Below the pieces are notes generated by a model. The model ran no database searches, was not told the DNA's origin, and was given only the letters and a program-made list of their open reading frames with translations. The position numbers and the translations under genes were made by a program. This document shows, in pieces, positions 1-60,994 of a stretch of DNA of 60,994 nt; the stretch's first letter is position 1; every line of letters starts with the position of its first letter. Source of the stretch: Thermoplasmata archaeon (GTDB lineage Archaea > Thermoplasmatota > Thermoplasmata > Lutacidiplasmatales > UBA184); NCBI GenBank assembly GCA_033854115.1, contig JAWOKS010000020.1:1-60994 (forward strand), in the 5' to 3' direction.

Positions 1-388
1 AGAGCACACTGAGGGGATCGCTGCCGCTAAGGCAGAGGAAGGAGAGGTCTACGGTAGGTCCGTATGCCCCGAATCTCCCGGGCAACACGCGCGCTACAAA
101 GGTGGGGACAATGGGATCCGACCCCGAAAGGGGAAGGCAATCCTGAAACCCCATCGTAGTCTGGATTGAGGGCTGTAACTCGCCCTCATGAAAATGGATT
201 CCGTAGTAATCGCGGGTCAACATCCCGCGGTGAATGTGCCCCTGCTCTTTGCACACACCGCCCGTCAAGTCATCCGAGTTGGGTCGGAGTGAGGGTGGCT
301 CATCCGGGTCGCTCGAACTTCGGTTCAGCAAGGGGGACTAAGTCGTAACAAGGTATCTGTAGGGGAACCTGCAGATGGATCACCTCCT
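1..388 (+). rRNA. rrs: 16S rRNA, 3' part (5' end outside window)
   Basis: Universal SSU motifs TTGCACACACCGCCCGTCA and AAGTCGTAACAAGGTA; terminal GGATCACCTCCT (anti-SD) at 377-388; archaeal-type sequence. Confidence 0.98.
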
Positions 389-472
389 AGGGGCGCCCGC
401 TCTGCGGGCCGGCCCCGGGTCGAAGGTCCGACCGATCGGCGGCGTGCGCGCGCTCGTCTCTCCTCGTCCTCC

Positions 473-492
473 TGGGTCATCAACCCATTTTT
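473..492 (+). terminator. Candidate terminator after 16S rRNA
   Basis: TGGGT-CATCA-ACCCA hairpin followed by TTTTT, within a pyrimidine-rich tract. Confidence 0.4.
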
Positions 493-537
493 GAGTAGCT
501 ACACTTTCCTTATCTCCTCGCGGTCGCTCGTCCCGTC

Positions 538-1266
538 GTGCTCGGCAAGGAGGTCCCCCGCGGGGTCCCGCCCGCGCTCGCCCCGGCCGCCTCCGCGCTC
601 GCCGCGGGCGAGCCGATCCTCCTCTTCGACGCGGTCGAGCGCGAGGCGGAGACCGATCTCGTCTTCCTCTCGGAGCTTGCGACCCCCGAGCTCGTGCGCC
701 TCGCGCGGCGCGAGGCGGGCGGGCTCATCTGCACCGCGATCCCGGACGAGCTCCGCCGCCGGCTCGACCTCCCGTTCTACGCGGAGCTCCTCGCGCTCGC
801 GAGCCGCACCTATCCGAACGTCGCCGGGCTGGCCGAGGCGCCGCGCTACGACCACCGCAGCTCGTTCGGCCTCACCGTGAACCACCGCTCGAACTTCACC
901 GGCGTGCCCGACAACGACCGGGCGACGACGATCCGCGCGCTCGGCGAGCTGGCGGCCGCCGCCCCCCGGCTCTCCGACGAGGAGCTCGGCGCACGGTTTC
1001 GCGCGTCGTTCGTCTCGCCGGGCCACGTGCCGCTCCTCTACGCCGCTCGCGGTCTCCTCGGCGAGCGAAAGGGCCATACGGAGCTCGCCGTCTCGCTTGC
1101 CCGGATGGCGGGCCTCTCGGAGTCGGCGACCGTCTGCGAGATGCTCGGCGACTCCGGAGGGGCGCGGGCGCCCGAGGCGGCCCGCGCGTTCGCGGAGGCG
1201 CACGGCTGGCCGTTCCTCGAGGGGCGCGCGATCGTCCAGGCGTGGAAGGCATGGTCGTCCGCGTGA
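538..1266 (+). CDS. ribB: 3,4-dihydroxy-2-butanone-4-phosphate synthase
   Basis: REAETDLV, GGLIC, SSFGLTVNH, TGVPDNDRATTI, PGHVPLL, RKGHTE, CEML motifs; first gene of riboflavin cluster. Confidence 0.93.
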   Translation: MLGKEVPRGVPPALAPAASALAAGEPILLFDAVEREAETDLVFLSELATPELVRLARREAGGLICTAIPDELRRRLDLPFYAELLALASRTYPNVAGLAEAPRYDHRSSFGLTVNHRSNFTGVPDNDRATTIRALGELAAAAPRLSDEELGARFRASFVSPGHVPLLYAARGLLGERKGHTELAVSLARMAGLSESATVCEMLGDSGGARAPEAARAFAEAHGWPFLEGRAIVQAWKAWSSA

Positions 1267-1694
1267 TGGCGACGGGGGTCTTCGACCTCCTCCACCCCGG
1301 CCACCTCTACTTCCTCACCGAGGCGAAGCGCCTCGGCGACGAGCTGGTCGTCGTGGTCGCGCGCGACCAGACGGCGCGGCGCCTGAAGCACGAGCCGTAC
1401 GTGCCCGAGCACGTCCGGCGCGAGATGGTCGAGGCGCTGAAGCCGGTCGATCGGGCGATCCTCGGCTCGACGACCGACATCTACGAGACCGTGGTGCGCG
1501 AGCGTCCCCAGGTGATCGCGCTCGGCTACGACCAGCTCTGGAACGAGAAGGAGGTCGAGGCGGAGTGCGCGCGACGCGGCGTCCCCGTGAAGGTCGTCCG
1601 GATCGGCTCGCTCCCCCACAACGAGCTCGCGACGCGACGCATCGTCGACAAGATCCTCGCGCGCGGGCCGCCGGGCGCGGAGGCGCGGCCGTGA
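1251..1694 (+). CDS. ribL: Archaeal FAD synthetase (cytidylyltransferase family)
   Basis: ATGVFDLLHPGH (HxGH), VVVARD, IALGYDQ; located in rib cluster. Confidence 0.9.
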   Translation: MVVRVMATGVFDLLHPGHLYFLTEAKRLGDELVVVVARDQTARRLKHEPYVPEHVRREMVEALKPVDRAILGSTTDIYETVVRERPQVIALGYDQLWNEKEVEAECARRGVPVKVVRIGSLPHNELATRRIVDKILARGPPGAEARP

Positions 1695-2164
1695 AGCGGA
1701 TCGGTCTCGCCGACACCACGTTCGCGCGCGTGGACCTCGGCCGCTATGCCGCGCGCGCCCTCGCGGGCGCCGGCACCGGCTTCCGCCTCGTGCGGCGGAC
1801 GGTCCCCGGGATCAAGGACCTCCCCGTCGCCTGCCGCCAGCTGTTCGGCCAGGACGGGGTCGACCTCTGCCTCGCCCTCGGGATGCCCGGGCGCGCGGAG
1901 TACGACAAGACCTGCGCGCACGAGGCGTCGCTCGGGCTCCTGTTCACGGCCGTGCTCGAGGCGAAGCCGGTCGTCGAATGCTTCGTCTTCGAGTCCGAGG
2001 CGCGGGACGACCGCGAGCTCGAGGAGCTCGGGCGTCGCCGCGCCGAGGAGCACGCGCTCAACGCCTACGCCCTCCTCTTCCGCCCCGAGGACCTCGCCCG
2101 GCGCGCCGGCGAGGGCCTCCGCCAGGGGTTCCCCGACGCGGGCCCGGCCCGCCGGACGCGCTGA
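1691..2164 (+). CDS. ribC: Archaeal-type riboflavin synthase
   Basis: KRIGLADTTFARVDLG, RRTVPGIKDLPVAC, ALGMPG, CAHEAS, AGEGLRQG; GTGA overlap with ribL. Confidence 0.93.
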   Translation: MKRIGLADTTFARVDLGRYAARALAGAGTGFRLVRRTVPGIKDLPVACRQLFGQDGVDLCLALGMPGRAEYDKTCAHEASLGLLFTAVLEAKPVVECFVFESEARDDRELEELGRRRAEEHALNAYALLFRPEDLARRAGEGLRQGFPDAGPARRTR

Positions 2165-2192
2165 CGAGCCAGAGGTTCACGAGGTACCATCG

Positions 2193-2657
2193 ATGCCGCC
2201 ACGGACGGAAAGGACGGGAGCGCAGGGACGGACGCGGATCGCGATCGCGGTGAGCGAGTTCAACTTCGACGTGACGCTCCTCATGCTGGAGCGCGCGAAG
2301 GAGGAGATCGCGTTCCTCGGGGCGGGCCTCGGGCCGGTCGTGAAGACCCCGGGGGTCTTCGACCTCCCGCTCGCGACGAAGGCGCTCCTCGGCCGGAGCG
2401 ACGTCGATGCGGTCGTCGCGCTCGGGGCGGTCATCGAGGGCGAGACGCAGCACGACGAGGTCGTGATGCAGCAGGCCACGCGGAAGCTCGAGGACCTCGC
2501 CGTCGACACGGGAAAGCCCGTCGGCCTCGGCATCTCGGGGCCGGGCGAGACGCGGCTCCAGGCCCAGGACCGGATCGAGAACGCGGCGAACGCGGTGCGC
2601 GCGGCCGTGAAGATGGTCCAGCGGCTCCGCGAGATCGGCCGGAACGGGCCCCCCTGA
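2193..2657 (+). CDS. ribH: 6,7-dimethyl-8-ribityllumazine synthase
   Basis: IAVSEFN, PGVFDLP, LGAVIEGETQHD, KPVGLGISGPG. Confidence 0.93.
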   Translation: MPPRTERTGAQGRTRIAIAVSEFNFDVTLLMLERAKEEIAFLGAGLGPVVKTPGVFDLPLATKALLGRSDVDAVVALGAVIEGETQHDEVVMQQATRKLEDLAVDTGKPVGLGISGPGETRLQAQDRIENAANAVRAAVKMVQRLREIGRNGPP

Positions 2658-2727
2658 GCCTCTCCGTCGTGGACGACGGGCCGACCGTTCCCTCGCCCGC
2701 GCACGTCGCCCGGGCGGCCGCCGCGGC

Positions 2728-3087
2728 TTAAAGGCCGAGCCGAGGTCGCACGTAGTCGAACGCGACCTTGCCCTTCGAGGTGTGGGGGGTCACGGTCACG
2801 GAGCCCGGGGGCGGGGGATCCGCGCGGGATCGTGCCCGAAGGGCGGACTCGAGCCGGTCGCGGCCGACCTCGACCGTCACGTCGGGCGACGGCGCCGCTC
2901 CCGGCACGACGCTCGCGCGCCCGTCCCGGTCGACGACGAGGCTCGCGACGTCCTGGTCCGTCCGGAAGACCCAGGTCTGGGGAAGGTAGGCCCGCAGGAT
3001 CCCGCCGAGGAACCCTTCGAGCCGCCGGCGGACCTCCGATTCGATGTCGTGCGCGACCGAGGAGAGCAGTTCGGCGGTGGTGGCCAT
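2728..3087 (-). CDS. Hypothetical protein, possibly SCP2-like sterol-carrier fold
   Basis: GGGAGG before ATG 3087; pattern WVFRTD..ASLVVDRDG..VVPG..PDVTVEV resembles SCP2 domains. Confidence 0.55.
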   Translation of the reverse strand: MATTAELLSSVAHDIESEVRRRLEGFLGGILRAYLPQTWVFRTDQDVASLVVDRDGRASVVPGAAPSPDVTVEVGRDRLESALRARSRADPPPPGSVTVTPHTSKGKVAFDYVRPRLGL

Positions 3088-3183
3088 CGTTGCCTCCCAC
3101 GGCCCGGGGGAGATGAGGGCTTCGCGCGGGGGTCTGCGGCTCCGCCTCACGGTCTCCCCAACCGTTAAGGGTCTCCCTCCCTC

Positions 3184-3945
3184 GTGACGTTGGTGCTGCC
3201 CGCGATGGTCCGGCGCGAGCTCTACGAGGAGCTCCCCTCGACCCAGGACCGGGCGCTCGCGCTCGCCCGGGCCGGGGCGGAGGAAGGGACGCGGGTCGTG
3301 GCGCGTTCTCAGAGCCGGGGCCGCGGCCGCTCCGATCACCGCTGGAGCTCGCCCCGCGGCGGGCTCTACCTTTCGGTCGTCCTACGGCCCGCGGGGCCGC
3401 CGCTCCCCCTCTTCCCGCTCGCGTTCGGCGCGGAGGTGGCGGTCGAGCTCGCCCGGACGTATGGTGCGTCGGTCCGCCTGAAGTGGCCGAACGATCTCGT
3501 GGCGTTCGGTCCGGACCAGCGGGCGCGCAAGCTCGCCGGGATCCTGGTCGACGCCGTCGCCGGCCCGTCGGGCGCGCGCGCGGTCGTCGCCGGGATCGGG
3601 GTGAACGTTCGCCTCGCCGAAGGGGAGCTTGCGGACGAGGTGCGCGCTTCCGCCGTCTCCCTCGAGGAGCTCGTGGGCCGGCCCGTCCCGCTCGACGGGC
3701 TCGAGACGAGGATGGTCGACGCCGCGGTCCGCGCCCGGCGGGCGCTCGCCGAACCGCGCGCGGGCTCTACGGTCGTCGAGCGGTGCCGCCGTCTCCTCTT
3801 CGGGGTCGGCGAGCCGGTCCTCGTGGACGGCCGCTCGGCCGGTCGCATCGTCGGGCTGGCCGATGACGGCGCGCTCCTCGTTGGGACGAACGGCCTCGTC
3901 CACGCGGTCGTCGCGGGGGACGTGCGCGTCGGGAGCTTCGGATGA
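3184..3945 (+). CDS. birA: Biotin--protein ligase
   Basis: STQD, QSRGRGR..RWSSPRGGLYLS, LKWPND, KLAGIL, GIGVN; exact start uncertain (GTG 3184 or ATG 3205). Confidence 0.93.
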   Translation: MTLVLPAMVRRELYEELPSTQDRALALARAGAEEGTRVVARSQSRGRGRSDHRWSSPRGGLYLSVVLRPAGPPLPLFPLAFGAEVAVELARTYGASVRLKWPNDLVAFGPDQRARKLAGILVDAVAGPSGARAVVAGIGVNVRLAEGELADEVRASAVSLEELVGRPVPLDGLETRMVDAAVRARRALAEPRAGSTVVERCRRLLFGVGEPVLVDGRSAGRIVGLADDGALLVGTNGLVHAVVAGDVRVGSFG

Positions 3946-5492
3946 GCGAGCGGTTCGACCGCTGGAACGTGCTGCGCCGCCAGTCGCGGGAGGGTGGCGG
4001 CGCGGACCGCCAGAAGCGGCAGCAGGCGGCGGGGAAGCTCCTCGCGCGCGAACGCCTGGAGGCGTTCTTCGACCCCGGGACGTTCACCGAGATCGATCCG
4101 TTCGTCGTGCACCGCGTCGAGAAGTTCGGCCTCGCCGAGCGGCGGATCCCGGGCGACGGGGTCGTCACCGGCTGGGGCGAGGTCGACGGCCGGCCGGCGT
4201 GCGCGTTCGCGCAGGACGCGACGGTCTTCGGCGGCGCGCTCGGGGAGGCGCACGCCGAGAAGATCGTGAAGATCATGGACACGGCCCGCCGCGCCGGCGT
4301 CCCGATCGTCGGGCTCGACGACTCGGGCGGGGCGCGGATCCAGGAGGGGGTGATGAGCCTCGCCGGCTACGGTGACGTGTTCTACCGCAACGTTCTCCTC
4401 TCGGGCGTCGTCCCCCAGATCTCGCTCATCCTCGGGCCGTGCGCGGGCGGGGCGGTGTACTCTCCGGCGATCACCGATCTCGTTGTGATGGCGAAGCCGG
4501 CCGCCCAGATGTTCATCACCGGTCCGGACGTGGTCCGTGCGGTGACGGGCGAGGACGTCACGATGGAGGCGCTCGGAGGCGCGGACGCGCACGCCGAGCG
4601 CTCCGGGGTCTCCCACTTCACGGTCGGGAGCGACCGGGCGGCGATCGACCTCGCCCGGCGCCTGCTCGGCTACCTTCCCCTCAACAACCTCGAGGAGCCT
4701 CCGCTCGCCGAGCCGCTCGACCCGCCGGACGGCGCGGCCGCCGAGCTCGTCCGGATCGTGCCGGACTCGTCCGAGGTGCCGTACGACGTCCTCGGGGTCA
4801 TCGAGCGCCTGGTCGACCGGGGCTCGTTCCTCGAGGTGCACGCGGCGTGGGCGACGAACCTCCGGGTCGGGTTCGCGCGCCTCGAGGGCCGGCCGGTCGG
4901 GGTCGTCGCGAACAATCCGGCGGTCGCCGCCGGGACGCTCGACATCAACGCCTCCGTAAAGGGCGCCCGCTTCGTCCGCCTCTGCGACGCGTTCAACCTG
5001 CCGCTCGTCACGCTCGTCGACGTTCCCGGCTTCCTCCCCGGGACGGCGCAGGAGCACGGCGGGATCATCCGCCACGGGGCGAAGCTCCTCTACGCCTACG
5101 CGGAGGCGACGGTGCCGCTGCTCACGGTGATCCTCCGCAAGGCCTACGGGGGGGCCTACGACGTCATGTGCTCGAAGCACCTCGGCGGCGACCTGAACCT
5201 CGCCTGGCCCACCGCCGAGATCGCGGTCATGGGCTCGGAGGGGGCGGTCCGGATCCTCTACCGCCGCGAGCTCGAGGCCGCGCCGGCCGAGGGTCGGGAG
5301 GCGCTCCGCACCCGCCTCGCCTCGGAGTACGCGCGCGAGTTCCTGAACCCGTACCTCGCGGCCGAGCGCGGCTACATCGACGACGTGATCGATCCCGCGG
5401 AGACGCGGACGCGGCTCGTCGCCGGGCTCCGTCTGTTCACGGGCAAGCGCGACGACCGCCCCGCCCGGAAGCACGGGAACCTCCCGCTGTAG
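3942..5492 (+). CDS. Acyl-CoA carboxyltransferase (PccB/MmdA/transcarboxylase 12S family)
   Basis: GDGVVTGWG, DSGGARIQEG, GPCAGGAVYSPA, DVPGFLPG, RKAYGGAY, RKHGNLPL. Confidence 0.95.
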   Translation: MSERFDRWNVLRRQSREGGGADRQKRQQAAGKLLARERLEAFFDPGTFTEIDPFVVHRVEKFGLAERRIPGDGVVTGWGEVDGRPACAFAQDATVFGGALGEAHAEKIVKIMDTARRAGVPIVGLDDSGGARIQEGVMSLAGYGDVFYRNVLLSGVVPQISLILGPCAGGAVYSPAITDLVVMAKPAAQMFITGPDVVRAVTGEDVTMEALGGADAHAERSGVSHFTVGSDRAAIDLARRLLGYLPLNNLEEPPLAEPLDPPDGAAAELVRIVPDSSEVPYDVLGVIERLVDRGSFLEVHAAWATNLRVGFARLEGRPVGVVANNPAVAAGTLDINASVKGARFVRLCDAFNLPLVTLVDVPGFLPGTAQEHGGIIRHGAKLLYAYAEATVPLLTVILRKAYGGAYDVMCSKHLGGDLNLAWPTAEIAVMGSEGAVRILYRRELEAAPAEGREALRTRLASEYAREFLNPYLAAERGYIDDVIDPAETRTRLVAGLRLFTGKRDDRPARKHGNLPL

Positions 5493-5511
5493 GGGCGCAC
5501 GAGGGGCTCCG

Positions 5512-7038
5512 ATGGTCGGGCTCACCGAGACGGTCCTGCGCGACGGCCACCAGTCGCTCATCGCGACCCGGATGCGCACGCGCGACATGCTGCCGGCCGC
5601 CGAGCGCCTCGACGCGGTCGGCTACCGCTCGCTCGAGGTCTGGGGGGGAGCCACGTTCGACGTCTGCCTGCGCTTCCTCCGCGAGGACCCCTGGGAACGG
5701 CTCCGCGCGCTGAAGCGCGCGATGCCGAACACCCCGCTCCAGATGCTCCTGCGCGGGCAGAACCTGGTCGGCTACCGTCACTACCCGGACGACGTCGTCC
5801 GGGCGTTCGTCGCCGAGGCGGCCCGCCAGGGGATCACGATCTTCCGCGTCTTCGACGCGCTCAACGACCCGCGCAACATGGAGGTCGCGCTCGCCGCGGT
5901 GAAGAAGGCCGGGGCGCGGGCTCAGGGGACGATCTGCTACACGAGCTCGCCCGTCCACACGCTCGAAGCGTTCGTCGGCCTCGGCCGCCGCCTCGCCGAG
6001 CTCGGCGCGGACGAGCTCTGCGTGAAGGACATGGGCGGGTTCCTGCCTCCCAAGGAGGCGGCGGCGCTCGTCGGCGCGTTGCGCCGCGAGGTCGGCCTTC
6101 CCGTCGTCGTGCACACGCATTCGGCGAGCGGGCTCTCGACGCTCACGTGCCTCGCTGCGGTCGACGCCGGTGCGGAGGCGGTCGACGGGGCGCTGAGCCC
6201 CTTCGCAGGCGGGGCGAGCCAGCCGCCGACCGAGACGCTCGTCGCGGCCCTTCGCGGGGGCCCCGCCGACCCCCGGCTCGATCTCGGCGCCCTCGCCGAG
6301 CTCTCCGCCTACTTCCGGACCGTGCTCGAGCACTACCGGCCGCTCCTCGACATCCGCTCGCTGCAGACCGACCCGGGGATCCTCACGCACCAGATCCCGG
6401 GCGGGATGCTCTCGAACCTCCTCTCCCAGTTGCGCGAACAGGAGGCGCTCGGTCGCCTCGCCGAGGTCCTCGCCGAGGTCCCCCGCGTGCGGGCGGACCT
6501 CGGCTACCCGCCGCTCGTGACCCCGACGAGCCAGATCGTGGGGATCCAAGCGGTGATCAACGTGCTCTCGGGCCGGCGCTACGGCACGATCACCCAGGAG
6601 GTCCGCGAGTACGTCCGCGGGCTCTACGGCGCGCCTCCCGGCGGGCTCGAGCCCGAGCTCGTCGCGCGGGTGACGCGCGAGGCCCCGGCGATCACGGGAC
6701 GGCCGGCCGACCTCCTCGCCCCCGAGCTCGAGGCGAAGCTCGCCGAGGTCCGGGCGCTCGTGCCGGCGGCCGACACCGCGGAAGCGCTCTCCTACGCGCT
6801 CTTCCCGGCCGTCTACCGGGCCTTCCGCGCGAGCGTTGACCAGGGTCTGACCCCCGACGTCCTCACCTCCGCCGCGCTCGGCGTCCTCGGCGCCTTGCGG
6901 GCCGAACGCCCCCCGCCCCCGGCCCGGCCGGCGGAGCACGTGCGGAGCGCGCCGAGCCTCTGGGCCCACGAGGGCCGGGTCCGCCTGCAAACCCAGGGGG
7001 GTGGGGTCCGTGCGGCTCACGGTCGAGCTCGACGGTAG
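5512..7038 (+). CDS. Pyruvate/oxaloacetate carboxyltransferase (PycB/OadA/transcarboxylase 5S family), no fused biotinyl domain
   Basis: LRDGHQSLIATRM, WGGATFD, QMLLRGQNLVGY, FRVFDALND, KDMGG, HTH, PGGMLSN, PLVTPTSQIVG. Confidence 0.93.
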   Translation: MVGLTETVLRDGHQSLIATRMRTRDMLPAAERLDAVGYRSLEVWGGATFDVCLRFLREDPWERLRALKRAMPNTPLQMLLRGQNLVGYRHYPDDVVRAFVAEAARQGITIFRVFDALNDPRNMEVALAAVKKAGARAQGTICYTSSPVHTLEAFVGLGRRLAELGADELCVKDMGGFLPPKEAAALVGALRREVGLPVVVHTHSASGLSTLTCLAAVDAGAEAVDGALSPFAGGASQPPTETLVAALRGGPADPRLDLGALAELSAYFRTVLEHYRPLLDIRSLQTDPGILTHQIPGGMLSNLLSQLREQEALGRLAEVLAEVPRVRADLGYPPLVTPTSQIVGIQAVINVLSGRRYGTITQEVREYVRGLYGAPPGGLEPELVARVTREAPAITGRPADLLAPELEAKLAEVRALVPAADTAEALSYALFPAVYRAFRASVDQGLTPDVLTSAALGVLGALRAERPPPPARPAEHVRSAPSLWAHEGRVRLQTQGGGVRAAHGRARR

Positions 7039-7573
7039 GCCGGCCGAGGTCGAGGTCGCGGGCGACCTCGCGAGCGTACGCCTCGGTGGCCGTTCCTACC
7101 CGGTCCGCGTCGTCGAGCGCCGCCCGACGCGGCTCGTCCTCGAGATCGCGGGCGAGACCGTCACGGTCGACGGCTGGCCCGAGGGGCTCACGGCCCCGCC
7201 CGGCCCGCTCGACGTGAACGGCGAGCGGCACCGGGTCGTCGTGACCGTCGTCGAGCCCGGGGTCCTCCACCCCGCCTCGCCCTCCATCGCCGGCGGCCCC
7301 GCGCCGGCCGAGGCCGCGGCCCCTCCGGTCCCGGCCGCGCCGGTGCGGCCCGGGGCCGTTGCCATCCTCCCGCCGATGCCCGGTCGCGTGGTCGCGGTCA
7401 AGGTCCGGGAGGGGGACCGGGTGCACCAGGGCGACCTCCTGGTCGTCCTCGAGGCGATGAAGATGCGGAACGAGGTGACGGCGCCGATCGACGGGGTCGT
7501 CCACGACGTGCGCGTGCGCGAGGGATCGAACGTCCGGGCCCGCGAGGCGATGCTCACCGTCGCGCCCGCGTAG
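7001..7573 (+). CDS. Biotin carboxyl carrier protein
   Basis: PMPGRVVAVKV..GDRV..GD.LVVLEAMKM.NEV; Pro/Ala-rich linker. Confidence 0.93.
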   Translation: MGSVRLTVELDGRPAEVEVAGDLASVRLGGRSYPVRVVERRPTRLVLEIAGETVTVDGWPEGLTAPPGPLDVNGERHRVVVTVVEPGVLHPASPSIAGGPAPAEAAAPPVPAAPVRPGAVAILPPMPGRVVAVKVREGDRVHQGDLLVVLEAMKMRNEVTAPIDGVVHDVRVREGSNVRAREAMLTVAPA

Positions 7574-7582
7574 GCGCCCTCC

Positions 7583-7933
7583 CTAGGCAAGGCGCACGGC
7601 CGGGTGGCCGCACGCCGAGCAGCGGACCGCGTCCGGCGGGAGGTCGGCGGCGCAGTAGATGCAGAAACCGATCGCGGGCTCGCCCGACCCCGGCTTTGCC
7701 GCCGGGCCCGCCGGGGCTCCGGGAGCGAGCGGGGTCGCGGACCCGCTCGCGGGGGTCGGCACCCCCACCGGCGGGGAGCCCGCGGCGAGCCAGGCGAGCG
7801 ACGTGCCGACGACGATCCATCCGAGGAAGCCGTAGAGCGCGTAGGTCGAGTACTGGGGGAGCTCGAACCAGACGAACAGCGCCGCCGCGGCGACCGCGAC
7901 GTTGACGAGCGAGAGCGCGAGGCGGCGTTGCAT
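7583..7933 (-). CDS. Small membrane protein with C-terminal zinc ribbon
   Basis: GGAGGG RBS; two hydrophobic segments, Pro-rich linker, CIYC...CSACG. Confidence 0.7.
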   Translation of the reverse strand: MQRRLALSLVNVAVAAAALFVWFELPQYSTYALYGFLGWIVVGTSLAWLAAGSPPVGVPTPASGSATPLAPGAPAGPAAKPGSGEPAIGFCIYCAADLPPDAVRCSACGHPAVRLA

Positions 7934-8048
7934 GCCCCCCTCCCACCCGTACGAGGGGCCGAACCCTACTTCTCGGTTGTTCCCGGCCGTGCCGGACGCT
8001 GGCCCCGGCGCCCGTTGCCTTTTTAGTCCGGAACGCTCGCGACCGCCC

Positions 8049-9500
8049 GTGACGCGGATCCCGGCGCTCGTCGCGCTCGACGAGTTCACCTACGAGATCC
8101 CTCGGGACGAGGTGCCGGGAATGCATGTTCCCGGCCGCCTGTTCTCGAACCGGGCGCTGCTCGAGGGGGTCCAGGGGGACCCGTCGCTCGTCCAGCTCGC
8201 GAACGTGGCGACGCTCCCCGGGATCGAGCGCCACGCGCTCGCGATGCCGGACATCCACTTCGGCTACGGCTTCCCGGTCGGAGGGGTCGCGGCGTTCGAC
8301 CTCCGGGAGGGGGTCGTCTCGCCCGGGGGGATCGGCTACGACATCAACTGCGGGGTCCGCCTGCTCCGCACCCGGCTCACGGTCGAGGAGGTCCGGCCCC
8401 GTCTCGCGGAGCTGACCGAGCGGCTCTACCGCGAGGTCCCGAGCGGGGTCGGCTCCCGGGGCGGCCGGGCCCTCTCCGCCTCCGAGGTCGACGAGGTGCT
8501 CGCCGGGGGGGCCGCGTGGGCGGTGAAGGAGGGTCACGGCCGCCCCGAGGACCTCGGGTTCCAGGAGGAGGGGGGACGGCTCGCGGGGGCCGCGCCGTCG
8601 GAGGTCTCCGACATGGCCCGGAAGCGCGGGCTGCGCCAGCTCGGCACCCTCGGCTCGGGGAACCACTTCCTCGAGATCCAGGCGGTCGACGAGCTCTTCT
8701 ATCCCGAGTTCGCGCGCGTGCTCGGCCTCGCGCGCGACGGGGTCGTCGTCATGCTCCACACCGGCTCGCGCGGGCTCGGCCACCAGGTCGCGACCGACTT
8801 CATCCGCCGGATGGACGAGCGCCTCCTCGCGGAAGGAACGACGCTCGTCGACCGCCAGCTCTCGTGCGCGCCCGTCGCCTCCGACGACGGCCAGCGGTAC
8901 CTCGGCGCGATGGCGGCGGCCGCGAACTTCGCCTGGGCGAACCGCCAGCTGATCACGGAGGGGGTGCGGCGGGGGTTCGCGGGCGTCTTCGGGCGCCCGG
9001 CGGAGGAGCTCGGGATCGAGGTCGTCTACGACATCGCGCACAACATCGCGAAGGTCGAGACCCACCGGACCGATGGCGCCGCGAAGCCGGTGCTCGTCCA
9101 CCGCAAGGGCGCGACGCGCGCGTTCCCCGAGGGCCGGGAGGAGGTGCCCGCCCCCTACCGCTCGTTCGGCCAGCCGGTCCTCATCCCCGGGGACATGGGG
9201 ACCGCGAGCTACGTCCTCGCCGGCCTTCCCGGGGCGATGGACCGCTCGTTCGGCTCGTCCTGCCACGGGGCGGGCCGCCGCCTCAGCCGGCACGCGGCCG
9301 TCCGCGCGTTCCGGTTCGACGAGGTCACGCGCCGCCTCGCCGAGAAGGGGATCGTCGTCCGGTCGGCCTCCCGCGAGGGGGTCACCGAGGAGGCGCCGGG
9401 CGCCTACAAGGACGTGGAAGAGGTCGTGCGGGTCGCGGAGGGGGCCGGCCTCACGCGGCGGGTCGCCCGCCTCGTCCCGCTCGGCGTCGTGAAGGGCTAG
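8049..9500 (+). CDS. rtcB: tRNA-splicing ligase RtcB
   Basis: MPDIHFGYGFPVGGV, GYDINCG, GTLGSGNHFLE, HTGSRG, HRKGAT, PGDMG, HGAGR, EEAPGAYK. Confidence 0.96.
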   Translation: MTRIPALVALDEFTYEIPRDEVPGMHVPGRLFSNRALLEGVQGDPSLVQLANVATLPGIERHALAMPDIHFGYGFPVGGVAAFDLREGVVSPGGIGYDINCGVRLLRTRLTVEEVRPRLAELTERLYREVPSGVGSRGGRALSASEVDEVLAGGAAWAVKEGHGRPEDLGFQEEGGRLAGAAPSEVSDMARKRGLRQLGTLGSGNHFLEIQAVDELFYPEFARVLGLARDGVVVMLHTGSRGLGHQVATDFIRRMDERLLAEGTTLVDRQLSCAPVASDDGQRYLGAMAAAANFAWANRQLITEGVRRGFAGVFGRPAEELGIEVVYDIAHNIAKVETHRTDGAAKPVLVHRKGATRAFPEGREEVPAPYRSFGQPVLIPGDMGTASYVLAGLPGAMDRSFGSSCHGAGRRLSRHAAVRAFRFDEVTRRLAEKGIVVRSASREGVTEEAPGAYKDVEEVVRVAEGAGLTRRVARLVPLGVVKG

Positions 9501-9537
9501 CCCGCGCGGGGTCCCCCGGTCCCGGGCGTCCCCCCGG

Positions 9538-12500
9538 CTAGGGCCGCCGCGGGCGCGTCACCCACACGAAGAACACCGCGAGGCCGACGCCGGCGGCGAC
9601 GCCCACCACCACGACGTCCAGGAACGTGATCGCCGGCTCCTGGTAGACCTCGATCGACCAGGAGCAGCCGATCGACGCGTTCGCCGAGTCCCGGACCGCG
9701 AGGAAGATGTCGTAGGTGCCGGCCGAAGGGAACGAGAGCGTGACGTTCGTCCTTGTCGACGTGTTCCCGTTCGGAAGCGCCCACCGATAGGTGTAGGGGG
9801 GCCCGGCCCCGCCGCTCGGGTCGGCGGTGAGCGTGAGCGAGTACGGTGCCGCGCCCGTCCGCGTGCTCGGGCCGCAGCCGAGGAGCGCGAGCGCGGCGTT
9901 GGCGGCGACCTCGTCGGCCCGGACGGCCCGGTCGTCGTACCCGTCGTAGGCGTGCGCCTCGACCGTGAAGTCGCCCGCGCCGTAGTAGATGTGGCTCACG
10001 TTCGTCCCCGAGCCGCTCGTGCCGTCGCCGAACAGCCAGAACACGGCGGTCCCGCCCGGGCCTTGCGCGCTGGCGAGCCCCGTGATCGAGAGCGGGGTGA
10101 CCCCGGTCGCGGGATAGACGGTCTCCGAGAGGGTCAACGCATAGACGGCCGGGAAGAACCCCCAGGCCTCGGCGGCGAAGAAGCCGGGGAGCGTGATCGG
10201 GACGCGCAGGAGCGGGTGAAGGGCGGCGTCCTCGACCGTGAGGGAGGCGTCAAGCGTGTTCGCCGGCAGGAGATCGATCCCGTGGAAGTACGACTCGTTG
10301 ACGAACCCCCCGAACGCGGTCCCCCCGTTCCCGAGGTCCCAGTCGAGCACGGTGCCCGCGACCGCGGACGGCGGGCCGACGACCGTCGCGGTCCAGGCGA
10401 CCGTCGAGCCGCTCGGGACGTGGACGGCCGGCGTGACGGTCCCAGTCGCTCCGACGGCCGTCGAGCCGCTCGCGCGGGCGTCGATCACGAACGCCTCGCT
10501 CGCGTTGCCGTAGCCGAGGTCCGAGAGCGCGGCGACGGCGACGTACTCGCCCGGCGTCGTGTAGGTCGCCTGGACCGCGGATCCCGTCGAGCTCTGGCCG
10601 TTCCCGAACGTCCAGACCGTGGCGCCGGCGCTCGCGCCGTAGCCGCCGGACACGCTCGCCGTGAAGTGGACGGTGAGCGGCACGGTGCCGAAGAGCGGGG
10701 AGGCCGTGAAGGTGCCGACGAGGGGAGGCGCGACCGTCACGTTCGTCTCGGCGAACGCCTCGCCGTTCACCGTATCGTTCGCCCACTCCCGGACCGGGTA
10801 GGTGCCCACGCTCCGGAAGATGAGGCAGCCGCACGCGGCCGGGTAGGGGTCGCCGGTCGCCTCGAGGTCGATCTGCGGCTCGAGGCCCCCCGGGGCGGTC
10901 GAGCCCCCAGTGAGGTTGAACAGCGACGGGAAGTCGGCCGGAGCGTCGCGGACCGTCGCGCTCGCGTTGGGCGAGAGCGTGATCGGCGACGCGGGATCCC
11001 CGCACGACGGGGCCGCGGCGCCCCCGGCCGCGACCGCGACGCGTAGGCTCGCCGCCCCGTCGATCGGCGACGCCGCATCGCGCGCGATCGCTTCCGCGCA
11101 GTAGCCCCCGGCCGCGACGTAGGCATGGGTCGCGGTTCCGCTCGAGAGGTTGACCGCGAACGAGCCATCGCCGAACGTGAGATTGTAGAGGTACGGCCCG
11201 GTCCCGCCGCTCGCCGAGGCCGTGAACGTCACGGGCGAGCCCACCGCGGGGCTCGTGGTCGAGACCGAGAGCGTGACGTCGAGCCCGTGGCCTCCTCCGA
11301 CGACCACGACGACCGGCGGGGAGGTGGTGGAGTTGTCGGTCGCACTGACCGCATACGATTGGACCGAGTACACCCCGGGCTGCGCGTACGTGTGCTCGGT
11401 CGATCCGCTCGGGGCCGCGGAGGAGTTCCCGTCGCCGTAGGCGATCCCCTGGACCGGGTACGAGCCGCTCGCTCCCCGCGTCGCGACGGTGAACTTCACC
11501 GTGAGCGGCGCCGGCCCGAAGCGGGGCGAGGCGTAGACGAACGTGGAGAGGTGGGACGGGCCGATCGCCCCCCGGGTGAGGTCGGCGACGAGATGGGCGA
11601 CGTCCGGGGTCCCGACGCCGGTCACGGGGTCCCAGCCGGGTCCGGCCGGGTAGCCGTTCGAGCCGCTCGTGATGTCGTGGAAGTCCGTCGCGTAGCGCGG
11701 GCTCACGAGGAGGTGGTAGAGGCTCGGGTTGAGGAGCCCGAGGTCCGTGCCGGCGACCTGGTCGGCGATCGCCGCGAGCCCGGCCCAGATCGGCGTGCCG
11801 ACGCTCGTTCCCAGGACCCCGGCCGCGCCGCCGTGGTAGACGATCGAGACCGCCGTGCCTCCGACCATCGCGACGTCCGGGACGCCCCGGTCGGGCGTTG
11901 TGTACGAGCCGTTCCCGGTCTGCCAGCCGGGCCGCGGGAAGATCGAGAACCCCCCGCCGGACCCGCCCTGGTTCTGGCAGCCGGGGGCGTGGGCCCCCGA
12001 CGTGTTGCCGCTCCAGGCGGTCTCCGAGCCGTACGACCCGTTCGCGGCGAGCGCGAGGTTCGTCCCCCCGACGCCCGTCACGTACGGATACGACGCCGGG
12101 AAGTTCACCGTCGCCCCCGAGGTTCCGTCGGCCGCCCCGCAGTCCCCGCTCGCGGCGAAAGCCGAGATCCCCTCGACCGCCGCGAGCTGGAGGACCGGCC
12201 CGAGGATCGCGAACGAACCGTCGGTCGAGGCGTTGCAGACGTAGTCGCAGGGACCCGCTTCGGCGTTGTAGATCCCGATCTCGGGTTCCCCCCAGCTCAT
12301 CGAGAGGACATCGGTGAGGCCGTCCGCGACCAGGCGGTCGATCGCGAAGTAGAGGCCGGCCCCGGGGTCGGGGGAGAAGACCATCTGGATCTCGGCCCCG
12401 GGGGCGGTCGCGAACGCCCATTCGAGGTCGAGCGCGTCCTCGTACGACCAGGCCGTGTTGACCCCGCTCGCGTTGAGGTCCTTCGAGGTCGGCACCGGGT

Positions 12501-13377
12501 AGAGGAACGTCACGTTCGGGGCGGGGAGGGCCGCGGCGCTCGCGAACAGGAGGAGGTCCGTCGAGAGCCGGCTCTGGTTCTCCGCGGAAGCGTAGGCATC
12601 GATGACGGCGACCCGCTTTCCCCGGCCGTCCTGGCCGCTCCCGAGGAGGCCCGCGAAGTCGTACGCCGCCGCCACCTGGCACGGCGCGAGGCCCGCGGGC
12701 ATCGACGCGCAGCCGGCCGCCGCGTGCGCCGCGGCGGGGTTGGGCGCGGGACGGAGCTCGGGCCGGACCGGGGTCGAGCTGCCAAGGCCGTAGGCGCCCG
12801 ACCAGGGTGCGACCGCCGGAAGGTGGGCCGGGGTGGGGTGGTCGACGAACGTCCGACCGGAAGGGTCCTGGTAGCGCTCGAACGAGGTGCCGAACGCTCG
12901 GGCGATCGCCCCGCTCGGTCCCGAGACGGCGAGGAGGAGCCCGTCCGGGTGGCTCCGGACCTCGAGGCCGAACGCCGCGAAGTAGCTCGTCGCCGCGCGG
13001 ACCGCGCTCGGCGCGGCCCCGAACCGGGACGCGGCGGCCCCCGGGGCGAGCGCCCCCGGCCCCGCCGTCGGCCCGGACGAGGCGTTCGCGAGCGCCGCGA
13101 GCCCGCGAGGGTCCCGCGAGGCGAGCGCGACGTCGACGGTCATCGGAACGCTCCCCGGGAGCGGACCGAGGTCGCGGACCCCGGACGGCGCGGCGTACGC
13201 CGGGGCGATGGCGACCTGGACGTCCGGGGAGACGACGGGGGTGCCCCCGCTCGAAAGTGCCGCCCCGGTCCCGACAACGTGACCGGCGTGACCGGAGAGG
13301 AGGGATCCCGTGGGAAGCAGGAGGAGCGCGACGCCGGTGAGCGCGACGAAGGCCGTTCCGAACGAGGTGGACCGCAT
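9538..13377 (-). CDS. Secreted, membrane-anchored S53 (sedolisin) peptidase with PKD repeats
   Basis: Signal peptide, prodomain, EDALDLEW, ASGD, GSGGG, GTSVGTP, GWDPVTGVG; repeated W.FGDG...H.Y..PG.Y PKD motifs; C-terminal TM followed by RPRRP. Confidence 0.9.
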   Translation of the reverse strand: MRSTSFGTAFVALTGVALLLLPTGSLLSGHAGHVVGTGAALSSGGTPVVSPDVQVAIAPAYAAPSGVRDLGPLPGSVPMTVDVALASRDPRGLAALANASSGPTAGPGALAPGAAASRFGAAPSAVRAATSYFAAFGLEVRSHPDGLLLAVSGPSGAIARAFGTSFERYQDPSGRTFVDHPTPAHLPAVAPWSGAYGLGSSTPVRPELRPAPNPAAAHAAAGCASMPAGLAPCQVAAAYDFAGLLGSGQDGRGKRVAVIDAYASAENQSRLSTDLLLFASAAALPAPNVTFLYPVPTSKDLNASGVNTAWSYEDALDLEWAFATAPGAEIQMVFSPDPGAGLYFAIDRLVADGLTDVLSMSWGEPEIGIYNAEAGPCDYVCNASTDGSFAILGPVLQLAAVEGISAFAASGDCGAADGTSGATVNFPASYPYVTGVGGTNLALAANGSYGSETAWSGNTSGAHAPGCQNQGGSGGGFSIFPRPGWQTGNGSYTTPDRGVPDVAMVGGTAVSIVYHGGAAGVLGTSVGTPIWAGLAAIADQVAGTDLGLLNPSLYHLLVSPRYATDFHDITSGSNGYPAGPGWDPVTGVGTPDVAHLVADLTRGAIGPSHLSTFVYASPRFGPAPLTVKFTVATRGASGSYPVQGIAYGDGNSSAAPSGSTEHTYAQPGVYSVQSYAVSATDNSTTSPPVVVVVGGGHGLDVTLSVSTTSPAVGSPVTFTASASGGTGPYLYNLTFGDGSFAVNLSSGTATHAYVAAGGYCAEAIARDAASPIDGAASLRVAVAAGGAAAPSCGDPASPITLSPNASATVRDAPADFPSLFNLTGGSTAPGGLEPQIDLEATGDPYPAACGCLIFRSVGTYPVREWANDTVNGEAFAETNVTVAPPLVGTFTASPLFGTVPLTVHFTASVSGGYGASAGATVWTFGNGQSSTGSAVQATYTTPGEYVAVAALSDLGYGNASEAFVIDARASGSTAVGATGTVTPAVHVPSGSTVAWTATVVGPPSAVAGTVLDWDLGNGGTAFGGFVNESYFHGIDLLPANTLDASLTVEDAALHPLLRVPITLPGFFAAEAWGFFPAVYALTLSETVYPATGVTPLSITGLASAQGPGGTAVFWLFGDGTSGSGTNVSHIYYGAGDFTVEAHAYDGYDDRAVRADEVAANAALALLGCGPSTRTGAAPYSLTLTADPSGGAGPPYTYRWALPNGNTSTRTNVTLSFPSAGTYDIFLAVRDSANASIGCSWSIEVYQEPAITFLDVVVVGVAAGVGLAVFFVWVTRPRRP

Positions 13378-13468
13378 CGGGTCGCCTCTCTCGACCCTCG
13401 TCGGGGGATATCCTCTTTACCGCCGTTCCGCGAGCGGGCGCAAGAGCTCATAACCCGCCACCGGAGTC

Positions 13469-14821
13469 GTGCGCGGGGGAAGCGTGGACCCGTACCTCGG
13501 CTACGAGATCGCGCTCGCGGCGGTCGTGGCCTACGGGGCGGTGGTCTACGTCCTCTGGCGGACCGGCCGGATCGGCCCGGACCGGAGCCTGACGCTCTTC
13601 GGCCCCGCGCTGATGCTCAAGACGACGCGGGGCCGCTCCGCGCTCGACCGCTGGGGCCGGTTCACCCGGTTCTGGACCTGGACCAGCGACCTCGGGATCG
13701 CGCTGGCGGCGATCGCGATGGCGACGATCCTCGGCGTCCTGGTCCTCGGCGCGGTCGCCTCCACACGCCTGAGCGCCTCCCAGGCCCCGAGCGTTCAGGA
13801 AGCGATCGGCCTTCCCGGGATCAACCCGATCATCCCGCTCGGCTACGGCCTCGTCGCGATCGTCGTCGGGATCGTCCTCCACGAGCTCGCCCACGGCGTG
13901 GTCGCGCGCTCGCAGAAGATCGGGGTGAAGAGCCTCGGCGTGCTCTGGTTCGTCGTCCCGGTGGGGGCGTTCGTCGAACAGGACGACACCGAGATGGGCG
14001 GGGCTCCGCGCCGCGTCCGGGACCGCGTCGCCGCCGCCGGGGTCCTCGCGAACTTCCTGCTGGCCGTGGTGTTCTTCGTCGCGCTTTCCGCCGTGGTCGC
14101 GTCGAGCGTGCAGCCGAACGCCTCGGGCGTCGGGATCGCCATCGTGGAGGTGAACAGCCCGGCGGCGAACGCGTCGATCGCACCCGGGGACATCATCACG
14201 GCCGTCAACGGCACGGCGACCTCGACCGTTCCCCTGTTCCAGGACGCGCTCGCGAGGACCCACCCGAACTCGAGCTATCCGGTCACGTACTACGCCGCGT
14301 CGGCCGGCCACCTCGTGACCACGAGCATCACGCTCGGGGTCAACCCCTCCAACGCGTCGCGCGGCTTCCTCGGCGTCGCGGTCTACGGGCTCACGCCGGC
14401 CGAGCTCAAGCAGACGCTCGTCTGGCCGCTCGGGAGCGCGTCGGGACCTGCCGCGGGCGCCGTCAACTGGCTCGTCCTGCCGATCGCCACCCTCGAGCCG
14501 ATCTCGGGCCCGACCGCCGGGTTCTTCCACCTCACCGGTCCGTTCGCCCACGCCGACCCGGGCACCTTCTGGATCGGAGCGAACCTTCTCTACTGGCTTG
14601 CCTGGATGAACCTCCTCCTCGGGCTGTCCAACGCGCTCCCGCTCGTCCCGCTCGACGGCGGCCTCCTCTTCCGCGACTTCGCGGCCTCGATCGCCGCCCG
14701 CTTCCGGGCCGGCTGGACCGCCGCCCACCTCGACGCGTTCGCCTCGAAGGCGGCGGCCGCCTCGTCGGCCCTCGTCCTCGTCCTGCTCGTATGGCAATTC
14801 GTGGTCCCGCGGCTCGCCTAG
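13469..14821 (+). CDS. Site-2 protease (M50) with PDZ domain
   Basis: HELAHG, GAFVEQD, AAGVLAN, NALPLVPLDGG; multiple TMs. Confidence 0.92.
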   Translation: MRGGSVDPYLGYEIALAAVVAYGAVVYVLWRTGRIGPDRSLTLFGPALMLKTTRGRSALDRWGRFTRFWTWTSDLGIALAAIAMATILGVLVLGAVASTRLSASQAPSVQEAIGLPGINPIIPLGYGLVAIVVGIVLHELAHGVVARSQKIGVKSLGVLWFVVPVGAFVEQDDTEMGGAPRRVRDRVAAAGVLANFLLAVVFFVALSAVVASSVQPNASGVGIAIVEVNSPAANASIAPGDIITAVNGTATSTVPLFQDALARTHPNSSYPVTYYAASAGHLVTTSITLGVNPSNASRGFLGVAVYGLTPAELKQTLVWPLGSASGPAAGAVNWLVLPIATLEPISGPTAGFFHLTGPFAHADPGTFWIGANLLYWLAWMNLLLGLSNALPLVPLDGGLLFRDFAASIAARFRAGWTAAHLDAFASKAAAASSALVLVLLVWQFVVPRLA

Positions 14822-15963
14822 ACGAGCGGTCGCTCTTCGCCGAGTATCCGTTCCTGCCCGGGGCGGAGGGGCTCTTCGCCGACGAGCGGGTCTCGGTCCG
14901 CGCCCTCCTCGAGGAGCCGGCGTACGACCGCGTCCGGTCGATCGGTCGCGCGCGCGTGCTCGCGGCTCAGGACGACCCGCGCGGTCAGGCGACCGTCGAG
15001 GAGCTCGCCCACGCGAGGACGGACGAGCGCTACCTCTCGTTCCTGTTCGCCCGCCTCGTCCTGTCGGCGGCGCCGACCGCGGGCGCGCTCCGCCGGTGGG
15101 CGGTCGCCGAGGCGAAGCGCGGGCACGAGCGCCTCAAGGGGGTGGGGGCGGAGGAGCTCGAGGAGGTCGCGCGGCGCCTCGGCTTTCCCGTCGCGGCCGG
15201 GCCGGGGGGCGTCACGCTCTCCGTGGCCGACTACGTGCGCCTCGCCTCCCCCATCCGCGAGGCCGAGTTCCGTCTCGCGACCCAGGACGTCCAGGCCGGC
15301 CGCGTGGCGGTCGGACCCGCCCGGGCCTCCCGGCTGCTCCAGGAGGCCGTCCGGCGCGCCCTCGCGGTGCCGCTCGCCCTCCATCCGGAAGTGGTGCGGG
15401 TCGTCCGCGAGCGCGAGGCGGAGCTGCTCGCAGAGGTCGCGCGCCGCCTCCCGTCCGCCACGGCACGTCCGGGCGGCCCCGTCGGCCCGCTCGAGCGGAC
15501 CAAGTTCCCCCCGTGTATCCGCAAGATGCAGCGGACGCTCGAGAAGGGCGAGAACCTCTCCCATGCGGGCCGGTTCGCGCTCGCCGCGTTCCTCCACCGG
15601 GCGGGGGCGTCGTTCGACACGATCGTCGACGCCTACCGCGGCGCTCCCGACTTCGACGAGTCGGTGACGCGCTACCAGGTCGAGCACATCACCTCCCGCG
15701 ACGGAGGCCGGGGCTACGAGCCCCCGGAGTGCACGACCCTCCGCAGCCACGGCCTCTGCGCGCGCGACGGCGACCCGGACGCGCCGGATCCGGCGGGCCG
15801 GGCCCGGGACCCGATGTGCTTCGACGAGCGGCTCCGCCACCCCCTCCAGTACTACCGCTGGAAGGGCGGGGCCGTCGCGGGCGGCGACGCGGAGGCTACG
15901 TCCGCTCCAGCGAGCGGTACGTCCGCCGGGCCCGCGCGAAAGCGGTCCACTGACCGGCGATGA
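14791..15963 (+). CDS. priL: DNA primase large subunit
   Basis: YPFLPGA, FPPCI, NLSHAGRF, APDFDESVTRYQVEHI, YEPPECTTL..HGLC, HPLQYY (Fe-S C-domain); 3' part of ORF 11125..15963. Confidence 0.92.
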   Translation: MAIRGPAARLDERSLFAEYPFLPGAEGLFADERVSVRALLEEPAYDRVRSIGRARVLAAQDDPRGQATVEELAHARTDERYLSFLFARLVLSAAPTAGALRRWAVAEAKRGHERLKGVGAEELEEVARRLGFPVAAGPGGVTLSVADYVRLASPIREAEFRLATQDVQAGRVAVGPARASRLLQEAVRRALAVPLALHPEVVRVVREREAELLAEVARRLPSATARPGGPVGPLERTKFPPCIRKMQRTLEKGENLSHAGRFALAAFLHRAGASFDTIVDAYRGAPDFDESVTRYQVEHITSRDGGRGYEPPECTTLRSHGLCARDGDPDAPDPAGRARDPMCFDERLRHPLQYYRWKGGAVAGGDAEATSAPASGTSAGPARKRSTDRR

Positions 15964-16555
15964 CGAAGTAGACGAACGCGACGTCGATCACGGTGAAGGT
16001 GAGCCCGGCCGCGTGGAAGCGGGCCCACGGCGCGGTCGGGGCCCACGGCCATGGCAGCGACCAGTCGAACTCGAGGAACGCCGCGGCGGCGAGCACGACC
16101 AGGCGGTCCGCCCGCGCGAGGAGGCCGGCGTAGAGGCGGCCCGCCCCGACCGCTTGCGCCTGGGTGCCCATGTAGCTCGTCAGGAGGAGGCTCACGAGCG
16201 CGAGGAGCGCGAGCCGCGGGTCGGCGTAGCCCGAGACGGCGAAGCCGAGCACGAGGACGACGTCCGAGTAGCGGTCGAGGACGTGGTCGAGGAAGTCCCC
16301 GCGGCGGTCCGCACGCGCGGTCGCGCGGGCGACGCGTCCGTCCAGGACGTCGAACATCCCCGAGAGCACGATGAGGGCGCTCACCGCGAGGAAGAGGAGC
16401 GGGGTCGTGAACCGCACGAGGGCCGACACGGACGCCGCGGCGACCGCGAGGCCGATCGCGGTGCCGCTCAGTTGACCGGGGCTCCACCCGAGGAACGGGC
16501 GTGCGAGGCGGTCGAGCCAGGGCCCGAAACGGTCCCGGTAGCCCTCGAGCACCAT
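15896..16555 (-). CDS. CDP-alcohol phosphatidyltransferase (archaetidylinositol-phosphate synthase-like)
   Basis: FDVLDGRVAR...RGDFLDHVLDRYSD motif; SYMGTQAQA. Confidence 0.9.
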   Translation of the reverse strand: MVLEGYRDRFGPWLDRLARPFLGWSPGQLSGTAIGLAVAAASVSALVRFTTPLLFLAVSALIVLSGMFDVLDGRVARATARADRRGDFLDHVLDRYSDVVLVLGFAVSGYADPRLALLALVSLLLTSYMGTQAQAVGAGRLYAGLLARADRLVVLAAAAFLEFDWSLPWPWAPTAPWARFHAAGLTFTVIDVAFVYFVIAGQWTAFARARRTYRSLERT

Positions 16556-16716
16556 CCTGGCACGCCTACCCGGGCCCGTCCAAAAGGTGCACGGTCGCGT
16601 GCCGGCGGCCCCGCTCTCGGGAACTCGGGCGCGGGGCTCGCTTCAGTCGGGACGGAAGGCGGGCCGATGGTCGAGGGGCGTCGAGGTGCGGGAGGTCGCC
16701 TCCCCGGCACCCCAGC

Positions 16717-17295
16717 CTACCGGGGCGCCCTCGGAAGCTCGCGGGCCACGGAACGGTCGGCGAGCCAGTCGACGATCCCTGCGCGGGGCCGCCCGGCCGA
16801 CCGGAGTCGGCGCTCGACCTCGGCGGCCACGGAGCGGGGACTCCGGCCGGTCGTGTCGATCTCGTAGACGGGGACGCCCGATTCGAGGGCCTCGACCAGA
16901 AGGAGGTCGACGGTCTCGCTCACGACGTTCGCCTCACGCTCCGCGCGGGTCCCGCGGCGCGCACGCTCGAGCCGCCGTGCGAGGACCCGGGGGTGGCACC
17001 TCAGGACGATCGCTCCTCGGAGCCCGAGGAGGTGGGCGAGATGGCCGACGACCAGGTCGATCCCTACAAGGGCGGTCCGCGCGCGCAGGGCGCGCCGGAG
17101 CCGGGCGAGATCGACCTCGAGGGCGCGGCCGCGCCCGACCGCGGCGTGGTGGCGGCGCGCGAGCTCAGCCACCTCGACCGTGCGCCAGCGCGGAGCGAGG
17201 AGGCGGGCCACCGTCGATTTCCCCACGCCGGGCGTCCCGGTCAGCGCGACCGGGCCCGTCGGCCGGGCCCGGGTCCTCGGGCGGGGAGCGCTCAT
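16717..17295 (-). CDS. AK6/Fap7-type adenylate kinase
   Basis: LTGTPGVGKST, VGHLAH, VLRCHP..L.RRL, EIDTTG. Confidence 0.85.
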   Translation of the reverse strand: MSAPRPRTRARPTGPVALTGTPGVGKSTVARLLAPRWRTVEVAELARRHHAAVGRGRALEVDLARLRRALRARTALVGIDLVVGHLAHLLGLRGAIVLRCHPRVLARRLERARRGTRAEREANVVSETVDLLLVEALESGVPVYEIDTTGRSPRSVAAEVERRLRSAGRPRAGIVDWLADRSVARELPRAPR

Positions 17296-17323
17296 CGACC
17301 TCGGAGGTGCGCTCGCCCCGCAC

Positions 17324-18556
17324 CTACGCGAACCGAAGCCCGCGGAAGGTGCGCCGCCAGGCCCGGACCTCTCGTCCGACCCGGCGCGACCTCAGCCCTC
17401 CGTCGACGAGGAGGGCCGCGAGGCGCGGCATGTCGTCCGGCGTGAGGCCGAGACGCGTGACCTCCGCCGTGCCGATGCGGCCGACGAGGTCGATGAGCAG
17501 TCCCTGCCGCTCGAGACGGCGGGCGAGCTCGCCCGCGCCGAGGCCATGCTGGGCGCGCAGGCGTGTCGGGTCGAGGTGGATCTGGTGGGACCGCGTGAAC
17601 CCCTGCTCGGCCGCCACGAGCGGAACTCCGGCCGGGGCGAGCGCGGACGCGAGGGCCCGAGCGTTCGCGACCACGGTGCGGGCGTACTCGGCCCCGGTGC
17701 GTTCGAGCTCGAGAAGGGTCTGGGCGAGGGCGGCGATCCGGTTCCAGTGCGCGTTGTCGAAGACGCGCCAGACGAGCGCGGGGTCGATCTTCCGGAAGAG
17801 GTCCTCGCGGTCGGTGTAGAGGAGGCCCCCCTGCGGGCCCGGGAACGACTTGTGGGTGCTCCCGTAGACGACGTCCGCGCCCTCGCGGATCGGGTCCTGG
17901 AACTCGCCGCCCGCGATCAGGCCGAGCACGTGCGACGCGTCGTACAGCACGAGCGCCCCGACCTCGTGCGCCGCCTCCGCGATCTCGCGCAGGGGGTATG
18001 GGAAGAGGAAGAAGCTCTGGCCGAGGACTACCGCGCCCGGGCGGACCTCGCGGAGGAGCCGCGTCGCGGCGCCGGCGTCGACCGAGTGGCCGACGCCGTC
18101 GGCCGGGAGCGCGCGCACGGAGAGGCCGAGCAGGTCCGGGACGAAGCCAGGGGCGTAGCCGTCGTACCCCCCGTCCTCAGGGCGGATCGCAAGGAGCGTC
18201 GAGCCGCGGGGGAGGAGGGGGGCGAGGGCCGAGAGCGCCGCGATGTGCCCGGAGAGCGGCCGGGTCGTGGCGAACCGGGCGTGGAAGACGCGCGCGGCCG
18301 CCGCGTTCGCGAGCTGCTCGATCTGGTCGGTGTAGCGGGTGCCGGTGTAGCTGTTGTCGATCCGCTCCCCGTGGAACTCGACCGTGAGCGGGAGCGTGTA
18401 GCGCCCTGCGAGATCGCTCCCGAGGTAGCGACGGGCGGTCGCCGACACCGCGTTCTCGCTCGCGAGGAGGTTGAAGACCTCCCGACCGCGCCAGCGGTCG
18501 TGGGCGCGAACGAGGCGGGCGAGCCGGGCTTCCTCCTCAGCCTTCGGGAGTTCCAT
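17324..18556 (-). CDS. glyA: Serine hydroxymethyltransferase-family PLP enzyme (divergent)
   Basis: NLLASEN, YDASHVLGLIAG, STHKSFPGPQGG (PLP lysine), GRIGT; several SHMT residues altered (see findings). Confidence 0.75.
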   Translation of the reverse strand: MELPKAEEEARLARLVRAHDRWRGREVFNLLASENAVSATARRYLGSDLAGRYTLPLTVEFHGERIDNSYTGTRYTDQIEQLANAAAARVFHARFATTRPLSGHIAALSALAPLLPRGSTLLAIRPEDGGYDGYAPGFVPDLLGLSVRALPADGVGHSVDAGAATRLLREVRPGAVVLGQSFFLFPYPLREIAEAAHEVGALVLYDASHVLGLIAGGEFQDPIREGADVVYGSTHKSFPGPQGGLLYTDREDLFRKIDPALVWRVFDNAHWNRIAALAQTLLELERTGAEYARTVVANARALASALAPAGVPLVAAEQGFTRSHQIHLDPTRLRAQHGLGAGELARRLERQGLLIDLVGRIGTAEVTRLGLTPDDMPRLAALLVDGGLRSRRVGREVRAWRRTFRGLRFA

Positions 18557-19130
18557 GACCGACCGGGCTCGCGGCGTGGGCTCCTTGGGCGACCTTGCGC
18601 CGCTCCTGGTGGCCACAGCGGGGGCAGACGGGCTGCCGGTGGGCGAGGTTCAGGAGCGCGTGGCAGACCTGGCAGCGCGCCGACACGACCCCGAGGGTCG
18701 CCGCGGCCGTGGTGAGCTTGATCGACGGGTGGCTCTGGAGGACCTTCGCGAGGACGATGTCGCCGATCGCGAACTCCCCGCTCAGCGATTCGGTGTACCC
18801 CTCCTTCGCCTTCGAGATGTGGACGATCGCCTCGGGCTTTCCCGGGACCCCGCGCCGGCTCGCCGTCGTGGTGAGGACCGTCAAGATCGCCATCGCGGTC
18901 TTGAGCTCCTCGACGCGGGCGTACACGAGGTCCCCGTCGGCGATCTCGGGGACCGAGTTCCGCGCCTGGACGCGGATCGTGCGGTCGCGCGCATCGACCG
19001 ACGGTTTCCCGAGGAGCGCGGCGTAGATCCGGCCCCCGTACTCGTAGGTGCCGCGGCCCGGGAGGAACTCCTCGGCGGCGCCGAGGTAGTCACCCGGGAG
19101 GACGAGGTCCGGTAGTTCGTGCTCGGCCAT
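18537..19130 (-). CDS. csl4: Exosome RNA-binding protein Csl4
   Basis: VLPGDYLG..EEFLPG.GTY, S1 domain (IVHIS, GDIVLAKV), LGVVSARC..C...CPRCG..ERRK. Confidence 0.92.
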   Translation of the reverse strand: MAEHELPDLVLPGDYLGAAEEFLPGRGTYEYGGRIYAALLGKPSVDARDRTIRVQARNSVPEIADGDLVYARVEELKTAMAILTVLTTTASRRGVPGKPEAIVHISKAKEGYTESLSGEFAIGDIVLAKVLQSHPSIKLTTAAATLGVVSARCQVCHALLNLAHRQPVCPRCGHQERRKVAQGAHAASPVGHGTPEG

Positions 19131-19737
19131 CGACGGGTTCCGTCCTCAGGGCCCAGAGGTCCACGTCGAGCGCGACCCGGCGCCGGGTGTGGTGCGGAAA
19201 GATCCGCCCCAGCTCCCAGGGGACCGGAACTACCTCGAGGACGTGAGCGTGCCGCGCGACGGCCCGTCGCGCTATAAAGCTTCGGGAGTCGGCGAGCGCG
19301 AACGCGTAGACCCCGCGACGCGCGGAGGCGAAGGCGGCGTCCCAGAACGGGCGGTCGGCGTGCCGCTTCTGGGCCCCGAACGGCGGGTTCATGAGCACGA
19401 GGTCCGCCTCGCGCTCGACCGCCCCGAGGTCCCGCACCTCGAACTCGACCTCCACCTCGGCGTCCCGGGCGGCGGCCCGGGCCACGTCCACCGCCCCGGG
19501 ATCGACCTCCACGCCGACGACCGGGCCGGCCCCGAGCAGCGCCGCGCCGATCGCCAGGCGGCCCGTACCGCACCCGAGGTCGAGGACCGAGCGGCCGGCA
19601 AGACCGTCCCAGCGGTCGGCCGAGGCGAGGAGCGTCGCGGCCGCCTCCGCGGACGTCGCCACCTGCTCGAGGTCGGCCCGGGGCCGCGGGAACGGCGGGA
19701 CCTTCGCGAGGCGGCGGACGAGCTCGGATCGGCGCAC
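19090..19737 (-). CDS. METTL5-like SAM-dependent N6-adenine methyltransferase
   Basis: LEQ, VLDLGCGTGRLAIGA, MNPPFGAQ..HAD, FPHH. Confidence 0.88.
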   Translation of the reverse strand: MRRSELVRRLAKVPPFPRPRADLEQVATSAEAAATLLASADRWDGLAGRSVLDLGCGTGRLAIGAALLGAGPVVGVEVDPGAVDVARAAARDAEVEVEFEVRDLGAVEREADLVLMNPPFGAQKRHADRPFWDAAFASARRGVYAFALADSRSFIARRAVARHAHVLEVVPVPWELGRIFPHHTRRRVALDVDLWALRTEPVDGRARTTGPRPPG

Positions 19738-19794
19738 GCGAGAGCGCTAGCGGGACCGCCCGATGACGTACGCGGCGCGCCGGGTCCGGGAAAG

Positions 19795-19899
19795 TGCGGG
19801 GAGCCGGATTTGAACCGGCGAACGCCTGAGCGGCAGGATCTCTTCGGCGGGAAGCCGCCGTTTAAGTCCTGCGCCGTTACCGGGCTTGGCTATCCCCGC
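19795..19899 (-). tRNA. tRNA-Leu(UAA) with 21-nt intron (19840-19860)
   Basis: Acceptor GCGGGGA/TCCCCGC+A; anticodon arm CAGGA-CTTAAA[intron]A-TCCTG; long variable arm; T arm GCCGG-TTCAAAT-CCGGC; CCA not encoded. Confidence 0.92.
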
Positions 19900-19903
19900 G
19901 GGA

Positions 19904-20203
19904 TCAGCGCGCGGGGACGACGGGCTCTTCCTCGCCTCCCGTGCGGGCGGTCGGGACCTTCTTCAGCGAGACCCGCTTCGGGAAGTACTTGAGGAGCACG
20001 ACGTCGTTCACCGCCGACACCCAGCGGTAGGGAACGCTGGCCGGGCGGGAATCGTCGACTAACATCGGGCTGGTCTCGCCGACGAAGAGCCCGTCGATCT
20101 TCGAGCCCTCGACGTCCACGACGACATTGTCGACCTCGCCGAGCAGGCGCCCGTCAGGGGTGTAGATCTGGCGTCCCAGGAGTTCGGTCATCTCGACCAG
20201 CAT
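19904..20203 (-). CDS. PRC-barrel protein, CdpB-like (archaeal FtsZ-system division protein family)
   Basis: ELLGRQIYTPDGRLLGEVDNVVVD and VPYRWVSAVNDVVLL; 99 aa. Confidence 0.8.
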   Translation of the reverse strand: MLVEMTELLGRQIYTPDGRLLGEVDNVVVDVEGSKIDGLFVGETSPMLVDDSRPASVPYRWVSAVNDVVLLKYFPKRVSLKKVPTARTGGEEEPVVPAR

Positions 20204-20306
20204 GGCCCGTTCCCAAGGCGCGCGAGCCTTCTCGGGCTTCTTATGCCTTTGGGCGGAGCGGAACGGCGGGAAGGGGCCTTTGGGGGTCGGCCGGCCGTCG
20301 CCGCGG

Positions 20307-22100
20307 CTAGACGGACTCCCCCTCGGAAGGAGGGTCGGGCGACGCCTGGCGCACCTGCTTGCGGTACATCTCGAGCAGCTCCTTCGCGGTCGTCGCCTCG
20401 CTCGGGCCCTTGTCGTCGCGGTAGCGGCCGGTGAAGCGGGGGAACCTGAGCGCAAGTCCCGCACCGGCCCGGACGGCCCCGAGCGCGGCGTGGTGGACCG
20501 GGCTCAACGTGAGCTCCGCTCCCCGGACCTCGAGGACGAGCCCGGGGCGGAACCAGCGGTCCGGCTCGACGTCCGTGTCGACCTCCTTCGGGCGCTCGTC
20601 GGTCGCCCAGCGCTCGAGCCGCTTCGGCATCTCGGCCAGCTGCGCGTCATCGAAGCCGCTCCCGACCTTCGTGAACGTCGGGAACCGGTCGCCCTTCGGC
20701 TCGTAGACGGCGAGCAGGAACGCGCCGAACCGCCCGCCACGGCGCCCGCGGCCGTGGAACGCGCCGACCACGACCCCGTCGATCGAGTCGCTCAGGCCGA
20801 CCGTGTAGTCGCGCTTGTACTTGATCCACCAGTAGCCCCGCGCCCCGGCCCGGTAGGCGCTCCCCGGGCGGAGCGACTTCGCGACGACCCCCTCCCCCCC
20901 GCCCGCGATCGCCTCGTCGAGGTACGCGGTCGCGTCCTCGACGTTCGTGACGATCCGCTGCTGGGCGAGGCGGATCCGCTCGGTCGGCCGGAGGAGCTTC
21001 TCGAGCCGTTCGCGGCGCTCGGGGAAGTCGCGGTCGTAGACCGGCGTCCCGCCCGCGAGGAGGACGTCGAACAGGAACAGGCAGACCGGGACCTCGGCGG
21101 TCAGGCGCTCGAGGTCGTGCTTGCGACCCCTCCGCCGCGCGACGTCCTGGAACGGCTGGATCTCGTCGGTGTCGAGGTCGACCGGCACGCACTCGCCCTC
21201 GACGATCGACGGCGCCGCGCGGATCGCCTTCGGAAGCTCGGCGACGAGCTCGGGGAACTGGGCGTCGATCCGCTCGAGCCGGCGGGAGAAGAGCCGGACG
21301 GCCCCGTCCTTCGCAAGATGGGCCTGGACCCGGAGCCCGTCGTACTTGTACTCGAGGGCGGCCCGGCCCTCCATCCGCTCGAGGAGCGAGGCGAGGGTCG
21401 GCTCGCGCTCCGCGAGCATCGGGCGGACCGGACGGCCGACCTCGAGCCCGATCGCGTCGAGCGCGGCGACGCCCCCCTCAGCGAGCGTCCGCGCGACGAG
21501 CCCGAGGTCGCTCGAGAGGTTGAACGCCGCCTCGATCCGTGCGCGCGCCTCTTTCGAGCCGTCGGCGAACGCCTCGCCCAGCGCGTCGAGGATCGTCATC
21601 TCCCGGACCCCGACGCGCAGGGTCCCGAGGACGAACCGGACCAGGAACTTCGCCTCGAGGGGGCTCGCCCGGGCAAGGAGCCCGACCAGCGCCCGGACCT
21701 TCGCCTCCTGCGAGCCCTCGCCCTGGGCGGCCGCGATCGCGCGGAGCCCGTCGTAGACCTCGCGGACCGTGAGCGGCTCGCCCTCGGTGAGCCGGCGGGT
21801 CGCGCCGAGCAGCTCCTGGACGGTCGAGCCGAGGTCCCCCGCGGCCTTCGCCTTGCGGGTGACGGCCGCCTCGTCCACGCCGGTCGCGAGCGCGACCGCG
21901 CGCCGGGCGAGCGAGTCGGCGACCCCGAGCTCGACCCCCTCGTACTCCGGGCGCAGGAGGCCCTGCGAGAGGTAGAGGACCTTCTCGAGGTCGCCGGGCC
22001 GGAGCGGCCGGACGAGCTCGGCGAGCCGGTGCCGCATCTCGAGACGGCTCGAGGTCGCCTCGAGCTGGTCGTACGCCGAGGCGAGGTCAGCGAACCGCAC
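20307..22100 (-). CDS. lig: ATP-dependent DNA ligase
   Basis: PMLA, EYKYDGLRVQAH, FSRRLE, EGE, EGVVAK, WIKYKRDY, KVGSG, LRFPRF..YRDDK. Confidence 0.96.
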   Translation of the reverse strand: MRFADLASAYDQLEATSSRLEMRHRLAELVRPLRPGDLEKVLYLSQGLLRPEYEGVELGVADSLARRAVALATGVDEAAVTRKAKAAGDLGSTVQELLGATRRLTEGEPLTVREVYDGLRAIAAAQGEGSQEAKVRALVGLLARASPLEAKFLVRFVLGTLRVGVREMTILDALGEAFADGSKEARARIEAAFNLSSDLGLVARTLAEGGVAALDAIGLEVGRPVRPMLAEREPTLASLLERMEGRAALEYKYDGLRVQAHLAKDGAVRLFSRRLERIDAQFPELVAELPKAIRAAPSIVEGECVPVDLDTDEIQPFQDVARRRGRKHDLERLTAEVPVCLFLFDVLLAGGTPVYDRDFPERRERLEKLLRPTERIRLAQQRIVTNVEDATAYLDEAIAGGGEGVVAKSLRPGSAYRAGARGYWWIKYKRDYTVGLSDSIDGVVVGAFHGRGRRGGRFGAFLLAVYEPKGDRFPTFTKVGSGFDDAQLAEMPKRLERWATDERPKEVDTDVEPDRWFRPGLVLEVRGAELTLSPVHHAALGAVRAGAGLALRFPRFTGRYRDDKGPSEATTAKELLEMYRKQVRQASPDPPSEGESV

Positions 22101-22779
22101 CGCGTCCCCCGTCCTCGACGGCGACGCGGAGCCGGCGGAGGTTCTCCGCGACCGTTCCGCCTCCGAAGACCGAGTTGCCGCAGACGAAGAACGTCGCGCC
22201 GGCCCGCGCGGCCGGTCCGGCCGTCGCCTCCGTGATCCCCCCGTCGATCGAGACGTCGGCGTCCCGGCCGAGCTCGTCGAGGCACGCGCGCGCCGCCTCG
22301 AGCTTCGGAAGGGCCTCGGGCAGGAACTTCTGGCCGGAGAAGCCGGGATGGACGCTCATCACGAGGAGCTGGTCGAGCCGGTCGGCGAGGGGACGGAGGC
22401 GCGAGAACGGCGTGTCGGGGCGGATCGCGGCTCCCACGTCGACGCCGAGGCGGCGCGCCTCGCGGACGACCTCGGTTGCGTCCGAGCGGGCCTCGAGGTG
22501 GAAGACGAGGGTGTCGGCCCCCGCCCGGTGGAACGCGTCGAGGTAGCGGAGCGGCTCGTCGATCATGAGGTGGAGGTCGAGCGGGAGCTTCGTGCGCGCG
22601 CGCACCGCGCGAACGAGGGCGGGCCCGAAGGAGATGTTCGGGACGAAGTGCCCGTCCATCACGTCGAGGTGGAAGGCGTCCGCGCCCCCCGCCTCCGCCT
22701 CCCGGATCGCGCCGGCGAGGTCCGAAAAATCCGCGCTCAGGAGCGAGGGGGCGAGCCTCGCGCGCCGGCTTCGGGGCAC
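22087..22779 (-). CDS. rpe: Ribulose-phosphate 3-epimerase
   Basis: APSLLSADF, HLDVMDGHFVPN, DLHLM, MSVHPGFSGQ, IDGGI. Confidence 0.95.
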   Translation of the reverse strand: MPRSRRARLAPSLLSADFSDLAGAIREAEAGGADAFHLDVMDGHFVPNISFGPALVRAVRARTKLPLDLHLMIDEPLRYLDAFHRAGADTLVFHLEARSDATEVVREARRLGVDVGAAIRPDTPFSRLRPLADRLDQLLVMSVHPGFSGQKFLPEALPKLEAARACLDELGRDADVSIDGGITEATAGPAARAGATFFVCGNSVFGGGTVAENLRRLRVAVEDGGRGAVR

Positions 22780-22828
22780 GGCGGGCCCCAGCCTCGCCGG
22801 CCTATTAGAGGGCGGTCCGGGGAACGGC

Positions 22829-23317
22829 CTAGAGGAAGTCGGACGGCGATGGGCTGCCGTCGTCGGCGCCGGGGGCGAGCCCGCGCTTCCGCCGCTCGAA
22901 CTCCTCCGGGGTCCAGCGCCCGATCTCCCGGAGGCCCTTCCAGCTCGGCCGGAACCGGCCGATCCGTCGCGGGGCGTCGGGCGAGGGTCGCTTCCAGAAG
23001 TAGAGGTAGACGAGGGCCTCGAGGTAGAGCGCGGGCGCGAGGGTCAGCACCATCCCGGCGGCGCCGAGCGGGCTCAGCTGCGCGTCGGCGGTCCAGAGCA
23101 GCGCGAGCCAGACGTCGACGATGAGGAAGACGAGGCCGAGGTACCACTTCGCCCCCTGCACGAGGAACCACTCGCGCCAGGTCGCCCCCGGTTCCGCGAG
23201 CGCCCGCCGCTTCTCCTCCTGAAGACGGCGGAGCCCTTCCTCGAGCGCCGCCTCCTCGTCCTCGGTGAGCTTGTCGTCCGGCGCCTCGTCCTTCGGCCGA
23301 GCGGGGGGCACGGACAC
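22829..23317 (-). CDS. Hypothetical membrane protein (2 TM)
   Basis: Charged N-terminus, two hydrophobic segments, co-oriented in gene string. Confidence 0.65.
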   Translation of the reverse strand: MSVPPARPKDEAPDDKLTEDEEAALEEGLRRLQEEKRRALAEPGATWREWFLVQGAKWYLGLVFLIVDVWLALLWTADAQLSPLGAAGMVLTLAPALYLEALVYLYFWKRPSPDAPRRIGRFRPSWKGLREIGRWTPEEFERRKRGLAPGADDGSPSPSDFL

Positions 23318-23321
23318 CTCG

Positions 23322-24530
23322 CTACGCCGCCGAGGCCGGGGGCGTGACCGGAGGGGGAGGGGGCAGGGGCGGGAGCTCCGCCAGCGGCGGCGTCGCCTCC
23401 GCGTTCCACGCGGTCGGATAGAGGTGGCAGGCGACCAGGTGGTTCGGCCGGGCCTCGAGGAGCGGCGGCTCGACCTTCGAGCAGATCGGCATCACGGCGG
23501 GGCAGCGCGTGTGGAACCGGCAGCCGGGCGGCGGCGCGGCAGGGCTCGGCACGTCCCCCTGCAGGACGATCCGCTCGCGCTTCAGCTCCGGGTCCGGGAT
23601 CGGGATCGCGGAGAGCAGGGCCTGGGTGTACGGATGCAGCGGCCGCTGGAAGAGGTCCTCGGTCGGGGCCCGCTCGACGACCTTGCCGAGGTACATGACG
23701 ACGACCCGCTGGCTCATCGCCCGGACGACGGAGAGGTGGTGCGAGATGAACAGGTAGGCGAGGCGCTGCTCGGCCTGCAGGCGCCTCAGGATGTTCAGGA
23801 TCTGCGCCTGGACCGAGACGTCGAGCGCGCTCGTCGGCTCGTCGAGGACGATGAACTCCGGGCGGAGGGCGAGGGCGCGCGCGATCCCGATCCGCTGGCG
23901 CTGCCCTCCCGAGAACTCGTGGGGGAACCGCCACTCATGCTCCGGGTTGAGCCCGACGTCCTGGAGGAGCTCGCTCACCCGGCGGCGCCGTTCGGCCCGG
24001 GTGCCGACCCCGTGGATCTCGAGCGGCTCGGCGATGATGTCGCGCACGAGCATGCGGGGGCTGAGGGAGCTGAACGGGTCCTGGAAGACGATCTGGAGCT
24101 TCCCCCGGAGCTCGCGCATCTGGCGCGGGGTGCGCCGGAAGAGCGAGTACTTCTGCGCGTAGTGGTGGAGCTCGAGGAGCGCCCGCTGCGCGTTCGGCGG
24201 AAGGGCCTTTCCGTTCTCCTCGGGTCCGCGCGAGAACGCCTCGAGGTACCCGTAGATCTGGACGAGCCGTTGGTAGATCTCGGGCGGGGGCCGGTAGTAG
24301 GCCTGGCCGGACGACGGCTCGATCAGGCGGAGGAGCAGCCGCCCCGCGGTCGTCTTGCCGCAGCCGGACTCCCCCACGAGCCCGATCGTCTCGCCCTCGC
24401 GGACGTCGAACGACACTCCGTCGACCGCCCGGACGTCGCCGAGGTGGCTCGAGAACAGCCCGCCGCGGATGGGAAAGTACTTCCGCACGTTCCAGGCGGC
24501 GAGCACGACGGGGGCTTCGGGGGTCGCCAT
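23322..24530 (-). CDS. Oligopeptide/dipeptide ABC transporter ATPase (OppF/DppF type)
   Basis: [53 protein letters not shown]. Confidence 0.92.
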
Positions 24531-24720
24531 GGTTCCGGACGTTGTGAGGGACCTCGGTCCCGTCCAGCTAGGTCGGCCTCACTAAATAGGCACCCCCCTC
24601 GCGCCCCGCGGGAAACCTCCCGGAAGGCGGGGTCCGCGGGGCGGAGCCGAGACGGGTGCTGGGCTGGTTCCGCCTGCCGGGCCAAGGGGGCCGGGAAAGG
24701 GGGGCTCGACGCCCCGGGGG

Positions 24721-25062
24721 CTATAGGAGGGGGAGCTTCCCGGTGACCGGGTCGAGCTCCCGGGCCCGGGCCGGCCCGACCCCGAGGCACGTGCGGGTGC
24801 CGGGCGGGACCTCGGTGAGCCCCGCGTCCTCGACCCAGACGGTGGGGAGGCGGTTCGCGCGAGCCGCGCGGTCGACCGCCTCGAGGTCGGCGAGCGTGGG
24901 CACGACGACGGCGATCTTCTTCTGACCCTCTCCGAGCCAGGCCTCGAGCGCCTCCGGGGAGCTCCGCTCGGCGCGGCGGACCAGCATCACGGCGGCGTGC
25001 GCGACCTGCACGGCCGCCTTGCCCGGGGTCAGGCGGAGCTCCCCGCGGACCACGAGCACCAT
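24721..25062 (-). CDS. pth2: Peptidyl-tRNA hydrolase Pth2
   Basis: GKAAVQVAHAA, GQKKIAV, DAGLTEVPPGT.TCLGVGP, VTGKLPLL. Confidence 0.94.
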   Translation of the reverse strand: MVLVVRGELRLTPGKAAVQVAHAAVMLVRRAERSSPEALEAWLGEGQKKIAVVVPTLADLEAVDRAARANRLPTVWVEDAGLTEVPPGTRTCLGVGPARARELDPVTGKLPLL

Positions 25063-25093
25063 CTTGTAGCCCCCGTCGCCCGCGGGGGCGGAC

Positions 25094-25633
25094 CTAGGCG
25101 TCGTAGGCCGCCTCCCGGAAGCGCTGGCGGTCCCCGATCGCGCGCCGGAGCTCCTCCAGGCGGAGCTCGAGCGCCGGCCGCTCCTCGGGGGGCACTCCGC
25201 GGCGCAGCGCGCGGAGGAGCCGTCGCTCCTCGGCGTGGAGCTTCTCGAGCTCGACCGTGATCTCCCACGCTCCCCGCTCCCCCGCCTCGACCTCGGGTCG
25301 CCGGGAAGGGGGAGGGGTCCGGGAGAACGCCCCTTCGAGCGCCGCCACCGCCGCGGCGACGAGCGCGACCGCGGCGAGCCCCGCCTCGAGCAGGGGGTCG
25401 CTCCACGTCGCGCGGAAGCCTCCGGGGGCGACCGAAAGGAGGACGTAGCCGACGAGCATGGTCAGGACCACGCTCAGGACGAACGCGAGCACGACCGTCT
25501 CGACCGTCCGCCGGAGCGCGAGCGGTCCCGAGAGGCGCCACTCCGGGAACACCGCCCGGGTGACCGCGTAGCCGGGAACGAAGAAGAGCAGGGCCCCGCC
25601 CGCGAGGACCTCGAAGAGGTCGACGACCGTCAT
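25094..25633 (-). CDS. Membrane protein, DUF1616-like N-terminus with coiled-coil tail
   Basis: LLFFVPGYAVTRAVFP, three TMs, charged helical C-terminus. Confidence 0.65.
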   Translation of the reverse strand: MTVVDLFEVLAGGALLFFVPGYAVTRAVFPEWRLSGPLALRRTVETVVLAFVLSVVLTMLVGYVLLSVAPGGFRATWSDPLLEAGLAAVALVAAAVAALEGAFSRTPPPSRRPEVEAGERGAWEITVELEKLHAEERRLLRALRRGVPPEERPALELRLEELRRAIGDRQRFREAAYDA

Positions 25634-25646
25634 CGAGGGGGTCGTC

Positions 25647-26990
25647 TCACTCCGGGGCGGGGATCGCCGAGCCGCCGAGCTGCTTTTCGAGCTGGCGGCG
25701 GAGCCTTCGGTTCGAGACGAGGCCGTGCGCCGCCTTGCGGGTCATCTCGTACTGCCGGAGGAGGCTCCGGACCTCCTGCGGGCGCTGGCCGCTCCCGCGC
25801 GCGATCCGGTGGACGCGCTCGGCCTTGATGAGGGCCGCGTCGTCGAGCTCCTCGGCGGTCATGGAGTCGAGGATCGAGCGGAAGCGCGCGAGGCGCTTCT
25901 GGGACTCGTCGAGCTGGCGGTCGTCGAGCTTGGCGGCCCCGAACGTGGGGAACATCGACATCAGCTTCGAGAACGGCCCCATCTGCCCGAGCGACTCGAG
26001 CTGGGTGCGCATGTCGCGGAGGGTGAAGCGGCCGCTCATCAGCTTCTTCGCGGCCTCCTCCGCGGCCTGCTTGTTCGACAGCTCCTCGAACCGCTCGAGC
26101 AGCGTCTGGATGTCCCCCATGCCGAGCAGGCGCGAGACGAACCGGGTCGGCTCGAACCGCTCGAGCTCCTCGAGGTGCTCCCCCGTGCCGAGGAAGACGA
26201 TCGGCGCGCCGCTCGCCGCGACCGCGGAGAGGGCGCCACCGCCCTTCGCCGAGCCGTCCATCTTCGTCAGGATGACCCCGGTGAGGCCGACCGCCTGGTG
26301 GAACGCTTCCGCGCTCCGGCCGGCGCTCTGGCCCATCGTCGCGTCGAGCACGAGGAAGACCTCGTCCGGAACGACGATCTCCTTCACGCGCTTCAGCTCG
26401 GCGATCAGCTCGGGGTCGAGCCCGCTGCGCCCGGCCGTGTCCACGATCGTCGCGACGTGGGCGGGGATCCCTGCGAGCGCCTTCTGGACGACGCGCTCCG
26501 CCTTCGGCTCGCTCCGGTCGGCGTAGAAGTCGGCGCCGATCTTCTTCGCGAGCTGCTCGAGCTGGTCGATCGCGGCGGGCCGGTGGACGTCGGCGCCGAC
26601 GAGCGCGACCCGGACCCCCTTCTTCTGGAGGTAGCGCGCGAGCTTCGCCGCGGTGGTCGTCTTCCCCTGGCCGAAGAGGCCCGCGAGGAGGATCCGCTTC
26701 GGCTTCACCTCGAACGGCCGGTCGTGGCCGAGGATCCCCCGGATCTCCTCGTAGATGATCCGGACGAGGAAGTCGCGCAGGCTCGCGCCGGCGGGAGGCT
26801 TCTCCTCCACCGCCCGCTTCCGCACGCGCTTCGTGAGGTCGAGCGCGAGCTGGACGTTCACGTCCGCCTGGAGGAGCGCCCGCTGGATGTCGCGGACGAC
26901 CTCGGCGAGGAGGGCCTCGTCGACGACCGAGCCCCGGGCGATCCGCTGGAGCACCCCGCGGAGGGACTTCCCGAGCGCATCGAGAACCAT
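25647..26990 (-). CDS. srp54: Signal recognition particle protein SRP54
   Basis: ALLQADVN, GQGKTTT, DTAGR, TKMDGSAKGGGALS, M-domain FTLRDM, RIARGSG. Confidence 0.96.
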   Translation of the reverse strand: MVLDALGKSLRGVLQRIARGSVVDEALLAEVVRDIQRALLQADVNVQLALDLTKRVRKRAVEEKPPAGASLRDFLVRIIYEEIRGILGHDRPFEVKPKRILLAGLFGQGKTTTAAKLARYLQKKGVRVALVGADVHRPAAIDQLEQLAKKIGADFYADRSEPKAERVVQKALAGIPAHVATIVDTAGRSGLDPELIAELKRVKEIVVPDEVFLVLDATMGQSAGRSAEAFHQAVGLTGVILTKMDGSAKGGGALSAVAASGAPIVFLGTGEHLEELERFEPTRFVSRLLGMGDIQTLLERFEELSNKQAAEEAAKKLMSGRFTLRDMRTQLESLGQMGPFSKLMSMFPTFGAAKLDDRQLDESQKRLARFRSILDSMTAEELDDAALIKAERVHRIARGSGQRPQEVRSLLRQYEMTRKAAHGLVSNRRLRRQLEKQLGGSAIPAPE

Positions 26991-27140
26991 CGAAGACCTC
27001 CGCCCGTCCGGCGGCCGCTCCGCGGACCGCGCCGCTCCTATAAGTGGGGTTCGAGGCCCGCGGGCGGGACGCGTGCCCCGGTCGGCTCAGGTCGGTCGCA
27101 CGAAATGTGATAAACTGGCGCGGGGCATCGAATCGGCACG

Positions 27141-28598
27141 ATGACGGCGGAGGCGGCGCCCGCCGCTCGTCCTACGCCCCCCAAGCTGAACCCGGTCCGG
27201 GTCCCGATCGCGGAGGAGGACCCCGGGGCGCGCACGCAGGACTTCCGCCGGGTGCTGCACGCCTACTCGCGGGAGGAGGCGGTCCTCGAGGCCCAGCGGT
27301 GCATCCAGTGCCGGAGGCCGTGGTGCGTGGAGGCCTGCCCGATCACCCAGGACTGCCGCGAGTACATCCGGCTCATCGCGGAGGACGACTTCGACGGCGC
27401 GGCGCGCGTGACGCTGCGCGACGACCCGCTCGCGAGCTGCCTCTGCAAGGTCTGCTACCACTATTGCGAGGACGCCTGCGTGATCTCGAAGAAGGGGGTC
27501 CCGATCGCGATCCGCCACCTCAAGCAGGCGGCCCTCGACTACGGCCGCAGCGATCTCACCTACGTCCCGTCGAAGCCCACGGGGCAGCGGGTCGCGGTCG
27601 TCGGGGCGGGTCCGGCGGGCCTCATGGCCGCCTGGGAGCTCGGGATCCGGGGCTACGCGGTGACCGTCTTCGAGCAGGAACGTCGGCCGGGCGGCCTCAT
27701 GCAGACCATCCCCGCCTACCGGATGACGGACGAGGACGTCCGGAAGGACCTCGCACGCTTCCGGGACCTCGATGTCACGATCACCGACGGCACCAAGGTC
27801 GGCACGGAGGTGCCGGTCGAGCGTCTGCTCGAGGAGGGGTACCAGGCGGTCGTCGTCGCGATCGGCACCCCGCTCCACCGTTCGCTCGGGGTGCCGGGGG
27901 AGGACCTCCCGGGGGTCGTCCCGGCCCTCGATCTCCTCAAGGCCGTGAACGCCGGACTGCCGGTGACGCTCGGCCGGGCGATCGTCGTGGTCGGGGGAGG
28001 GGACGTCGCGATGGACGCGGTCCGCACCGCCCTGCGGACGTCGCCCGGGGCGGTCGTCACCCTCGTCTACCGCCGGGAGCGTCCGGAGATGCCCGCGGAC
28101 CCCGAGGAGATCCACGGGGCGGAACGCGAGGGGATCCGCTTCCTCTTCCGCAAGGCGCCCGTCGCGATCGTGGGCCCCGGTCGCGTCGAGGGGCTCGTCG
28201 TTCGATCGGTCGAGCTCGGTCCCCCGGACGCGGGAGGTCGCCGCACGCCGCAGCCGGTCCCGGGCTCGGAGGAGACAATCCCGTGCGACACCGTCGTGGT
28301 CGCGGTGGGCCAGAAAGCGGACCTCACCGGGTTCCCGAGCGGCTTCGACCTCCGGGTCACGTCCCAGGGGTGGCCCGAGGGCCAGGGGCCGGAGCACGCG
28401 ACCGCCGTCTCCGGCGTCTACGCGGTCGGGGGCCGTTCGGTCGTCTACGCGATGGGCGCGGCGATGGAGGCGGTCGCCGAGGTCGACCGCTACCTCGCGG
28501 CGAAGCGCGGGGCCACCGCGGGACCGCGGCCCGACCCGTTCGGCGGCCCGGAGCCGTTCCACCTGCCCGCCGGCTACACGAAACCGATCCGTTCGTAG
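27141..28598 (+). CDS. GltD/SudA/NfnB-like Fe-S flavoprotein (NAD(P)H oxidoreductase)
   Basis: RCIQC..PWCVEACP, CKVC..YCEDAC, VAVVGAGPAG, IPAYR, VVGGGDVAMD, YRR. Confidence 0.88.
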   Translation: MTAEAAPAARPTPPKLNPVRVPIAEEDPGARTQDFRRVLHAYSREEAVLEAQRCIQCRRPWCVEACPITQDCREYIRLIAEDDFDGAARVTLRDDPLASCLCKVCYHYCEDACVISKKGVPIAIRHLKQAALDYGRSDLTYVPSKPTGQRVAVVGAGPAGLMAAWELGIRGYAVTVFEQERRPGGLMQTIPAYRMTDEDVRKDLARFRDLDVTITDGTKVGTEVPVERLLEEGYQAVVVAIGTPLHRSLGVPGEDLPGVVPALDLLKAVNAGLPVTLGRAIVVVGGGDVAMDAVRTALRTSPGAVVTLVYRRERPEMPADPEEIHGAEREGIRFLFRKAPVAIVGPGRVEGLVVRSVELGPPDAGGRRTPQPVPGSEETIPCDTVVVAVGQKADLTGFPSGFDLRVTSQGWPEGQGPEHATAVSGVYAVGGRSVVYAMGAAMEAVAEVDRYLAAKRGATAGPRPDPFGGPEPFHLPAGYTKPIRS

Positions 28599-28622
28599 GC
28601 GGGGAAGGCGGGAGCGATCCGG

Positions 28623-30989
28623 GTGAACGCACGGCGTCGCGGGTTCGGGGCGCCTCAGCGGGCGCGGCGCGCACGGGCACGATGGGGGGCGATCCTCGCG
28701 GTGGGGCTCGCGATCCTGGTCGCCCTCCCGCTCCTTCCCGCCCGAGCGTGGGCCGGACCCGCGGCCACGGTGGCCGCTGCGCCGGCGACCTATGGGACCG
28801 GCGGCGACCTCCCCGGGTTCGCGAGCCGCGCCGGCTACTCGAGCACGTACGGTGCGATCGCCCGTGACGTGCATCCCGCGGTCGCGGAACGGACCGTGGA
28901 GCTCGTCTTCACCCGGCCGCTCGGCGCCCCCGAGCTCACCTCCGCCGAGAGCTATTTCCGGGCCGCGGGGCTCACGGCCGCGCCGTCCGCCCCGGGCCGG
29001 CTCGGCCTCACGCTCCACGGCGACACCCCCCACCTGGGCCGCGCGTTCGGTACGGTCCTGCTCTCCGGGACGCACGCCGGTCGACCGGTCGTCTTCCCCG
29101 GCGAACCCCCCTCGCTGCCCCCCTGGCTCGAGCCCGAGGTCGCGGGGGTCGTCGGGCTCAGCTCGGGGTTCACGTCGTTCTCGATCCAGCTGCACCCTGC
29201 CGCGCCCGGACCGGGAGGGTCGACCTCGCCGGCCGCCTCGGACGTCGTCACCCCGGCGCTCGCCCGGGAGTTCTACGGCTTCTCCCAGCTCTACAACCTC
29301 TCGGGCGGGGCCACCTATCCGACGAACCGCTCGATCGCAGTCGTCCTCTGGGGGGCGGGCTACGCCCCGAGCGACCTCGCGACCTTCTTCGCGCAGGACT
29401 ACCCCTCGTCGTTCCCGGCCCCCAACATCGTGCCCTACCCGGTCGCGGGCGCCCCCCTGCCCGGCCCGGGCGCGCTCTCGTCGCCGGACCAGCTCGCGGT
29501 CGAGGAGCTGACGCTCGACATCGAGTGGGCGGCCTCGATGGCGCCGGGCGCCACCATCGAGGCGGTCTACGCCCCGGACGGACCCGGTCCCACCTACAGC
29601 CCCTCGGACGCCGACCTCACCCTCGCGCTCGAGAAGGCGATCTCGCTCCACCCCTCGGCGATCTCGATGTCGTTCGGCACCATCGAAAGCTCCGACAGCG
29701 GGCTCGTCTCCTCCTGGACGGCGCTGCTCCAGGAGGCGCAGAGCGAGAAGATCACGGTCCTCGCGGCGACCGGCGACACCGGCGGGGATGTGAACGCGAC
29801 CTGCACGGGCGGCCCGGCGCCCCAGTATCCCGCCTCGTCGCCCCTCGTGATCGCGGTCGGGGGCACGAGCGTCACGATCAACCGCAACCCGATCACCGGG
29901 GCGGTGACGGGCTTCAGCGAGGACGCGTGGTCGGGGAGCGGCGGGGGGTTCTCGACCCAGTTCTCCGCCCCCGCCTGGCAGAAGGTCGGGAACGGCACGG
30001 AAGTGATCGCGGCGAACGGGCACCGGGGGATGCCGGACGTGAGCGCTTCCGCGGCGCTCGACTACCTCTACTACGACGGCGGCGCGACCCAGGCCCGGGG
30101 CACGAGCTTCGCGACCCCGCTCTGGGCCGGGCTCACGGCCGACCTCGATGCGAAGTGGAACCACTCGCTCGGGTTCTACACCGACCACCTCTACCACGTT
30201 GGGGCGAGCGAGCAGAGCGGGACGATCGGCCTCGGGCTCGCCGACATCACGAGCGGGAGCAACTGCGTCGCGGACGCGGGGGTGGGCTGGGACGCGGTCA
30301 CCGGCTGGGGCTCCCCCCGGGCCGCGATCCTCTACAACGACCTTCTCGGCTCGTTCGTCAACCTCACGCTCCAGGTCGACCGCTCGACCGTGATGCCCGG
30401 GGGGTCGGTGACGGTCTCCGTCGTCCTCGTGAACCGGACGAGCGGCGCCCCGATCCCGGACGTCGCGGTCGACCTCTCCCTCGCCGCCGACACGGGCCTC
30501 GGCCCGTGCACGGGGGTCTTCTCGTCCGCCTCGCCCCTCACGGACGCGGCGGGCGCGGCCAGCGCGCGCCTCGCGGTGCCGATCTGCTACCTCGGCTCGC
30601 ACGCCTGGGTCAACGCCTCGGTCTTCACCACGAAGCTCTACGGGACGAACTCGACCAAGATCGCGGTCAACCTCTTCGGGTTCGCGAAGGAGCTCGAGGT
30701 CCTGACCCGGCCTCCCTGGTCGTACGTCGGGTTCACGGCGATCGTCGGGCCGGCGATCGCTCTCGGCCTATGGCTCGGGCGCCGGAAGGGCCCGGCCGTG
30801 CTGGTGCCCCCGCCGCCTCCCGCTCCCGGGGTAGTCGTCCCCCCGGCCCCCGTGAGCTCGCCCCCTCCGACCTCCCCGTCCCCGCCCGCCGAGCCGTCCT
30901 CGCCGGGCGAGGCACCGGTGGGAGCGCCGGAGAATCCCTCGCCGGCGACCGTACCCCCGTCCTCACCTCCGACCGGCCCGGGCGACTGA
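28623..30989 (+). CDS. Secreted, membrane-anchored S53 (sedolisin) peptidase
   Basis: Arg-rich signal peptide, ELTLDIEW, ATGDTG, GSGGG, PDVS, GTSFATP, GWDAVTGWG; C-terminal TM and Pro-rich tail. Confidence 0.9.
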   Translation: MNARRRGFGAPQRARRARARWGAILAVGLAILVALPLLPARAWAGPAATVAAAPATYGTGGDLPGFASRAGYSSTYGAIARDVHPAVAERTVELVFTRPLGAPELTSAESYFRAAGLTAAPSAPGRLGLTLHGDTPHLGRAFGTVLLSGTHAGRPVVFPGEPPSLPPWLEPEVAGVVGLSSGFTSFSIQLHPAAPGPGGSTSPAASDVVTPALAREFYGFSQLYNLSGGATYPTNRSIAVVLWGAGYAPSDLATFFAQDYPSSFPAPNIVPYPVAGAPLPGPGALSSPDQLAVEELTLDIEWAASMAPGATIEAVYAPDGPGPTYSPSDADLTLALEKAISLHPSAISMSFGTIESSDSGLVSSWTALLQEAQSEKITVLAATGDTGGDVNATCTGGPAPQYPASSPLVIAVGGTSVTINRNPITGAVTGFSEDAWSGSGGGFSTQFSAPAWQKVGNGTEVIAANGHRGMPDVSASAALDYLYYDGGATQARGTSFATPLWAGLTADLDAKWNHSLGFYTDHLYHVGASEQSGTIGLGLADITSGSNCVADAGVGWDAVTGWGSPRAAILYNDLLGSFVNLTLQVDRSTVMPGGSVTVSVVLVNRTSGAPIPDVAVDLSLAADTGLGPCTGVFSSASPLTDAAGAASARLAVPICYLGSHAWVNASVFTTKLYGTNSTKIAVNLFGFAKELEVLTRPPWSYVGFTAIVGPAIALGLWLGRRKGPAVLVPPPPPAPGVVVPPAPVSSPPPTSPSPPAEPSSPGEAPVGAPENPSPATVPPSSPPTGPGD

Positions 30990-31083
30990 GCCCGAGCTCG
31001 GGACCTCGCGAGCCGCCTCCCCAAGGCGGCCGCCCGAGGACGCGGGGGATCGGGGGCGGACCGGCCGACCAAGTCTCTTAATC

Positions 31084-32631
31084 TTGCGCTTCCCTCGCGG
31101 CAATGTGCCCGGCGCATCGTCCGAGGAGCCGGACGGTGCGGCTCCGCTCACCCTGTCGGGGCCGGAACGTTCGGTGCTCGAGCTCCTCCGCACCGCACGC
31201 GACGCGCCGCTCGACGAGTCGGAGGTCGCGCGACGCACCGGCCTCCCGGACGATCAGGCGCGGGGGACCCTCCAGCGTCTGCGCTCAAAGCGGCTCGCCG
31301 TGGTGGAGGAGCGCCAGGAGGCCGTGCGCCACCTCACGCCGCGGGGCAAGCTCGCCCTCGAGCGCGGGCTCCCCGAGCGCCGGCTCGCGGACGCGATCGC
31401 GCGCGCGGGGTCGCTGAACCCCCAGGCCGTCGCCTCCACAGGGCTCGAGCCGGACGAGAGCTCGGCGGCGATCGGCATCCTGCGGCGGCGGGGCCTCCTC
31501 GAGGAAGGGGTCCCGCTCCGCCTCCGGCCGGGGGTCGCCCCGGGCGAGGTGGCGGCGGCCGACGAGCAGGTGCTCCGCGGGATCGCCGAGGGCGCCGCGC
31601 CCCTAGAGGGTCGGGCCGCCGAGATGCTCGAGCGGCGCGGGCTCGTCCGGGTCGATCGGGCCAGCCACAAGCGTTGGGCGCCTTCGGACGAGGGCGCTCG
31701 CCTCGTCCTCACGGCGGGGGCCGGTGATGCGATCGGGGCCCTCACCCCGAGCGTGCTCGCGAGCGGGAGCTGGAAGGCCCGCACGTTCCGCCCGTACGAC
31801 GTCCGGGCGAGCGTGCCGTTCGTCACGGGGGTCCGGCGGAACCCGTACGTCGCCTGGCTCGAGGAGTTCGAGGAGATCCTCGTCGGGCTCGGCTTCGAGG
31901 AGGCGGAGGGTCCGCTGCTCGAGACCGAGTTCTGGAACAACGACGTCCTGTTCATGCCGCAGGACCACCCGGCCCGCTCGATCCACGACGCGCTCGCGGT
32001 CGAAGGGGTCGAGGGCCACCTTCCGTCGCCGGAGCTCCTCGCCCGGGTCGCCGCGGCGCACGAGGGCCGGGCCCTTCCCGGGGAGACGGAGCCGATCGGT
32101 CCCGGCTGGGGCGGGACCTACGACACGGGCATCGCGCGTCGACCCGTCCTCCGCTCGCAGACGACCGCGGTCAGCGCCCGCTACCTCGCCCGCCGGCCCC
32201 GCCCGCCGTTCCGGGTCTACTCGGTCGACCGGAACTTCCGACGCGAGAGCGTCGACGCGAAGCACCACCTCGAATTCCACCAGTCCGAGGGGATCGTCGG
32301 GGCCGAGGGGATGAACGTCCGCCACCTCATCGGTCTGTTCCGCGAGCTCGCCGAGTCGATCGGGATCCGCGAGCTCAAGATCCGCCCGAGCTACTTCCCC
32401 TTCACCGAGCCGTCGGTCGAGGGGTACGTCCGGCACCCGCGCCTCGGCTGGATGGAGGTCTTCCCGGGGGGCCTCTTCCGTCCCGAGGTCCTCCGACCGC
32501 TCGGCATCGACGTGCCGGTCCTGGCCTGGGGGGTGGGGATCACGCGGCTCGCAATGGTCGCGCTCGGCTGCAACGACATCCGCGAGCTGTTCGGGGACGA
32601 CCTCGGGGAGCTGCGGGGGGCGGGTCCCTAG
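31084..32631 (+). CDS. pheS: Phenylalanine--tRNA ligase alpha subunit (archaeal long form)
   Basis: FWNNDVLFMPQDHPAR, LRSQTT, NFRRE, EFHQ, YFPFTEPS, GLFRPEV; start may be GTG 31105. Confidence 0.95.
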   Translation: MRFPRGNVPGASSEEPDGAAPLTLSGPERSVLELLRTARDAPLDESEVARRTGLPDDQARGTLQRLRSKRLAVVEERQEAVRHLTPRGKLALERGLPERRLADAIARAGSLNPQAVASTGLEPDESSAAIGILRRRGLLEEGVPLRLRPGVAPGEVAAADEQVLRGIAEGAAPLEGRAAEMLERRGLVRVDRASHKRWAPSDEGARLVLTAGAGDAIGALTPSVLASGSWKARTFRPYDVRASVPFVTGVRRNPYVAWLEEFEEILVGLGFEEAEGPLLETEFWNNDVLFMPQDHPARSIHDALAVEGVEGHLPSPELLARVAAAHEGRALPGETEPIGPGWGGTYDTGIARRPVLRSQTTAVSARYLARRPRPPFRVYSVDRNFRRESVDAKHHLEFHQSEGIVGAEGMNVRHLIGLFRELAESIGIRELKIRPSYFPFTEPSVEGYVRHPRLGWMEVFPGGLFRPEVLRPLGIDVPVLAWGVGITRLAMVALGCNDIRELFGDDLGELRGAGP

Positions 32632-32633
32632 CC

Positions 32634-34328
32634 GTGCCGCGCTCCAACCTTTCCGCGGGCCGCGTGCTCGAGCTCCTCGGGCGCCCGGTGAGCCCGGAGG
32701 AGCTCGAGGCGCTCCTCTTCTCGTCGAAGGCCGAGCTCGAGGGCCGGACCGACGAGGCGCTCGACCTCTCGGTGACGCCGGACCGTCTCGACCTCCTCGA
32801 CGAGGGCGGCCTCGCGCTCGACCTCGCCGGCGCGCTCGGCGCGGCGCGTGGTGGCGCGCGTCTCCGGCGCGGCCGCCCGTCGGCCCGGGGGCTGAGCTTC
32901 CTGGTCGATGCCTCGGTGGAGCCGCTCCGGCCGTCGATCGCCGGGGTCGTGGTCCGCGCTCCGGCGGGCCGCCCGCTCGACGAGGGCCTGCTCACCGAGG
33001 TCGTCCGGTTCCAGGAGGTCCTCCACGCGAGCGTGGGCCGCGACCGGCGGGCGATGAGTCTCGGGATCTATCCCGCCGCCCGCCTGCGGGGTCCGATCCG
33101 GTACGCGCTCGAGCCGCTCGACTCGGTGAGCTTCGTCCCCCTCGAGGGGGACGCCGAGGTCCCGGCGGCCCGGTTCTTCACCGAGCACCCGCTCGCGGCC
33201 CGCTACGGCGCCCTCGGCCGCACCGGGGACCGCTGCCTCACGCTGCGCGACGCGAGGGGCGAGATCCTCAGCCTCCCGCCGGTCCTCAACAGCCGGACAT
33301 CCGGCCAGGCGACGCCGGGGAACCGGGTCCTGCTCCTCGAGTCGACCGGGACGAGGCCCCGAGCCGTCCGGGAAGGTCTCGGGCTCTTGCTCGTCGCCTT
33401 CGCCGCCCGAGGTTGGTCGGTCCGACCCGTCCCGCGCGTGGGTCCCGGCGACCGGGCCGATGACGGGACGTCGGTCCTCGCGGACCGACCGGTCGACCTC
33501 TCCGCCTCGACGCTGCGGGGGATCACCGGCGAGGACCTCCGGTCCGCGGAGGTGGTCGACCGCCTGGCCCGTGCGCGCCTCTCGGCCCGTCGCGTGCGGG
33601 GAGGGTGGCGGGTCGGGGCCCCTCCCTGGCGGCCGGACCTCCTCGCGGCCGTGGACGTCGCGGAGGAGGTGGTGCTGCACGGGGGCCTTCGCGTCGACGC
33701 CGGGGTGGTGCCAGCGAGCCCGACCCATGGACGTCGAAGGGCCGAGGCGATCTTCCGGCGGCGCGTGAGCGAGCTCCTCCTCGGGCTCGGGTTCGCCGAG
33801 CCGCACACGCCGTTCCTCGTGAGCGAGGCGACCGTCGAACGCCTGGGCGGGCCACCCCCGATCAAGCTCGCGAACCCGGTCTCCCGTGAGTTCGCCTTCC
33901 TGCGCGACCGGCTGCTCCCGTCGCATCTCGACGTGCTCGCGAAGAACACGCGGCACGGCTACCCCCAGCGGTTCGCCGAGGTCGCTCCTGTGGTCGTCCG
34001 CGCCCCGATCGCGGAGGCCGGGGGCGAGACGCGGTACCGGGCCGGCGGCCTCATCGCGGGCGAGGGGGCGGGGTTCGCCGACGCGGCGGCGACGGTCGAC
34101 TACCTCTTGCGGACCCTCGACGTCGGCTCCGTCCGCGAGCCGGCGGAACTTCCCGGCACGATCCCGGGCCGCGCGGCGCGCTACCGGGTCGCCGGCGAGA
34201 CGGTGGCGGAGGTCGGCGAGCTCCACCCGCGTCTCCTCGCGGAGCTCGGCGTGCCGGTGCCGGCAGCCTGGGCCGAGGTCGACCTCACGGCCCTCTGGCC
34301 CCTCGCCGCCCGCCGCGACACGCGTTAA
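32634..34328 (+). CDS. pheT: Phenylalanine--tRNA ligase beta subunit
   Basis: TPDRLDLL, LSLPPVLNS, PPWRPDLL..VDVAEEV, NPVS, GELHP; follows pheS. Confidence 0.92.
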   Translation: MPRSNLSAGRVLELLGRPVSPEELEALLFSSKAELEGRTDEALDLSVTPDRLDLLDEGGLALDLAGALGAARGGARLRRGRPSARGLSFLVDASVEPLRPSIAGVVVRAPAGRPLDEGLLTEVVRFQEVLHASVGRDRRAMSLGIYPAARLRGPIRYALEPLDSVSFVPLEGDAEVPAARFFTEHPLAARYGALGRTGDRCLTLRDARGEILSLPPVLNSRTSGQATPGNRVLLLESTGTRPRAVREGLGLLLVAFAARGWSVRPVPRVGPGDRADDGTSVLADRPVDLSASTLRGITGEDLRSAEVVDRLARARLSARRVRGGWRVGAPPWRPDLLAAVDVAEEVVLHGGLRVDAGVVPASPTHGRRRAEAIFRRRVSELLLGLGFAEPHTPFLVSEATVERLGGPPPIKLANPVSREFAFLRDRLLPSHLDVLAKNTRHGYPQRFAEVAPVVVRAPIAEAGGETRYRAGGLIAGEGAGFADAAATVDYLLRTLDVGSVREPAELPGTIPGRAARYRVAGETVAEVGELHPRLLAELGVPVPAAWAEVDLTALWPLAARRDTR

Positions 34329-34351
34329 TATCGCCCCCCGGTAGACGGCCG

Positions 34352-36028
34352 ATGGTCCGGTCCCGACGTCACGTGTCGCCCGACGCCGCCCGTCGTGCGT
34401 GGGAGGAGGGGGCGCACCGCGCGATCGGCGAGAAGGCCCACGGGGGCCGCATCCCGCTCCTCGTGGGTCCGCCGGACGACCCGACGGCGACGTACCTCGA
34501 GGGGCTCGGGTTTCCGGGCGAGGCGCCGTTCACCCGGGGGATCCACCCGACGATGTACCGCGGGCGCCTCTGGACGCTCCGCCAGTACTCCGGCTTCGGC
34601 AGCGCGGAAGCGACGAACCGGCGCTTCCACTTCCTCCTGAAGGGAGGGCAGACGGGCCTCTCGGTCGCCTTCGACCTCCCGACGCAGAACGGCTACGACC
34701 CGGACCACCCGAAGGCGCACGGCGAGGTCGGACGGTGCGGGGTCCCGATCTCGTCGCTCGGGGACCTGCGGACCCTCGTCCGGGGCCTCCCGCTCGGCGA
34801 CGTGACGGTCTCGATGACGATCAACGCGACGGCGCCGATCCTCGTCCCGCTCCTCGTCGCGGCCGCGGAGGAGCAGGGCGTCCCTCGCGCCCGGCTCGCC
34901 GGGACGGTCCAGAACGACATCCTGAAGGAGTACGTCGCCCGCGGGACGTACATCTACCCGCCCGCCGCGTCGATGCGGCTCGCGGTCGACCTCATCGAGT
35001 TCGCGACGCGCGAGATGCCCCAGTGGAACACGATCTCCGTTTCGGGCTACCACCTCCGGGAGGCCGGGGCGACCGCCGCGCAGGAGGTCGCCTTCACGAT
35101 CGCGAACGCCATCGCCTACGTCCGCGCGGTCCAGGCCCGGGGCCTCGACGTCGACGAGTTCCTGCCCCGGATCTCGTTCTTCTTCTCGGCCGACATCCGC
35201 CTCCTCGAGGAGATCGCGAAGTACCGCGCCGCCCGGCGCCTCTGGGCGCGTGTCGTCCGCACGACGTTCGGGAGCCGCCGCGCGCGCTCGCAGCAGCTGC
35301 GCTTCCACGTCCAGACCGCCGGCTCGAGCCTCACCGCCCAGCAGCCCGAGCTCAACGTCGTCCGGACGACCCTCGAGGCGCTCGCCGCCGTCCTCGGCGG
35401 GGGCCAGTCGCTCCACACGAACGCGCTCGACGAGGCGATCGGCCTCCCGACGGAGGCGTCCGCCCGGCTCGCGCTCCGGACCCAGCAGATCCTCGCCGAG
35501 GAGTCGGGCGTGCCGAACACGGTCGACCCGCTCGGCGGCGCCTACGCGATCGAGCACCTCACCGACCAGCTCGAGCGCGAGGCCGACGAGTACCTCGCGC
35601 GCATCGAGGAGATGGGCGGGGCGCTCGCGGCGGTCGACCGCGGGTTCTTCGCCTCCGAGATCGCCCGGGAGGCCTACCGCGTCGCCCGGGCCCGGGACGC
35701 CGGCGCCGAGATCGTCGTCGGGGTCAACGCCTTCGGCGAGGGGAACCCCGATTTCGCGCTGTTCGGGCCGCACGGGCGCGGGGTCCGCGCCGAGCGGATC
35801 CCGAAGGGCGAGGAGGGCCGCCAGATCGCGCGCGTCCGCCGCTGGCGCCGCGCGCGGGACGCCTCCCAGGTCCGCGACGCGCTCGAGCGGCTCCGTGCGG
35901 CGAGCCGGGGCACGGAGAACGTCGTGCCGTCGGTCCTGGCGGCCGTGAAGGCCGGCGCGACCCTCGGGGAGGTCGCCGACGTCTGGCGCGAGCTCTTCGG
36001 CGAGCAACCGCCTTCGCGGGCGTTCTAG
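34352..36028 (+). CDS. Methylmalonyl-CoA mutase, large (substrate-binding) subunit
   Basis: PFTRG, WTLRQYSGF, GLSVAFDLPT, TVQNDILKEY, SGYHLREAG, SLHTN; no B12-binding DxHxxG domain. Confidence 0.93.
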   Translation: MVRSRRHVSPDAARRAWEEGAHRAIGEKAHGGRIPLLVGPPDDPTATYLEGLGFPGEAPFTRGIHPTMYRGRLWTLRQYSGFGSAEATNRRFHFLLKGGQTGLSVAFDLPTQNGYDPDHPKAHGEVGRCGVPISSLGDLRTLVRGLPLGDVTVSMTINATAPILVPLLVAAAEEQGVPRARLAGTVQNDILKEYVARGTYIYPPAASMRLAVDLIEFATREMPQWNTISVSGYHLREAGATAAQEVAFTIANAIAYVRAVQARGLDVDEFLPRISFFFSADIRLLEEIAKYRAARRLWARVVRTTFGSRRARSQQLRFHVQTAGSSLTAQQPELNVVRTTLEALAAVLGGGQSLHTNALDEAIGLPTEASARLALRTQQILAEESGVPNTVDPLGGAYAIEHLTDQLEREADEYLARIEEMGGALAAVDRGFFASEIAREAYRVARARDAGAEIVVGVNAFGEGNPDFALFGPHGRGVRAERIPKGEEGRQIARVRRWRRARDASQVRDALERLRAASRGTENVVPSVLAAVKAGATLGEVADVWRELFGEQPPSRAF

Positions 36029-36039
36029 GAGGGACGGCG

Positions 36040-36435
36040 ACGGAGCTCGATCACCTCGGTCTCGCGGTCGCCGACCTCCGCGGGGCGCTCGAGCGCTGGC
36101 GCCCGCTCGTCGGGGAGCCGGACGGCCCCCCCGAGGAGGTCCCGGGCCAGGGCGTCCGCGTTGCGTTCCTGAGCGCGGGTGGTGTGCACCTCGAGCTCCT
36201 CGAGCCGACGTCGCCCGAGTCGGCGGTCGGCCGGTTCCTCGAGCGGCGGGGCGAGGGGCTCCACCATCTCGCGTTCCGCGTCCCGAGCGTCGACCGGGCC
36301 CTCGCGGAACTCCTGGCGCGCGGCGAGCGGGTCGTCGACCGCGCGGCCCGGCCGGGGGCGCGGGGCCGGAAGGTCGGCTTCGCCCACCCGTCCGCGTTCG
36401 GCGGGGTCCTCGTCGAGTTCGTGGAGGGCCCGTGA
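36040..36435 (+). CDS. mce: Methylmalonyl-CoA epimerase (VOC family); start codon non-canonical or uncertain
   Basis: LDHLGLAV, LELLEP, FLERRGEGLHHLAF, FAHPSAFGGVLVEF; 3' end of ORF 34399..36435. Confidence 0.85.
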   Translation, partial: TELDHLGLAVADLRGALERWRPLVGEPDGPPEEVPGQGVRVAFLSAGGVHLELLEPTSPESAVGRFLERRGEGLHHLAFRVPSVDRALAELLARGERVVDRAARPGARGRKVGFAHPSAFGGVLVEFVEGP

Positions 36436-37643
36436 GCCGGCTCGCCGGGCTCGAGCTCGCGCCGATCTTCGACAGCCGCGGCCAGCGCACGGTCGAGGCG
36501 ACCGTCGTGCTCTCCTCGGGGGCGCGCGGCTCGGCGGGGGCCCCGAGCGGGGCGAGCACCGGCCGCCACGAGGCCCGCGCGTTCCCCGCGGGTGGGGTCG
36601 ACGGGGCGCTGCGGGAGTTCCGCGAGCGCGTCCGTCCGAAGCTCCTCGGGGGCCCGGCCGAGCTCGCGGCGGTCGACGCGGCCCTGCGGGCCGCCGACGG
36701 CTCGCCCGACTTCTCCGTCATCGGGGGCAACACCGCGACCGCGATCTCGCTCGCCACCGCGCTCGCGGTGGCGGAGGAGACCCACCGCCCCCTCTGGAGG
36801 ATCCTCGCCCGCCCCGGGGTCGACGGCCGCGCCTTCCCCGCGATCGTCGGCAACTGCCTGAACGGCGGCCGCCACGCGATCGGGGGGCCGGACCTCCAGG
36901 AGTTCCACGCGGTCGCCCACGGGGACCGGCCCGAGGCGTCGGTCGCCGCCGCGCTCCGGGTCCACACGCTCGTCGGCGAGGCGCTCCGCGCCCGATGGCC
37001 GAACGCGTCGCTCGGACGGGGCGACGAGGGCGGGTGGGTCGCGCCGGTCTCGAACGTGGAGGGGATCGAGCTCCTGCGCGCGGCGTGCGACCGCGCGCGC
37101 GACGAGCTCAAGACGGACGTCCGTCCCGGCCTCGACCTCGCCGCGAGCGAGTTCTTCCGCGACGGCCGCTACCGCTACCGCGACCAGACGCTCGACGCCG
37201 AGGGCCAGATCGGCTTCGTCGCGGGCCTCGTCGACCGCTACGGACTCGCGTACGTCGAGGACCCGTTCGACGAGGAGGCGTTCGGCCCGTTCGCGGAGCT
37301 CACCCGCCAGGTCGGCGATCGCGCGCTCGTCGTCGGGGACGACCTCTACGTCACCCAGGCCGAGCGGCTGCGCCGGGGCCTCGCCGAGCGGTCGAGCAAC
37401 GGGATCCTCATCAAGGTCAACCAGGTCGGGACCCTCACGGAGACGCTCGCGACCGTCGACCTCGCCCGGTCCGGGGGGCTCGCGACCGTGACGAGCCACC
37501 GCTCGGGCGACCTCCCGGAAGGGTGGCTCGCGCACCTCGCGCTCGCGAGCGGGGCCTCGGGCCTGAAGTGCGGGCTTCTCGGCGGAGAGCGGGTGGCAAA
37601 GCTAAATGAACTCCTGCGGCTCGGCCGCGCCGTCCTCACCTAG
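36432..37643 (+). CDS. eno: Enolase
   Basis: DSRG..TVEA, PSGASTG..EA, NGG.HA, QEF, GDEGG, EDPF, GDDL, IKVNQ.GTLTE, SHRSG. Confidence 0.92.
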   Translation: MSRLAGLELAPIFDSRGQRTVEATVVLSSGARGSAGAPSGASTGRHEARAFPAGGVDGALREFRERVRPKLLGGPAELAAVDAALRAADGSPDFSVIGGNTATAISLATALAVAEETHRPLWRILARPGVDGRAFPAIVGNCLNGGRHAIGGPDLQEFHAVAHGDRPEASVAAALRVHTLVGEALRARWPNASLGRGDEGGWVAPVSNVEGIELLRAACDRARDELKTDVRPGLDLAASEFFRDGRYRYRDQTLDAEGQIGFVAGLVDRYGLAYVEDPFDEEAFGPFAELTRQVGDRALVVGDDLYVTQAERLRRGLAERSSNGILIKVNQVGTLTETLATVDLARSGGLATVTSHRSGDLPEGWLAHLALASGASGLKCGLLGGERVAKLNELLRLGRAVLT

Positions 37644-37647
37644 TGCG

Positions 37648-38304
37648 ATGCCCGACGACGAGGTCCTGACCGAGGAGCGGCCGGCCCCGGCCGACGGGCA
37701 GGACATCCGGCCGGGCGAGCTCCTGATCCCCGAGGACACCTACCTCACGAGCGGCGTGCACATCGGCACGCAGCAGAAGTCGGCGTCGATGCGCCGCTTC
37801 GTCTTCAAGGTCCGCTTCGACGGGTTGCACGTCCTCGATGTCCGCGAGACCGACCGGCGCATCCGCCTCGCCGCGAAGTTCCTCGCGAGGCTGCCGCCGG
37901 AGCGAGTCCTCGCGGTCTCCCAGCGCCAGTACGGCCAAAAGCCGGTCCGGATCTTCGCGAAGGCGACCGGGGCCGTCTCGTTCGCCGAGCGGTTCGTCCC
38001 GGGCTGCCTCACGAACCCGAACCTTCCCGAGTACTTCGAGCCGAAGGTCCTCGTGGTCACGGACCCCGCGACCGACCAGCAAGCCCTCAGCGAGGCCGTC
38101 TCGATCGGGATCCCGGTCGTCGGGCTCTGCGACGTGAACAACGAGACGCGGAACGTCGACCTGGTCGTCCCCGCGAACAACAAGGGGCGCGTCGCCCTCG
38201 CGACCGTCTACTGGCTCCTCGCGCGGGAGGTCCTGCGCGCGCGCGCGAACACGCCCGAGGTCGAGTTCCCGCTCACGATCGAGGACTTCCAGGCCGCGCT
38301 CTAG
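37648..38304 (+). CDS. rps2: 30S ribosomal protein S2
   Basis: YLTSGVHIGTQ, RFVPG.LTNP, TDP..D.QA..EA, PANNKG. Confidence 0.95.
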   Translation: MPDDEVLTEERPAPADGQDIRPGELLIPEDTYLTSGVHIGTQQKSASMRRFVFKVRFDGLHVLDVRETDRRIRLAAKFLARLPPERVLAVSQRQYGQKPVRIFAKATGAVSFAERFVPGCLTNPNLPEYFEPKVLVVTDPATDQQALSEAVSIGIPVVGLCDVNNETRNVDLVVPANNKGRVALATVYWLLAREVLRARANTPEVEFPLTIEDFQAAL

Positions 38305-38367
38305 GCCCCGCGGGCGCGCGCACGACCGGCCACGAACCGTCTTATCGGCTCGCGCGGTGAAGCTAGC

Positions 38368-39642
38368 GTGAGCCGACCGGGCTCCGGCCTTTTCGAGTTG
38401 CTCGGGGCCCACGGCGTCCCGGACAAGGCGGCCCGGCTCTACCTCGCGGCGTGCCGCGCCGGCCCGCAGACGGTGAGCGAGCTCGCGCGCCTGTCCGCCG
38501 TCAACCGCGTCGAGGCCTACCGCCTCATCCAGGGCCTCGCGGCGGACGGTCTCCTGAGCGCGACCGGCTCGCGCCCGCGCCGGTTCGCCGCGCTCCCACC
38601 CGACCGGCTCGTCGATCGGTGGATCGCGCGGGCGTCGGACCACCTGCGCCGCCTCGAGCACGACCGCGCGCGGATCCTGACCGACTGGGAGGAGGGCCTC
38701 GCCGAGCTGGACGAGGAGGACCCGCGCAAGTTCGCGGTCCTCGACGGGCGCGAGCAGATCCGTCGCTTCGTCCGCAAGCGGATCGGGAAGGCGGAGCGCC
38801 AGATCCTGGTCAGCGCGACCGCGCCGTGGCTCCCGCGGATGATCGACGCGGGGCTCGACCGCGCGCTCCGCGAGGCGCGCGATCGCGGCGTCGACGTCCA
38901 CCTCGTCACCGAGGTCCTGCCGACGAACCTCGCGGAGGCGAAGCATCTCGCGACCGCCGCGACCCTTAGGCACTCCCCGGTGCCGGTCTCGAACCGGACG
39001 ATCGTGGTCGACCGGGCCGGGGCCCTCGTCTACGTCTCGGGCGACGACGGGTTCGGTCGGGCTCCCGAGGAGCAGGTCGCGCTCTGGTCGTCGTCCGCGA
39101 CGTTCGTCGACCTCGCGCGCGACTACCACCGGCGCCTCTGGGCATCCGGTGAGAGGGCCGAGGAGCGGTTCGTCGCGCTCGACGACCCGTCGCCCGCGTT
39201 CCTGCCTGTCCTCACCGGGCGGGAGACCCAGCCGTTCCAGCGGCTCAAGGAGATCACGAAGCTCGGGATGCGCGCCTCGGGTGTCCGGGAGTTCCACCTC
39301 GACCTTCCCGAGCTGATCGGGACGATCGCCCGCCAGCTCGGCCGCACGATCGCGGACGGCCTCGAGGGCGAGAGCCCGGGGGAGGTCGCCCGATCGCTCG
39401 GTCAGTACTTCGCCCGTCACACGATGGGCCAGCTCGTGGTCGAGAAGGAGCGCCCCCTCACGGTCCGTCTCTCCCACTGCTTCGCCTGCCTTCCCGATTC
39501 CTCGGAGATCGGGCGCGAGCTCTGTCCCCAGCTCCTGCGGAGCGTTCTCGAGACCCGGCTCGGCTCCCGCTGGGTCGTGACGAAGCCGGACCCGACCAAG
39601 CACGCACGCTGCGGCTGCGTCTTCACGGCGATCCCGGCCTAG
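38368..39642 (+). CDS. TrmB-family regulator with Cys-rich V4R-like C-terminal domain
   Basis: N-terminal wHTH (LYLA..GPQTVSELA..VNR.EAY..L..GLL..RPRRF.A.PP), TrmB middle domain, C-terminal HCFAC...LC...CGC. Confidence 0.78.
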   Translation: MSRPGSGLFELLGAHGVPDKAARLYLAACRAGPQTVSELARLSAVNRVEAYRLIQGLAADGLLSATGSRPRRFAALPPDRLVDRWIARASDHLRRLEHDRARILTDWEEGLAELDEEDPRKFAVLDGREQIRRFVRKRIGKAERQILVSATAPWLPRMIDAGLDRALREARDRGVDVHLVTEVLPTNLAEAKHLATAATLRHSPVPVSNRTIVVDRAGALVYVSGDDGFGRAPEEQVALWSSSATFVDLARDYHRRLWASGERAEERFVALDDPSPAFLPVLTGRETQPFQRLKEITKLGMRASGVREFHLDLPELIGTIARQLGRTIADGLEGESPGEVARSLGQYFARHTMGQLVVEKERPLTVRLSHCFACLPDSSEIGRELCPQLLRSVLETRLGSRWVVTKPDPTKHARCGCVFTAIPA

Positions 39643-40415
39643 TCCGATCCTTGGGAGTTCTCGCGGACCCCTCGCTCCCGGCGCCCGGGAGCCTGAGGGG
39701 CGCCGGGCGGGGCCCCTCCGCGTTCCCCGACCACCAGGGCGAGGGTCATCCCGTCGTAGCCCTTCACCCCGACCGTCTGCACGACGGTCGCAGAGAGGCG
39801 CGGCTCCCGCGCGAGCCGTTCGTTCATCGTGCGCACGCCCTGGACGTTCGGGTCGGCGCTCGCCGGGTCCGCGACGTCGCCCCGGCGGACGACGTTGTCG
39901 AACACGAGCAGGCTCCCGGGCCGGCTCAGCCGGACCGCCCAGTCGAGGTACTCGGGGTATCCGGTCTTGTCCGCGTCGATGAAGACGAGGTCGAACGGTC
40001 CCGCGGCCTCCGCTTCCAGCCGCGGGAGCGTCTCCAGGGCCCGCCCGACGCGGACCTCGACGACCTTCCCGAGCCCGGCCCGGGCGACGTTCGCCCGTGC
40101 CACCTCCGCGTGCCGGGGGTCGACCTCGAGCGAGACGAGGCGGCCGTCCGAGGGAAGGGCACGGGCCAGCCAGATCGTGCTGTACCCACCGAGCGTTCCG
40201 ATCTCGAGGATGCGCCGGGCCCCAAGCAGGCGGGCGAGCAGATGGAGGAACCTCCCCTGGGCGGGAGAGACCTGGATGTCGGGGAGGCCGGCCGCTCGGC
40301 TCGAGGCGAGGGCGGCCTCGAGCCCGGGGTCGGTGAAGCGGAAGAGGTGGTCGTAATACTGCTCCACGGCCGACCAACGATCAAGATCCTCGGGGGGCGA
40401 CGGTCGCTGGGTCAT
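39639..40415 (-). CDS. Class I O-methyltransferase (caffeoyl-CoA OMT-like)
   Basis: VSPAQGRFL, LEIGTLGGYS, FDLVFIDADK, DNVV, KGYDG. Confidence 0.92.
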   Translation of the reverse strand: MTQRPSPPEDLDRWSAVEQYYDHLFRFTDPGLEAALASSRAAGLPDIQVSPAQGRFLHLLARLLGARRILEIGTLGGYSTIWLARALPSDGRLVSLEVDPRHAEVARANVARAGLGKVVEVRVGRALETLPRLEAEAAGPFDLVFIDADKTGYPEYLDWAVRLSRPGSLLVFDNVVRRGDVADPASADPNVQGVRTMNERLAREPRLSATVVQTVGVKGYDGMTLALVVGERGGAPPGAPQAPGRRERGVRENSQGSD

Positions 40416-40569
40416 GGGCCGGCGAAACCCGCGGGCGCTCAACCCGTTGTCGCTCGACCCCCGCCGCCGAGGACGGGTGAGGGGCGACGGGCGCGGGGCC
40501 GCGCCCGTCTCCGTGACGCCCCACGAACGGGGTGGAACGCTCCCCGGGGCACCTCGAAGGGCGAACCTT

Positions 40570-40622
40570 GGTGTCGCACCTGTAGTAACAAACGTGACAC
40601 CGGCCGGCCGAAGTTATAAATA
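40570..40622 (+). promoter_or_regulatory. tfb promoter: inverted repeat plus BRE/TATA
   Basis: GGTGTCGC-N16-GTGACACC, then CCGAAG-TTATAAATA ending 28 nt before ATG 40651. Confidence 0.65.
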
Positions 40623-40650
40623 GAGGCCCCCGGTTGGGCTCCTTACTACC

Positions 40651-41754
40651 ATGACGCCTTCCACCCGCTCTTCGGCAGCCGCACGGCCTCGGTCCAGCGC
40701 CCGGTCCCCCTCCGCTAGGCCCGGTCCTCTCCTGGAGGAGAACGTTACCGCCCCGGCGTCGCCGCCCGCCTCCGACGCGTGCCCGAACTGCGGATCGAGC
40801 CACCTCATCCGGGACGAGATCCGCGGGGAGATCGTCTGCGCGGACTGCGGTCTCGTGGTCGACCAGAGCGCCCTCGTGAGCGACCGCGGCCAGCGCGGCT
40901 CGAAGGAGGATACCGGCCGCGAGGCCCGTGGTTGGGGCCCGGTGATCTCTCCCCTCATGCCGGACAAGGGACTGTTCAGCGAGATCGGGGTCCCGACGCG
41001 CGACTTCCAGGGGAACTCCCTCTCGCGCAACACCTCGCTCAAGTTCTACCACTTGCGCAAGCTCAACCATCGTCTCCGAGCGGCCCGCACGCATCAGCGG
41101 AACCTCGTGGTGGCCCTCGGGGAGCTGAACCGTCTCGCCGGCGTCCTCGGCCTCTCGCGGGAGGTCAAGGAGTCGGCGACGTACATCTACCGCCGCGCGC
41201 TCGAGCACAAGGCGACGCGCGGGAAGAAGATCGTCGCGCTCGTCGCCGCGAGCGTCTACGCGGCCTGCCGCCAGTGCCACGTCCCGAGGACGATGAAGGA
41301 GATCATCGCCCACTCGAAGGCCACGAAGATCGAGGTCGGACGGGCCTACACGCTCCTCGCCCGGGAGCTCAAGCTCGGCCTGAAGCCGGTCGAGCCGCGC
41401 GACTACCTCGTCCGGTTCACCCAGGACCTCAACCTCTCGAAGGAGGTCCGTCAGAAGGTCCTCCAGCTCCTCGAGCAGGTCGAGCAGGTCTACTCGACGA
41501 GCGGGGTGCTGCCGAACGGGATCCTCGCGACGATCATCTACATCGCCTCGAACCTGATGGGCGAGCCGCGCAGCCAGGACCGCATCGCGGCGGTCGCGAA
41601 CGTCACGCCGGTGACGATCCGCAACCACTACAAGGAGCTCCTCGAGCTCCTCGGCCTGCCGAAGAACCTCGCGAACCCCCAGGCCCGGGGCCTCACGACG
41701 CTCCCGGAAGGCTCCGAGGAGAAGGTCGCGGCACCGTCCGCGGCCGGCCACTAA
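40651..41754 (+). CDS. tfb: Transcription initiation factor IIB paralogue
   Basis: Zn ribbon CPNCGS..GEIVCADCGLV, DKGL, two cyclin folds (AASVYAACR...PRTMKEI; IYIA...RSQ..IA.VANVTPVTIRN.YKEL). Confidence 0.9.
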   Translation: MTPSTRSSAAARPRSSARSPSARPGPLLEENVTAPASPPASDACPNCGSSHLIRDEIRGEIVCADCGLVVDQSALVSDRGQRGSKEDTGREARGWGPVISPLMPDKGLFSEIGVPTRDFQGNSLSRNTSLKFYHLRKLNHRLRAARTHQRNLVVALGELNRLAGVLGLSREVKESATYIYRRALEHKATRGKKIVALVAASVYAACRQCHVPRTMKEIIAHSKATKIEVGRAYTLLARELKLGLKPVEPRDYLVRFTQDLNLSKEVRQKVLQLLEQVEQVYSTSGVLPNGILATIIYIASNLMGEPRSQDRIAAVANVTPVTIRNHYKELLELLGLPKNLANPQARGLTTLPEGSEEKVAAPSAAGH

Positions 41755-41859
41755 GGCCGCTCGGGCGGCCCAGCAGGGCGCGCGCGCCCCTGCCGCCCCC
41801 TCTGGGGCCCGGTGCCCCGGGTCCGGAAGGGAGATGAACCGGCGGTGTGCTCGTCCGCC

Positions 41860-43074
41860 GTGGCCGAGCCGGCGGCCCTGAGCTACTCGTCCTACCGCAC
41901 GTACCTCGAGTGCCCGCTCCGCTGGAGGTACCTCTACGTCGAGCGCCGCCCCGAGACGCCCCGCGGCTACTTCACGTTCGGTCGCGTCGTTCACTCGGTC
42001 CTCGAGGAGCTCGTCCGTCCGCTCGTGACCCCGGCCGGCTCCCGCCGGGGGGCCCTCGACGGCCAGACGACGCTCCAGCGATGGGCGGACGACCGCGACG
42101 GGGGTTCGAGCCCGCCCGCCGGGCGCTGGCGGAGCGCCGAGGAGATGCTCGCGCTCTACGATCGGCTCTGGTCCGGGGAGGGGTACACCTCGCCCGACGA
42201 GGAGGCCCGCTACCGGGCCCTCGGCCGGGACCTCCTCGCCCGCTACCACGCGCGGCTCTCGCGCGAGCTCCCCCGTCCCGTCTCGGTCGAGGAGCACCTC
42301 GAGGCCCGATGGGACGGCCTCCCGGTCCACGGCTACGTCGACCGGATCGACCGCACGCCGGCGGGCGGCCTCGAGATCCTGGACTACAAGACGTCACGCG
42401 AGCTCTCGGTCGAGGACGTCGCGGGCTCGGACCAGCTCAGCCTCTACCAGGTCCTGGTCGAGAGCAACTACCGCGAGCCGGTCGAGCGGCTCACGCTGTT
42501 CCACCTGAGGTCGCTCACGCCGCTCCACGCGCGGCCGCGCGCCCGCCGGGCGCTCGAGCCGCTCCACCAGAGGATGGGGGAGGTCGCCGACGGGATCCGG
42601 GAGGAGGCGTTCGAGCCGACCCCCGGGCGGCACTGCACGCGCTGCGACTTCCAGAGCATCTGCCCGGAGTTCCGTCCGATCCCCTCCGCCGAGGGCCCGC
42701 GTCTCGCCGCGCTCGTCGACCGGTTCGACGCGCTGCGGGAGGAGGAGCGTCGGCTCAACGATGAGCTCGCGGCGACGGCCGCCGAGCTCCACCGCGCGGC
42801 CGAGCAGCTCGGCCTCCACCGGGTCCCGGGATCGCGCGCGGTTGCCGTACGCCGGCGCGAGGTCTCCTGGCAGTATCCGCTCGACGCGGTCCGGCCCCTG
42901 CTCGAGGGGTCCGGCTCGTCGGGTCGGCTCGCCGGCGAATCGTCGGAGGAGGTGCGTCGGCTCCTTCGGGACCCGACGATCCCACCCGAGGTCCGCCGGA
43001 AGGTCGCGGAGAGCGGCTCGCGCCAAGTGCGCTGGTTCTGGGAGCTCCAGGACGAGAACGGCGACGACCGCTGA
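41860..43074 (+). CDS. RecB/Cas4-like PD-(D/E)XK nuclease with Fe-S cysteines and C-terminal coiled extension
   Basis: LSYSS..TYLECP, FG..VH..LE, GYVDRID, ILDYKT, QLSLY, C.RCDFQSICP; start could be 41812. Confidence 0.85.
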   Translation: MAEPAALSYSSYRTYLECPLRWRYLYVERRPETPRGYFTFGRVVHSVLEELVRPLVTPAGSRRGALDGQTTLQRWADDRDGGSSPPAGRWRSAEEMLALYDRLWSGEGYTSPDEEARYRALGRDLLARYHARLSRELPRPVSVEEHLEARWDGLPVHGYVDRIDRTPAGGLEILDYKTSRELSVEDVAGSDQLSLYQVLVESNYREPVERLTLFHLRSLTPLHARPRARRALEPLHQRMGEVADGIREEAFEPTPGRHCTRCDFQSICPEFRPIPSAEGPRLAALVDRFDALREEERRLNDELAATAAELHRAAEQLGLHRVPGSRAVAVRRREVSWQYPLDAVRPLLEGSGSSGRLAGESSEEVRRLLRDPTIPPEVRRKVAESGSRQVRWFWELQDENGDDR

Positions 43075-43124
43075 CCGCCCGGGGCGCGGGCAAACGCTTT
43101 GACGGTCACTTGGTACTCGCCCCC

Positions 43125-44192
43125 ATGGGGATTCGCCTCGCCTCCGAGGACCGGCTCGCCCCGCTCGAGGGGCGGGTCCCGGCCGTGGCGACCCTCTGCT
43201 CGCATTCGTCGCTCCAGATCTTCCACGGCGCCCGCGCGGAGGGGCTCTCCACGATCGGCCTGTGCGTCGGACGACCCCCGCGGTTCTACGAGGCGTTCCC
43301 GAAAGCGCGGCCGGACCGCTTCCTGTGCGTACCGACCGTGAAGGACCTGCCGTCGGTCGCCGCCGAGCTGAGGGAGGCGGGGGCGGTCATCGTCCCCCAC
43401 GGCTCGTTCGTCGAGTACCTCGGGGCGGAGGAGTTCCTCCAGCTCGACGTGCCGGTCTTCGGCAACCGCGCGGTCCTCGGCTGGGAGTCGGACCGCGAGA
43501 AGGAGCGCGAGTGGCTCGAGAGCGCGGGGGTCGAGATGCCGAAGCGGTACGACGACCCGAGCGAGGTCGACGGGCCGGTGATCGTGAAGTACCATGGCGC
43601 GAAGGGCGGCAAGGGGTTCTACCTCGCGAAGAACCGCGAGGCGCTCGACGACTTCCGCCCGACCGGCCCCTACGTGATCCAGGAGTACATCCTCGGGACG
43701 CGGTACTACGTCCACTTCTTCTACTCGCCGCTCTCGGACCGCGGCTACCGCGTCGGCCACGGCTCGGTCGAGCTCCTCGGGATGGACCGGCGCGACGAGG
43801 CGAACATCGACGAGCTCTACAAGCTCGGGGCGCAGGAGGAGCTCCTCAAGGCCGGGATCCGGCCGACGTTCGTGGTCACGGGCAACGTGCCGGTCGTCCT
43901 GCGGGAGTCGCTCCTCGACAAGGTCTTCGACGTCGCGGCGAGGACCGTCGAGCGGTCGATCGAGCTCTTCGGTGGGATGGTCGGGCCGTTCTGCGTCGAG
44001 GGGATCATGACCGAGCAGCTCTCGTTCAAGGTCTTCGAGATCTCGACCCGCATCGTCGCGGGCACGAACCTCTTCGTCTCGGGAAGCCCCTACTCCGACC
44101 TCGTCGCGCCCGGGCTCTCGACGGGCCGTCGGATCGCCCAAGAGCTCCTCCGGGCCCGGGCCGAGGATCGCCTCGCCGAGGTCCTGAGCTAG
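43125..44192 (+). CDS. purP: PurP-family formate--AICAR ligase (ATP-grasp)
   Basis: ATLCSHSSLQI, PHGSFVEY, GAKGGKG, FFYSPL, GN.PVVLRESLL, GPFC.E, FEISTRIVAGTN. Confidence 0.92.
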   Translation: MGIRLASEDRLAPLEGRVPAVATLCSHSSLQIFHGARAEGLSTIGLCVGRPPRFYEAFPKARPDRFLCVPTVKDLPSVAAELREAGAVIVPHGSFVEYLGAEEFLQLDVPVFGNRAVLGWESDREKEREWLESAGVEMPKRYDDPSEVDGPVIVKYHGAKGGKGFYLAKNREALDDFRPTGPYVIQEYILGTRYYVHFFYSPLSDRGYRVGHGSVELLGMDRRDEANIDELYKLGAQEELLKAGIRPTFVVTGNVPVVLRESLLDKVFDVAARTVERSIELFGGMVGPFCVEGIMTEQLSFKVFEISTRIVAGTNLFVSGSPYSDLVAPGLSTGRRIAQELLRARAEDRLAEVLS

Positions 44193-44243
44193 CGGGGGCC
44201 GTCGCGCCTTAAGAGCGGGAGCCGGGTCGCTCGCGACCGGTCG

Positions 44244-45194
44244 ATGGCGTCGGCGATCGTCGCGGAACAGGTCACGAAGGTCTACCCGACCTCGCGGTCG
44301 GGGGCCCCCGCGCTCGCGGAGCTCTCCATGGAGATCCCCGTCGGCGGGGTCTACGGCCTCATCGGACGCAACGGGGCCGGGAAGACGACGTTCGTCCGCA
44401 TCGCGGCGACGCAGCTCGAGCCGACCTCGGGTCGCGTCACCGTCCTCGGCCACGACGTCCAGAAGGAGGAGCGGGCGATCCGCTCGCGCATCGCCTGCGT
44501 GCCGCAGGAGTCGCGCCCGCTCTACTTCCTCACGGTCGAGGAGGTCGTCTACCTCTACCTCAAGATGCGTGGGCTCGCGACGGTCGAGGCCCGGGCGCGG
44601 ACCCGCGACGCGCTCGAGGAGCTCTCGCTCGAGGAGTACCGCACGCGCCTCGTGAGCCGCCTCTCGGGCGGCCTCCGACGACGGACCCTCTGCGCGATGG
44701 TCCTCGCCTCCGACGCGGAGGTCCTGTTCCTGGACGAGCCGACGACCGGCCTCGACCCGATCGCCCGTCGGGAGGTCTGGCAGGCGATCCGACGGGCGAG
44801 CCGCGAGCACCGGACGATCCTGCTCACGACCCACTACCTCGACGAGGCCGAGGCGCTCTCGAGCCGCCTCGCGCTCATCGAGCGCGGCCGCCGCATGCTC
44901 GAGGGGGACCCGGCCGAGCTGCGCTCGCGGGTCCGCTACCCCTACCGGGTCACGATCCGCGGACCCGTGGCGCAGGAGGAGCTCGACCCGTACGGCCGGG
45001 TCTCAGAGATCGAGGGCGGCTTCCTCGTCTTCGCGCGCGAGCCCGAGGCGCGCGAGCTCGCCCGCTGGGCGCTCGAGCGCAACGTCCCGCTCTCGATGGG
45101 TCCGGTGAGCCTCGAGGACATCTTCCTCGATGTCGTCGGGCGGGCGATCGACGAGGATACCCCGCTCGCCGACGAGGAGGAGGAAGGCCCGTGA
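44244..45194 (+). CDS. ABC-2 type exporter ATP-binding protein
   Basis: GRNGAGKTT, LSGG, FLDEPTTGLD, LTTHY. Confidence 0.92.
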   Translation: MASAIVAEQVTKVYPTSRSGAPALAELSMEIPVGGVYGLIGRNGAGKTTFVRIAATQLEPTSGRVTVLGHDVQKEERAIRSRIACVPQESRPLYFLTVEEVVYLYLKMRGLATVEARARTRDALEELSLEEYRTRLVSRLSGGLRRRTLCAMVLASDAEVLFLDEPTTGLDPIARREVWQAIRRASREHRTILLTTHYLDEAEALSSRLALIERGRRMLEGDPAELRSRVRYPYRVTIRGPVAQEELDPYGRVSEIEGGFLVFAREPEARELARWALERNVPLSMGPVSLEDIFLDVVGRAIDEDTPLADEEEEGP

Positions 45195-45937
45195 GCGGTC
45201 GCAACCGGCTCCGCTCGCTCGGGGCCCTCGTGCTCCTGAACGGGCTGATCCCGATCCGGACCCAGCCGCTCTACCTGGTCAACCTGCTCGCGTCGCCGCT
45301 CTCGTTCCTCTTCTTCATCACGATCGCCTCGCGCGGCGAGCTCCTCCCGTTCGGCGTGACGGGGGGGCTCATCCTCACGATGCTCTCCGCGTCGACCGGC
45401 CTCCAGTCGGACCTCACCCACTACCGGCACGACCTCAAGTTCCAGGACATCGTCGTCGCCTCGCCGGTCGAGGCGCCCGTCTACGTGGCCGGGATGGCGC
45501 TCAGCGAGCTCGTCTACTCGGTCCCGGCCCTCGCCGTCTTCGTCGTGATCTTCGTGATCGAGGGGTTCGCGACGTTCGCGAGCGTCGCGGTCCTCTTCGG
45601 GGTCCTCCTCCTCGTCTGGGCGTTCGCGACGGCGCTCGCCTTCACCCTCGCGACCTACTTCCAGGACGTCCGGGAGACGTTCATGTTCAGCCCGCTGATC
45701 TCCCTCATCCTCTCGGTGCTCCCGCCCGTCTACTATCCGCTCTCCGCGCTGCCCGCCTGGGCGCAGGTCGCCGCACGGTTCTCCCCGACGACCTACGCCG
45801 CGTCCCTCGTCCAGGGCGCCGTGGGGATCGCCCCGACCTCCCTCGGGACCGCCGTCGTCGACTGGCTGGTCCTCGGGGCCGTGACGGTGGGGCTCTTCGG
45901 GCTCGCGGCGTGGAAGGCCCGCTGGAAGGAGCCTTAG
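45191..45937 (+). CDS. ABC-2 type exporter permease
   Basis: About six TMs, PVYYPL..LP.WAQ...P.TYA; GTGA overlap with the ATPase. Confidence 0.88.
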   Translation: MSGRNRLRSLGALVLLNGLIPIRTQPLYLVNLLASPLSFLFFITIASRGELLPFGVTGGLILTMLSASTGLQSDLTHYRHDLKFQDIVVASPVEAPVYVAGMALSELVYSVPALAVFVVIFVIEGFATFASVAVLFGVLLLVWAFATALAFTLATYFQDVRETFMFSPLISLILSVLPPVYYPLSALPAWAQVAARFSPTTYAASLVQGAVGIAPTSLGTAVVDWLVLGAVTVGLFGLAAWKARWKEP

Positions 45938-45992
45938 CGCGTCGGGCGTCGCGCGAGGTGTTATGTACCGGGCTCCTCGTCGGCTCGGTTCG

Positions 45993-46232
45993 ATGCTTCT
46001 GTTCGCGGACCAACGGCGCTTCACGTCCTCGGACGAACGGTTCGGGCGCTGCTTGTTCTGCGGCAAGGAGATCGTGGTCCTCCCCGACGACCGGCGACGC
46101 GGATCGTGCTTCGACTGCCTCGCGCTCGCGGTGCCGGGCCCCTCGCCGTGCCCGAGCTGCGGAGCGACGATCTCCGGCGAGGAACGGGGCCTCGGCTGCC
46201 CCGAATGTCGCTGGTACCCGGGGCGCGAGTAG
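45993..46232 (+). CDS. Small protein with four CxxC motifs (double zinc finger)
   Basis: CLFC, CFDC, CPSC, CPEC in 79 aa; TTATGTA box about 26-32 nt upstream. Confidence 0.65.
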   Translation: MLLFADQRRFTSSDERFGRCLFCGKEIVVLPDDRRRGSCFDCLALAVPGPSPCPSCGATISGEERGLGCPECRWYPGRE

Positions 46233-46282
46233 TCTCGGCCGCCAACGTTATCGACCTGCTCCGGTCCGGCACGGCCGGGCGT

Positions 46283-46400
46283 GCCGAGGTGGCTCAGTCC
46301 GGTACGGCGCGAGTCTGGAAAGCTCGTGGCGAATTTCGCCTCGGGAGTTCAAACGCCGGGGCCGGTCCACCCGGCCCGGCGGAGATTCTCCCCCTCGGCG
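46283..46400 (+). tRNA. tRNA-Ser(GGA) with 33-nt intron in the T-loop (46354-46386)
   Basis: Acceptor GCCGAGG/CCTCGGC+G; anticodon arm CGAGT-CTGGAAA-GCTCG; long variable arm GGCGAA-T-TTCGCC; T arm GGGAG-TTCAAA[intron]T-CTCCC. Confidence 0.9.
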
Positions 46401-46446
46401 CTGCCCCTCGCGTCCGCGGCGCCGCGTCGGGCGCCGGGGGCCCTGC

Positions 46447-46938
46447 GTGACCGTCCGTCCGCCCGAGCGCACGCCCGCGCTCCTCCAGGTCGACGCGATC
46501 CGCACCCGGCTCGTCGGGCGCGACGCCCTCCAGGAGGTCGTGCGGTTCCTCCGCGCGACGTTCCCGCACTACGGCTGGGTCGGCGTCTACCGCCTGGAGG
46601 GCCGCGAGCTTCTCCTCGAGGCCTGGGACGGCGCGCAGGCCACGGAGCACACCCGGATCCCGATCGAGAGGGGGCTCTGCGGGCGGGCGGCGCGCGAGGG
46701 CCGCACCGTGATCGTCGACGACGTCCGGGCATCGAGCGAGTACCTCGCCTGCTTCCTCTCCACGCGCTCCGAGATCGTCGTGCCGATCGCCGCCGATGGC
46801 CGGGTCCTCGGGGAGATCGACATCGACAGCGACCGCCCCGCCGCGTTCGACGCGAGCGACCGGAGCTTCCTCGAGGAGGTCGCGGCGCGGCTCACCGAGG
46901 CCGTCGAGCGCGCGGCGCATGGGCCGCCGCCCGCGTGA
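46447..46938 (+). CDS. GAF-domain protein, free methionine-R-sulfoxide reductase-like
   Basis: WVGVY, RIPIERGLCGRAA, VDDV...YLAC...RSEIVVP, GEIDIDS...FD..D. Confidence 0.82.
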   Translation: MTVRPPERTPALLQVDAIRTRLVGRDALQEVVRFLRATFPHYGWVGVYRLEGRELLLEAWDGAQATEHTRIPIERGLCGRAAREGRTVIVDDVRASSEYLACFLSTRSEIVVPIAADGRVLGEIDIDSDRPAAFDASDRSFLEEVAARLTEAVERAAHGPPPA

Positions 46939-47662
46939 GCGTCCGGTCGATCGTACGGAGCGCGTCCGCGAGCGCGCGTCGGGCATCGAACGGGGCGAAC
47001 CGGCGCGGCCGCGCGGTCCCGCGGAGGGCCCGCGCTTCGCGGGCGATCGCCTCCAGGGCCCGCGTGAGCTCGTCGACGATCGGAAGGTCCGCCTCCCGGC
47101 TCGTTCGGGAGAGCGGGTTGAGGTCGATCGAGATGACCCGCTTGCCCGCCCGCCGAAGGGCCCCGGTCCGGTCACCGTCCTCGAGCGGGACGAGGCAGAC
47201 GTCGGCGAGGAGGATCCCCCGGGCGTCGACCGCGGCCCGGTCGCTCGGGAGGCCCGCGAGACGTGCCGTCGGCACGACCCCGAGCGGGTGGCGGACCCCG
47301 GCGCGGCGGAGGACGCGCGCGATCGCGCGGGCCCGGGCGGGCGTGCGGTGGAAGAGGTTCACCTCGACGCCGAGTCCCGGGACCGCGCGCTGGAGCCGCG
47401 CCACCCGGTCCGCGGCAAGCGCCGCCACGTTCCCGTTGACGCTCAGTACGGGATGGCGCGCGGCGAGGAGCCAGCCCGCGGCGGCCCGTTCGGCGCGCGA
47501 GGCGCTCGGGCTGGTCGCCTCGCCGAGCAGATAGTCGAACGCCTCCCCCCGGCCGTGCGCGACGAGGCCCTCCGGCACCACGACCCCGGTTCGGGCGGCG
47601 TCCGCGAGGCGCGCGCGCACGCGAAGGCTCCCGTACCGGGGGTGACGGGGGGACAGACGCAT
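46892..47662 (-). CDS. pps: Phosphopantothenate synthetase (4-phosphopantoate--beta-alanine ligase)
   Basis: HPRYGSL..R, GLVAHGRGEAFDYLLGE, SVNGN, EVNLF, VPLEDGDR, IDLNPLSRT. Confidence 0.92.
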   Translation of the reverse strand: MRLSPRHPRYGSLRVRARLADAARTGVVVPEGLVAHGRGEAFDYLLGEATSPSASRAERAAAGWLLAARHPVLSVNGNVAALAADRVARLQRAVPGLGVEVNLFHRTPARARAIARVLRRAGVRHPLGVVPTARLAGLPSDRAAVDARGILLADVCLVPLEDGDRTGALRRAGKRVISIDLNPLSRTSREADLPIVDELTRALEAIAREARALRGTARPRRFAPFDARRALADALRTIDRTLTRAAAHAPRARRPR

Positions 47663-47679
47663 CGAGGTCCCGACCCGGG

Positions 47680-48423
47680 CTAGTCCGACGGCGGGCCGTC
47701 GGCCGGGCGGGGCTCGCCCGCGACCTCGGCGACGCCGAGACGGCCCTCGAGCGCCGCGATCCGCTCCTCGAGCGGCTGGAGGCTCTCCTCGAGGATCTTC
47801 GTGAGGCTCAGCTTCAGGCCTTCCTCGAGCGCCACGAGGTCGCGACCGAGGTCGATCATCCGCCGGGCGCTCTCGTTGAGGAGCAGCCGGGTCTGCGTCG
47901 CTACGCGGTAGGTGTCGGAGAGGTCCTTGCTGAGCTGGTGGGAGGAACGGGCGAACGTCTCGACCGACTCGCCGATCGGGCGCCACTTGGTGTCGAGGTC
48001 GGCGAGGACGGTGGAGGCAAGACGGTCCCGGCTCTCGGCGAGGCCGTGGTCGACCTGCTGGACGACGCGGTCCGCGAGCGTCGCGCTGAGGCCCTCGATC
48101 CGGGCCCGGACGTCCTCGCCCAGGTTCTGCTGGAGCTCCTCGAGGCGCGCGAGACGGCCCTCCACGGACTTCAGGCGGCCGCCCAACTGGCTGTAGGCCG
48201 AGCCGATGAGGTTCGAGGTCTGGGCCTGGCCGACCTCGTGGGCGCGGAGCAGCAGGTGGAGCACCCAGGGCTCCCGGCCCTTCACCTCGGCCAGCGGCCC
48301 GTGCTCGAGACGCGCCCGGAGCTCCTGGTCGTCGACCAGCGCCTGGAGCTCCTTGAGGACCTCCAGCCGGACCGCCGAAGGAGCCGGCGAGGGGGGGGCC
48401 GTGGCCGCCGGGCGACCCGCCAT
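47680..48423 (-). CDS. Hypothetical coiled-coil protein
   Basis: Long heptad-like Leu/Glu/Arg helical sequence with normal codon pattern; start uncertain. Confidence 0.7.
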   Translation of the reverse strand: MAGRPAATAPPSPAPSAVRLEVLKELQALVDDQELRARLEHGPLAEVKGREPWVLHLLLRAHEVGQAQTSNLIGSAYSQLGGRLKSVEGRLARLEELQQNLGEDVRARIEGLSATLADRVVQQVDHGLAESRDRLASTVLADLDTKWRPIGESVETFARSSHQLSKDLSDTYRVATQTRLLLNESARRMIDLGRDLVALEEGLKLSLTKILEESLQPLEERIAALEGRLGVAEVAGEPRPADGPPSD

Positions 48424-48674
48424 CGAGGACGGATGGCAGCCGCGGAAGAAAAGGGTTCGCGCGGCCTCTGGGGCGACCCGGCGGGGACGGCGCGGCGCCG
48501 GCCCCGGAACCGCCTCGGCTCCCCGAGGCCGAGGCAACCCCCCCGCGGGAGGTCAAACCCGTTCGGACATTCCCTTTATGGGACCCTGAGAACTAGTTTT
48601 CTGCCGCGAGCGTCGCTGCGGGGCTCGGAACCGCGGCGCACGGCTCGGTAACGGGCTCAGGAGTGAGGAAAGGC

Positions 48675-48851
48675 ATGCCGCGACCGGCAAAGAGCAAGGC
48701 GAAGCGACGCGTGGGCCTGGCCGTCTACCTGGAGCCGGCGATCCTCCGTCGGCTCAAGACCGCCGCCGACCGGGACCGCCGCTCCGCGTCGACCCAGGCC
48801 GCCCTCTACATCGAGCGGGGGCTCGGACTGCGACGGGTGGTCGTCACCTAG
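48675..48851 (+). CDS. Small ribbon-helix-helix (Arc/CopG-like) DNA-binding protein
   Basis: LAVYLEPAILRRLKTAADRDRRSASTQAALYIERGL matches the RHH pattern; purine-rich RBS upstream. Confidence 0.7.
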   Translation: MPRPAKSKAKRRVGLAVYLEPAILRRLKTAADRDRRSASTQAALYIERGLGLRRVVVT

Positions 48852-50047
48852 GGGGGTGGGGACGCGCCCGAGAGGCGCGGCGGGGCGGACGCCATGCTGT
48901 CGTACCCGGGACCGAGGAGCTCGCGGGCGACCACGAGGCGCCGGATCTCGGACGTGCCGGCGCCGATCTCGAGGAGCTTGGCGTCCCGGGCGAGGCGCTC
49001 GAGCGGAAGCTCGCGCATGTAGCCGTAGCCTCCGTGGATCTGGACCGCGGCGAGGGCGCCCCGCGTCGACGCCTCGCTCGCGTAGGTCAGCGCGGCCGCG
49101 CTCGCCGTGCGGCGCGCCGGGTCCCGCCCGACCTCGTCCAGGGCGGCGAGGAGCAGGAGGCGGGCGGCCGCGAGCTCCGTGTACATGTCCGCGAGCTTCG
49201 CCTGGATGAGCTCGAACTGGCCGATCTTCCGCCCGAACTGCTCGCGGGTGCGCGCGTACTCGACCGAGCGCTCGAGACACTCCTCGAGGATCCCAACCGG
49301 GATCGCCGCGAGGACGGCGCGCTCGACGTTGAGCCCGCTCATCATGATCCGGACGCCCGCGTTCTCGTCACCGAGCCGGTCGGCCGCCGGCACCCGCACG
49401 TCCCGGAAGGAGAGCTCACCGGTCGGCGAGCCGCGCATGCCCATCTTGTCGAGGCTCCGCGCGACGGCGAACCCGGGGGTGTTCGACCGGAGGAGGAACG
49501 CCGAGATCCCCCGCGCCCCCCGCTCGGGGGCCGTCTTCGCGTAGACGAGGAGGACGTCGGCCACCGGGCCGTTCGTGATGAACTGCTTCGAGCCGTTGAG
49601 GACGTAGGCGTCGCCGTCCCGGACGGCCCGCGTGCGGATCGCCACCGCGTCCGAGCCGGCATCCGGCTCGGTGAGGGCGAGGGCCCCGACCGCGCGACCG
49701 CTCGCGACGTCCGGAAGGAACCGGCGCCGCTGCTCGGGCGATCCGTTGCGCGCGACGTTGTCGGCGAAGAGGTTCGAGTGCGCGCCGACGCTCAGCGCCA
49801 GCGCGGGGCTGACGCGCGCGATCTCCTCGAGGATCAGGGCCTGCGCCCGGTAGCTGAGGTCGAGGCCGCCGACCTCCGCGGGCAGCGTGGGGCCGAGAAA
49901 CCCGTCCTCCCCGAGGCGGCGGAAGACGTCCCGGGGAAAGTGGTCCTCCCGGTCCATCCGCTCGGCGATCGGGACGACCTCGCGGCGGACGAGCTGGCGG
50001 ATCCCGTCCCGGAGCGCCCGCTCGTCGGACGAGAGCTCGAGCTCCAC
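48848..50047 (-). CDS. Acyl-CoA dehydrogenase (isovaleryl-CoA dehydrogenase-like)
   Basis: SVGAHSNL, GALALTEPDAGSD, LNGSKQFITNG, KMGMRGSPT, REQFG..IG.F, QIHGGYGY, RDAKLLEIGAGTSEI. Confidence 0.92.
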   Translation of the reverse strand: MELELSSDERALRDGIRQLVRREVVPIAERMDREDHFPRDVFRRLGEDGFLGPTLPAEVGGLDLSYRAQALILEEIARVSPALALSVGAHSNLFADNVARNGSPEQRRRFLPDVASGRAVGALALTEPDAGSDAVAIRTRAVRDGDAYVLNGSKQFITNGPVADVLLVYAKTAPERGARGISAFLLRSNTPGFAVARSLDKMGMRGSPTGELSFRDVRVPAADRLGDENAGVRIMMSGLNVERAVLAAIPVGILEECLERSVEYARTREQFGRKIGQFELIQAKLADMYTELAAARLLLLAALDEVGRDPARRTASAAALTYASEASTRGALAAVQIHGGYGYMRELPLERLARDAKLLEIGAGTSEIRRLVVARELLGPGYDSMASAPPRLSGASPPP

Positions 50048-50087
50048 GGCCCGTTCACCGCCGAGCGAGGATAACCCTTGTCGCTCG

Positions 50088-51656
50088 TCAGGGAACGCGG
50101 GCGGCCTTCGGCTCAAGCCGCTGGCCGATGTGACGGCGCCAGGCCGGTCGCGGACGGGGCCAGTCCGAGCGGTAGTGGGCGCCCCGGCTCTCGGTGCGGG
50201 CAAGCGCGGCGCGGGCGATCAGCGCCGCGGTGAGCGCGGCGTTCGCGACGGGACCCGCGGCGAGGTCGGACCGGGCCGGCTCGGATGCGCGGTCGATCGC
50301 CTCGAACCGCTCGAGCGCCGCCCCGAGCCCCTCCGCCGTGCGCACGATCCCGACCTCCTCCCACAGCCGAGACCGGATCTCCTCGAGCGTCTCGAGCTCC
50401 TCGGCCTTCCCGCCGCCCGGGCCCGGGCGGACCCGGACGAGGCGGCCCGGGGCCCGGGGGCCCCCCGCCGCCGGGGCGTGAAGCCGGCGGGCGAGCCGCT
50501 CCCCGAAGACGAGCCCCTCGACGAGCGAGTTGCTGCCGAGGCGGTTCGCGCCGTGGACGCCGGTCGCGGCCGCCTCGCCGGCGGCGTAGAGCCCGGGGAT
50601 CGACGTCCGGCCTTCGAGGTCGGTGCTGACGCCGCCGATCATGTAGTGGGCGACCGGGGCCACGGGGATCGTCTCGCGCGACGGATCGAGCCCGTAGGCG
50701 AGGAGGAAGTGGGTGATCGAGGGGAACCGGGCGAACAGGCGGTCGCGTGGCAGCGCGGTGGCGTCCAGGTTGACCCAGGGCCGGCCCGAACGCGCGATCT
50801 CCCGGTCGATCGCGCGGGTCACCACATCGCGGGGGGCGAGCTCGGCGTCCGGATGTTGGCCGACCATGAACCGCTCGCCCTTCTCGTTGCGCAGGACCGC
50901 GCCCTCGCCCCGGAGCGCCTCCGTGATGAGGAACCTCGGCGCGCCCTCCCGCGCGAAGGCGGTCGGATGGAACTGGACGAACTCCATGTCGTTCACGAGC
51001 GCCCCCGCCCGGAACGCGATCGCGATCCCCTCGCCCGTTGCGACCGGCGGGTTCGAGCTCTGGCGGTAGAGACTGCCGAGGCCGCCGGTCGCGAGCACCA
51101 CCGGCCGGGGCTCGTCGACCTCGAGCGCGCTCCCGCCCGCCCGCGAGAGCACGGCCACCACGCCGGCACGGCCCGCGGGCCGGAGCGCGCGCAGCAAGGT
51201 CCGTTCCCGCGCCTCGATCCCCGCCTCGAGCACGCGACGCTTGAGCGTCTCCTCGATCGAGGCACCGGTCGCGTCGCCCCCCGCGTGCAGGAGACGCGCC
51301 CGCGAGTGGGCCGCCTCTCGACCGAGGGTGATCCGCCCCTCGATCGTGTCGAACGGGACCCCGTAGCGCACGAGGTCCGCGATGCGGGCCGGGGCATCGC
51401 GCGTGAGCGTGCGGGCCGCCGCGGGGTCGACGAGGCCGGCGCCCGCCCTGACCGTGTCGTCGAAGTGGCGGGCGGGACTGTCGCCCGGCCCGATCGCCGC
51501 CGCGATCCCGCCCTGGGCGTAGCGGGTGTTCGAGTCCTCGAGCCGGCCCTTGGTCACGATGGTGGGCCGGAGCCCGAGCTCGCGGCAGCGGAGCGCCACG
51601 TAGAGCCCTGCGATGCCACTCCCGACGATGAGCGGGCGACCGGTCCGATCCGGCAC
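50088..51656 (-). CDS. nadB: L-aspartate oxidase
   Basis: IVGSGIAG, NTRYAQGGIAA, EAAHS..R.LH..DATG, QFHPT, LITEALRGEG, LAPRD, HYMIGG, GVHGANRLGSNSL, ESRGAH. Confidence 0.92.
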   Translation of the reverse strand: MPDRTGRPLIVGSGIAGLYVALRCRELGLRPTIVTKGRLEDSNTRYAQGGIAAAIGPGDSPARHFDDTVRAGAGLVDPAAARTLTRDAPARIADLVRYGVPFDTIEGRITLGREAAHSRARLLHAGGDATGASIEETLKRRVLEAGIEARERTLLRALRPAGRAGVVAVLSRAGGSALEVDEPRPVVLATGGLGSLYRQSSNPPVATGEGIAIAFRAGALVNDMEFVQFHPTAFAREGAPRFLITEALRGEGAVLRNEKGERFMVGQHPDAELAPRDVVTRAIDREIARSGRPWVNLDATALPRDRLFARFPSITHFLLAYGLDPSRETIPVAPVAHYMIGGVSTDLEGRTSIPGLYAAGEAAATGVHGANRLGSNSLVEGLVFGERLARRLHAPAAGGPRAPGRLVRVRPGPGGGKAEELETLEEIRSRLWEEVGIVRTAEGLGAALERFEAIDRASEPARSDLAAGPVANAALTAALIARAALARTESRGAHYRSDWPRPRPAWRRHIGQRLEPKAARVP

Positions 51657-51709
51657 GTCCGGTCGAACCCGACCGGAACTTAGGCTCTCTCGGGGCACCG
51701 CCGGCTCTT

Positions 51710-53110
51710 GTGGGAGACCGGCTCTATGGCTCCGTGGACGTCCCGGGGCCGCCCGCGGCTCTCGCCGACCTTCTCGCCCGGGTGCGGGTGGAGGAGGACC
51801 CGAGGGACTCCGGGGAGCTCGCGGCGCGCCTGCCGCTCTCGGGCGAACCGAAGGCCCTCAGCGTGAGCGATCTCCTTGCGAGCCGCCGGGCGTTCTGGCG
51901 GCGGACGGTCGGCCCCCCGCCCATCCCTCCTGAACGGGCGGAGCGCCTCGAGAGCGGCCGGCTCTGGCACCGTCGTCTCGGCGACGCGGTCGCGGGCGAC
52001 GGCCCTCTCGAGGTCCGCCTGCGCCGGGGAGGCCTCTCCGCGCGCATCGACCTCCTCGCGGACGTCCCCGTCGAGATCAAGACCGGAGAACGCGGCCTTC
52101 CCGTCGACCTCCTCCACGCGCGGCCCGAGTACGTCGAGCAGGTCGCGATCTACTGCGGCCTCGTCGGTCGATCGGCCGGCCGCCTCGTCCATCTCGTGCC
52201 GCCGACCGAGGGAGCCGCCTCGGTCGTGGCGGTCGAGATCGGCTTTCACGACTTGGCCGCGATCGAGGAGGAGACCGCGCAACGGGAGTCGGCGCTGAGG
52301 GCGGCGCTCACCTCGGAGCGACCCGAACACCTTCCCCGCTGCCGGTGGTTCGCGGCCGGCTGCGAGTTCCGCAGCGCCGGGGTCTGCGACTGCCGGGGGG
52401 ACGAGCCCGAGGCGCCGGGGACGATCGCGGACGAGGTCACCGGGGTCGTCGCACGGCCCGCGATCGAGGAACGCTGGTCCGCCGCCCTCCGCGCCCTCCC
52501 CCCCGAACCCCCGCCCCCGGTGGCCCGGTACCGGGACCTCGTCTACCCCCGCCGAGCGTACTTCGAGCGGACGCGCGGCCGCCCCGCCCCCTCAGAACCG
52601 GCCCCCGCGCGGCTCGGGCCGCCGTCCGACCTCTACGAGAGGCTCCTCACCGCCCTCGAGCGGGGCCCGGCCGGGGAGGTCCATCGCCTGCCGGGAGGTC
52701 CCGGCGCTCCCGAGGAGGAGATCCTGGCCTGGCAGGGAACTCCCTGCCTCGTCCGCACGTCGCGGGCGCGTTCGCGCCTCTCGACCCGGGAGGTGCACCT
52801 CCGCGTTCCCCAGTACGGGGTCGAGCTCGGGTTCCGGTGCGCGGCGAGCGGCACGGAGCGTGCGACGGTCGTGGTCGCGTACGAGCGGGCGGAGGCCGGC
52901 CGCCCCGCGGTGCAGGTCCTCCGTTACGAGTTCGGCGAAGGGGTCCGCGCTTTCGCCCGTCTCTGGAAGGACCGCACGGCCGCGCTCGAGGAGGCGGTGC
53001 GGGACGGTCGCCCGTCGTCCCTGCCGCCGTGCCCGGCCTGGATGGTCGAGGCGTGCCCCTACCGCGACGTCTGCGGGTGCGGGGAGTCGGTCGGTCGGTC
53101 CCAGCGATAG
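51710..53110 (+). CDS. Protein with two tandem Cas4-like PD-(D/E)XK domains
   Basis: Domain 1: SVSDLL..RRAFW, G..WH, ARIDLL..VPVEIKT, QVAIY, C....C.....C. Domain 2: RDLVYPRRAYF, QY..ELGF, C.....CPYRDVC. Confidence 0.72.
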   Translation: MGDRLYGSVDVPGPPAALADLLARVRVEEDPRDSGELAARLPLSGEPKALSVSDLLASRRAFWRRTVGPPPIPPERAERLESGRLWHRRLGDAVAGDGPLEVRLRRGGLSARIDLLADVPVEIKTGERGLPVDLLHARPEYVEQVAIYCGLVGRSAGRLVHLVPPTEGAASVVAVEIGFHDLAAIEEETAQRESALRAALTSERPEHLPRCRWFAAGCEFRSAGVCDCRGDEPEAPGTIADEVTGVVARPAIEERWSAALRALPPEPPPPVARYRDLVYPRRAYFERTRGRPAPSEPAPARLGPPSDLYERLLTALERGPAGEVHRLPGGPGAPEEEILAWQGTPCLVRTSRARSRLSTREVHLRVPQYGVELGFRCAASGTERATVVVAYERAEAGRPAVQVLRYEFGEGVRAFARLWKDRTAALEEAVRDGRPSSLPPCPAWMVEACPYRDVCGCGESVGRSQR

Positions 53111-54042
53111 ATCGTAGCGCCGTGGACCTCGCGGAAGCCGAGCTCGCGGTAGAGGGTCATCGCCGGCTCGTTCCGGACCGAGGCCCAGAGGCGGACGCTC
53201 TCGTAGCCGAGGGCAAAGAGGGCACGCAGACCCCACGTGAGCAGGAACCGGCCGAGTCCCCGGCCCCGGCGTTCGGGATCGACCATGAGGTCGAGGAAGA
53301 TCGCGCGACGGGTCGATCGCTCGCCGGTGAGGATCGCTCCGGTGAGACGGGGCGGCTCGGCCTCGACGAGCGCGACGGACGCCTCGTCGACGAACCGGCC
53401 GAGCCGGCCCTCGAGCAGGGCCTCGATCGACCGGCGGTACGCCTCGGGCTCCCGACCGATGAGGAGCTCGTCCACGGAGCCCTCGAACGCCCGGCGGTCG
53501 AGGTCGGCGAGCGCCTCCACGGTGACGGAGCGGACCGGCGTGAGGTCCACGCCCGGGGGCGGGTGCGCGGACGGCCCGGCGTCCGCGGGGCGGAGGGCAC
53601 GCTCGAGGGCCCGGCGCTCGAGGAGCGTCGAGCCGGGTTCCGCCGCGAGCTCGGCGGCGACCGCCCGCTCGAGCTCGAGGGGGAGGCCGGTGAACCCGAG
53701 GTCGAGGGAGCGGACCTCCGAGGGGAGATGGTGGAGGAGCGTGCGCGCGAGCTCGAGCGCCCGCGGAGCCCCGCCCTCCGCGGCCGCGTGGACGTGGCCG
53801 AACGCGGCCGAACCTTGGCGGGCGTAGAACGCGAGACCCCCGCCGCGGCTCGACGGAGGGAGGTACCAGCCGGGTTTCGCGCCGCTCGCGAGCTCGGCGG
53901 CCGTCTCCTCGACCCAGGCGCCGCTCGGGTCCTCGTCCCGGCGGGCGAGCTCGCGTCGCAGGTCCGCGAGGAGCTCCTCGAGGAGCGGGCGGGTCGCTCC
54001 GGCGGCGGCGTGAGGAGCTTCGGGGGCGGCGCCCGCCGTCAC
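53059..54042 (-). CDS. GNAT-family acetyltransferase
   Basis: LMVDPERRGRGLGRFLL, NEPAMTLYRELGF; GTGA overlap with prs. Confidence 0.85.
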   Translation of the reverse strand: MTAGAAPEAPHAAAGATRPLLEELLADLRRELARRDEDPSGAWVEETAAELASGAKPGWYLPPSSRGGGLAFYARQGSAAFGHVHAAAEGGAPRALELARTLLHHLPSEVRSLDLGFTGLPLELERAVAAELAAEPGSTLLERRALERALRPADAGPSAHPPPGVDLTPVRSVTVEALADLDRRAFEGSVDELLIGREPEAYRRSIEALLEGRLGRFVDEASVALVEAEPPRLTGAILTGERSTRRAIFLDLMVDPERRGRGLGRFLLTWGLRALFALGYESVRLWASVRNEPAMTLYRELGFREVHGATIYRWDRPTDSPHPQTSR

Positions 54043-54914
54043 GAGGAGAACTCGCGCACCAGGATCTGGGCGACGTCGGGGGCGACCGACCCCTTCTCGG
54101 CGGGATTGCCGAGCGTGTCGGTCGAGAGGACCTCGTCGGTCACGGCCTTGATCCGCTCGAACGCATCGCGCAGGAACAGTCCGTGGGTGCATGCCGCGGT
54201 CACCGCGCCGACCCCGTTGCGCTTCAGGAGCCGGGCGGCCTCGACGATCGTGCCGCCCGTCGTGATCACGTCGTCGACGAGGACGATGTGCTTGCCCGCG
54301 AGGGGAGGCACGGCGGTCGACGGGAGGCTCAGCTCGACGCGATCGCTGTCGAGCCGCCGCTTGTCGAGCGCGAACCAGGGCCGGTCGAGGAGCTGCGCCA
54401 TCCGGCGGGCCCGTTCGACGCCGCCCTTGTCGGGGGAGACCAGGATGTCGACCGGCCGCTCGCGGAGCAGGCGGCCGAGCGCCGGGATCCCGCTCGCCTC
54501 GAACGCGGGCTTATGGAAGTGGGTGAGGGTCTGCGAGGAGTGGAGATCGACGGTGACGACCCCGTCGGCGTCGAGCTCCACGTGACGGCACATCGCCCGG
54601 GCGCTGAGGGGCTCGCCGGGGAAGAACCGCCGGTCCTGACGGGCGTAGCCGAAGTACGGCACCACCACGAACGTCCGGCGCGCCCCGGCCTCGCGGACGG
54701 CGTCCTCGAGGAGCAGGAGCTCGAGGAGGTCCTGGTCGGTCCGCGTCGACTGGACGATCACGACATCGTCCCCCTCGAGCCGGCCGCCGACCCGGAGGTA
54801 GAGCTCGCCGTCCGGGAACCGCTTCGTGAACGGGATGCCGAACGGCGCGTTGCCGAGCTCCCGCGAGATCCGTTCCGCGAGCGCGGTCGACGCGCTGCCT
54901 CCGATGACGTGCAT
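54039..54914 (-). CDS. prs: Ribose-phosphate pyrophosphokinase
   Basis: KRFPDGE, PYFGYARQD, VDLH, SPDKGG, VDDVITTGGT, CTHG. Confidence 0.95.
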   Translation of the reverse strand: MHVIGGSASTALAERISRELGNAPFGIPFTKRFPDGELYLRVGGRLEGDDVVIVQSTRTDQDLLELLLLEDAVREAGARRTFVVVPYFGYARQDRRFFPGEPLSARAMCRHVELDADGVVTVDLHSSQTLTHFHKPAFEASGIPALGRLLRERPVDILVSPDKGGVERARRMAQLLDRPWFALDKRRLDSDRVELSLPSTAVPPLAGKHIVLVDDVITTGGTIVEAARLLKRNGVGAVTAACTHGLFLRDAFERIKAVTDEVLSTDTLGNPAEKGSVAPDVAQILVREFSS

Positions 54915-54994
54915 CGATCCCGCTCGACCTCTACGCCGACGCGGGCACCCTCGGGGCCGTTAAAGAGCGCTTCGCCTGCGGCCCGCGGGCCGAC

Positions 54995-56299
54995 CTAGGA
55001 GGCCTCGTCCTCGTCCTCCCCGTCCCCCTCCTTCGGGGGCGGACGGGCGTGCCGGCGCTCGAGGTGGGTCACGAAGTGGGCGCGCCGGCGCTGCTCGTAG
55101 GAGGCCCGTCGCGGGGCCGGCCGCACCGGTTCGACGTCGTCGTCCGGCGCCACCGGGGTCGCCTGCCAGCCGCGCATCGGTGGACGGTTGGCCGCCGGGG
55201 GCGGTGGGGGAGGCCGGCCGTCGTCCTCGGTGATCTCCTCGAGCTCCTCCTCGCGGCGCCGCTGGGGGCTGACGACGCCCCGACGGCGGAGGAGGAAGTG
55301 GATCCCCGCGGCCGCGAGGATCACTCCCGCGATGGTGAGGCCCATGAACTCCCAGGAGGCCTTGGGGACGAGGGCCGAGTTCCCGTCGAGGAGAAGCTTG
55401 AGGGCGCCGAACCAGGGGATCATCCCTCGGGCGACGCCGATCACCCAGCCGGGCTCGACGAGCGAGCTGATCGCGAGCCCCTGCTGGTCGACGACCGTGT
55501 TCGAGGTCATGTTGTCGCCGAGCGTGATGTAGCCCGAGTGGGCCCCGAGGCCGGTGGAGGGGTTGAGCGAGATGTCGATCGCGGTCGGCCGACCGCCCAA
55601 GTGGAACAGCTCGAGGTCGCCCTTGAGCTCCGTCGTCTCGCATTCCCCCGTGGTCCCGGGCGTCGCATAGACGGCTCCCGCCTGCGTGCCGCAGGGGAGC
55701 CCGGCGAGGCCCGTCGCGTTGTAGGCCTGGGTGTGGGCGTCGTACTGGAGGTAGATGATCGCGCGGTGGATGATCGGGGTCACCGAGGGGTTGCCGTTCG
55801 GATGGTAGAGCAGGACGTCCCCGGACTCTCCGTAGGTGGAGTAGCCCTGCCGGATCCCCTGGACGTAGGTGACGATCGAGCTCTGCGGGGCCTTCTGGGC
55901 GAGAACGACGTCCCCCGCGTTCAACGCCCCGAGGTGGTCACCGCTCCCGTGCTGCATGCTGTTCGACTCGATCACGTAGACGGGGGGCCAGTTGGAGGTG
56001 TAGGCGAACAGCGAAGCGAGCAGGACCGCCACGATCGCGAGCGCGACGAGCGGCTCGAAGTAGAGGGAATCGCGCGCCCGCCAGAAGACGGGGGGCCGTC
56101 GACCTTTTCGGGCCGCGGGCTCGGCCGGGTCGCCCTCGTCGTCCACGTCGCCGGACCCTGCCCACCGGCGCACGGGGGCCGGGTGGAGCGCGCTGGCCCG
56201 GCGCGAGGCCGCCCCCCGTCGTCCCCTCGCGCGCTTCTCCGAGCGGTCCGCGTCCTCCTCCAGATCGTCGAGGTCGTCGTCGTCCGCCGAGGGGGTCAT
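54995..56299 (-). CDS. Signal peptidase I (archaeal S26B, Ser/His type)
   Basis: WPPVYVIESNSMQH, GDVV, PIIHRA, YITLGDN, GVARGMIPWFG. Confidence 0.85.
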   Translation of the reverse strand: MTPSADDDDLDDLEEDADRSEKRARGRRGAASRRASALHPAPVRRWAGSGDVDDEGDPAEPAARKGRRPPVFWRARDSLYFEPLVALAIVAVLLASLFAYTSNWPPVYVIESNSMQHGSGDHLGALNAGDVVLAQKAPQSSIVTYVQGIRQGYSTYGESGDVLLYHPNGNPSVTPIIHRAIIYLQYDAHTQAYNATGLAGLPCGTQAGAVYATPGTTGECETTELKGDLELFHLGGRPTAIDISLNPSTGLGAHSGYITLGDNMTSNTVVDQQGLAISSLVEPGWVIGVARGMIPWFGALKLLLDGNSALVPKASWEFMGLTIAGVILAAAGIHFLLRRRGVVSPQRRREEELEEITEDDGRPPPPPPAANRPPMRGWQATPVAPDDDVEPVRPAPRRASYEQRRRAHFVTHLERRHARPPPKEGDGEDEDEAS

Positions 56300-56523
56300 T
56301 CGCCCCCCCTCCCCTCTCACCCCGCTTAACGCTTGGCGTGGAAGCGGACGAGAGACGCCGCACGCCGAAATCCCGCCGGCTGGACCCCGGGGCTCCACGT
56401 CTACGGGAGGCGGTCGCTTCATCGCAGTGAAGCTCAGATTTAACGGCCTTCGCGCCCGTTTGCGTCCGTATGTGCCCGGGGGGCCAACCGAATCTCCCGA
56501 TCGCCGAGACCTCGGTGCCGGCC

Positions 56524-56970
56524 ATGATCGAGATCGAGCGCCACGCCCGTCGCCACGATGCGGCCGACGCCGACCTCGCTTGGGAGGAGGACTCGCTCAC
56601 GCGCTGGCGCGCGGTCGCCCTCTTCGGGGGGCTGATCGCCGCGGAGGGCCTCCTCTACTCGAGGTTCGGGATCATCTACATCGCCGTCGCCGCTCTCGCT
56701 CTGCTCGTCGGAGCGTTGATCGTCCCGGCGGTCGGCCGGGAGTACGGCTGGGCGCTCGTCGTGGCCTCGCTCCTCGCGCTCGCGGTGGGGCTCCTCCCCC
56801 TCGTGGCGGGCTCGTTCTTCACGGTGGTCTCCGCGCCGGTTCCGCTCGGTCCGACGCTCGCGGGCGAAGGCACGGTTCTCGTTGGAGCGGTCCTGACCGC
56901 GGGCGGGATCACGGCGCTTGCGTTCGGGCTGGCCGGCTCGATCCGGATCTCGCGAAGACTCGACGCGTAG
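56524..56970 (+). CDS. Hypothetical membrane protein (about 4 TM)
   Basis: Hydrophobic segments; start may be 56470. Confidence 0.65.
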   Translation: MIEIERHARRHDAADADLAWEEDSLTRWRAVALFGGLIAAEGLLYSRFGIIYIAVAALALLVGALIVPAVGREYGWALVVASLLALAVGLLPLVAGSFFTVVSAPVPLGPTLAGEGTVLVGAVLTAGGITALAFGLAGSIRISRRLDA

Positions 56971-57127
56971 TCCGGGTCCGCGCGCCGCGCCCCCGGTCCT
57001 CCCCGCCGTCGCTCGTCGCTCCGGGGCAACGGGGGGCCGGCGGCCGGTTCGTACGCCCGTCGGGCTCCGGTGTGAGTGAACCGTTATGCCTCACCGTGCC
57101 ACCTCCTCACGGTTCCCGGGGACGGCC

Positions 57128-57757
57128 GTGCGAACGATCGACATCTCGATGCCGCTCTTCGACGGCATGCCCTCGTTCCCGGGCGATCCGCCGTTCCGCT
57201 CGTCGCGCGTGCAGCGGCTCGAGGACGGCGCGCCGTACAATCTCTCGAGCCTCACGCTCTCGACCCATGCCGGCACCCATCTCGACCCGCCGTCCCACTT
57301 CGTCTCGGAGGGGCTCGCGATCGACGGGATCGACCTCGACACGCTCTCGGGACCGTGCGTCGTGCTCGAGGTCCCTCCGCGCTGCACGTCGGTCGGGGCC
57401 CCGGAGCTCGAGAAGCTGCCCCCCGGGGTGCAGCGCGTCCTCCTGCGGACCTCGAACTCGTTGCGGTGGGCCGAGCGGCTCGAGTTCTTCCCCGACTTCG
57501 TGGGGATCGAGCTCCCCGCGGCCCGGCTCCTCACCGAGCGGGGCGTGCGTCTCGTCGGGATCGACGCGCTCTCGATCGAGACCGACCGGACCGAAACGTA
57601 CCCGGTGCACCGGGAGCTCCTCGGCCGGGGGATCCTGATCCTCGAGGGCCTGCTGCTCGCCGAGGCGAGCCCCGGCGCCTACGAGCTCGCGTGCCTGCCG
57701 CTCGCGCTACGCGGGGGCGACGGGGGGCCGGCGCGCGCCGTCCTGCGCACGCTCTAG
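57128..57757 (+). CDS. Kynurenine formamidase / cyclase-family metallohydrolase
   Basis: IDISMPL, FPGDP, HAGTHLDPPSH, VGIDALS, H..LL...I.ILEGL, GDGGPARA. Confidence 0.88.
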   Translation: MRTIDISMPLFDGMPSFPGDPPFRSSRVQRLEDGAPYNLSSLTLSTHAGTHLDPPSHFVSEGLAIDGIDLDTLSGPCVVLEVPPRCTSVGAPELEKLPPGVQRVLLRTSNSLRWAERLEFFPDFVGIELPAARLLTERGVRLVGIDALSIETDRTETYPVHRELLGRGILILEGLLLAEASPGAYELACLPLALRGGDGGPARAVLRTL

Positions 57758-57769
57758 GGGGGACCGGTC

Positions 57770-58192
57770 CTGCTCGAGCCACCGGGGCCGGGACCGAACA
57801 CGCTCGACCTCGCAAGCCCGGCGTTCTACGCGCTCCTCGCGACGCTCGCCGTGTTCATCGCGATGCTCTTCCTCCTCCGCCGATTCCACCCCCGTCGCAA
57901 GCGGGGCCTCGCGGGGTACCTCGAGGCCGCCGGCGTGAGCCTGGTCTTCCTCGTCCTCTCGGTCGCGCTCGTCGTGGGGCTCGCGCTCCACGACCGTTCC
58001 GGCAATCAGACCTCTTACGCCCTCTACGAGACGGTGCTCACCGGCTACTGGCTCGCCTTCGCCATCCCGATCGTCACGGTCGGGAGCTCGGTGCAGGCCC
58101 GCTCGCGCCGCGCGATCCGCTGGCTGATCCCCTCGGTCGTGGTCTCGGCGCTGATGTTCGCCGGCTTCTTCGGCTACTTCTACCTCGCCTAG
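57770..58192 (+). CDS. Hypothetical membrane protein (about 4 TM); start uncertain (CTG 57770 or GTG 57851)
   Basis: Hydrophobic segments; first TM begins upstream of the first canonical start. Confidence 0.65.
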   Translation: MLEPPGPGPNTLDLASPAFYALLATLAVFIAMLFLLRRFHPRRKRGLAGYLEAAGVSLVFLVLSVALVVGLALHDRSGNQTSYALYETVLTGYWLAFAIPIVTVGSSVQARSRRAIRWLIPSVVVSALMFAGFFGYFYLA

Positions 58193-58231
58193 CGGCGGGG
58201 CGGGCCGGAGCGGGCCCGCGGAGCCGCCCCG

Positions 58232-58414
58232 TCAGTCCCGCTCGTCGGGGGGCAGGAGGTCCGGGATGCCGTCGTCGATGGGGTAGTCGACGTGGCAACG
58301 GGCGCAGGCGAGGGTGCCGGTGAGCACCTCGTCCCCGTGACGCGTCCGCTCGGTGAGCGTGAGCTCCCCCCGGCAGACCGGGCACCGGAGGATCTCGAGC
58401 AGCTGGGGCCTCAT
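58232..58414 (-). CDS. trm112: Trm112-family methyltransferase activator
   Basis: LLEILRCPVCRGEL...G.L.C..C...YPIDDGIPDLLP. Confidence 0.9.
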   Translation of the reverse strand: MRPQLLEILRCPVCRGELTLTERTRHGDEVLTGTLACARCHVDYPIDDGIPDLLPPDERD

Positions 58415-59646
58415 CGCGACGCGGCCTCGACAAGACCGTAGCCGATGAGCCGCCAGGCGTTCAAGCGGCGGGAGATCGCGACCCGCGTCCCGGCGAAGAC
58501 CGTCACGGGCCGGGTGAGCGCGAGCTCGACCTCGTCGCCCCGGGCGCTCGTCACCTTGCCCGGGGCGATCGTCGTCCCGACGGTGATCGCGAGCAGCTCG
58601 CTCGTGCGGATCTTCTCGACCTTGATCTCGCGCTGGGCCCCGAGCACGCGGTCGAGGAGCGTCGCCTTGAGACGGATCTTCTGGCTGACCTCGGGCAGCG
58701 TGCCGGCCGTGCCGATCAGGCGTCCGGTGAGGCCGTCGCCCTTCGTCAGCGAGGGATCAAGGCCCGTGCCGATCGCGGCGAGGCCCCCCGGACGGAGCTC
58801 CGCCCAGTTCTCGCCGCCGGAGACGATCGACGTGATCGTGGTCGTGAGGGCCTCCGCGCGCCCGTTCGAAGCGCCGGTGACCCCGGGACGGATCTCGATC
58901 TCCTCCCCGGTCTTGAGGCGCCCTTGGAGGAGCGAGCCTCCGAGCACCCCGCCGCGCAGGTCCTTCGGCCGGGTGCCCGGGCGGTTCACGTCGAACGAAC
59001 GGGCGACGTACATGAGCGGAGGCTTCGAGGTGTCCCGGGCCGGGGTCGGGATCGTCTCCTCGATCGCCCCGATGAGGGCGTCCAGGCCGACCCGGTGGTT
59101 CGCGCTGATCGGGACGATCGGCGCTCCCGAGATCGGGGAGCCCTTGAGGAACTCGGTGGTCTCCTCCTGGTTCCGGGTCGCCTCCTCGGCGGTCACGAGG
59201 TCGACCTTGTTCTGGACGACGACGACCTTGCGCACCCCGATGATGTCGAGCGCGTAGAGGTGCTCCCGGGTCTGCGGCTGGGGGACGTGCTCGTTCGCGG
59301 CGACGAGAAGGAGCGCGCCGTCCATGATCGCCGCGCCGGAGAGCATCGTCTCCATGAGCGTCTCGTGGCCGGGAGCGTCGACGAACGACACCGCGCGCAG
59401 GAACTTCGCCTCCCCGCCGCAGGACGGGCAGACCGGTTCGACCGCGTAGCCGGTCGGCTTCGGGCAGTTCGGGCAGACGTAGAACGCCGCGTCGGCGTAG
59501 CCGAGCTTGATCGAGATGCCGCGCTTCAGCTCCTCGGAATGCCGGTCGGTCCACTCGCCGGTGAGCGCCTGGGTGAGCGTCGTCTTCCCGTGGTCGACGT
59601 GACCGACGAGCCCGACGTTCACCTCCGGTTGTCGGGGAACCTTCAT
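58411..59646 (-). CDS. eif2g: Translation initiation factor 2 gamma subunit
   Basis: QPEVNVGLVGHVDHGKTT, RGISIKLGY, Zn knuckle, DAPGHE, QNKVD, RSFDVNRPG, WRLIGYG. Confidence 0.96.
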   Translation of the reverse strand: MKVPRQPEVNVGLVGHVDHGKTTLTQALTGEWTDRHSEELKRGISIKLGYADAAFYVCPNCPKPTGYAVEPVCPSCGGEAKFLRAVSFVDAPGHETLMETMLSGAAIMDGALLLVAANEHVPQPQTREHLYALDIIGVRKVVVVQNKVDLVTAEEATRNQEETTEFLKGSPISGAPIVPISANHRVGLDALIGAIEETIPTPARDTSKPPLMYVARSFDVNRPGTRPKDLRGGVLGGSLLQGRLKTGEEIEIRPGVTGASNGRAEALTTTITSIVSGGENWAELRPGGLAAIGTGLDPSLTKGDGLTGRLIGTAGTLPEVSQKIRLKATLLDRVLGAQREIKVEKIRTSELLAITVGTTIAPGKVTSARGDEVELALTRPVTVFAGTRVAISRRLNAWRLIGYGLVEAASR

Positions 59647-60020
59647 GAAGCGGCGAACAGCTCCGCGAGCGGCTTCGGTCCCTTCTGGTCGACGACGAGG
59701 TTGATCTGGACCGTGTCCTCGCTGATCGTGTTGCCGCGGAACGTCCGGCGCTTGCGCATCCCCCGACGCGGAGCGTGGAAGCCGAACCCCTCGCCCACGT
59801 AGAGGCGGACCTGGCGGGCGCCCGGGACGTCCGGACGCAGGGGAAAGCCGCTCTTGTCGGTCCCGCCCGTGATCCGGAACGTGTAGCCGCTCGCCCCGAT
59901 CAGCTCGCCTCCGACCGCCTCGCCGATGCGCTTGCCGAGGAAGCCGGCCGACTGCGGGTCGGCGACGGTGCGGGCGATCGACCGCTCCCGTTCCGAGATC
60001 ACGAGCTTGTACTCGACCAT
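59643..60020 (-). CDS. rps6e: 30S ribosomal protein S6e
   Basis: YKLVIS, GKRIGE, ITGGTDKSGFP, GMRKRRTFRGN, VQIN. Confidence 0.94.
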   Translation of the reverse strand: MVEYKLVISERERSIARTVADPQSAGFLGKRIGEAVGGELIGASGYTFRITGGTDKSGFPLRPDVPGARQVRLYVGEGFGFHAPRRGMRKRRTFRGNTISEDTVQINLVVDQKGPKPLAELFAAS

Positions 60021-60196
60021 GCTCAACTGGAGGCGAAGCCGCGCGAGTCGGGGCGCCTTAAAAGCGCTTGCGCGGGTCGCTCGGCGGTGCGTCCTCGCCG
60101 GCCGTCCCGCGGTCCCCCGGACGGCGGACCGGGGCCCGGGCCGGCACGCCCTTAAGAGGGAGTTCCTCGCTCGGAGCCGGGAGGGCACCGCGAGCT

Positions 60197-60994
60197 GTGG
60201 CCGGGGGGATCGACTACCTCGAGGCGACCCGAACGATCACGCTCGCCGGGGGTCTCGCCTACGCGGCCGTTTCGGACCTGCGTTCCCGGGAAGTGACCGA
60301 CCACCTCTGGCAGGTCCTCGGGGTCGCCGGTCTCGTCTTCGGCCTCGTCGCGTTCGCCCCCGCCGGACCCGTTCCGTTCGCCCTGTGGCTCCTCGTCGCG
60401 GTGTTCGTGGTCCAGCACGTCTTCCCGTGGGACGACGCCCTGCGGGGCCCCGCCGCGCGCTTCGCGCCCTGGATCGAGGGGGTCACGTACCTCGCGGTCC
60501 TCCTCCTTACCGGCGCTGCCGTCGTGAGCTACGGGATCGGCGCGTCGGCCGTCCCCGTAGCGATCCTCGCCGTCCTCGCGAGCGTCCTCCTCGCGCGCGC
60601 GCTCTTCGAGCTCGGGGTGCTCTACGGGGGGGCCGATGCGAAGGCGCTCATGGTGACGGGGCTCGTCGTGCCGTTGTTCGCGGTCCCCCTCCTCCTCGCG
60701 CCCCCGTCCACCGCGACCCTCCTGAGCTTCCTGCCGTTCTCGATCACCGTCCTCACGAACGCCGCGTTCTTCTCGATCTTCGTGCCGCTCGCGATCGCCG
60801 TCCGGAACGTACGGCGCGGGGAGTTCACGCTCCGCCGCGGGTTCACCGGTTACACGATGGCCGTCGCCGACCTGCCGCGCCGGTTCGTCTGGGTCCGTGA
60901 CCCGCTCTCCGGCCACGACAGCCTCGCCGACGATGCGGAGACGAGCGAGGAGGATGCCCGGCGCCGCACCGAGATCGCGCGCGCCCTCGCCGCC
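60197..60994 (+). CDS. Prepilin/prearchaellin peptidase (A24, FlaK/PibD-like), 3' truncated by window end
   Basis: Translated by hand (absent from ORF track): YAAVSDLRSREV.D..W and LYGGADAKALM aspartate motifs; multiple TMs; CTTAAG box upstream. Confidence 0.85.
   Translation, partial: MAGGIDYLEATRTITLAGGLAYAAVSDLRSREVTDHLWQVLGVAGLVFGLVAFAPAGPVPFALWLLVAVFVVQHVFPWDDALRGPAARFAPWIEGVTYLAVLLLTGAAVVSYGIGASAVPVAILAVLASVLLARALFELGVLYGGADAKALMVTGLVVPLFAVPLLLAPPSTATLLSFLPFSITVLTNAAFFSIFVPLAIAVRNVRRGEFTLRRGFTGYTMAVADLPRRFVWVRDPLSGHDSLADDAETSEEDARRRTEIARALAA

What the first reader, a model, noticed from the sequence alone, without database searches (positions are those of the whole stretch)
3184..7573. 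Candidate archaeal methylmalonyl-CoA:pyruvate transcarboxylase operon (12S-5S-1.3S plus BirA)
Seen: four coupled genes encoding a biotin ligase, an acyl-CoA carboxyltransferase, a pyruvate/oxaloacetate carboxyltransferase with no biotinyl domain, and a free biotin carrier. The block is bounded by opposite-strand genes. It has no ATP-grasp biotin carboxylase (needed by Pcc/Pyc) and no membrane beta subunit (needed by Na+-pumping Mmd/Oad). Known: two different carboxyltransferases sharing one biotin carrier is the design of Propionibacterium transcarboxylase (EC 2.1.3.1). Inference: ATP-independent carboxyl transfer between oxaloacetate/pyruvate and propionyl-/methylmalonyl-CoA. I know of no characterised archaeal example.
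Basis: partly seen in the sequence, partly recalled or inferred. Interest (0 to 1): 0.82.

Follow-up and report, generated by a model that had tools for sequence, protein, structure and literature searches.

The report
Archaeal ATP-free transcarboxylase operon
A soil archaeon of the class Thermoplasmata, and most of its family, carry one biotin enzyme made of two different carboxyl-transferases and one biotin carrier with no ATP-using or sodium-pumping partner, so it most likely passes CO2 between oxaloacetate and propionyl-CoA without ATP, although databases and a published genome study label its parts as ATP-dependent carboxylases.

Summary
Window 3184-7573 (+) encodes four coupled genes:
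- BirA
- a PccB/MmdA/12S-family acyl-CoA carboxyltransferase (CT)
- a PycB/OadA/5S-family pyruvate/oxaloacetate carboxyltransferase with no biotinyl domain
- a free biotin carrier

Small conserved opposite-strand genes bound the block.

The genome is 96.8% complete. It has no biotin carboxylase (BC) and no OadB, and this is its only CT, 5S-like gene and biotin carrier.

Survey results:
- **Order (121 genomes):** the 5S-like gene is in 106, BC in 3, OadB in 0.
- **The 3 BC genomes:** they lack the 5S-like gene and hold a foreign CT-BC-BCCP cassette at the same locus.
- **Class, outside this family:** 49 of 52 genomes with a 5S-like gene have BC or OadB. The other 3 have the same CT-5S-carrier cluster.

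Methylmalonyl-CoA mutase and epimerase lie in the same window.

Best reading is a methylmalonyl-CoA:pyruvate transcarboxylase (about 0.75). It is assembled from PycB-like and PccB-like parts and is not orthologous to the Propionibacterium subunits.

No archaeal enzyme of this kind has been assayed in the literature I could search. Asgard genomes were read this way in 2020. The scan noted the same operon before in another Thermoplasmata genome (e1-1491201).

The parts
3184..3945 (+). birA: class I biotin-protein ligase, 253 aa, no HTH, GRGR motif at residue 46
   Evidence: PF03099 58.9 bits and TIGR00121 115.7 bits, over its 83.1 cut-off. Motif position. Single copy in the genome. Upstream of the CT in 29 of 31 related loci; the other 2 contigs end first.
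3942..5492 (+). Acyl-CoA carboxyltransferase of the PccB/MmdA/12S family, 516 aa. The predicted methylmalonyl-CoA/propionyl-CoA site.
   Evidence: PF01039 648 bits. PDB matches: PccB 1vrg 655 bits, 1xnv 645, 12S 1on3 585. GGAYDVM at residues 403-409, with Asp407 in the column of S. coelicolor PccB Asp422. The only Carboxyl_trans gene in the genome.
5512..7038 (+). 5S-like pyruvate/oxaloacetate carboxyltransferase, 508 aa, no biotinyl domain. Metal-site residues D11, K172, H201, H203.
   Evidence: PF00682 + PF02436, no PF00364. PDB matches: PycB 5ks8 510 bits, OadA 2nx9 487, 5S 1rqb 430, with the ligand columns identical in all three alignments. The only PYC_OADA gene in the genome. The 120 closest database homologues are 483-513 aa and none has PF00364.
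6847..7035 (+). Conserved C-terminal tail of the 5S-like subunit. It has an amphipathic helix (LTxDVLTxAALGVxGALR), a Pro/Ala linker and a WAHEGR...RRW motif. Proposed docking element.
   Evidence: Alignment of 30 clade members: G, L, A, L, R of the helix and W, A, G, R of the end motif are kept in at least 90%. No Pfam family matched in 10 of 10 tails scanned, apart from one chance-level hit. The function is inferred.
7001..7573 (+). Biotin carboxyl carrier, 190 aa. N-terminal all-beta domain (1 to about 87), disordered Pro/Ala linker (88-106), biotinyl domain with Lys154 in EAMKM (codon 7460-7462).
   Evidence: PF00364 63.8 bits. AlphaFold model at mean pLDDT 86.1, with blocks 1-80 at 83-96. 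Biotinyl domain matches P. horikoshii BCCP 2d5d at Z 14.0 and 1.3S 1dd2 at Z 12.1. The N-domain is conserved in 22 aligned relatives, mean column identity 65%. The other two Biotin_lipoyl hits in the genome lie in 2-oxoacid dehydrogenase gene clusters. One is an E2 by Pfam. The other lies just after an E1-beta gene and its own ORF was not scanned.
33890..36025 (+). Methylmalonyl-CoA mutase large subunit (pathway partner, same window)
   Evidence: PF01642 668 bits. A second copy lies on contig C2. B12-binding subunits are present elsewhere.
36046..36426 (+). Methylmalonyl-CoA epimerase candidate (pathway partner)
   Evidence: TIGR03081 112.8 bits, just under its 114.95 cut-off. PF13669 Glyoxalase_4 73.7 bits.
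2728..3087 (-). Upstream boundary: conserved 119-aa gene of unknown family, divergent from birA
   Evidence: GC3 0.89. tblastn hits in 23 related loci and in L096 and L097. No Pfam hit.
7583..7933 (-). Downstream boundary: small membrane protein with a C-terminal zinc ribbon, convergent with the carrier gene. The start is uncertain.
   Evidence: GC3 0.90. Conserved in 23 related loci directly after the carrier gene. Zn_Ribbon_1 at 22.5 bits, below its cut-off, and no OAD_gamma hit.

Best explanation
The four genes encode a biotin-dependent methylmalonyl-CoA:pyruvate transcarboxylase (the reaction of EC 2.1.3.1) together with its own biotin ligase.

Proposed mechanism:
1. BirA biotinylates Lys154 of the carrier.
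2. The 5S-like subunit takes the carboxyl group of oxaloacetate onto biotin and releases pyruvate.
3. The swinging biotinyl domain carries the carboxyl group to the PccB-like subunit.
4. That subunit carboxylates propionyl-CoA to (S)-methylmalonyl-CoA.

No ATP, bicarbonate or ion gradient is involved, and the reaction is reversible.

In this organism it most likely feeds propionyl-CoA into the methylmalonyl-CoA pathway. Likely sources of propionyl-CoA are propionate, odd-chain fatty acids, and valine or isoleucine. The route then runs through epimerase, B12 mutase, succinyl-CoA and the TCA cycle back to oxaloacetate. Net, propionyl-CoA becomes pyruvate and the ATP that propionyl-CoA carboxylase would cost is saved. 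This is the scheme drawn for syntrophic propionate oxidisers.

Shown by sequence and comparison: the domain make-up, the intact catalytic residues, the absence of BC and OadB, and the synteny.

Inferred: the reaction, its direction, and that the three proteins form one complex. For the complex I suspect the conserved N-terminal beta domain of the carrier and the conserved tail of the 5S-like subunit are involved.
For: 1. Domain set and coupling at the stated coordinates.

2. Catalytic competence.
- 5S-like D11, K172, H201, H203 and the TPTSQIVG segment are identical in the alignments to PycB, OadA and 5S.
- The CT aligns end to end with PccB, including GGAYDVM.
- The carrier has EAMKM.

3. It is the only biotin enzyme in a 96.8%-complete genome.
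- One CT, one PYC_OADA gene, one biotin carrier.
- 0 Biotin_carb_C and 0 OAD_beta hits.
- The other ATP-grasp hits are CarB, RimK/LysX, SucC and acetyl-CoA synthetase.
- tblastn with a relative's BC finds only CarB at 25% identity. A Pasteurella OadB finds nothing.

4. Order survey of 121 genomes: PYC_OADA in 106, BC in 3, OAD_beta in 0. Among the 71 high-quality genomes the figures are 61, 3 and 0.

5. A natural swap.
- The 3 BC-bearing genomes (G033, G037, G009) are among the 15 without PYC_OADA.
- They carry CT-BC-BCCP, inverted, between birA and the RtcB side of the same locus.
- Their CT is 56% identical to the window's and forms a separate clade with Dehalococcoidia CTs.
- An ATP-dependent carboxylase cassette therefore replaces the CT-5S-carrier cassette. 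This points to the same job, acyl-CoA carboxylation.

6. Class survey of 201 genomes shows the searches do see BC and OadB in related archaea.
- 49 of 52 PYC_OADA-positive genomes outside the family have BC or OadB. In the family, 0 of 23 do.
- The 3 exceptions (G147, G222, G282) each have CT, then an unfused 5S-like gene, then a separate carrier.

7. Synteny in 31 related Thermoplasmata loci.
- CT lies 13-30 nt upstream in 30.
- A separate carrier lies downstream in 30.
- birA is present in 29.
- All misses are contig ends.

8. Pathway partners.
- Mutase and epimerase are in the window.
- There is a second mutase, B12-binding subunits, SucC, and at least one 2-oxoacid dehydrogenase E2.
Against: - No activity data exist for this or any archaeal homologue in the literature I searched.
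- By score, both transferases sit closer to carboxylase or decarboxylase subunits (PycB, OadA, PccB) than to the Propionibacterium 5S and 12S. Sequence alone therefore does not single out transcarboxylase.
- The genome is a 73-contig MAG, so absence is statistical and not proven. It rests on 118 of 121 related genomes agreeing.
- Six family genomes in the order sample have neither PYC_OADA nor BC. The enzyme is therefore dispensable or was missed there.
- In 3 of 30 related loci (L014, L018, L019) the carrier frame is broken or only partly matched.
- Substrate identity and direction are inferred from family and context only.
- The epimerase hit is 2 bits under its curated cut-off.
Confidence: 0.75

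Rival explanations
1. These are parts of ordinary ATP-dependent carboxylases. That is propionyl-CoA carboxylase beta (the published reading, 'pccB') and pyruvate carboxylase subunit B (the database name), whose biotin carboxylase partner is encoded elsewhere or was not assembled.
For: NCBI and JGI name the close homologues 'pyruvate carboxylase subunit B'. [quoted passage not shown] Both proteins score best against carboxylase subunits.
Against: - No Biotin_carb_C in the own genome at 96.8% completeness. tblastn finds only CarB.
- BC is in 3 of 121 order genomes and in 0 of the 106 that hold the 5S-like gene.
- The same search finds BC in 64 of 201 class genomes and in 13 of 14 control genomes.
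- PycB proteins carry a C-terminal biotinyl domain. This clade does not: 30 of 30 complete ORFs are 500-514 aa.
Confidence: 0.05
2. It is a biotin-dependent decarboxylase, of oxaloacetate and/or methylmalonyl-CoA. Either it uses an unrecognised membrane partner to pump ions, or it is a soluble enzyme that simply releases CO2.
For: - The CT's best NCBIfam model is mmdA. The carrier's best is MmdC. The 5S-like protein scores 640 bits on oadA.
- A small membrane protein gene is conserved just downstream on the other strand.
- Other Thermoplasmata families do have OadA with OadB.
Against: - OAD_beta is in 0 of 121 order genomes, yet in 25 of 201 class genomes and in 2 control genomes.
- Every curated decarboxylase model is below its cut-off.
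- The downstream protein matches a zinc-ribbon model weakly and not OAD_gamma.
- Replacement by a carboxylase cassette argues for carboxylation of the acyl-CoA, not its decarboxylation.
- Two different transferases on one carrier have no role in a single-substrate decarboxylase.
Confidence: 0.07
3. It is a transcarboxylase with other substrates. Examples are acetyl-CoA/malonyl-CoA in place of propionyl-CoA/methylmalonyl-CoA, or 2-oxoglutarate/oxalosuccinate in place of pyruvate/oxaloacetate.
For: PccB-family transferases often accept acetyl-CoA. This is general knowledge and was not tested here. PycB-like proteins also serve in 2-oxoglutarate carboxylase (recalled). Sequence cannot fix specificity.
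Against: - Asp407 sits in the column of S. coelicolor PccB Asp422. I recall that residue as favouring propionyl-CoA. The role of the residue is recalled, not tested.
- Mutase and epimerase lie in the same window.
- Archaea have no known need for malonyl-CoA in lipid synthesis (established knowledge).
- The best matches of the 5S-like subunit are pyruvate/oxaloacetate enzymes.
Confidence: 0.1
4. The genes are neighbours but do not form one enzyme. Alternatively the cluster is a decaying relic.
For: Six family genomes lack it. Three loci have a broken carrier frame.
Against: - Mean column identity is 85% in the CT across 27 genomes, with invariant catalytic motifs.
- Gene order and overlaps are conserved in 30 of 31 loci.
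- Codon-position GC is typical of coding sequence.
- Identical pieces turn up in soil RNA libraries. That is a weak point, since DNA carry-over is not excluded.
Confidence: 0.03

Closest known systems
Methylmalonyl-CoA carboxytransferase (transcarboxylase, EC 2.1.3.1) of Propionibacterium freudenreichii subsp. shermanii: 12S, 5S and 1.3S subunits (PDB 1on3, 1rqb, 1dcz/1dd2)
   Same: - Three separate proteins of the same three families: a PF01039 CT, a PF00682+PF02436 transferase without a biotinyl domain, and a small free biotin carrier.
- No BC and no membrane subunit.
- The 5S-like subunit is about the same length: 508 aa, against 505 recalled for 5S.
- The metal-site residues align.
   Different: - Not orthologous. 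The 5S-like protein scores 430 bits on 5S, 510 on PycB and 487 on OadA. It reaches 500 of the 827 bits the 5S equivalog needs. The CT scores 585 on 12S against 655 on PccB.
- The carrier is 190 aa with a folded N-terminal beta domain of about 87 residues. I recall 1.3S as having only a short N-terminal peptide there.
- The 5S-like subunit has a conserved tail with no family match.
- The operon includes birA.
Transcarboxylase genes of the methylmalonyl-CoA (mmc) cluster of syntrophic propionate oxidisers such as Pelotomaculum thermopropionicum (review PMC8892533, passages seen)
   Same: Same proposed role and direction: propionyl-CoA is carboxylated at the expense of oxaloacetate inside a methylmalonyl-CoA pathway. 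There too the subunits are named after decarboxylase parts (mmcH alpha, mmcJ gamma) plus a '5S subunit' (mmcL).
   Different: They are bacterial. I did not compare sequences with them. The bacterial CT-adjacent 5S-like genes I did sample carry a fused biotinyl domain and form a clade apart from the archaeal one. These were 7 Chloroflexota loci (Dehalococcoidia and Chloroflexia) and 1 Desulfobacterales locus.
Transcarboxylase inferred from Asgard archaeal genomes (Imachi et al. 2020, PMC7015854, passages seen)
   Same: An archaeal, genome-based inference of a methylmalonyl-CoA transcarboxylase with its associated biotin ligase and carrier. It has not been assayed.
   Different: A different phylum, and propionate fermentation was proposed there. 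I made no sequence comparison with Asgard proteins.
Two-subunit pyruvate carboxylase PycA/PycB (Methylobacillus flagellatus 5ks8; the archaeal type in methanogens and other Thermoplasmata)
   Same: The closest solved relative of the 5S-like subunit, at 510 bits over residues 2-449. Carrier residues 60-189 align to the C-terminal part of PycB, residues 489-616. In the tree, the clade sits in an unresolved group with PycB and OadA proteins.
   Different: There is no PycA (BC) in the genome or in 118 of 121 order genomes. The biotinyl part is a separate gene in another frame. The partner is an acyl-CoA transferase.

Membership tests
Transcarboxylase, EC 2.1.3.1 (as an enzyme type) | An acyl-CoA carboxyltransferase of the PccB/12S family with an intact active site | tested here: met
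   PF01039 648 bits. Full-length alignment to PccB and 12S, with the GGAY and GPCAGG motifs kept.
Transcarboxylase, EC 2.1.3.1 (as an enzyme type) | A pyruvate/oxaloacetate carboxyltransferase (TIM barrel + PYC_OADA domain) with metal ligands and without its own biotinyl domain | tested here: met
   PF00682 + PF02436, no PF00364. D11, K172, H201 and H203 are conserved. 30 of 30 complete clade ORFs are 500-514 aa.
Transcarboxylase, EC 2.1.3.1 (as an enzyme type) | One biotin carrier shared by both transferases | tested here: inconclusive
   Only one biotin carrier gene exists in the genome, so sharing is forced if both transferases work. Physical sharing cannot be tested here.
Transcarboxylase, EC 2.1.3.1 (as an enzyme type) | No biotin carboxylase and no ion-pumping beta subunit | tested here: met
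   Own genome: 0 and 0. Order: BC in 3 of 121, OadB in 0 of 121.
Transcarboxylase, EC 2.1.3.1 (as an enzyme type) | ATP-independent carboxyl transfer between oxaloacetate and propionyl-CoA | not testable with these tools
   Needs an enzyme assay.
Propionibacterium-type 5S subunit (NCBIfam NF008984 equivalog) | Score at or above the curated cut-off of 827 bits | tested here: not met
   500.5 bits. The protein works like a 5S subunit but is not a member of that equivalog.
Two-subunit pyruvate carboxylase (PycA/PycB), the public annotation | A PycA biotin carboxylase in the genome, and a C-terminal biotinyl domain on PycB | tested here: not met
Propionyl-CoA carboxylase (PccA/PccB), the published reading for the order | A PccA subunit with BC, BT and BCCP domains | tested here: not met
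   No BC. Only the 3 swapped genomes have a CT-BC-BCCP cassette.
Na+-translocating oxaloacetate or methylmalonyl-CoA decarboxylase | Membrane beta subunit (PF03977) | tested here: not met
   0 of 121 in the order. The search finds it in 25 of 201 class genomes.
BT (BC-CT interaction) domain of PCC/MCC/ACC, as the identity of the carrier's N-terminal domain | A beta barrel around a helix, placed just before the BCCP domain | tested here: inconclusive
   - PF21139 BT_MCC_alpha: E 0.022, 15.6 bits against a cut-off of 31.
- Yeast ACC BT-BCCP 5csa: Z 4.0, rmsd 3.0, 75 aligned, at rank 42 among generic barrels for the N-domain alone.
- The same entry is the only one in the top 50 that spans both domains of the full model: Z 12.0, rmsd 11.6, 145 aligned.

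The most novel reading that the evidence does not exclude
A whole family of soil Thermoplasmata has given up ATP-dependent carboxylation. Its single biotin enzyme arose when a PycB-type gene split inside its BC-CT-interaction-like region. On this reading the helix stayed on the tail of the 5S-like subunit, and the beta barrel became the N-terminal domain of the free carrier. The two halves would re-associate to tether the carrier, and the extreme tail motif would dock the assembly onto a PccB-like hexamer. This would be a way of building a transcarboxylase unlike the Propionibacterium one. The genome has no PEP carboxylase, PEP carboxykinase or pyruvate carboxylase. The enzyme would then also be, beside malic enzyme, the link between C4 and C3 metabolism.
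Probability: 0.25. Interest if true: 0.65.

Novelty: new variant of a known kind. Interest (0 to 1): 0.5.

Why it matters
**Annotation.** It corrects the annotation of hundreds of database proteins and a published metabolic reconstruction. The proteins are now called pyruvate carboxylase subunit B. The reconstruction read the partner gene as propionyl-CoA carboxylase.

These abundant soil archaea would oxidise propionyl-CoA without paying ATP for carboxylation. That changes the energy budget assumed for them.

**A test case.** The locus offers a natural experiment. Sister genomes carry either the ATP-free cassette or an ATP-dependent one at the same site.

**A first assay.** The operon is compact and self-contained, with its biotin ligase included, so it suits the first biochemical test of an archaeal transcarboxylase. 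It could also serve as an ATP-saving carboxylation module.

Tried and rejected
1. **Complex prediction.** Chains were the CT, the carrier N-domain and the 5S tail, with the tail as partner.
- Verdict: 'no answer'. The scores were 0.77-0.79.
- The control with the CT replaced scored 0.77. The two controls with the partner replaced scored 0.00.
- This is neither support for nor evidence against binding.

2. **5S tail as a fused acyl-CoA carboxylase epsilon subunit (a recalled resemblance).**
- Pfam at E up to 10 gave no such hit in 10 of 10 tails. There was one chance-level hit to an unrelated family.
- Idea dropped.

3. **Fold of the carrier N-domain.**
- Predicted alone, the model was weak (pLDDT 64.5).
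- The best structural matches are generic 8-stranded barrels at Z 6.0 or less. No fold family can be named.

4. **Expression.**
- Four soil metatranscriptome runs from one study hold short contigs identical to parts of the CT, the 5S-like gene, the 5S/carrier junction (6969-7152) and the carrier.
- The data are contigs and DNA carry-over is not excluded. birA is barely covered.
- No claim of transcription or co-transcription is made.

5. **Shadow ORFs.** The long minus-strand ORFs 2177-3100 and 7554-9293 are GC shadows.

6. **Downstream membrane protein as an OadG-like subunit.** No OAD_gamma hit.

7. **Bathyarchaeota locus L052.** It has an unfused 5S-like gene and a separate carrier. A run of N lies just upstream, so I could not tell whether a CT is there.

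8. **5S tree.** The careful search did not finish in time. The quick tree is reported.

9. **Biotin supply.** BioY was found in 0 of 11 relatives. Biotin synthesis genes were not searched.

Full report
**What is there**

The window is 70-76% GC. It is contig C20 of a 1.75-Mb, 73-contig genome rated 96.8% complete and 1.4% contaminated. The record titles of the closest loci name uncultured soil Thermoplasmata archaea, one of them labelled Candidatus Lutacidiplasmatales.

Four + strand ORFs sit at the stated coordinates:
- 3184-3945: biotin-protein ligase (PF03099, TIGR00121).
- 3942-5492: 516-aa carboxyltransferase (PF01039, 648 bits).
- 5512-7038: 508-aa protein with HMGL-like and PYC_OADA domains and no biotinyl domain.
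- 7001-7573: 190-aa biotin carrier (PF00364, EAMKM at 151-155).

The genes are coupled. birA and CT overlap by 4 nt, CT and 5S are 19 nt apart, and 5S and the carrier overlap by 38 nt in different frames.

In 74% GC DNA the long opposite-strand ORFs are shadows. Two small minus-strand genes do flank the block, at 2728-3087 and at 7583 to about 7933. Each is conserved in 23 related loci. RtcB follows on the + strand.

**Is a partner missing?**

In the own genome:
- The HMM searches found no Biotin_carb_C and no OAD_beta.
- They found one Carboxyl_trans and one PYC_OADA gene.
- CPSase_L_D2 hit only CarB plus three weak matches. Pfam shows these to be RimK/LysX, SucC and ADP-forming acetyl-CoA synthetase.
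- The two other Biotin_lipoyl hits lie in 2-oxoacid dehydrogenase gene clusters. One is an E2 by Pfam. The other sits just after an E1-beta gene, and I did not scan its own ORF.
- tblastn with a relative's BC hit only CarB at 25% identity. A Pasteurella OadB hit nothing.

In 121 genomes of the order:
- PYC_OADA is in 106, BC in 3 and OAD_beta in 0.
- Among the 71 high-quality genomes the figures are 61, 3 and 0.
- These tallies include three genomes flagged unpublished (G016, G030, G043). They count as PYC_OADA-positive and BC- and OadB-negative. Leaving them out gives 103, 3 and 0 of 118. No other claim rests on them.

**A natural swap**

The three BC-bearing genomes (G033, G037, G009) are among the 15 without PYC_OADA. 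I fetched their BC contigs.
- In G033 and G037, ribB, ribH, the small divergent ORF and birA are in the usual order. After birA comes an inverted CT-BC-BCCP cassette.
- In G009, birA is followed by the same inverted cassette. ribB, ribH and the small ORF were not matched on the piece fetched.
- One of the three BCs was confirmed by Pfam.
- Their CT is 56% identical to the window's. It forms its own clade (support 99), next to Dehalococcoidia CTs (support 92). It is not inside the family's CT clade.

That tree has 31 rows. I thinned the family to 11 loci picked by hand plus the window.

So an imported ATP-dependent acyl-CoA carboxylase cassette stands exactly where the CT-5S-carrier cassette otherwise stands. 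I read this as functional equivalence: both carboxylate the same acyl-CoA, one with ATP and bicarbonate, the other with oxaloacetate.

**Control across the class**

In 201 Thermoplasmata genomes, PYC_OADA is in 75, BC in 64 and OAD_beta in 25. Cross-tabulated:
- All 23 PYC_OADA-positive genomes of the window's family have neither BC nor OadB.
- Of the 52 positives in other families, 34 have BC, 25 have OadB and 49 have one or both.
- The 3 exceptions are G147, G222 and G282.

I fetched the loci of the three exceptions. Each has a CT (56-59% identical), directly followed by an unfused 5S-like gene (49-54%) and a separate carrier.

The rule held in every sampled genome. A 5S-like gene without BC or OadB in the genome sits next to a CT and a free carrier.

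**Synteny**

Of the 80 loci returned, 31 are Thermoplasmata at 68-83% identity.
- CT lies 13-30 nt upstream in 30. L041 starts inside the 5S gene.
- A separate carrier gene follows in 30. L063 ends first.
- birA is present in 29. L037 and L041 start too late.
- The 30 complete 5S-like ORFs are 500-514 aa.
- In L014, L018 and L019 the carrier frame is broken or only partly matched. I did not resolve whether this is assembly error.

The 120 best database homologues are 76-100% identical and 483-513 aa, none has PF00364, and where named they are called 'pyruvate carboxylase subunit B'.

**Are the parts competent, and what are they like?**

The 5S-like protein:
- It aligns over residues 2-449 with M. 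flagellatus PycB (510 bits), V. cholerae OadA (487) and P. shermanii 5S (430).
- D11, K172, H201, H203 and the TPTSQIVG segment are identical in all three alignments.
- That these are the metal ligands and the carbamylated lysine of 5S is recalled, not shown by a call.
- The NCBIfam 5S equivalog is not reached: 500 bits against a cut-off of 827.

The CT:
- It aligns end to end with PccB of T. maritima (655 bits) and S. coelicolor (645), and with 12S (585).
- Asp407 falls in the column of S. coelicolor Asp422. I recall that residue as favouring propionyl-CoA.

The tree of 5S, PycB and OadA proteins:
- It has 79 rows labelled by gene context. It is the quick tree. L041 and L063 were dropped.
- The archaeal unfused clade is monophyletic (support 100) on a long stem.
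- It sits in an unresolved group with PycB and OadA.
- It is apart from the bacterial clade whose members sit next to a CT and carry a fused biotinyl domain. That clade comprises 7 Chloroflexota loci (Dehalococcoidia and Chloroflexia) and 1 Desulfobacterales locus.

So the enzyme works like the Propionibacterium transcarboxylase but was assembled independently from PycB-like and PccB-like stock.

**Assembly (inferred)**

The carrier model is confident, with mean pLDDT 86.1. It shows an all-beta N-terminal domain (residues 1 to about 87), a disordered linker (88-106) and a biotinyl domain. The biotinyl domain matches P. horikoshii BCCP at Z 14.0 and the 1.3S carrier at Z 12.1.

The N-domain is conserved and has no clear family:
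- It gives a sub-threshold hit to the MCC BT domain, E 0.022.
- It gives only generic barrel matches at Z 6.0 or less.
- Yeast ACC BT-BCCP is the one entry that spans both domains of the full model.

The 5S-like subunit ends in a conserved helix, a Pro/Ala linker and a WAHEGR...RRW motif, with no Pfam match. Carrier residues 60-189 align with PycB residues 489-616.

I therefore suspect a fission of a PycB-type gene, with the two conserved pieces acting as tethers. This is a hypothesis only.

**Role**

- Methylmalonyl-CoA mutase (33890-36025) and an epimerase candidate (36046-36426, 2 bits under its cut-off) lie in the window.
- Elsewhere the genome has a second mutase, B12-binding subunits, SucC and at least one 2-oxoacid dehydrogenase E2.
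- It has a malic enzyme.
- It has no PEP carboxykinase of either type and no PEP carboxylase of either type.

The most economical reading is the methylmalonyl-CoA pathway as drawn for syntrophic propionate oxidisers (PMC8892533, passages seen). Propionyl-CoA is carboxylated at the expense of oxaloacetate, which the TCA cycle regenerates. The reverse direction, propionate fermentation, is not excluded.

**Literature**

- PMC9287336 (passages seen) lists pccB as a marker. It calls the propionate-to-succinate pathway complete in Lutacidiplasmatales. The passages found hold no mention of a biotin carboxylase or of the 5S-like partner.
- PMC3199775 (passages seen) sets transcarboxylases aside.
- Five searches found no paper that assays an archaeal transcarboxylase or describes one in Thermoplasmata. 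The library lacks most subscription journals. The searches were:
  - transcarboxylase + archaea + methylmalonyl-CoA: 27 papers.
  - methylmalonyl-CoA carboxyltransferase + Thermoplasmata: 1 paper.
  - transcarboxylase + Thermoplasmat*: 2 papers.
  - transcarboxylase + archaeal + propionate: 11 papers.
  - 'carboxyltransferase 5S' + archaea: 0 papers.

**Earlier scan notes**

The scan noted the same four-gene operon before in another Thermoplasmata genome (e1-1491201), and transcarboxylase gene sets in several Asgard genomes. I reached the reading before seeing these notes. One of them (e1-5560431) prompted the look at the 5S tail.

**Verdict**

- It is a new variant of a known kind of enzyme. 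It is widespread in one archaeal family and present in at least two others. It is mislabelled in databases and has not been tested at the bench.
- Interest is moderate (0.5). The chemistry is known and was already inferred for Asgard archaea. The comparative evidence here is unusually clean, and the build differs from the textbook enzyme.

Noticed in passing
whole genome G000: No PEP carboxykinase (ATP or GTP type), no PEP carboxylase (bacterial or archaeal type) and no pyruvate carboxylase were found. Only a malic enzyme and the transcarboxylase link C4 and C3 compounds. How oxaloacetate is replenished is open.
   Followed up: partly
G000 and 10 relatives: No BioY biotin transporter in 0 of 11 genomes, although the operon needs biotin. 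Biotin synthesis genes were not searched.
   Followed up: no
L070, L072, L074, L080, L081, L083, L086, L090: Seven Chloroflexota genomes (Dehalococcoidia and Chloroflexia) and one Desulfobacterales genome have a PccB-like CT next to a 5S-like gene with a fused biotinyl domain. No BC or OadB lies within about 8 kb. These are candidate bacterial transcarboxylases and form their own clade.
   Followed up: partly
L052 (Candidatus Bathyarchaeota chromosome), about 8001-10083: An unfused 510-aa 5S-like gene with a separate carrier downstream. A run of N at 7689-7788 hides what lies just upstream, and only the last 37 residues of a CT matched.
   Followed up: partly
L053, L055, L057, L058, L060, L067, L071, L076-L079, L088: Clostridia (Ruminococcus, Acutalibacteraceae, Oscillospiraceae) have carrier then unfused 463-468-aa 5S-like genes. 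Four loci (L076, L077, L079, L088) also show a distant CT (33-35% identical) upstream. Whether these are decarboxylases or transcarboxylases was not examined.
   Followed up: no
window 2728-3087 (-): A conserved 119-aa protein of no known family, divergent from birA. It is kept in 23 related loci and also in 2 of the 3 BC-cassette loci.
   Followed up: partly
window 7583-7933 (-): A conserved small membrane protein with a C-terminal CxxC...CxxC zinc ribbon. It ends 10 nt after the carrier gene on the other strand.
   Followed up: partly
window 1746-2657 (+): The ribH open frame is 303 aa, but the lumazine synthase domain starts at residue 163 and the N-terminal part is Arg/Pro/Ser-rich. The true start is probably near 2230.
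   Followed up: no
window 9538-13377 (-): A 1279-aa protein with a pro-kumamolisin activation domain and four PKD domains. It is probably a secreted sedolisin-type protease.
   Followed up: no
L014, L018, L019 carrier genes: The carrier reading frame is broken or only partly matched in these three related assemblies. This could be assembly error or real decay, and it was not resolved.
   Followed up: no
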